Shown here piece after piece: positions 1 to 22,958 of a stretch of 22,958 bases of DNA (its first letter is position 1; each line of letters opens with the position of its first letter). Origin of the DNA: Emiliania huxleyi CCMP1516 (taxonomy: Eukaryota); the NCBI RefSeq assembly GCF_000372725.1, contig NW_005202427.1:1276459-1299416 (forward strand), in the 5' to 3' direction. The notes beneath the pieces were generated by a model. It ran no database searches, was not told where the DNA came from, and saw nothing but the letters and a program-made list of their open reading frames with translations. The position numbers were made by a program, and so were the translations under genes.

Positions 1-1509
1 GCGCTCGCCGACGAGGTGTACACGTCCGCGCGCCTCTACAACCTCTACCACCACCTCGCCGTCCTCCCGGGCAAGGCGCGCAGCCCACCACACACCGCCA
101 CGCCCACACACCGCCACGCCACCACACACCGCCACGCCCACACGCCACCACACACCGCGCTCCACCATCACACCGCACGCCACCATCGCACCACCGCTGC
201 ACCCAGCCGCCTGCACCCCGGATCCCCGCCGCCCCCCCCCCCGAGCCCGGCGCGCCTCTAACGCCCGAGATTACCCGAGATTACCCGAGATTACCCGAGC
301 CCGGCGCGCCTCTAACGCCCGGCCCTCGAGCCCGGCCCACCCGCGTCGCAGGCGCACCTCCCCTGGCGCACCTGGCCGCGCGGCTTCCCGCTCGAGTCCA
401 TCAAGGACAACGCAACCACGTCCGCCGCCTTCCGCCGGCGCGCCCGGCCCTCGCGCCACATCCAAACCCTGGCCCTGACTCTTACCCTGCCCTGGCCAGA
501 ACACCCTAGGCGCGCCTGGCCCTCGCGCCGCATCGGCGTCTTCCAGTCCCTCGCGAACCACGACCCCGACGTGGACGGAATCTACCGGCTCACCCAGGAC
601 CTGCCCCTCTCCTTCAAGCCCTCCCTCGCCGGCACCGGAACCTCGTCCGCAGCGCTCGCAGGCCGGCCCCTCCCCTCTCCGTGGAGGCCCGGCGAGGCGG
701 CGCCCGAGGCGGCGCGGCCTCCGCGCACCGGCCCCGCGCCGAGCCGGCAAGGCTCTGGCCGCTCGCTGGCCGAGCAGGGCGGGGGCGGCGGGCAGGGCGC
801 GGTGGCGGCGGCCAGCAGGGGCGGTCGGCGGCTGAGCGGCGCGGAGGGGCGCGCCGCGCCGCCTCCGCTCCACAGTGCCGCCGCCGCCGCTGGCGGCGGC
901 GGCGGCGGCGCGGCGCATGCGGCGAGGCCATCTGCAGCGCGGGCGGGCGGCGGCGCCTCCTCGCGCGCTATCACTCTGCGCGAGGGCAGCATGATGCCGT
1001 ACAACGCCCAGGCGACGCTGCACGCGCAGCGCGCCCTCTGGTCGCTCCTGCTCCCGTGCTCCGTGCACGGGCGGGTGACCGACATCTGGCGCGCCTACTT
1101 CGCGCAGCGGCTGCTCTGGGACGTCGGGCTGCGGCTCGCCTTCTCGCCGCCGTGGGTGGTCCAGTTCCGCAACGCGCACAACTACCTCGCCGACTTCAAC
1201 TCGGAGGTGCCTCTCTATCAGCAGGCGGGCGCGCTGGTCGGGGCGCTGCTCCGCTGGCAGCCGGCGGCGAGGACGCTGCCCGGCCGCTTCGAGGAGCTCT
1301 ACGTCCACATGTACGAGCTCGGCATCGTCGGCCTCTCCGACGTGCGGCTGGCCCAGGCTTGGCTCGCCGACCTCGACCGCATCGGCTACCCCTTCCCGCC
1401 GATCCTCGACCGGCCTCCGCGGGCGGTCAAGCCGGCGAGGAGCGGCGGGGTGCGAGAGAGGCATGGAGAGAGGAGGGCCGCGACGAGTGGCGCCGGCCAG
1501 GCTACGTAG
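1..1509 (+). CDS. STELLO-like (DUF288) glycosyltransferase-related protein, 5'-partial, spliced (exons ~<1-75, 352-437, 510-1509)
   Basis: Spliced translation gives WPRGFPL, QSLANHDPDVDGIYRL, VHGRVTDIWRAYFAQRLLW and QFRNAHNYLADFNSEVPLY, matching STELLO/DUF288 motifs as I recall them. GC-AG introns at 76-351 and 438-509. The low-complexity 640-960 stretch may hide another intron. Confidence 0.85.
241..321 (+). repeat. 27-nt direct repeat (241-267, 295-321) flanking about 3 copies of the 10-mer CCCGAGATTA, inside intron 1
   Basis: CCGAGCCCGGCGCGCCTCTAACGCCCG occurs twice, separated by AGATTACCCGAGATTACCCGAGATTAC. CACACCGCCAC-type repeats also fill ~85-195. Confidence 0.95.
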
Positions 1510-1733
1510 AGACTAGAGTCCAAAACGTGAGGAGCCGCCGAGGTCCTGAGCGCTGAGGAGGGCGCAGAGAGGAGTTTTTGTCCGGCGCGTGGTCTCTCTC
1601 ATAAATGATTCTAGGGGACTCTTCTCTTCAGTCCACGACGAGCCTCTCTCGGACTCGGTCGCCTCGACCGTGTTCACACGCACATCATGCGCTTGGTGGG
1701 CCGCGGCGGCCGGGGCGGCGCAGCCGCAGGAGG

Positions 1734-2927
1734 TTACCTCGTGCCCCGCAAGGTGAGATCATACGTCCGTCGCTTCCGAGGGTCCGAGAGCACCGCGTGC
1801 GCCTCCTGGAGTCGCTTGAACGACTCCTCTGCCAGCGCCTCGCCATTCTTGTCGGGGTGGAGCTTACGTGCTAGCTTTCGGAACGCCTTTCGGACCTCCT
1901 CCTCGCTCGCCGTGCGCGGCAGCGAGAGCACCGTGTAGTGTGTCTCCGCGCGCAGCACTGCTCTCATCAGCTGAGCCAGCTGCGTGTCCTCTGGCGTCTG
2001 CTGCGGCGCCGCGGGCTCGCGCCCATCGCCCGCCCCGCTGCGGCGCGTCTCTCCCCACACCGCCCGCGGTGCTGCCGCCGCCTGCGCCGCCAGCCAGAGC
2101 AGCCCGGCCGTGAGCATGGCCCACAGATGGGCGAGGGCGGCGGCAAAGGCGGCAAAGGCGGCGACGAGCGCGGTGGACACGGCGTTACCCTCCACCCAGG
2201 CTGCCGAAGCACGCCCACCCGCCGCCTCCGTGTCTTTTGGGCGTGCCGCGTCCGCCCCAGGCCCCGCCGCCGCCCCTGCCGCCGCCCTCGCCGCCGCCCC
2301 TGCCGACCTGGGCCTGACAACCTCCACCTCGGCCTCGGCCTCCGCGGCGAGGCGCGCGGCTGCGAGCGCGGCGGCGTAGGTGGCGTTCCCGGGCTGCAGG
2401 GCCACAGCGCGGCTCAGCATCCGCACCCTCTCGCTGCTGATGCTCGTGCTCCGCATTGCTCGAACGTACCAGCTTGCCGCCGCCTCTGCGTTGGCAGCCC
2501 CGCGCGCCTGCTCGCGCGCCTCCTCGAGCGCGGCGCGAGCGGACCGCTCCAGCTTCGCCGCCGCCTCGGCGCGCGCGTGCGAGGTGCGCGAGTCCGAGCG
2601 GCGGGCGGCGGCCGCGGCAGCCTCCAGCACCGCCCTCGCTCGCTCGACCTTTCGCCGCCTCTCATCGTTGTCGGAGGCGTCGCGCTCGCGTCGGCGAGGA
2701 AGGAGCCGCTGCCGGAAGCCACTGAGGTAGGAGCGGCTCTTGGAGGCTCGTGGTCCGCGCGGAGACTTTGTCAGGCCGGCCTCGTCCATTCGCTTGAGCG
2801 CGTCGGCGTACAGCGCGGTGGACGGGCTGAGTCGCCTGGCCCGCCTGAGGTGAGAGATGGACGCGGACAGGTCCTCCTCCTCTAGGGAGCGCAGGGCGCG
2901 CTCGAAGGCCACCGAGGCCTCCGTCAT
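1734..2927 (-). CDS. DnaJ (Hsp40) J-domain protein with C-terminal J domain, hydrophobic segment and TPR-like helices
   Basis: 397-aa ATG ORF ending THYTVLSL...VRKAFRKLARKLHPDKN...FKRLQEAHAVLSDPRKRRTYD, with an intact HPD motif. Confidence 0.9.
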   Translation of the reverse strand: MTEASVAFERALRSLEEEDLSASISHLRRARRLSPSTALYADALKRMDEAGLTKSPRGPRASKSRSYLSGFRQRLLPRRRERDASDNDERRRKVERARAVLEAAAAAARRSDSRTSHARAEAAAKLERSARAALEEAREQARGAANAEAAASWYVRAMRSTSISSERVRMLSRAVALQPGNATYAAALAAARLAAEAEAEVEVVRPRSAGAAARAAAGAAAGPGADAARPKDTEAAGGRASAAWVEGNAVSTALVAAFAAFAAALAHLWAMLTAGLLWLAAQAAAAPRAVWGETRRSGAGDGREPAAPQQTPEDTQLAQLMRAVLRAETHYTVLSLPRTASEEEVRKAFRKLARKLHPDKNGEALAEESFKRLQEAHAVLSDPRKRRTYDLTLRGTR

Positions 2928-3295
2928 GTGTGTGTTGTGCCACCGACTCGCTGTCCGACAAGGATGGCTGACTGCCGAAAAAGGAGCGGGCGGGCCTCTG
3001 CGCCGGGGAGGCGTTGTTGGCGGCTAGGACGCAAGCGTCCGTCGCCGTTTTCAAACTCGGGGCCCACTCCGCTACGCCCTACGCTCCGACCCGAATTTGG
3101 AGGGCCATGAAATTTAAGGTGTTGCTGCGCAAAAGGGGTGGCGCGCGGGCGCGCGCGCGGCGGCGGGCGTCGAGCGCGGAGCGGCAAACACAATGACGTC
3201 GGAAAGCTCTGCATCAAGTACGATACAGTAGGCTCTATAGCACGGAACCAGAGTGCAAAGCATCCTCTCCGTCCCGTGCAAAAGAGTGGCGAGGG

Positions 3296-4206
3296 CTCTG
3301 GGGGGGCGCGGGGGCCCCCGGAGGCACCGTGCGCCGCGCCGCAGTGCGGAAACGGGGCCCCGGCTCCGTTAGTCTCCGTTAGCACCAACTTCCCGAATCA
3401 TTACGGTTGATTAGAGGGCATATTTGGAGAGATCTCGAGGAGTACATACAGATAGACCCTCCAACCATCAGAAACCTCCGACCTGATCGGTCGTACTGAC
3501 CGCCGACAGATCACCCCAGACAGCAGACAGGCCGACGTCTGCACGCGGCCGGCCGGGCGAGAGGCTTGACACGATCCGACCCTGCGACCATGACGCTGCT
3601 GCTCTAGCTATCAGACATGCACTGCTGACTGCTGCCACAATGTGCGACCTGTGCTGGCCCACTTGGCGGCCTTCCCGGTCGGTGGTGAGGCGCAGTTCAG
3701 AGCTGTCGATGGCGCGATGCCGCACTGGTCCCACATTGGTGACACGAGACCACCAAGTTTGCCGTTCCAAGAGAGAGGTACCGGCGCTGTCCTGAGAAGG
3801 TGCGTGGTCCCTCTTGACTGCCCATGCGCGCGAGCGTGCGTAGGCATAGCCTCGAGAGTGCCAGCAGCCAATCCGAGGCGACGCGCATTGATTGCGCCAG
3901 AAGCGTGCACACGTTGGAAGGACACCTTCCTACTGGCCGTACGATCAGACAGGTCGTCACTGAATGCTTGATACTAAGGCCGCGAGCTATGCAGGTGATC
4001 AATTGTGCAGCAGGGCACGGTCAGCAGCGCCGACAGGCTGTCGCAAGGCGTGATAGCATGGCCGCAATACGCCGAATTCCCATGAACAAGTAAAAAATCG
4101 CGCGAAAAAAGAAAAAAATCTCGAAAAATCGGCGCCTGCGGCGGGCCGTGGGACCCCATCTCCCCCCCGCATGGGTACCCTCTAGGGCCCCCGCGCCCCC
4201 CCAGAG
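3296..4206. mobile_element. Non-autonomous DNA transposon (911 bp), perfect 22-bp TIRs, 8-bp TSD
   Basis: CTCTGGGGGGGCGCGGGGGCCC at 3296-3317 is the exact reverse complement of 4185-4206. GGCGAGGG flanks both ends (3288-3295, 4207-4214). No transposase ORF is recognisable inside. Confidence 0.9.
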
Positions 4207-4313
4207 GGCGAGGGCCGCGGATGGCGCACGCGTTCGCGTGGGAGGCGGGGTGAGGTGCCGCAATGCCAGCAGACGTTTACCTTACCTTACCTTACCTTAG
4301 ATGGACCGCCAGA

Positions 4314-6236
4314 TTAGGCCTCGCGGCCGCGTCTCCCGCGCGCAAAGAGCAAGTTTTCGCAGTGGCCTAGAGCGTGTAGATGCGTTGTGTGAGAGACGAG
4401 TCAGTGCGCGAAAAAGGGCGCAAGAGCCTAAGGCCTCGTCGGCGGCGAAAGTAGCCAGAGCCACGTACTAGTGGCAGCAAGCCTGTAGGGGCGGGCCGGT
4501 CACTGTCAACTCGGCGAGCCGCAAGCATTCACCTTCTTCTCGCAATCTCTTGGGCACCCAGCAATGCCCCAAGCGCTCCACGTCGGAGCGTCTAGGAGGC
4601 TGCATCTCTCGGAGCTCTAAGCCGGGCATCTCGGCGGAATCTCACCCATCTGCTCGCCGCCCGAGCACCAATCGGCGGAGGCATCGTACAGCTGGTGGCC
4701 TGTTCACGCGTCGTCTTCTGTGAAGAGGCGCATTCGACGAGGGCGGAGGAGCCACACAGCCGGCAGCGACCGGAGCGGCGTAGCAGTGCAAGCAGGCGGC
4801 CGTACCCCAGGAACGTCGCATTGTCTGGCGCCCACTTGAGAGAGAGGTGGACCTACGTGCTGAATACGCCGACATGAGGGCGGGAAGACGGTATTGTGCA
4901 GCGTATTCAGAGCACCGCGTGAACACGATGAATAGGAATTACAGCGGAATACGGGTGAACACAGCGGAATACGTGTCCTCTCGGGCGCTGGTTGGGATAC
5001 AAGAGTACGTATTCCGCTTCTAGGGAGGTGGACCTCGAGGGCGAACTGGTCGACGGTGGCGAAGAAGAGCGGGTTGTGGGCCACCGTGTCGGCGTACAGC
5101 GAGTACTCGCAGCCCTCGCAATCCATCTTGAGCACTGCCTATTCACAGCTAGAGGTGTGAAGAGACGCTGTTCACAGCCTCCTCGCAGTCCATCTTGAGC
5201 ACTGCCAGTGGCGCCGCCGGCGCATCGACGCCGCCGCCGCGGCCTCCTCCCGTCACCCTCCTCCCGACAGCCTCCGTCGGCCCGACCGCTCTGCGGAGCT
5301 CAGCGCTGCCAGGCGGGCGCAAGCGGTGGGATGGGCGATCGCCTAAAAGACATGTCTCGGACATGACCTGGACGTGTCCTGGACATGCCTCGCGGTGGGA
5401 CGGGCGATCGCCCCCGCGTATCAACACCTCGAGATTGCGGGAGAAGACCGCCTCGTCCGCGAACCTACGGGAGGGGGCTGTGAGGCTCTGGGACGCTTTC
5501 GAGAGGGCTCCGAGACGGCCAACGAAGCAAGGGACATGATGTCGGTGAGTCTCTCGCAGCCGCTAGCCTCTCTCGGCTAGACCTCCTGGCTAGATGTCGT
5601 CTATATCTCGGCAAGATCACAGATCGCGACCAGATTGCAGCCCGATCACAGATCGCGGACATATTGCAGCCAGATCGCGGCTAGATCGCGGCTGGTGCAG
5701 ATCTCTGCCAGCTCTCTAAGCTCGGCGAACCTCTCAGCGGTCGCGAGCCGAGTCAGGAAGGACGGACCAACAGTCCGCCAGCCCGCACCAATCCGCGGCT
5801 CCGGCAGCAGTGCAGCGAGGCTGCAGTTCGGCCGCATGCGAGGCGAGGCGCCCGGCCCGCACATCAGGCGAGGCGTGCTCGCCGGCGCCGCCCAGGGCTT
5901 GAAGAAGACGTTCGGGCCGAGGCGCGGCGGGTGGCGCACCGTTGGATCGCACGCCACCACGCGGCATCCCGTCCGGTTGGCGAGCTCGAGCTCGAACCAG
6001 TAGTTACGCTCCACCCCGTAGCTCACAACTGTGCACGCGCCGGCCTCGTACTCTGCATGGCAGAGCACGTGGACGCCGTATGTGCTCCCGCCGTGCCCAC
6101 GGCCAACCCTCATCCGCTCGCACGACGGCAAACCAGCCTGCTTCCGGCGCAGCCGCAGGTCGATGGCCTCGCCGGTGGCGATTAGCGCTTCGAGTGCTTC
6201 CGAGTCGGTGACTGGCGCGTACGATGCCATGTACAT
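4314..6236 (-). CDS. SAM-dependent methyltransferase, Methyltransf_22/METTL24/FkbM-like; exons 6236-5731, 5464-5412, 5342-5206, 5138-5034, 4852-4771, 4699-4646, 4482-4435, 4366-4314
   Basis: Motifs CTVVSYGVERNYWFE...CRVVACDPTV, VLKMDCEGCEY, VDQFALEVH, YGRLLALLRRSGHQL and HCENLLFAR join in frame across seven GT/GC-AG introns to TAA at 4316-4314. The start codon is uncertain. Confidence 0.82.
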
Positions 6237-6319
6237 GCGGCCTCGACGGAGCTTGCCAGGACACTCACAGGACACACAGAGGCGACCATACGTGAGTGCC
6301 GTCCTGTTCAGACCGTCAT

Positions 6320-6485
6320 CACTTTGATCATGGTCGGATCATGGTCCGATCACGGTCGGAACAGATGGGGCCCGTGGTGACGGCCCTATTTCCGGACCTT
6401 GATCCTTTCGTGATCAGCCCATGTTCCGACCATACTCGAACCTATGTTCCATCCGTGATCGGCACATGGTCTGACCATGTTCGAA
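6320..6485. repeat. Degenerate 10-11-mer repeat tract (GATCATGGTCG / CCGACCATG) in both orientations
   Basis: Repeated ATGGTCGGA and TCCGACCAT variants. A + strand GTGAGT donor-like site lies just upstream (~6293), so this may be an intron remnant. Confidence 0.6.
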
Positions 6486-6779
6486 GAAGCGGCCCCGGCC
6501 CAGGCCCCGGTCGCCCCGGCCGCGACGGAGGCAACGCTCGACGACGAAGACGACGATGCCTCCGGCCCGTCCATACTCCTCCGTGCCGCGGCCGAGATGA
6601 TTGTAGACGAGGCGGAACGCAACCGCCACATTGACGCAGCCGAGGCGCTGCTCGGGCTAATTCCGACTGTGGACCTGGAGACCAGCGTCATGGGCGTTGG
6701 CGGCGAAGGAGAGGAGCCTGCCAATGAGGTCGGTGCTGGCGGCCCTGGGCCCGTAAATGGCGAGCCAGACGCCGGCCCA

Positions 6780-7330
6780 TCACCGGGAAGGGAGGCGCCG
6801 AGGCTTGGCGCGAGGCGTGCCTGGCATGTGAAATTTGTGCTCCGGGGTGTACTTGATGGTAGGGTGTTGTCCTCCCAAGATCTGCTCAGAGTCTCGGTCA
6901 TCGAAGCCGTAAGAGGTGTACTCTTGGAACTTCATGACAACCTTACTCGACCCATCTGTGATGCCGAGCTCATTTGGGGTGAACGTCGCCCAGCAGGTCT
7001 CCTCGCCGACTTCGTGGGAGCCGGAGTAGTGCAACTCACAAGTGCCTATCGGTGGCTGCGGCTTGGGGACGACGTGGACCGGGATCTGGATCGATTTCGG
7101 AGAGTCGGCCGCGCCGTCCAGAGTGACCGTGCACCTGTAATAGCCGTCCACCCCAACGGTGGCGGTGCTCTGCGCCCGCACGAAGCATTAGTCGTCGCGC
7201 GGACTGGTGAACACGTTGTCAGACTTGGTGAATTTAAACGTGGCGCCGTCGGTGGTCTGCTTGTCGTTGCTCCGCGCACACCTAATGCCGGTCGAGGACT
7301 GCCCGACATAGAAGGACAGAGAGTCGAGAG
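6780..7330 (-). pseudogene. Disrupted coding fragment, beta-rich/Ig-like appearance, unidentified
   Basis: ORFs 7188..7442 and 6780..7181 share a frame and are separated by one TAA. The joined sequence has protein-like composition (FKFTKSDNVF...DGYYRCTVTLDG...IQIPVHV). Confidence 0.4.
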
Positions 7331-7410
7331 GTGCGGCCCGTCCCAGCCGTCTCGTGTTGAGAGGCGTGGGTGGGGCGGTCAGAGTAGGGGCCGCAGAACG
7401 TCCAGGGGAG

Positions 7411-7717
7411 GTGGACGCGGACCTCAACCCGCTGCCCGTCACCGTCCGCGTGGGGACGGCCGTCGACGTCGTCGGGCTCGCGGGGCGGTGCTCGGCTAAA
7501 CCAGACCAGGCGGTCCGGCGCCGCGACTCCTTTCTTACGGCGGCTCGACTCCTTGTTTAGGCCGAAGACGATCACGGGCTTCCAGACGCACACCACGCCC
7601 GTGCTGCTGGCCATCGGCGAGCGTGCCGAGCTCGCGACGGACGAGTACCTGCCGCTCACCTCGGTGCTCGAGGGCGTGGTCATCCTCAAAAAGAACCCAG
7701 AGTTCGAGGGGCAGTGA
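7411..7717 (+). pseudogene. RPN1: 3'-terminal fragment of 26S proteasome regulatory subunit RPN1/PSMD2 (exons 7411-7487, 7561-7717)
   Basis: Spliced peptide [77 protein letters not shown] matches the conserved RPN1 C-terminus. GT-AG intron at 7488-7560. No upstream RPN1 exons are visible. Confidence 0.88.
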
Positions 7718-8206
7718 GGAAGCACGGCGAGGCGCGGTAAGACGCGGCGCATGCGTGGCGAGGCGGGGGGGGAGGGGGGGGATGCCGCCCACACGCCACA
7801 CGCACACCCACAGGTGCCACCTCGCCTCGGGAGCCCCGCCGCGACTTGCCATTTCGCGCCGCCAAAAGGAACCGTCTCTGGCGTCCAACGAGCTTTTTTG
7901 TATTGAAGAGATTCTGACGTCTGTCATCAGTGACACGAGCGGTGTCCCTTCTGACCTCCCGCGTCCCGGATGAGGGGATGACCTGGCAGCTGGCTGCTCC
8001 CGTCAGGAAGCGGAGAAGCGCGTCCACCGCCGGCGCTCCCGGCGGCGCGCGCTCTCCGTGAAATTCACACCCAGAATATCTCGGCCATGCCACACGCCGG
8101 CCCGCTCGTCTCGCCCCGCCGGGTGCGGAGTCGGCTCCGCGGATGACTAAGATATAACGTTACGTATCTACCGCCTACCGGGAACTGATTCAAGATAAGA
8201 GTAACT

Positions 8207-9427
8207 CTACCATCTTTGCGAGGCGGCGCCTTGCACGCAGATTAATCGCTCGGCGGGGCACAAAGCATTCTCACCCAACACGTGCGTGGTGCCCGTTCTC
8301 CGGAGCTCTGTCGCCACCTCAGAGGGCACGCGCCCCTTGTGGCAGTTGAGGTGCAGCTCGATCGGCCAGACTCCCACGCGAGTCTGAGTTGTCGTACTGC
8401 CATTGGCCAGCGCTCGCCGAGCGGCTTGCATGAAGGCGAGCTGGCTGCGGCTCTCCTCTGCGGCTGCGACGTCGGCCGCGTAGCGAGCTGTGGCAACGCG
8501 GAAGAGCAAGGCATCGTTGGTCGTGTACAGAGAAAATGCATCCTGTACGTGCTGCTTCATAATCGCTTCGTTGAGGACCTTTTCGGAGCCGGCGTTTGAG
8601 TTGCACGAAGGCAAGCGAGCAGAGAGGGGTCCCGGTGCGCCCTCACTGTGCGAGGCGGGCAAGTAGACACCGATACGCGCCATCAGAAACCAGAGAAACT
8701 CGTTGAGTCGCGCGCTCGGTGCCACGTAGTCGTAGGCCGCTAATAGCTGCGCGTAATGCAGCGGAGTTGAGAGGTTGAGGGTGGAGCTGATCCCGCTATT
8801 CAGCCACCGGCTCTGCCGATCCGGGTTTTGGGCTAGCCACAGAGCGAGGTCGTCGGCGAGCAACGTGGCATTCCTCCGCACGCTCGAGGTGCGAGAGAGC
8901 GATGGAACCACACCAAGCCCGCCGTCGAGCCGAAAGTATCGGTATGCAGACCGCTGAAGAGACTTTGGCTCACGCACCACCGTCACGACCTGGAGCATGC
9001 ATGAAGCGTCGCGATACATCTTGCGGAGCTGCGGCAGGTGCGACAGGAAGAGCCGCATGTCACGGCCGTGAGGGTGATAGGAGTGGTAGATGTGCGTGCG
9101 GTGCCACGAGGGCAGCAAGGTCGGGACCTTGTGCCTCTGAAACCGCAGGCCCAAGATGGCGTGGAGCACATCGTTTGGGAAGTGGTGACTAATGGAATGT
9201 GTCGCAACGTAGGACCCCTCCGAGACCGCGCTCCAGTTCTTGCCAATCATACGTCCACTCACATTGACCTCGGGCGGCCTAGCGTTCGCAAGCGCCCAAA
9301 ACAGATCGTCGACGGTGGTACCGCCCGTCTTTGGGATGTGACCAAAGACGGTGAGCGAGCATGTGCCGGCGTCGGAGCGAACGCCTTTCAGCGTCGGATG
9401 AAGATATCGTCGTTCGGCGGCGCTCAT
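8207..9427 (-). CDS. Sulfotransferase family protein (Golgi/galactose-3-O-sulfotransferase-like), single exon, ~406 aa
   Basis: 5'-PSB motif VFGHIPKTGGTTV and 3'-PB motif VTVVREPKSLQRSAYRYF. First ATG at 9427 (MSAAERR). The upstream extension of the 623-aa ORF overlaps METTL5 and low-complexity DNA. Confidence 0.8.
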   Translation of the reverse strand: MSAAERRYLHPTLKGVRSDAGTCSLTVFGHIPKTGGTTVDDLFWALANARPPEVNVSGRMIGKNWSAVSEGSYVATHSISHHFPNDVLHAILGLRFQRHKVPTLLPSWHRTHIYHSYHPHGRDMRLFLSHLPQLRKMYRDASCMLQVVTVVREPKSLQRSAYRYFRLDGGLGVVPSLSRTSSVRRNATLLADDLALWLAQNPDRQSRWLNSGISSTLNLSTPLHYAQLLAAYDYVAPSARLNEFLWFLMARIGVYLPASHSEGAPGPLSARLPSCNSNAGSEKVLNEAIMKQHVQDAFSLYTTNDALLFRVATARYAADVAAAEESRSQLAFMQAARRALANGSTTTQTRVGVWPIELHLNCHKGRVPSEVATELRRTGTTHVLGENALCPAERLICVQGAASQRW

Positions 9428-9680
9428 CACGAGCGGCACTGAGGTAAGAGGCAGCGTTAACCAGCGGGCGGCGGCGCTTTCAAGGTGCCTTGTTTCATGT
9501 TTGCCCGGTCGGCCGTTGCATTCGGGGTTTTCTTCTTGTTCTCCAGAAGAAAAAAAAGTTGTCGGTTCGGCACCGGGCACCGCCTCGGTACACTCTGCCT
9601 GCGGGCCGACGTTCACATTTCGACTTTTTGTTCTTTCCTGCTCCCCGCGCGCTCTCTCTCTCTCATGCTCTCTCTCTTTC

Positions 9681-9976
9681 TCACGACGGCACCTCCTCCT
9701 CCCCCTCCCCCTCCTCGCCCCCGCCCCCTCTCTGCACTCTCCAAAAGTCGACCGCCACGTCCTTGCTCGGCTGCCGGTGGTGCTTGTACATTCTGGGGAT
9801 CTCGAACCGCAGCTCCGCCACCACGGAGGCCTCGCCGCCGGCCTCGGCCGCCTTTTTCGCGATGAACGGGCGGGTGGAGGTCTTGTGCAGCGAATAGACC
9901 GCGCCGCCGGGCCGGCAGAGCCGCAGCCCCGCCTGCAGAAACGCCACGTCCGCGCCGTGCGACTCGCTTCGCGTCC
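9681..9976 (-). pseudogene. METTL5: C-terminal part of METTL5 (18S rRNA m6A methyltransferase), lacking a visible N-terminus
   Basis: TRSESHGADVAFLQAGLRL...AVYSLHKTSTRPFIAKKA...VVAELRFEIPRMYKHHRQPSKDVAVDFWR matches the METTL5 C-half. Homology stops just after the expected position of the catalytic NPPF motif. Confidence 0.82.
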
Positions 9977-10020
9977 TCTTGTAAGGACGATCAGGGACAC
10001 AGGGGAAGGGGAGCGGGGAG

Positions 10021-10201
10021 CGCATCCCGTAAAAAGAAAGAAAACAGACAGCCCAAGGGAGGGATGGGAGGACGGCACGCCGCCACCACACAGGGATTTT
10101 AAGAAGAGGGGTGTGGTGCGCTAGCCGTCGCATCCCGTATAAATAAATAGAGCAGTCATCTCCAGGGAGAGATGGGCGACGCATCCCGTGCCCAGTGTTG
10201 T
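10021..10201 (-). mobile_element. Two tandem short retro-tail-like inserts (10031-10128, 10139-10179) separated by three copies of CGCATCCCGT
   Basis: The 10-nt direct repeat sits at 10021, 10129 and 10180. Each insert starts (+ strand) with an A-rich microsatellite, (AAAG)n or (TAAA)n. 45 nt (10139-10183) are identical to 15113-15157. Confidence 0.75.
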
Positions 10202-10326
10202 GCGGGGTGTAAAATTCTTTTCGCAGACCCGGCACGGCGTGACAGGCGCCCCAGGCGCCCAGGCGCACTGAAACACCTCGGGAGCCGCCAAGAGCGGCCA
10301 GCCTTCGCACCTATCGGACCTCTGCC

Positions 10327-12828
10327 ATGGCCCTCACCTGCGGCCGAGCCGCCCTCGCGCTGCTCGCCGTCTACGTGGCGATCCTCTCGCACACGCTGCT
10401 CGAGCTCTTCTACCCGTCGCCGTGCCGCGGTGCCGCCTGTCTGCAGCCGCTGCTGCGCAGCGGCGCCGCCGTCGACCTGCAGGCGCACATCGACGGGCGG
10501 CTCGTCTGGAGCGCAGCCGGTGTGAGCAGCGGCGCAGGCCTCGAGGACGTCGCGTTTGCGGTCCCGGTCCCGGCCGAGGTGCGGCTGGGCAGTCGAGAGG
10601 AGCTGCATCTCGACTTCTCCATCGCGCTCGCCGGTCAGCAGCAGCCCATCGCGCACGCCCGGGCGCTCCTCTGCGCGCGCCGCCAGCCGCGACGCCGCAG
10701 CACCGCCCGCATGCTGCTCGCCGAGCCAGCCGTCTCCTCCACGCCTGGCTCCGCCACTTCCGACTCTGCCGCCGCCGCCGTCCCCGCCGCCTTCGCTTCC
10801 AGCGAGCAGAGCGGCGTCGCCGTTTCCAGCGAGCAGAGCGCCGCCTCCGTATCCAGCGAGCAGAGCGGCATCGCCGTTTCCAGCGAGCAGAGCGGCGTCG
10901 CCGTTTCCAGCGAGCAGAGCGGCGTCGCGCCGCCCAACGAGCGGGGCGAGGTGCCGCACTACCTCTATGCGGCGGCGAGCCTCGAGCTGCGGCTGGTTGC
11001 CGACGAGACGCCGCACGCCGGGCCGGTGCTGCCGAGCGACGGGGCCCAGGTCGCGAACGGCGTGGACTGGTCTCGGCGCGTGTACGCGCCTCGGCTCTAC
11101 GTCGACGAGCTCGGCCTGCTGGGCAAGCACGCGCTGCCTCTCTCGAGCGACGTGGGCAAGGAGCCTCCTCGGCTGCGGCTGCGGCTGCTGCCCATCTCCC
11201 TCGGTCGGTACCGCGCCACGCGCCAGCTGCACACGGCGCTTGGCGCGCTGCAGGCGGCCAGCGGGATGGAGGCAGTTTGACGCGCTGCGCGAGCTGTGCC
11301 TTCCCCCCTGAGCCTTCTCTGAACCTTCTCTGAACCTTCCTGCAGGCCGAGTTCGACGAGCTACGCGAGCTGCTCTCCGAGAAGCGCCTCTACCGCTTCG
11401 CGCTGATGCAGCTGATCGGGCTGCTCCACGTCGTCTTTGACGCGCTCGCCTTCCGGAACGACGTCGGCTTCTGGAAGGGGCGGGAGGACCTGAGGGGCCT
11501 GTCCTCGCGCGGCGTCATCTTCAACGCGGGCTCCACGCTCGTCATCTTCCTCTACCTGCTCGACGGCGACGGCGTCAACTCGATCGTCCTCGCTACCTAC
11601 GCCTTCTCCACCGCCCTCGAGCTTTGGAAGCTGACCAAGGTGGTTGCGATGCGGCGGCGGGCGCGCGGCGCGGCCGGCGGCGCCGGCGGCGAGGGCGCGC
11701 GCGCCGAGGCGGCGACGGAGCGGTTCGACGAGGTTGCGACGCGGCACTTGACGTGGGGACTCGCGCCGCTGGTCGTCGGCTGGGCGCTGTACGCGCTGCT
11801 CCACTACCCGCACGCGTCGTGGCGCGCCGCTTCCCCGCCGTCCTCCCGCCAGCCCCGCCTCCGAGGGGGCGAGTCACCAACCTTGGATTCTGCACCCTCT
11901 TGTCAGGTACAGCTGGCTGCTCGGCTCGCTGGCCGACGCGATCTACCTCTTCGGCTTCATCGCGATGACGCCACAGCTCTTCATCAACTACAAGGCGCCG
12001 AGAGGAGCCGAGATGGCCCGAGATGGCCCGAGCTCTCCCAAGATCCCCAGATCTTCTTCAGCCACAAGGCGGTTCGCTGCTCAACCCCCCCGCACCCTCC
12101 AGGCCTCTGTCCCTCCCAGGGCACCCCCCTTCCCCGTGCCCCTGCCTGCGCCAGACCAGCCCCCTCGCTTCTGCCGTCGCCACGGCGCGCCGAGGAAGTA
12201 CACACGCCGTTTCGAGGCAGAGCTCCCCCGCCCCCCCTCGCGCCAGATGAAGAGCGTCGCCCACCTGCCGTGGCGCGTCCTCGCGTACAAGGCCTTCAAC
12301 ACCTTCATCGACGACGCCTTCGCGCTGATGGTCGCGATGCCGACCGCCCACCGCGTCGCCTGCTTGCGGGACGACCTCGTCTTCCTCGTCCTCCTCTACC
12401 AGCGCCGCCTCTACCCCGTGGACCGGAAGCGCGCCAATGAGTTTGGCATCGCGTACGAGCGGGACGAGGCGGACGTCGCTCCCGCGCGAGGGGAGGGCAG
12501 CGCGGGAGATGGGGCCGAGGAGGGGCCTGCTAGAGGGGTGGAAGCGGAGGGCCTGCTAGAGGGGTGGAAGCGGAGGGCGAGGTACCCACCCGCCTCCTCG
12601 ACCTCCCCACGGAGCTCCTCGTGCGTGTCGTCTCTCGCTGCGACCCCGCCGACATCGCTCGCGTTGCGGCCGTCTCGCACATCTTCCACGCCTCGCTTGC
12701 GAAGGAGGGCATCCGCTTGTGGGCGCAAGAGCGCGGCTTCGAGCTGGCGGCGCAGCCAGAGGGCGAGGGCTGTGCCGTGCGGTGGCTGTGTCTCGCTGCC
12801 TTGCTGCGCGAGTCCAACCCGCCGGTGA
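10327..12828 (+). CDS. CLPTM1: CLPTM1-family membrane protein; exons 10327-11271, 11346-11821, 11907-11994, 12247-(12828); aberrant 3' end
   Basis: Motifs FDALAFRNDVGFWK, WYSWLLGSLADAIYLFGFIAMTPQLFINYK|MKSVAHLPWRVLAYKAFNTFIDD and YQRRLYPVDRKRANEFG. Three GC-AG introns keep the frame. Homology ends at ~12460 and the frame runs on to 12828, overlapping the next ORF. Confidence 0.9.
10798..10929 (+). repeat. Coding minisatellite, ~5 x 27 nt (SSEQSGVAV)
   Basis: TCCAGCGAGCAGAGC units begin at 10798, 10825, 10852, 10879 and 10906. Confidence 0.95.
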
Positions 12829-13946
12829 GGGCGTCGACAGGCCGCTCCCACAGCGTCTTCATCGACGGCGAGGGGCGCCTCTCGTCGTGCGGCAGTGAGT
12901 GGAGCTACACAGGCCTGCCTCGCCGTCCAGGATTGCTCGGGCACGGCGAGGGGGTGACACGGCTCGACACGCCGACGCGCCTCTCGTCGACGCTGGGCGG
13001 CGAGCGCGCCGTGAGCGTGTCGGCTGGAGTCGGCCACACCCTTGCCCTCACCGCTGATGGCGCTGTCTGGAGCTGGGGCGATGGAAACTACGGCCAGCTG
13101 GGCCACGGCGACCGGCAGTACCAGCTGCTGCCCAAGAAGGTCGAGGCCTTTGCTGGTCAGCACGTCGTCGCCGTGTCGGCTGGAGATAGCCACAGCCTCG
13201 CCATCACCGCTGACGGCGCTGTCTGGAGCTGGTGCCAGGGAGCCTGGGGCCAGCTGGGCCACGGCGACAAGCAGCCCCAGTGGCTGCCGAAGAAGATCGA
13301 GGCCTTTGCTGGCCAGCGCGTCGTCGCTGCGTCGGCTGGAGCGCAGCACAGCCTCGCCCTCACCGCCGACGGAGCCGTCTGGAGCTGGGGCTGGGGAGGC
13401 GATGGCGTGCTGGGCCACGGCGACCGGGAGGACCAGCTGCTGCCAAAAAGGGTCGAGGCCTTTGCGGGTCGGCGCGTGGTCGCTGTGTCGGCTGCAGACC
13501 GCCACAGCCTCGCCCTCGCCGCCGACGGAGCCGTCTGGAGCTGGGGCGAGGGAGGGTCGAAGGGAGGGGAAGGCTGGCTGGGCCACGGCGGCGGGCAGCG
13601 CCAGCTGCTGCCGAAGAAGGTCGAGGCTTTGGCTGAACAGCGTGTCCTCGCAGTGTCGGCTGGAGCGGCGCACAGCCTCGCCCTCACCGCCGACAGCGCC
13701 GTCTGGAGCTGGGGCTGGGGAGCTTGTGGCCAGCTGGGCCACGGCGATCAGCAGAGCCGGCTGCTGCCGAAGAAGGTCGAGGCCTTTGCTGACCAGAATG
13801 TCATCGCTGTGTCGGCTGGAGTTCGCCACAGCCTCGCCCTCACCGGCGATGGGGCCGTCTTTACTTGGGGCAAGGGCGACACCGGCTGCCTAGGACACGG
13901 AGCTGACCTGTCGAAGCAGCTGCTGCCCAAGAAGGTCGAGCGATAG
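12564..13946 (+). CDS. F-box-like + RCC1-repeat (7-blade, UVR8/HERC-like) protein, intronless, no ATG in frame
   Basis: LLDLPTELLVRVVSRC (F-box-like) is followed by seven repeats of the type SAGxxHSLALTADGAVWSWGxGxxGQLGHGD...LLPKKVEAF. An in-frame TAG lies at 12531 and the ORF is annotated from GTG. Confidence 0.88.
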   Translation: MEAEGEVPTRLLDLPTELLVRVVSRCDPADIARVAAVSHIFHASLAKEGIRLWAQERGFELAAQPEGEGCAVRWLCLAALLRESNPPVRASTGRSHSVFIDGEGRLSSCGSEWSYTGLPRRPGLLGHGEGVTRLDTPTRLSSTLGGERAVSVSAGVGHTLALTADGAVWSWGDGNYGQLGHGDRQYQLLPKKVEAFAGQHVVAVSAGDSHSLAITADGAVWSWCQGAWGQLGHGDKQPQWLPKKIEAFAGQRVVAASAGAQHSLALTADGAVWSWGWGGDGVLGHGDREDQLLPKRVEAFAGRRVVAVSAADRHSLALAADGAVWSWGEGGSKGGEGWLGHGGGQRQLLPKKVEALAEQRVLAVSAGAAHSLALTADSAVWSWGWGACGQLGHGDQQSRLLPKKVEAFADQNVIAVSAGVRHSLALTGDGAVFTWGKGDTGCLGHGADLSKQLLPKKVER

Positions 13947-14150
13947 CCGATAGAGTCCTAGACCGGGAAACCGATGAGCAGAGATTTTGCTGGTCAGCAA
14001 AAGTTTTCAGTAAAAATGTTCACCAATCAAAAGGTCGAAACCGAACCCGCCGCGAATTCTTTTTGAGTATGGGCGGCCTTTGCACGGCGGAGGAGGCGGA
14101 GGGGGACGGAGGCTCGCCGTCGGGGTTGGTCGGCGCTCGAGGCGGCTGTT

Positions 14151-14678
14151 GTGATGGAGTGCCGCCGTATCGACGCGGGCGGTTGGGGGGGGGGGTGCAG
14201 CGCTCGCTGGCTGGAGCTCGACGCGATCGCGGCGCGGATGCGTCGCGATCTCGGCGATCCTAACCCGGGCGCTTACCCTGTCACGCTGTTCTTGTCGAGG
14301 CCAGAGGGTCTGGGTGCACGCGGGGCGGCCGCGGAGGCGGCGTTTAGGCGGCTCTCGATCGAGGAGCGTGACGAGGTGGTCGCGGCGCTCGTGGCGGAGT
14401 TCAAGGCGGGGGAGCGGAAGGAGTTGTGCGGCTGGCATGCCGGGCGTGGGGTCCGGGCGTGGTCTGCTCCGTTCCCAGGGTGGGAGGATTGGGTGAGGGA
14501 GGGGCGGCTGCTCCTCTGGGAGGAGGACCTGGAGGAGTTGCGGAGCGGTGCTGGCGGGGGAGGGGGCGGGAAGTCCCGCCACGAACGCCGGCGGGGGGCG
14601 CGGCGGGAGCGACGGGGGGGGGGGGGGGGAGGGGAGCTTCTATTAGAAGCCGTCGTCCGCGCTTTGCCTGTTGTGTGA
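14151..14678 (+). CDS. Hypothetical ORF, possibly the 5' ORF of the retroelement remnant downstream
   Basis: ATG ORF with protein-like composition (AFRRLSIEERDEVVAALVAEF, FPGWEDWVREG). Family not recognised. Confidence 0.3.
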   Translation: MMECRRIDAGGWGGGCSARWLELDAIAARMRRDLGDPNPGAYPVTLFLSRPEGLGARGAAAEAAFRRLSIEERDEVVAALVAEFKAGERKELCGWHAGRGVRAWSAPFPGWEDWVREGRLLLWEEDLEELRSGAGGGGGGKSRHERRRGARRERRGGGGGGELLLEAVVRALPVV

Positions 14679-14776
14679 ATCGTGCGTGTGCTGTGGCGTA
14701 GCGATAGTCCCCGCCGTAGGACGGTATGCGGCGATCGCCGCCCACCACCCTGCCCCCCCTGGTATGCCATCGACCC

Positions 14777-15055
14777 GTGCAGCTGCTGCTGTTCGAGTCG
14801 TTCGGCGGGTTCGGGAGGGGGGTCCGTGAGATCCTCTGGAAGGCGGCGGACGTGCTACAGAACAAGCTGACGCGGGCCCAATACCTCGATGAGGTGACTT
14901 GGACCACTAAGAATTGGCTGGGGCTGCAGAAGCAGCGTATCTCAGTCGTTCTTCACACGGCAATCGCAGAGCAGGTTGTGAATGAGCTTGCCTGTGGCGG
15001 GGGTGGGCGGGTGCACGGAGCTAAGTGCCTCGCCACCCTCGCAGGAGTCGCTTAG
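14777..15055 (+). mobile_element. C-terminal restriction-like endonuclease fragment of a CRE-like non-LTR retrotransposon
   Basis: VQLLLFESFGGFGRGVREIL...QKQRISVVLHTAIAEQV fits the E(T/S)xGG...QRxSxxL pattern ending CRE-type RLE domains. No RT domain upstream, so it is truncated or internally deleted. Confidence 0.65.
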
Positions 15056-15109
15056 GCGGCTCCCGTGGTGTACCTGTGTTAGTGCCAGTGCGCGCCAGTC
15101 CCGTGCCCA

Positions 15110-15165
15110 TAAATAAATAAATAGAGCAGTCATCTCCAGGGAGAGATGGGCGACGCACACGAACA
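15110..15165 (-). mobile_element. 56-nt retro-tail-like insert with (TTTA)n tail and 14-nt TSD
   Basis: CAGTCCCGTGCCCA occurs at 15096-15109 and 15166-15179. The insert shares 45 identical nt with 10139-10183. Confidence 0.8.
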
Positions 15166-16152
15166 CAGTCCCGTGCCCAGTGTTGTTGGAGCCGTAGTCC
15201 TTTTCACCACCCAAGACAGCTTGGAGAGCTCCCGGTAAGGCTACATTTCGTAACGATCGTCGCTATTGGCCATCTGCCTCCTGCAGCCTCTGTTGGGGCG
15301 GAATGCGCGGGGTTTTCGGCGCAATGCCTCCGGCTAGTACACGGTACTGCTCTGCCGCAAACTCTCCTGCGCTCGCGTGACGTGTGGGGCACACGCACTG
15401 CGCTCGAAAGTCGCAATTTGGCAATAGGCGCTCGAGCCGGCGCGCAGTGGAGGGGGCGCCGCGCAGGGGGATCGGGGGGGTGCGAGAGGGGGCGTGGGTC
15501 GGGCGCGCACCGGCCGGCTCCGGGAGCGGCCGTCACGTCGAAGAGGGGACCTGGTGCTGCTCGAATGACGACGCATGCCGCTCTGCTGCGCCGCCGATAG
15601 CCCCTCTTCCGAGCCGGCGCGTGGCGGCGAGCCGCGGCCAGTATCGCTGGTGCGGTGGAGGCGGCAGCTTGCATCGGCCGGCAGCGGGTGCGGCCATCAC
15701 GTCGATGAGGGGGGGTTGTCGGCGACTCGTGTGGCTCGAGGCCTACGCTGACCGCCCAAGCCCTACTGCCGATCCAGCGCCTGGCGTTTGGGGCGAGCCG
15801 CGGTCGTCGTCGCTGATGGTATATGGCGGCGGCGGCGGCGGCTCGCCCTTCCCTCCGGCCGCAATTCCGATCCCGCCGCGCGGGAGTTGGCGCGCCCACC
15901 GCGGCACGGCGTGGCTGCGCATACTGCATACACCTTACGCCCTTTCTCCTCAACGGCTATCCGTGCTTGCTGTGCCCCTGCGTGGTGTGTTTCAAGTTCT
16001 TACAACCCAAGGTGATAGAGGGCAAAAAGATCGATTGCGCTCTTGCCGATCCGCACCTACCTAGGCTCTTGGGTGGCGCGCCCCAGCTCTTCACAGCGAA
16101 CCTGGTTTTTGGGCTTGCGCTTCTCGCGCCGAGCTCGACGAGAGTGACGAGA

Positions 16153-16886
16153 ATGCCTGCGCGCGGTGGTCGCTGGCGCCTGCCGACCCTGCTGTGCCTG
16201 GCGCCGCTGCTGCTCGCTCCGGCGGATGCGCTCGCGGCCGGCGGCTGGTCGAGCCGTCCCGCTCGCGCCGCGCTGCGCACGCGGATGCTTCGGGCGAGCG
16301 AGCCTGCCGGCGGAGAGCCGGGCCCAGGGGCTGCTGCTGGCGGTGCGGCGAGCGATGCGGACGCGGGGATGGGGCTGGTCGGGCGAGAGGCGCCCGACTT
16401 GGAGGGGCTCGACTTCGAGGCGCGGCTGCAGGTGCTCGCCAAGCAGTACGAGAATGTGGTGCCGGTGGACCCAAAGGTGCAGGAGGAGGAGGACAAGCTC
16501 GCGCCGGCGCGCGAGTGGGACGACGACGAGAAGTTCTGGAAGCCCGACTTTTGGACGGCCGTCTTCGAGGACGTCAAGGACGTCGAGTACCCTTCCATCA
16601 AGAAGGTGACGCAGACGCTCTTCATCTCGCAGGCGTGCACGCCTCCCACGCCCATGCGCCCACCCCCGGGGACGCGGTGGCGCTGGGTGCCGCGCCCTCG
16701 CCGCGACGTCTCGCCCACCCGCGCGCGGCGTGGCGGGCGCAGGTCGCCTTTGTGGTTGTGATTGTGCTGGTGCTCGTCTTTGACGCCCTCGCCGACGCCA
16801 CCATCCGGTCAGTGCTGCTGGGCGACGACTTCTCCATCACGATGGACAAAATCCTGAAAACCGCCGGCAAGACGCAGCCCATGTGA
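16153..16886 (+). CDS. Plastid-targeted preprotein translocase SecE-like protein (exons 16153-16632, 16743-16886; 207 aa)
   Basis: N-terminal signal peptide (LPTLLCLAPLLLAPADA) and R/S/A-rich transit-like stretch. EDVKDVEYPSIKKVTQTLFISQ|VAFVVVIVLVLVFD resembles the SecE ExxxVxWP + TM motif. GC-AG intron at 16633-16742. Confidence 0.7.
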
Positions 16887-17311
16887 GCCCACGGCCGCCG
16901 CGCGAGCGGGCGGGGCGGGGCGGCGTGGAGAGCTGACGCTGAGCGCGGTCTGTCACGCATCAGTGGCGACTGCCAACCTCTGCTACCGACGTACTAGCAC
17001 CGCACTCGAGTCCCCTCCTTCGGCGTGCCGGAATGGAATACGTGTGTCTGCCTTTCGCGCTATTGAAATCCATTCACAGCAGCGGTCCCCACGCCCCCGC
17101 CTGCTGTGCGGAGGCTCGCTTGGAGAAAAGCACTCTCGGTTTGGCCAAAGTACAGGTTTCGATCCCCGGGCCACCGCAAATTTTGATCAGCAAATTTCGA
17201 GGAGCGGCCGCAAATTTTGAGGTAGATTTTGATTGTCAAAACGTGTCCGTCTTGGCACAGGATAGAGCATATAGGCGGCGAACACCCAGGTGCGCAGGGA
17301 CATCGCGACTC

Positions 17312-18524
17312 CATTCGTGGATAAAGCAGACACCAGACCTCGGTTTCCCATAGGGTTTCTGATGCGGTTTCCCATGGCGGTTTCCCATAGCCGAAAACCC
17401 ACGGGTCGGTCGGTTTCTGCGGCGCGCTCTGTTTTTTCTGGGATCTGTTTTCTGGGACACCCGCCTCGATTTCCCGTGGGATCTGCCTGTGGGTCTGGTT
17501 TCTGCGGTGTGAATACATCTCCCGCTTCGTCCTAATGAGCTCATTCCGGCCAATGAACAGGTGACCACCATCCGAATTTTTTTCAAGTGGGAACAGCAAA
17601 AAGCGGCATGCATTCTGGACTGCGTTCTGGTTTCTGGTTTCTGCTCCGACTGGTGATGAGTGTTACAAGCTGAGGTTGTCAACGCCGGGTGAGGGTAAAT
17701 CTCGGCACGGATCGGCACGTGTGGTAGCGTGCGATGAGGCCTTGCCAGCTCCTGGTGGTGCCCTCATACAAGATCGCCGCGCGCATTGGCCGCTCCGCCG
17801 ACGTTGTGATGAGCTTATTTCTGTCTCCAACAGAGTAGATCCAAACACACTATTGATAGATGATAGGTACTTAAAACACTCGCACAACGCCCGCCTTTCA
17901 CAGCTCAGCCTTTCAGGGCTTGGGCATGACAAGCAACGGCCCCGCCGGTCGGCGTCCGATGCACAAGGCAGCCATGTTGGCTGCCACGGCGTCTCCGCTC
18001 GGGATCGCGGCAGCCTGGCGGACCCCGTGAGCCACAAAAGTGCTTGGCAGCGCGGCGCGTCGCCAACCTCGCTTTCGAAGCAAAAACCAGAAACCAGAAA
18101 CCTAATGCCGGTGGGCTCATCTATCGCGATATTTCGATAAAACCCCTGCTATCGAAAAACCAGAAACCAGAAACCAGACCTACGCGTTCCCCCCAAGGGT
18201 TCCTCCCACCCAGAACATGCTGCTGTCTTAGTACTCCCGTTCGACCCATTCGGAATCCGATGAGTTAATGAGGGGTCATTCCGCCGGAATGACCCCTCCG
18301 GGGAGATCGTTCACACCTCGAAAAACCAGAACCCAGAGCGTCTGGACCGATATTCCCATGGCCCGGATGTTTTCTGTGGGATGTGGCGAAAAAGCAGAAT
18401 ACAGAGCTCCTCCTCCTAGAAGTCAGACGTTTTCTTGATAGCTGATATGCCAGGGAAGAGCCTGGTATCTCAGTATGTTATATCCTATGATATAACATAG
18501 TGGTGTCTGGTTTATCCATACCTC
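17312..18524. mobile_element. Non-autonomous hAT-like DNA transposon (1213 bp), imperfect TIRs, 8-bp TSD
   Basis: TGGATAAAGCAGACACCA (17318-17335) matches the reverse complement of 18501-18518 at 17/18 positions, each 6 nt inside the ends. CGCGACTC flanks both sides (17304-17311, 18525-18532). GGTTTC motifs are enriched on the left half and GAAACC on the right. Confidence 0.85.
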
Positions 18525-19111
18525 CGCGACTCTGCCCGCTCGCTCGACCCTTTTGCCGCGAGAGGGCGCCGGCCGCGTGTAAGAGGTGGCTGGCGCCCTG
18601 AGGCGGCATTTGGTGGCTGGGGAGTGCGGAGAACGCTACTGGCGGCGTGACAGGGCCTCTCTCGATTGCGTGTGCCGCCCATCGGCACGCGGGTGCGCAG
18701 ACATCGCGACTCTGCCGCTCGCTCGACCCTTTTGCCGCGAGAGGGCGCCGGCCGCGTGTAAGAGGTGGCTGGCGCCCTGAGGCGGCAATTGGTGGCGTGG
18801 GGAGTGCGGAGAACGCTACTGGCGGCGCGACAGGGCCTCTCTCCGCTGCGTGCGCCGCCCATCGGCACGCGGGTGCGCAGACATCGCGACTCTGCCCGCT
18901 CGCTCGACTCTTTTGCCGCGAGAGGGCGCCGGCCGCGTGTAAGAGGTGGCTGGCGGCCTGAGGCGGCATTTGGTGGCGTGGGGAGTGCGGAACGCTACTG
19001 GCGGCGCGACAGGGCCTCTCTCCGCTGCGTGCGCCGCCCATCGGCACGCGGGTGCGCAGACATCGCGACTCTGCCCGCTCGCTCGACTCTTTTGCCGCGA
19101 GAGGGCGCCGG
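18525..19111. repeat. Tandem array, ~180-bp unit, ~3.3 copies
   Basis: CGCGACTCTGCC(C)GCTCGCTCGAC starts at 18525, 18705, 18885 and 19064, with high identity between units. Confidence 0.95.
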
Positions 19112-20242
19112 ACGCGAGCACGTGGAGCACTCGGAGGAGACGGAGTACTCCGAAGTTTGGGGCGCACCCACACACCCACACACCCACGTGGTAATCTTTT
19201 ACAGTAGGCACAAGTTGGCACAGTACAATGGACTCTGAAGTTTGGGGCACACAACGCACACGCACAACGCACCCACACACCCAGGGGTCTCTACAATGCA
19301 ACCTCCCAAGCAAGCTCCCAGACATCAAGTGGGAAAGGGGTTCTGCCAGCGAGCACCATGCAGTGGTCTGCGGCTGGGCCCTCATTCAACAGTCAGCGTG
19401 GCGCGTCGCCAGAGGGGAGCTTTTCTTCACCCCCTCGCATGCAGCAGGACAGTACGGGGCTCCCACGCGCCACGGTTGGGCCCAAGGCCAAGCGCAGGCC
19501 AGCAAGCGCGAGCAACAAAAACAGCACGCTCTATCTATACGGTTTATAATTATCTTACTGTGCCCACACGCGGCCTCAGAGAGAGGGCCAGTCCCCGAAC
19601 CATGACCACCGACAACATCCATCCATCCACACCATCGTGCCACGACTTGCACGAAGCACTTACCCAATAAGTGCAAGGAAAGTCTGGCCCAGCCACCCAT
19701 AAGTACTGTATCCTGAAACCGCTGGCTGGGCCTCACGTGACCTCCTCCGCCCCGTCAGAGCTGAGCAGCTGAGTAGCAGGGTCACACCAAAAAAAGTCAC
19801 AGGCAGAGTCGCTGCAGCAAGGCCTTCTGCTCGCCGCCCACCGTGCCCGCCGAGTCCGACGACCGCACGGTGCTCTCCGCGCCGGCTCACCGTGCTCCAC
19901 GCCGTGCGTGATCGGCAGGTACGACGGTGGTAAGACTCACACCGACCACCATGGGCGTCGTGCTCAGCAAGGTCTTCGAAAACCTCTCCTCTTGCCGCGA
20001 GGCCGCCGCTCCGGCGGCAGAGGCTGACGTCCCGATGGAGCAAGCGCTGAGCGATGCCGAGCTTTCATCAGATCACGAGCACGAGGAGCAGCCGCTGCTC
20101 CATGAGTAGCGGCTCCGCGACGACAGTCAACCAGACTCGTGCGCTCGTGAAATGGAAGACAAAGCAGCGGCAGGTCAAGACGCAGGGGCAGCTCGCGGCT
20201 GAAATCGGGTGGTCGCCTCCGCAGCTCTCCTTCTTCCTCAAT

Positions 20243-20915
20243 GGGAAGGCATTTGGCGCCCTGCGTGCCTGCGTCTTCGCCTCCACATCCATTTCCAACA
20301 AAGCCAAAAAGGCGGTCTACGAGGCGATCGTTCTCTCGACCGTCCTCTACGGCTGCGAGACGTGGAGTTTGACCGAGGAGCTGACCGGCGGCTGCGCTGC
20401 ATGCATGCCCATCACTTACGAGCAATGTGCCGGGTGTCGCGCAGCCAGGCGTGGGAGCATCACATCTCGACCCAAGAGCTGGGACAGCGGCTGGGGTTGG
20501 ACTCCATCGAGTTCTACATCGCTCGCCGGCAGCTCCGGTGGCTTGGACACGTCAGCCGTATGCCTTACGAGACGAGGCTCCCTCGCCGCTTGCTCTCGGC
20601 GTGGGTGCCCCATCGCCGCCCGATAGGCTCGCCGTCCATGACGTACGGCCGCTCCATCTTCAAGGCGCTCGAGATGTTCCGCATCGACAAGACGCGCTGG
20701 CCCGAGCTCGCCGCGAACCGCAGCGCATGGCGCGAGACCTTGCGGACGGGCGTTGCCCCGCCTGCCTTTTGGCCGCCGGCTCCACCGCCGCAGGCCAAGC
20801 CCCTGTCGCGCACAAAGCTCCCCCGGAGCAGCGCGCAGCAGACCCAAGCCAATGAATGAGTCGCTCCGCCGGGAGCGTCTCTCATGACAACATACACATA
20901 CATACATTCATTCAT
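20243..20915 (+). mobile_element. 5'-truncated RTE-clade LINE, 3' end, frameshifted
   Basis: KAFGAL...[22 protein letters not shown], a frameshift at ~20385, then [13 protein letters not shown]...RLPRRLL...RPIGSP...WPELAANRSAWR, the typical post-RT RTE C-terminus. A (CATA/CATT)n tail lies at 20891-20915. Confidence 0.9.
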
Positions 20916-21252
20916 GACTCTCAGTCTACAGTCAGCGCTTTGATCCCAATCACGACACATGTGTGACTCGCCTAGTGTGGAGACGCCGTGTACCGTGGGG
21001 CCTTGTTGTCCTAGCACGGGAGTACCCGTGTGGACCGGAGGTAACAGCAGCAGCAGCAACCTGCGGAGGCACCCTCGACGCTGGCGAGGTACTTCAAGCC
21101 TGCTGTGAAAACAGCTGACGCAGTCTCGCCGCGGCTCGCCCCAGCATCTCGGGTTGACTCGGCCAGACTAAAACCCCGAGAGGCGTGGGAGTACCTCGCC
21201 AGCCTCGAAGTCAACGAGGCCCAACCCTGTGGCTCCTACTGCCTACAACTCG

Positions 21253-22399
21253 ATGTTGCTGCTGTCGCTGCCTCTGTTTCCCTCCGGTTTCGTGCTCCTC
21301 AGCGGTGGGGCTCCTCGCTCCTCGCTGGCTCCGCCGCGCACCGGCGCGGCTCTCAGCATGCGCGACGACCAGGCGACCCGGGACGACGCGCCGGGCCAGT
21401 CCTTCGACAACGACATGAGCGGCTGGAAGCCGCCGGGAGGCGGCGGCGGCGGCGGCCACGGCCTGGGTGGCGACACCTCGAAGTTTACCACGACCGACTC
21501 GCCCGACTTTCTCCCCGAGGAAGGGAGCGAGGAGGCGAAGCTCGCGTCGGGCATCAGCTACACCGACGGGATGATGGGCAGCCAAGCGGACCCGAACCGG
21601 AAAAAGTCGACGGGTCCCGAGCTGGCTGGCGCGCTCGACTCGGACCCGGACATCTACGTGCCGGAGGTGGAGGAGGTGGTCGCCGACTCGAGCCTCTTTG
21701 TGCTGCCAGAGGCGTCTTGGAAGCTGTCCAAGATGGAGGCGCGCCTCCTCACCTGACCTCTTCTCGCACCCCTCCCTGCGTGCGCGCCCGTCGCCGGCCC
21801 ACTCGCCGTCCCCGAGCCGCGCAGGTCTAACCCTAACCCTTACCCTAACCCTAACCCTAACCCTAACCCCGAGCCGCGCAGGTCTCTAACCCTAACCCTA
21901 ACCCTAACCCTAACCCTACCCTAACCCGAGCCGCGCAGGTCTCGCAGACGGACGAGGACCTCGAGTTCAGCTGCTCGGCGACAGAGGGAGGCGCGATGAA
22001 GGCGCGCGGAGGCGCACTGCCTCGGCCACGCTGCTCGGAGAGGGCGAGGTCGCTCCGCCGCGTCGCAGGTTGACGTCAAGCCCGTCTGCATGACCTTCGA
22101 GGACTACTACTGCGGCTTCACCTCCGACTCGCACCCCGCCTTCTCCGTCTCGCCCGACGCCGGAAAGATGGAGCGGCGGAACGGCCCGCCCACGACCGTG
22201 ACCGTGACCTGCAACCCGAAGGCGAGCCGCGACGCCCGCGGCCCGGCCGCTGCCCCGTACTCCCGCCCCCGCGACCCGCCCAACCGACCCGCCGCGACCG
22301 CAGGGCGCCTCCGGCGCGCTGGTCGGCTACCTCTGCTTCATCCTGCCCGAGGAGAGGGACTTTTCAACCTTTTACAAAGTCACGTGCAACTCGCGGTAG
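21253..22399 (+). CDS. Probable plastid-targeted protein of unknown function (exons 21253-21738, 21939-22001, 22069-22221, 22304-22399)
   Basis: Signal/transit-like N-terminus (MLLLSLPLFPSGFVL...AALSM). Three phase-0 GC-AG introns give a continuous frame through VDVKPVCMTFEDYYCGFT...GYLCFILPEERDFSTFYKVTCNSR*. Confidence 0.75.
21811..21942 (+). repeat. Interstitial telomeric (CCCTAA)n tracts between three copies of the splice-acceptor region CCCGAGCCGCGCAG|GTCT
   Basis: The 18-nt copies start at 21811, 21868 and 21925 (period 57) and are separated by ~6-7 CCCTAA units each. Confidence 0.97.
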
Positions 22400-22732
22400 A
22401 GGCCGCTCCGCTCGACGGGCTCGTGCTAGGTCCCGGCCCCCGGAAGACAATGCTCATGCATGCATGGCCCTCGTAGGGGCTGCTATCTCTGCTCTTCCGC
22501 TCACGCGCAGAGAGCTCTGAGAGCCAGAGTACGTAGCTCTTTTTTGCCGTGTGATAGACCTTTTAAGTTTTATTTGAAGCATTTTAGAGCACACGAAGCA
22601 GGAGAAGCCCGCTGGGGCGTGGGGCACGGCTCAGCTTTGTACGGTTCACTGACTGTAAAAAAACCTCGGCGCACGTGTGAACGTCACATCGACGCCGCCT
22701 GCCCGCTGCCGTTCGCGTGCTGCGGCGCGGCG

Positions 22733-22957
22733 TCACCCGCGACCGTGCGACGGCGTCGAGAGTGCCGCGGGGTCGAGGTGGGCGAGGTACTGCACCGCGG
22801 CGCGCGCGATCGTGAAGGGCTCCCCCGCCTCCGGCGACCAGAGCTGGTGCGGGTCGACGAAGCGCGCGACGTACTCGAGGTTGGAGTGGAGGCGAGCTGG
22901 CCGCGCGCGCAAGATGGCGAGGGCGAGGAGCCGGACGAAGGAGCCGTCGCTGGGCGC
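22733..22957 (-). CDS. 3' end of a VPS9-domain (Rab5 GEF-like) protein, partial
   Basis: My translation (not in the ORF track): APSDGSFVRLLALAILRARPARLHSNLEYVARFVDPHQLWSPEAGEPFTIARAAVQYLAHLD..., matching the VPS9 pattern P..L.SN..Y..RF...E.G..FT...AV. Confidence 0.75.
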   Translation of the reverse strand, partial: APSDGSFVRLLALAILRARPARLHSNLEYVARFVDPHQLWSPEAGEPFTIARAAVQYLAHLDPAALSTPSHGRG

Positions 22958-22958
22958 G

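What the first reader, a model, noticed from the sequence alone, without database searches (positions are those of the whole stretch)
4853..5730. Introns that begin with a copy of the next exon's first bases: candidate intron-birth mechanism
Seen: four consecutive introns of the methyltransferase gene (- strand) are bounded by direct repeats, with simple-repeat filler between them. 5139-5205 repeats GGCAGTGCTCAAGATGGAyTGCGAGG (26 nt, 1 mismatch). 5343-5411 repeats GGCGATCGCCCrTCCCACCGC (21 nt, 1 mismatch) around CATGTCCAGGA-like 11-mers. 4853-5033 repeats AGGTCCACCTC around CGTATTCCGC-like units. 5465-5730 repeats AGGTTCGC around GATC-rich 10-mers. In each case the first copy supplies the GC/GT donor and the filler ends in TAG exactly before the second copy, so splicing would restore the coding sequence. 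Inference: an insertion process that duplicates its target and lays down simple repeats (repair synthesis or target-primed reverse transcription) creates introns de novo, helped by a spliceosome tolerant of GC donors. Unlike introner transposons, the fillers are not homologous to each other.
Basis: partly seen in the sequence, partly recalled or inferred. Interest (0 to 1): 0.9.

Follow-up and report, generated by a model that had tools for sequence, protein, structure and literature searches.

The report
Introns born by copying other introns
In the bloom-forming alga Emiliania huxleyi, many short introns begin with a 15-37-base copy of the coding sequence that follows them and end with a piece shared with introns in unrelated genes, so new introns are likely made by duplicating the landing site and copying in the tail of an existing intron, a route that standard searches for intron-making transposons would miss.

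Summary
The four introns are real: one RNA contig skips all four. Each starts with a copy of the next exon's start; this is strong for two, modest for one and borderline for one. The DNA is Emiliania huxleyi. Intron 3's filler was found in 63 metagenome stretches (one a look-alike from another organism); 65 of 70 scored copies sit between 15-37-base duplications in introns of 61-77 bases. In an insulysin gene, 18 of 22 introns carry the trace, and three relatives lack the three such introns that could be checked. Three introns carry pieces of another gene's intron start, one whole intron was copied into an unrelated gene, 5' joints show microhomology, and one 51-base insertion is polymorphic with a single repeat copy left. 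Best reading: a staggered break is filled by copying the tail of an existing intron, probably from RNA (inferred). A published introner survey lists only 56 E. huxleyi introners with 2-4-base duplications. This scan noted the same footprint earlier in another haptophyte (e1-2577349).

The parts
4481..6236 (-). Host gene, methyltransferase-like (weak Pfam Methyltransf_22 match of its relative P0001, below the family cut-off); at least six introns
5465..5730 (-). Intron 1, 266 nt, GT-AG; 8-nt repeat (5732-5725 and 5466-5459); filler of 10-11-mers, single-copy by depth; duplication borderline (p 0.029)
5343..5411 (-). Intron 2, 69 nt, GC-AG; 21-nt duplication with one mismatch (5412-5392 and 5343-5323); filler 5387-5343 is an 11-mer array of a family also found in duplication-flanked introns of L020 and L056
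5139..5205 (-). Intron 3, 67 nt, GC-AG; 26-nt duplication with one mismatch (5206-5181 and 5139-5114)
5139..5178 (-). Family element 'F3': 38-40-nt high-copy filler (TGTGAA...TTCACA...GCTGTGAATAG) that supplies the acceptor; four hypervariable bases in the loop of its predicted 3' hairpin
4853..5033 (-). Intron 4, 181 nt, GT-AG; 11-nt repeat (5035-5025 and 4854-4844); 172-nt high-copy filler with weak terminal inverted repeats, relatives in L054 and L012
4700..4770 (-).
4483..4645 (-). Intron 6, 163 nt, GT-AG; no duplication trace (score 0)
438..509 (+). Predicted 72-nt GC-AG intron of another gene with a 25-nt duplication (2 mismatches); no RNA joint seen
11272..11345 (+). 74-nt GC-AG intron of the CLPTM1-family gene with a decayed duplication (score 12); skipped by RNA contigs of X11 and X12
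21810..21943 (+). Three copies of an acceptor-spanning 18-20-nt stretch separated by TAACCC telomeric filler, at the end of a predicted intron; the filler does not end in AG

Best explanation
These are young introns, each likely made when a staggered break 15-37 bases wide in an exon was filled by copying the 3' part of an existing short intron, probably from intron RNA by a reverse transcriptase. Shown: the duplicated target gives the G-C/G-T donor, the copied piece gives the AG acceptor, and splicing restores the coding sequence. Shown: fillers fall into families, the copied piece sometimes brings along the tail of the parent intron's own duplication, and 5' joints sit at microhomologies. 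Inferred: the free 3' end at the future acceptor primes synthesis on the template, stops short of the template's 5' end and anneals to the overhang, as in 5'-truncated LINE insertions. Inferred: each new intron can serve as a template in turn, so families form by serial copying with no dedicated element, and telomeric or 10-11-mer fillers spread the same way once present. Inferred: only insertions that can be spliced survive in exons, which the known GC-donor tolerance of this species makes common. The duplicate-and-copy anatomy is about 0.85 likely; the RNA and reverse-transcriptase step is the uncertain part.
For: 65 of 70 scored F3 copies have a duplication of 15-37 nt, and 68 of 70 are followed by G. 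Loose ends of family contigs pile up at 5137/5138 and 5176/5178 in three DNA-type runs, so the 3' end at the acceptor is sharp without my pattern imposing it. Of 15 spacers of 9 nt or more between duplication and core, none matches its own locus except a tandem self-copy. Three match the end of another gene's F3 intron start, directly against the core: L001 from L024, L034 from L049, L007 from L056. L036 holds a complete 74-nt copy (97%) of the insulysin intron of L055, from its GT to its AG, in an unrelated gene, with no duplication and no flanking similarity; both ends of that template are splice sites. 5' microhomology averages 3.0 nt against 0.95 in a rough null, and 17 of 29 evaluable sites have 3 nt or more. 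Variable target duplication, 5' truncation and 5' microhomology are described for LINE inserts (PMC4245944, abstract and passages). The window holds a broken fragment at 20203-20859 whose full-length relatives carry Pfam RVT_1. Three relatives read through three such intron sites of the insulysin gene. One 51-nt insertion is present in L028 and absent in L057 with one 9-nt copy left.
Against: No enzyme or RNA intermediate is shown; the reverse-transcriptase fragment is only co-resident. Total length is tight (61-77 nt, SD 3.4, against 8.2 if duplication and filler lengths were independent). Simple priming and truncation does not predict this; it needs selection on intron length or a ruler, and error in placing the duplication end inflates the contrast. 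Duplication-plus-filler insertions whose filler does not end in AG exist (L004, L014, L034, L035, an antisense F3 copy at the start of L055, window 21810-21943; read by eye), so templates are not always copied from a splice-site end. My collection pattern required the TAG end, which biases the sample. The F3 hairpin is not unusually stable (z -1.7). None of this gene's four introns was absent in three DNA-type runs or in L017. The 266-nt intron has a unique filler and a borderline repeat. Duplicated copies already differ at 69 of 1622 positions, so most events are not very recent.
Confidence: 0.5

Rival explanations
1. Same anatomy, DNA template: a break with long 3' overhangs is repaired by microhomology-primed synthesis (polymerase-theta-like or one-ended strand invasion) from another intron's DNA, from telomeric DNA or by slippage, and selection keeps the products that splice.
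For: Fillers that do not end in AG and antisense insertions inside introns. Microhomology at both joints of the telomeric filler at 21810-21943 (read by eye). Wide filler diversity, with most non-F3 fillers unclustered. A 68-nt indel in an intron of L044 that looks like a captured acceptor-plus-exon piece. Short repeats at gained Daphnia introns were read as break repair (PMC3488318, passage).
Against: Spacers are not copied from nearby DNA (0 of 15). The family's 3' end is sharp at AG-G across the genome, and 6 of 7 F3-like copies that my pattern did not require to end in TAG still end in AG-G. The complete intron in L036 has both ends at splice sites.
Confidence: 0.27
2. Intron transposition with overwrite: a whole intron is reverse-spliced into another mRNA and copied to cDNA, and during recombination into the gene its first 15-37 bases are replaced in register by the start of the next exon.
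For: It explains the constant total length. L036 is a whole intron with no duplication and the same length as its parent (74 and 74), and L007 matches L056 (71 and 71). The sense strand was the best coding frame at 44 of 58 sites (weak codon model). The reverse-splicing model is listed in PMC3296678 (passage).
Against: The other two parent-daughter pairs differ by 5 and 10 nt. An antisense F3 copy with a 20-nt duplication lies inside an intron. The overwrite step has no precedent that I found.
Confidence: 0.12
3. Ordinary introners: several short non-autonomous transposon families with fixed ends, each carrying the acceptor and taking the donor from a target duplication.
For: F3 is 92-100% conserved at 33 of 38 positions (partly imposed by the search pattern). 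The same donor/acceptor logic is described for Polarella classes 4, 5, 6, 8 and 10 (10.1101/2020.10.14.339549). The 172-nt filler of intron 4 has weak terminal inverted repeats (9 of 10 matches, p 0.02) with a 9-11-nt repeat, so this reading may fit that intron.
Against: Duplications are 15-37 nt and variable, against the 3-8 nt fixed per class in that preprint. The 5' end is not fixed and carries pieces of other genes' exons. Telomeric, AT-rich and 10-11-mer fillers share the same geometry (49 non-F3 introns, 68.2 +/- 5.8 nt).
Confidence: 0.07
4. Old introns whose 5' ends were later overwritten by the next exon, and whose 3' ends were homogenised by gene conversion; no intron birth is involved.
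For: All four window introns are fixed in the strains examined, and the tight length is expected if pre-existing introns are overwritten.
Against: Three relatives are continuous across three such sites while sharing a break of their own elsewhere. P0002 is continuous at the intron 3 site and shifts frame a few codons later. The L028/L057 polymorphism leaves exactly one repeat copy.
Confidence: 0.04

Closest known systems
Introner-like elements of Symbiodinium and Polarella glacialis (Roy et al., bioRxiv 10.1101/2020.10.14.339549; parts 1-2 of 4 read)
   Same: Donor taken from the 5' end of a target duplication starting G-H, acceptor carried by the element, families of similar introns, frequent GC and GA donors.
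   Different: There the duplication is 3-8 nt and fixed per class; for Symbiodinium the preprint also describes inverted repeats ending at the acceptor. Here it is 15-37 nt and variable, the 5' end is ragged, parent exon sequence is carried along, and unrelated fillers share one geometry.
E. huxleyi introner families in Gozashti et al. 2025 (PMC12130899; passages and Dataset S2 rows read)
   Same: Three families are listed for CCMP1516 (6, 5 and 45 introns). fam24 is about 70 nt, 'co-opt 5', carry 3'', noted '10bp terminal direct repeats', class unknown, and may be F3 or a relative.
   Different: Listed duplications are 2 and 4 nt and the total is 56 introns; the main text has no mention of huxleyi. 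The method requires similarity up to both intron ends and removes simple-repeat families, which would discard most introns described here. I could not see the family sequences, so identity with F3 is untested.
Target-primed reverse transcription of LINEs and their trans-mobilised RNAs (PMC4245944, abstract and passages; PMC9977147, passage)
   Same: Exact 3' joint, variable-length target duplication, 5' truncation with microhomology.
   Different: Here there is no poly-A tail or dedicated SINE body, the apparent template is an ordinary intron, and insert plus duplication is held near 69 nt.
Intron gain by break repair (Daphnia), by tandem duplication and by intron transposition (as summarised in PMC3488318 and PMC3296678, passages)
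   Same: Direct repeats at new introns; donor and acceptor from a duplicated AG-G site in some cases; one whole-intron copy (L036).
   Different: The Daphnia introns are described as having no obvious source and short repeats. Here the source is traceable to other introns, the repeats are long, and the exon usually lacks an AG before the donor, so plain tandem duplication would not splice.

Membership tests
Introner (transposon-derived intron family) | Similar introns at unrelated gene positions | tested here: met
   58 F3 sites in non-redundant loci; parent/daughter loci share only the element by blastn, with weak scattered tblastx hits for two pairs
Introner (transposon-derived intron family) | Similarity extends to both intron ends | tested here: not met
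   The first 25-39 nt differ in every site; only L036/L055 match end to end; criterion from PMC12130899
Introner (transposon-derived intron family) | Spliced out precisely | tested here: met
   RNA contig joints for the window gene; spliced alignment of P0003 to L055, 403 of 412 and 374 of 381 aligned codons identical
TIR DNA-transposon (MITE) introner | Short fixed-length target duplication | tested here: not met
   15-37 nt, mean 26.7, SD 5.3
TIR DNA-transposon (MITE) introner | Terminal inverted repeats | tested here: inconclusive
   F3 has a terminal direct repeat and an internal inverted repeat, not terminal inverted repeats; intron 4 filler has a weak 10-nt inverted match, p 0.02
Non-LTR retroposed element (TPRT product) | Variable target duplication, exact 3' end, 5' truncation with microhomology | tested here: met
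Non-LTR retroposed element (TPRT product) | 3' tail (poly-A or LINE-like end) and a partner LINE | tested here: inconclusive
   No tail in F3; a broken fragment with RVT_1-bearing relatives lies in the window, but no link to F3 was tested
Non-LTR retroposed element (TPRT product) | RNA intermediate and reverse-transcriptase dependence | not testable with these tools
   Needs experiments or raw reads; only contigs were available
Intron gain by tandem duplication of an AG-GT site | Intron is wholly a copy of neighbouring exon and the acceptor comes from the duplicate | tested here: not met
   Filler of about 42 nt is foreign; AG precedes the donor in only 24 of 65 copies, tandem internal copies included
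Intron transposition by reverse splicing | Whole intron inserted with no duplication | tested here: inconclusive
   Met by 1 site (L036), not met by 65 of 70 copies

The most novel reading that the evidence does not exclude
E. huxleyi and probably other haptophytes have a self-propagating intron-birth route with no transposon of its own. Any short intron can be copied, tail first, into a staggered break, the duplicated exon start becomes the new donor, and a length ruler near 69 bases fixes the product. This route made most of the short introns of some genes and may explain the species' majority of GC donors and its repeat-filled introns.
Probability: 0.45. Interest if true: 0.92.

Novelty: new variant of a known kind. 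Interest (0 to 1): 0.8.

Why it matters
Where new spliceosomal introns come from is a long-standing question, and most gained introns have no traceable source. Here the birth scar is long enough to read: the landing site, the parent intron and the 5' joint can each be identified, and decayed copies give an age series inside one gene. It offers an explanation for the 56-65% GC donors reported in this species (PMC4028052), since donors are borrowed from GC-rich exon sequence. It also shows a class of intron gain that current introner pipelines filter out by design, so its share in other eukaryotes may be underestimated. Practically, the in-frame duplicates mislead gene models: the CCMP1516 insulysin model P0007 reads into several of these introns (by eye).

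Tried and rejected
No whole genome is held for this window, so the genome-wide test could not be run; the sample is 55 non-redundant metagenome loci (150,739 nt) chosen for holding F3, which enriches for genes rich in such introns. The wide read-laying (1-17000) was swamped by repeats and gave few joints. The F3 pattern found nothing in viral contigs. A shorter form gave 18 prokaryote stretches: 17 had duplication scores of 7 or less and one (L074) is an unrelated tandem array, which serves as a negative control. L043 is a look-alike from another organism with no duplication and was dropped; L017 (same site as the window) and L048 (same site as L049) were dropped from site counts. Local templating of spacers was rejected. 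The four hypervariable bases of F3 are unrelated to the 5' joint, directly or inverted (p 0.82 and 0.79). The F3 hairpin is not significantly stable. Mirror test, intron end against previous exon end: 3 of 26 above the 95% null. The suffix-sharing test counted two rows from tandem copies within L056; without them 5 rows reach score 10 (null mean 0.38, maximum 4 in 60 shuffles) and 4 rows reach 12 (null mean 0.07, maximum 2). The codon model had one of three training stretches out of frame, so 44 of 58 sense and the 21:13:10 phase split are weak. Of ten same-site pairs, eight showed no intron-sized indel. In the window, three RNA-supported introns (4483-4645, 7488-7560, 16633-16742) and six predicted ones score 0-3, so the trace is not universal. 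The protein-atlas query used the wrong frame of the reverse-transcriptase-like fragment and is void, and the right frame did not complete there; its clade (RTE-like) is recalled from motifs, not tested. Runs X17 and X18 held none of the words and were not used.

Full report
Source and gene. An exon at 11346-11819 is 100% identical over 158 aa to a protein named from Emiliania huxleyi CCMP1516 (P0012), so the window is E. huxleyi or nearly so. The gene on the minus strand (ATG at 6236) has a transcript-derived relative at 89% identity over the first exon (P0001). That relative matches Pfam Methyltransf_22 weakly (E 0.002, below the cut-off). A majority of GC donors is already published for this species (PMC4028052, passages).

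The observation. The repeats are at the stated places. One RNA contig of run X11 skips all four segments and two more downstream; three DNA-type runs (kind guessed or unknown) show none of these joints. A spliced protein-to-DNA alignment blind to repeats gives 5730-5465, 5411-5343, 5205-5139 and 5033-4853. Against 650 mismatched pairs, with the first two bases left out, the four score p 0.029, 0.002, 0.002 and 0.006.

The fillers are families. In one search the summed contig depth over the intron 3 filler is 53,621, 17,831 and 101,536 in runs X1, X5 and X6, against 17.3, 5.6 and 55.6 on the first exon. The fillers of introns 2 and 4 are also raised (6,009 and 8,290 in X1) and intron 1 is at single-copy level. 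The tool warns that depth is no copy number, but loose ends pile up exactly at 5137/5138 and 5176/5178. A scan of metagenome contigs for the intron 3 filler (F3) gave 63 stretches. After merging same-site loci and dropping one look-alike, 55 loci of 150,739 nt remained. In 53 of these plus the window, 74 F3-like matches were found, 4 at contig edges. Of the 70 scored, 65 have a duplication of 15-37 nt (mean 26.7) that begins at the donor and restarts right after the AG. Intron length is 61-77 nt (68.8 +/- 3.4), and donors are GC 40, GT 19, GA 3, other 3. These are 58 sites, 5 of them tandem arrays of the whole unit.

It is a general process. A scan with no splice assumption found 218 direct repeats of 12 or more exact bases at 45-200 nt spacing, against 4-9 in three shuffles; 96 lie at 65-74 nt. 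In the 55-85 band, 85 of 134 have G-C/T/A at the first copy and AG before the second, against 21 of 134 for the mirrored test. Of 111 duplication-flanked candidate introns, 57 cluster with F3. The rest have AT-rich, 10-11-mer, telomeric or unique fillers, and the intron 2 filler recurs in L020 and L056. The 49 non-F3 introns have the same geometry (68.2 +/- 5.8 nt, duplication 24.0 +/- 6.3). For introns defined independently of repeats I used L055, the E. huxleyi insulysin gene, and the spliced protein P0003. Eighteen of its 22 introns exceed the 95% null: all 17 of 63-79 nt plus a doubled one. The four of 102-162 nt score 0-1. The locus was chosen for one F3 copy and is probably richer than average: in the window only about 6 of 16 RNA-supported or predicted introns show a trace.

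Gain, not ancestry. Three relatives of the insulysin (P0009, P0010, P0011; 63-70% identical; P0011 from a 51-kb contig) read without a break across residues 86, 127 and 139, where L055 has duplication-type introns. All three lose similarity at one shared later point, as an unspliced intron would cause; their identity and the DNA behind them were not seen. P0002 is continuous at the intron 3 site and shifts frame just after it. L028 carries a 51-nt insertion, a 9-nt repeat plus an AT-rich filler with GT and TAG ends on the minus strand, that L057 lacks, with one copy left; both keep their other introns. Its polarity and splicing are unproven. The four window introns themselves are present in all DNA examined.

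Where fillers come from. Between duplication and F3 core there is often a spacer. None of 15 spacers of 9 nt or more matches its own locus except a tandem self-copy. Three are the end of another gene's F3 intron start, that is, a piece of that gene's exon copy: L024 to L001, L049 to L034, L056 to L007. L036 holds the whole 74-nt intron of L055, insulysin-derived start included, at 97% identity, in an unrelated reading frame with no duplication. At 29 of 58 copies where the joint could be placed on the family consensus, exon and template overlap by 3.0 nt on average, against 0.95 in a rough null. So the template is an existing intron, copied from its 3' end for a variable distance.

Mechanism. 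Exact 3' end, variable duplication, 5' truncation and microhomology are the marks of target-primed reverse transcription (PMC4245944), and a copy bounded by both splice sites suggests intron RNA as template. A broken fragment whose full-length relatives carry a reverse-transcriptase domain lies at 20203-20859, but nothing ties it to these events. Against a strict RNA model, some duplication-plus-filler insertions do not end in AG, one F3 copy lies antisense inside an intron, and the near-constant total length is unexplained. I give 0.5 to RNA-templated copying, 0.27 to DNA-templated repair with selection, 0.12 to reverse splicing with overwrite, 0.07 to ordinary fixed-end introners (possibly right for intron 4) and 0.04 to overwriting of old introns.

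What is known. Ten full-text searches returned no paper whose title or abstract start describes this in haptophytes; most hits were seen as listings only. The closest description is the dinoflagellate introner preprint (3-8-nt duplications) and a review of transposon-derived introns (PMC11282704, passages). Dataset S2 of PMC12130899 lists three E. huxleyi families with 56 introns, one about 70 nt long with a note of 10-bp terminal direct repeats and a 2-nt duplication; it may be F3. Two of its 14 supplementary files were not searched and the family sequences were not seen. Its filter demands similarity to both intron ends and removes simple repeats. The E. huxleyi genome paper, which I recall reporting 10-11-bp repeats in introns, did not come up in these searches, was not seen, and could bear on novelty.

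Verdict. A real, RNA-confirmed feature that is part of a widespread intron-creating process in E. huxleyi. It works like an introner but fails the fixed-end and short-duplication criteria, so it is filed as a new variant of a known kind. Interest 0.8.

Noticed in passing
window 21810-21943 (+); L049 7595-7673; L015 about 700-760; L034 about 130-200: Telomeric TAACCC repeats as intron filler, C-rich strand on the apparent sense strand in these cases; in L049 with a 28-nt duplication. Could reflect telomerase-type extension at the break, or retention because CTAAC resembles a branch point (recalled consensus).
   Followed up: partly
F3 positions 24-27 (window 5150-5153, - strand): Four bases in the loop of the predicted 3' hairpin are hypervariable (26 types in 52 copies) while most other positions are 92-100% conserved. 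Several off-pattern copies keep the stem through G-U pairs (by eye). Unexplained.
   Followed up: partly
L037 position 306 against L044: 68-nt indel inside an intron with no clear duplication; the extra piece looks like an acceptor plus exon start from another gene.
   Followed up: no
L009, L056, L007, L030, L022, L055 570-703, L004 490-772: The duplication-plus-filler unit is itself repeated two to four times head to tail, giving stacked introns with no exon between them, as unequal exchange between the two copies would produce.
   Followed up: partly
window 20051-20910 (+): Frameshifted tail of a retroelement; full-length relatives of 800-1150 aa carry Pfam RVT_1; followed by a short CATA/CATT microsatellite.
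   Followed up: partly
window 12700-13946 (+): Open frame with 5.3 copies of a 156-nt repeat (RCC1-like by recalled motif), under very high contig depth in RNA runs, so a large gene family.
   Followed up: no
window 18525-19116: 179-nt tandem repeat, 3.3 copies, 96% matches; close to a nucleosome repeat length.
   Followed up: no
window 4277-4299: Five-base tandem tail (GGTAA on the minus strand) at the edge of a repeat-like region 3400-4300, downstream of the gene; possibly a retroelement end.
   Followed up: no
window 10797-10928 (+): 27-nt coding repeat in the CLPTM1-family gene; RNA contigs of X11 and X12 break across 10826-10899, suggesting copy-number variation between strains.
   Followed up: no
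window 7488-7560 (+): 73-nt GT-AG intron skipped in all four RNA runs in a region with no identified protein gene; no duplication trace.
   Followed up: no

What the first reader, a model, noticed from the sequence alone, without database searches (positions are those of the whole stretch)
21811..21942. Triplicated splice acceptor interleaved with telomeric repeats: nested 57-nt GT-AG units
Seen: CCCGAGCCGCGCAG|GTCT occurs three times, separated by near-perfect (CCCTAA)n. Each AG is followed directly by GT, so 21825-21881 and 21882-21938 are each a potential GT...AG intron with zero-length exons between them. Established: CTAAC matches the spliceosomal branch-point consensus, and it occurs in every repeat when the C-rich telomeric strand is the sense strand. 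Inference: telomerase-type insertions are pre-adapted to be spliced in this orientation, and this young example may be recursively spliced or use alternative in-frame acceptors. The STELLO example has the same orientation.
Basis: partly seen in the sequence, partly recalled or inferred. Interest (0 to 1): 0.8.

Follow-up and report, generated by a model that had tools for sequence, protein, structure and literature searches.

The report
Telomere scars shift a splice site
In a gene of the marine alga Emiliania huxleyi, the end of an intron occurs three times with short telomere repeats between the copies, likely scars of DNA repair, and the mature RNA joins the exons at the last copy, so the protein is unchanged.

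Summary
The triplication is real. Three copies of an 18-nt acceptor block are separated by (CCCTAA)n, and the same structure appears in another haplotype (L001) and in three more DNA runs, so assembly error is very unlikely. It sits at the 3' end of a GC-AG intron of a conserved haptophyte gene. RNA joins exon 1 (21738) to the distal copy (21939): one contig and a 29-read consensus. The 57/57 symmetry is incidental: L001 has 57/40, which puts the middle acceptor out of frame, and the proximal acceptor gives an immediate stop. The inner 'donors' (GTCTAA, GTCTCT) fit this window's donors poorly. Best reading: two telomere-repeat fill-ins at staggered breaks, each with a 19-bp target duplication, lengthened an inferred 86-nt intron to 200 nt and moved its acceptor. 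Recursive splicing is unsupported but not excluded, because reads through the repeat could not be seen. Strand bias could not be tested (two cases). The STELLO insert (438-509) is the better candidate for a newborn intron, but its splicing is unshown. The scan has noted similar telomere-plus-duplication inserts before on other marine DNA.

The parts
21253..21738 (+). Exon 1 (coding part) of a conserved 265-aa protein without a Pfam family; the N-terminus looks like a signal/transit peptide (by eye)
   Evidence: RNA depth
21739..21938 (+). Intron 1, 200 nt, GC...AG; 86 nt if the 114 inserted bases are removed (inferred)
   Evidence: RNA contig X11 runs 21738 to 21939; 29 X18 reads leave exon 1 into exon 2 sequence
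21810..21828 (+). Copy 1 of the acceptor block (AG ends 21824), likely the original acceptor position; its use gives a stop at the second codon
21829..21866 (+). Telomeric tract 1, 38 nt, (CCCTAA)n with one CCCTTA variant that L001 lacks
21867..21886 (+). Copy 2 of the acceptor block (AG ends 21881); its use adds 19 codons in this allele and shifts the frame in L001
   Evidence: also present in contigs of X3, X8, X9
21887..21924 (+). Telomeric tract 2, 38 nt here and 17 nt shorter in L001; its last CTAAC (21921) lies just upstream of the used AG
21925..21943 (+). Copy 3 of the acceptor block; its AG (ends 21938) borders exon 2 in the mature RNA
21939..22001 (+). Exon 2
22002..22068 (+). Intron 2, 67 nt, GC...AG
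   Evidence: Joint in 79 X18 reads and the X11 contig
22069..22221 (+). Exon 3
22222..22303 (+). Intron 3, 82 nt, GC...AG
   Evidence: Joint in 65 X18 reads and the X11 contig
22304..22399 (+). Exon 4 to the stop codon
438..509 (+). Second, older case in the STELLO-family gene: a 72-nt GC...AG insert made of one copy of a 25-bp direct repeat (23 of 25 identical to 510-534) plus a degenerate CCCTAA tract; candidate new intron, splicing not shown

Best explanation
The three acceptor copies are likely the scars of two telomere-repeat fill-ins at staggered DNA breaks across an intron's 3' end, and the mature RNA joins exon 1 to the last copy, so the protein is unchanged. Shown: the triplication, its presence in other haplotypes, the distal junction and the normal protein. 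Inferred: a cut left 3' overhangs of about 19 nt spanning the acceptor and the first exon bases. The bottom-strand end (...GGG) was extended in register with (TTAGGG)n, by telomerase or another templated polymerase, then rejoined through a 1-2 nt overlap, which duplicated the acceptor. A second such event, offset by one base, made the third copy. Also inferred: the 200-nt intron is mostly removed in one step from the GC donor, probably using a CTAAC of tract 2 as branch point. Any use of the proximal acceptor (stop codon) or the middle one is minor or degraded. The structure is likely neutral.
For: Both G-strand runs start in register after GGG and end at GGGTTAG (bottom strand printed). PMC2246262 gives at most 1.56% as the chance level for 3 in-register bases (passages); the two runs here share one site and are not independent. 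The two 19-bp repeats are offset by one base, which two events explain with no further change. The junction signatures are the same in the window and L001, and the GTCT versus GTCTCT difference is seen in X3, X8 and X9, while tract length and variants differ. RNA: the X11 contig joins 21738 to 21939; 29 X18 reads give the exon 2 consensus with agreement 0.94, and there is no RNA depth at 21740-21840. All 36 family proteins in which both anchor motifs were found (of 125 held) have the same 32-residue spacing across the junction, and none of 216 fetched proteins holds a telomere-type peptide. The 9 donors examined (3 RNA-shown, 6 predicted by eye) are all GC with a purine at +3, and 7 have G at +5; the inner GT donors have C at +3 and no G at +5. 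The normal junction itself reads GAG|GTCTCG, and no joint skipping exon 2 was listed.
Against: No empty allele was found, so the ancestral state is reconstructed, not seen. The mature junction is identical whether the intron leaves in one step or three. The laying tool cut reads at the repeat, and reads resembling human telomeric DNA may be dropped, so other acceptors are under-detected. Agreement of 0.94 allows about 2 differing reads of 29; the one-sided 95% upper bound is 10% for 0 of 29 and 20% for 2 of 29. One insertion plus a tandem duplication and two small slips would give the same sequence. The enzyme is not identified.
Confidence: 0.62

Rival explanations
1. One telomeric insertion with a target duplication was followed by tandem duplication of the whole unit (slippage or unequal crossover between the repeats); the two units then drifted by a CT slip and a C-run slip. 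Splicing is as in the best explanation.
For: Both units are 57 nt in the window. Tracts are unstable between haplotypes. A second break at almost the same base needs a hot spot.
Against: It needs two extra changes, and both must land on bases already present in the flanks (CCCC upstream, GTCTC downstream). The equal length is a sum of compensating differences and is absent in L001.
Confidence: 0.2
2. The units are removed recursively to a meaningful extent: exon 1 is joined at 21825, the regenerated GT is spliced to 21881 and then to 21938, with CTAAC branch points.
For: AG|GT occurs at each copy, and a CTAAC lies about 15 nt before AG 21881 and AG 21938. The unit size is near the other introns of the gene (67 and 82 nt). 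E. huxleyi uses GT donors in 35-40% of junctions (PMC4028052, passages). PolyA RNA would hide intermediates.
Against: The donors GTCTAA and GTCTCT lack +3 purine and +5 G. No intermediate was seen among 29 reads. Unit 2 is only 40 nt in L001. In human introns under 1 kb, conventional lariats dominate even where recursive sites exist (PMC10156609, passages).
Confidence: 0.08
3. The middle acceptor (21882) is a regulated alternative that adds 19 amino acids.
For: It is in frame and stop-free in this allele, with a good branch-point match upstream.
Against: It shifts the frame in L001. No protein with the insert among the 15 listed of 21 cluster members or the 216 fetched proteins. It is not the read consensus.
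Confidence: 0.05
4. The triplication is an assembly artefact that merged two alleles.
For: Short-read contigs break in the tracts; no long read was available.
Against: L001, a different haplotype (5 and 6 mismatches plus indels in the flanks), holds all three copies in one contig. X3, X8 and X9 each hold a middle copy preceded by telomeric sequence.
Confidence: 0.03

Closest known systems
Short interstitial telomeric sequences inserted at repaired double-strand breaks in rodents and primates (PMC2246262; passages read)
   Same: [quoted passage not shown]
   Different: Here the duplication covers a splice acceptor, it appears twice at one site, the host is a haptophyte, and no empty orthologous site was found.
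Staggered-then-staggered break repair in new Daphnia introns (PMC4202315, category F; passages read)
   Same: Direct repeats from repeated staggered breaks lengthen an intron.
   Different: The Daphnia exon-intron repeats are 4-12 bp and the word 'telomer' has no hit in that text. Here the repeats are 19 bp and the filler is telomeric.
Intron gain by duplication of an AG|GT site (Rogers model; PMC3265369, abstract and opening text read)
   Same: Duplicating AG|GT yields a GT...AG segment whose removal leaves the protein unchanged.
   Different: Here the AG is an existing acceptor, so no new exon-exon junction arises and the old GC donor can remove everything. The STELLO insert is closer to this model (GC...AG, in coding sequence).
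Recursive (ratchet) splice sites (PMC10156609; passages read)
   Same: AG|GT inside an intron, with zero-length exons.
   Different: No lariat or intermediate evidence, weak regenerated donors, a 200-nt intron, and spacing that is not conserved.
Pervasive interstitial TTAGGG tracts in the coccolithophore Calcidiscus leptoporus (PMC13518057; passages read)
   Same: Internal telomeric tracts are common in a related genome.
   Different: The passages seen say nothing on target duplications, orientation or splicing; the supplement (Fig. S5) was not read.

Membership tests
Short interstitial telomeric sequence inserted at a break | The tract equals the organism's telomere repeat | tested here: met
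   Near-perfect CCCTAA; TTAGGG is reported as the G. huxleyi and haptophyte telomere
Short interstitial telomeric sequence inserted at a break | [quoted passage not shown] | tested here: met
   GGG precedes TTAGGG in both runs on the bottom strand; this rests on the reconstructed empty site
Short interstitial telomeric sequence inserted at a break | An empty orthologous site in a relative | tested here: inconclusive
   L001, X3, X8 and X9 all carry the insert; X1 and X2 break inside it; no relative's genomic copy was found
Short interstitial telomeric sequence inserted at a break | Made by telomerase (co-inserted telomerase RNA sequence, or genetic dependence) | not testable with these tools
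   No telomerase RNA or genome of this organism was available
Recursive splice site | AG|GT inside an intron | tested here: met
Recursive splice site | The regenerated 5' site fits the organism's donor consensus | tested here: not met
   +3 is C and +5 is not G, against 9 of 9 (+3 purine) and 7 of 9 (+5 G) window donors, 6 of them predicted and all GC-type
Recursive splice site | Intermediate junctions or recursive lariats | tested here: inconclusive
Alternative in-frame acceptors | The frame is kept across alleles | tested here: not met
   Unit 2 is 40 nt in L001; acceptor 1 gives a stop in both alleles
Intron gain by AG|GT duplication | A new exon-exon junction is created in coding sequence | tested here: not met
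   At the focal site the RNA shows one junction, from 21738 to 21939
Intron gain by duplication (STELLO insert 438-509) | The insert is spliced out | not tested
   It is absent from 14 homologous proteins printed and has GC...AG ends, but it is also in frame without a stop, and no RNA was laid on it

The most novel reading that the evidence does not exclude
Telomere-repeat fill-in at staggered breaks is a recurrent, orientation-filtered route of intron birth and acceptor renewal in coccolithophores. C-rich-sense inserts survive in genes because the duplication supplies the splice dinucleotides and CTAAC supplies the branch point. The 72-nt STELLO insert is then a spliced intron born this way, and the triplicated acceptor is a site renewed twice.
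Probability: 0.27. Interest if true: 0.7.

Novelty: new variant of a known kind. Interest (0 to 1): 0.35.

Why it matters
The source of filler DNA and splice signals in new introns is a long-standing question. This locus shows a clean, readable case in which telomere-repeat filler and a target duplication rebuilt a 3' splice site without harming the gene. With the STELLO insert it defines a genome-wide test in a species that has long-read assemblies and Iso-Seq data: orientation bias, duplication length and splicing of such inserts. Taken alone it is probably a neutral scar. In practice such inserts can mislead gene prediction and break short-read assemblies.

Tried and rejected
No whole genome is held, so the genome-wide strand-bias test was impossible. 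Proxy scans were uninformative. Viral contigs with a telomeric pattern gave 21 loci; I printed 12 (GC 0.34-0.58, no flanking direct repeat evident by eye) and left out 9 from long contigs. Genome contigs gave 2 loci, GC 0.49 and 0.56, neither resembling this case. CAGGY followed by C-rich versus G-rich repeats gave 1 versus 8 loci, 7 of the 8 from three long contigs; none was read and they are not used as evidence. The search for related loci in viral contigs found no relative. Pfam has no family for the protein at E 0.1. The first lay could not show reads or joints through the repeat. The E. huxleyi genome paper (Read et al. 2013) is not held. PMC11347835, PMC13685798, PMC6410037 and 10.64898/2026.07.09.736142 (passages only) held nothing on telomeric inserts forming splice sites. 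Rejected: 57 nt as a functional period (L001), and a hidden exon in the units (stop codons, no RNA support).

Full report
Observation. The 18-mer CCCGAGCCGCGCAGGTCT lies at 21811, 21868 and 21925, and the two intervening segments (21825-21881, 21882-21938) are each 57 nt and GT...AG. All 10 matches of a 12-nt telomeric pattern in the window fall here, on the + strand, against 0.05 expected. The maximal direct repeats are two 19-mers offset by one base, each enclosing a 38-nt tract.

Gene and organism. The site lies in the first intron of a four-exon gene (21253-21738, 21939-22001, 22069-22221, 22304-22399). Its 265-aa product matches, by eye, P0048, which NCBI names an Emiliania huxleyi CCMP1516 hypothetical protein. 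The family has 102 hits at E <= 1e-10, some named from haptophytes and diatoms, and no Pfam match. All three introns start with GC, the commonest donor in this species (56-65%; PMC4028052, passages). Removing the 114 inserted bases leaves an 86-nt intron, close to its 67- and 82-nt neighbours.

Is it real? A single scan of metagenome contigs for the distal acceptor gave one locus, L001. It is a different haplotype (1 mismatch in 461 from exon 2 to the stop, 0 in 572 from the ATG to the first AG, several in the flanks) and holds all three copies with the same junctions, but with units of 57 and 40 nt. All three non-RNA runs laid (X3, X8, X9; three studies; kind guessed or not on record) have one contig with copy 1 and another with a middle copy preceded by telomeric sequence. 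X1 and X2 break inside the repeat. Any one of these runs could be the window's own source, but not all of them. No empty allele was seen, so the insert is shared across the sampled haplotypes. It is young only relative to the STELLO insert.

Splicing. RNA contig X11 runs from 21738 directly to 21939. In raw polyA reads (X18, about 3% of the run read), 29 reads leave exon 1 with the exon 2 consensus (agreement 0.94), there is no depth at 21740-21840, and no joint is listed. The limits matter. The tool cut reads at the repeat, telomere-like reads may be filtered, and polyA RNA hides intermediates and decay targets. The bound on other acceptors is about 10-20%. The proximal acceptor gives a stop at codon 2 in both alleles; the middle one adds 19 residues here but shifts the frame in L001. 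Of 125 family proteins held, 36 had both anchor motifs, and all 36 have the same spacing across the junction; 0 of 216 fetched proteins contain PN, LT, GL or RV runs.

Recursive splicing. The mature junction cannot tell one step from three. Sequence argues against the three-step path. All 9 donors examined (3 shown by RNA, 6 predicted by eye, all GC-type) have a purine at +3 and 7 have G at +5, whereas GTCTAA and GTCTCT have neither. The normal junction itself regenerates GAG|GTCTCG, and no exon-2-skipping joint was listed. In human introns under 1 kb, conventional lariats dominate even where recursive sites exist (PMC10156609, passages). That CTAAC resembles the branch-point consensus is textbook knowledge (recalled), but 6 of the 9 introns examined have no CTRAY, so this organism does not need it.

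Origin. On the bottom strand both runs begin in register after GGG and end at GGGTTAG, overlapping the next copy by 1-2 bases. This is the geometry of a staggered break with 3' overhangs whose G-ending strand was extended with TTAGGG and rejoined (inference). That human telomerase tends to stop at GGTTAG is recalled, and the haptophyte template register is unknown. Mammalian interstitial telomeric sequences show the same in-register seed, and a minority have duplications (PMC2246262, passages). Repeated staggered breaks are described for new Daphnia introns (PMC4202315, passages). Two events offset by one base explain the sequence with no extra change; one event plus tandem duplication needs two slips. 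The enzyme is open. The STELLO first intron has a 28-bp direct repeat around a non-telomeric (CCCGAGATTA)n filler, and that repeat also begins CCCGAGCC. General templated repair, or target-primed reverse transcription by a LINE enzyme, would give the same geometry.

The STELLO case. Bases 438-509 are a 72-nt GC...AG segment: one copy of a 25-bp repeat (23 of 25 identical) plus a degenerate C-rich tract that scores above all 5000 shuffles against (CCCTAA)n. In a sliding scan it is the second-best C-rich peak (score 36), while the best G-rich peak scores 24. Removing it makes the protein colinear with the 14 non-Emiliania-model homologues printed. It is also in frame without stops. The CCMP1516 model drops it using an upstream donor, which is a prediction, and I had no RNA lay left for it. 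It is the better candidate for intron birth. Two same-orientation cases are no test of strand bias.

Literature and earlier notes. Ten full-text searches listed no paper describing telomeric inserts that duplicate or create splice sites in haptophytes. The library lacks most subscription papers, including the E. huxleyi genome paper; from memory only, that paper reported intron-enriched, strand-biased 10-11-bp tandem repeats. Pervasive internal TTAGGG tracts are reported for Calcidiscus (PMC13518057, passages; supplement not read and may bear on location and orientation). TTAGGG is the telomere of G. huxleyi and of haptophytes (10.1101/2024.05.26.595999 and PMC3622300, passages). Duplication of AG|GT can create a working intron (PMC3265369, abstract and opening text). 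Earlier notes of this scan describe telomere-plus-duplication inserts as candidate or spliced introns in other marine microbes and in a fungus. I did not check them, and they are leads, not support.

Verdict. A real and well-formed repair scar that rebuilt an acceptor, most likely twice, and is spliced out. Recursive or alternative use is unsupported but not excluded. It is a new variant of a known kind, interest 0.35, with the wider intron-birth reading at about 0.27.

Noticed in passing
window 240-321: In the predicted first STELLO intron, a perfect 28-bp direct repeat encloses (CCCGAGATTA)-type 10-mer repeats. This is the same repeat-plus-filler geometry with non-telomeric filler; like the focal repeat it begins CCCGAGCC, and each copy contains CTAAC.
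   Followed up: partly
window 438-534: Older degenerate telomeric insert with a 25-bp duplication in STELLO coding sequence; GC...AG, 72 nt, in frame, absent from homologues.
   Followed up: partly
window 20300-20930: Frameshifted remnant resembling the C-terminal end of an RTE-type non-LTR retrotransposon ORF (resemblance recalled, not tested) with an (ACAT)n/(ATTC)n tail, about 300 bp upstream of the focal gene.
   Followed up: no
window 5122-5206: An 18-bp direct repeat (TCCATCTTGAGCACTGCC) encloses a 49-nt spacer; another possible target-duplication insertion.
   Followed up: no
window 18525-19116: 179-bp tandem repeat, 3.3 copies, 96% matches.
   Followed up: no
window 13017-13860: 156-bp coding repeat, 5.3 copies, resembling RCC1-type repeats (recalled).
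   Followed up: no
window 10140-10200 and 15096-15180: Two copies of a motif with (ATAA)n and ATAGAGCAGTCATCTCCAGGGAGAGATGGGCGACGCA, possibly ends of a dispersed element.
   Followed up: no
window 21972, 22164, 22429: Roughly 50:50 variants in the pooled X18 reads (alleles or strains), and a minor 3' UTR joint from 22399 to 22475 in 3 reads.
   Followed up: no
window 10797-10928: 27-bp coding tandem repeat, 4.9 copies, in a multi-exon membrane-protein gene (CLPTM1-like by recall).
   Followed up: no
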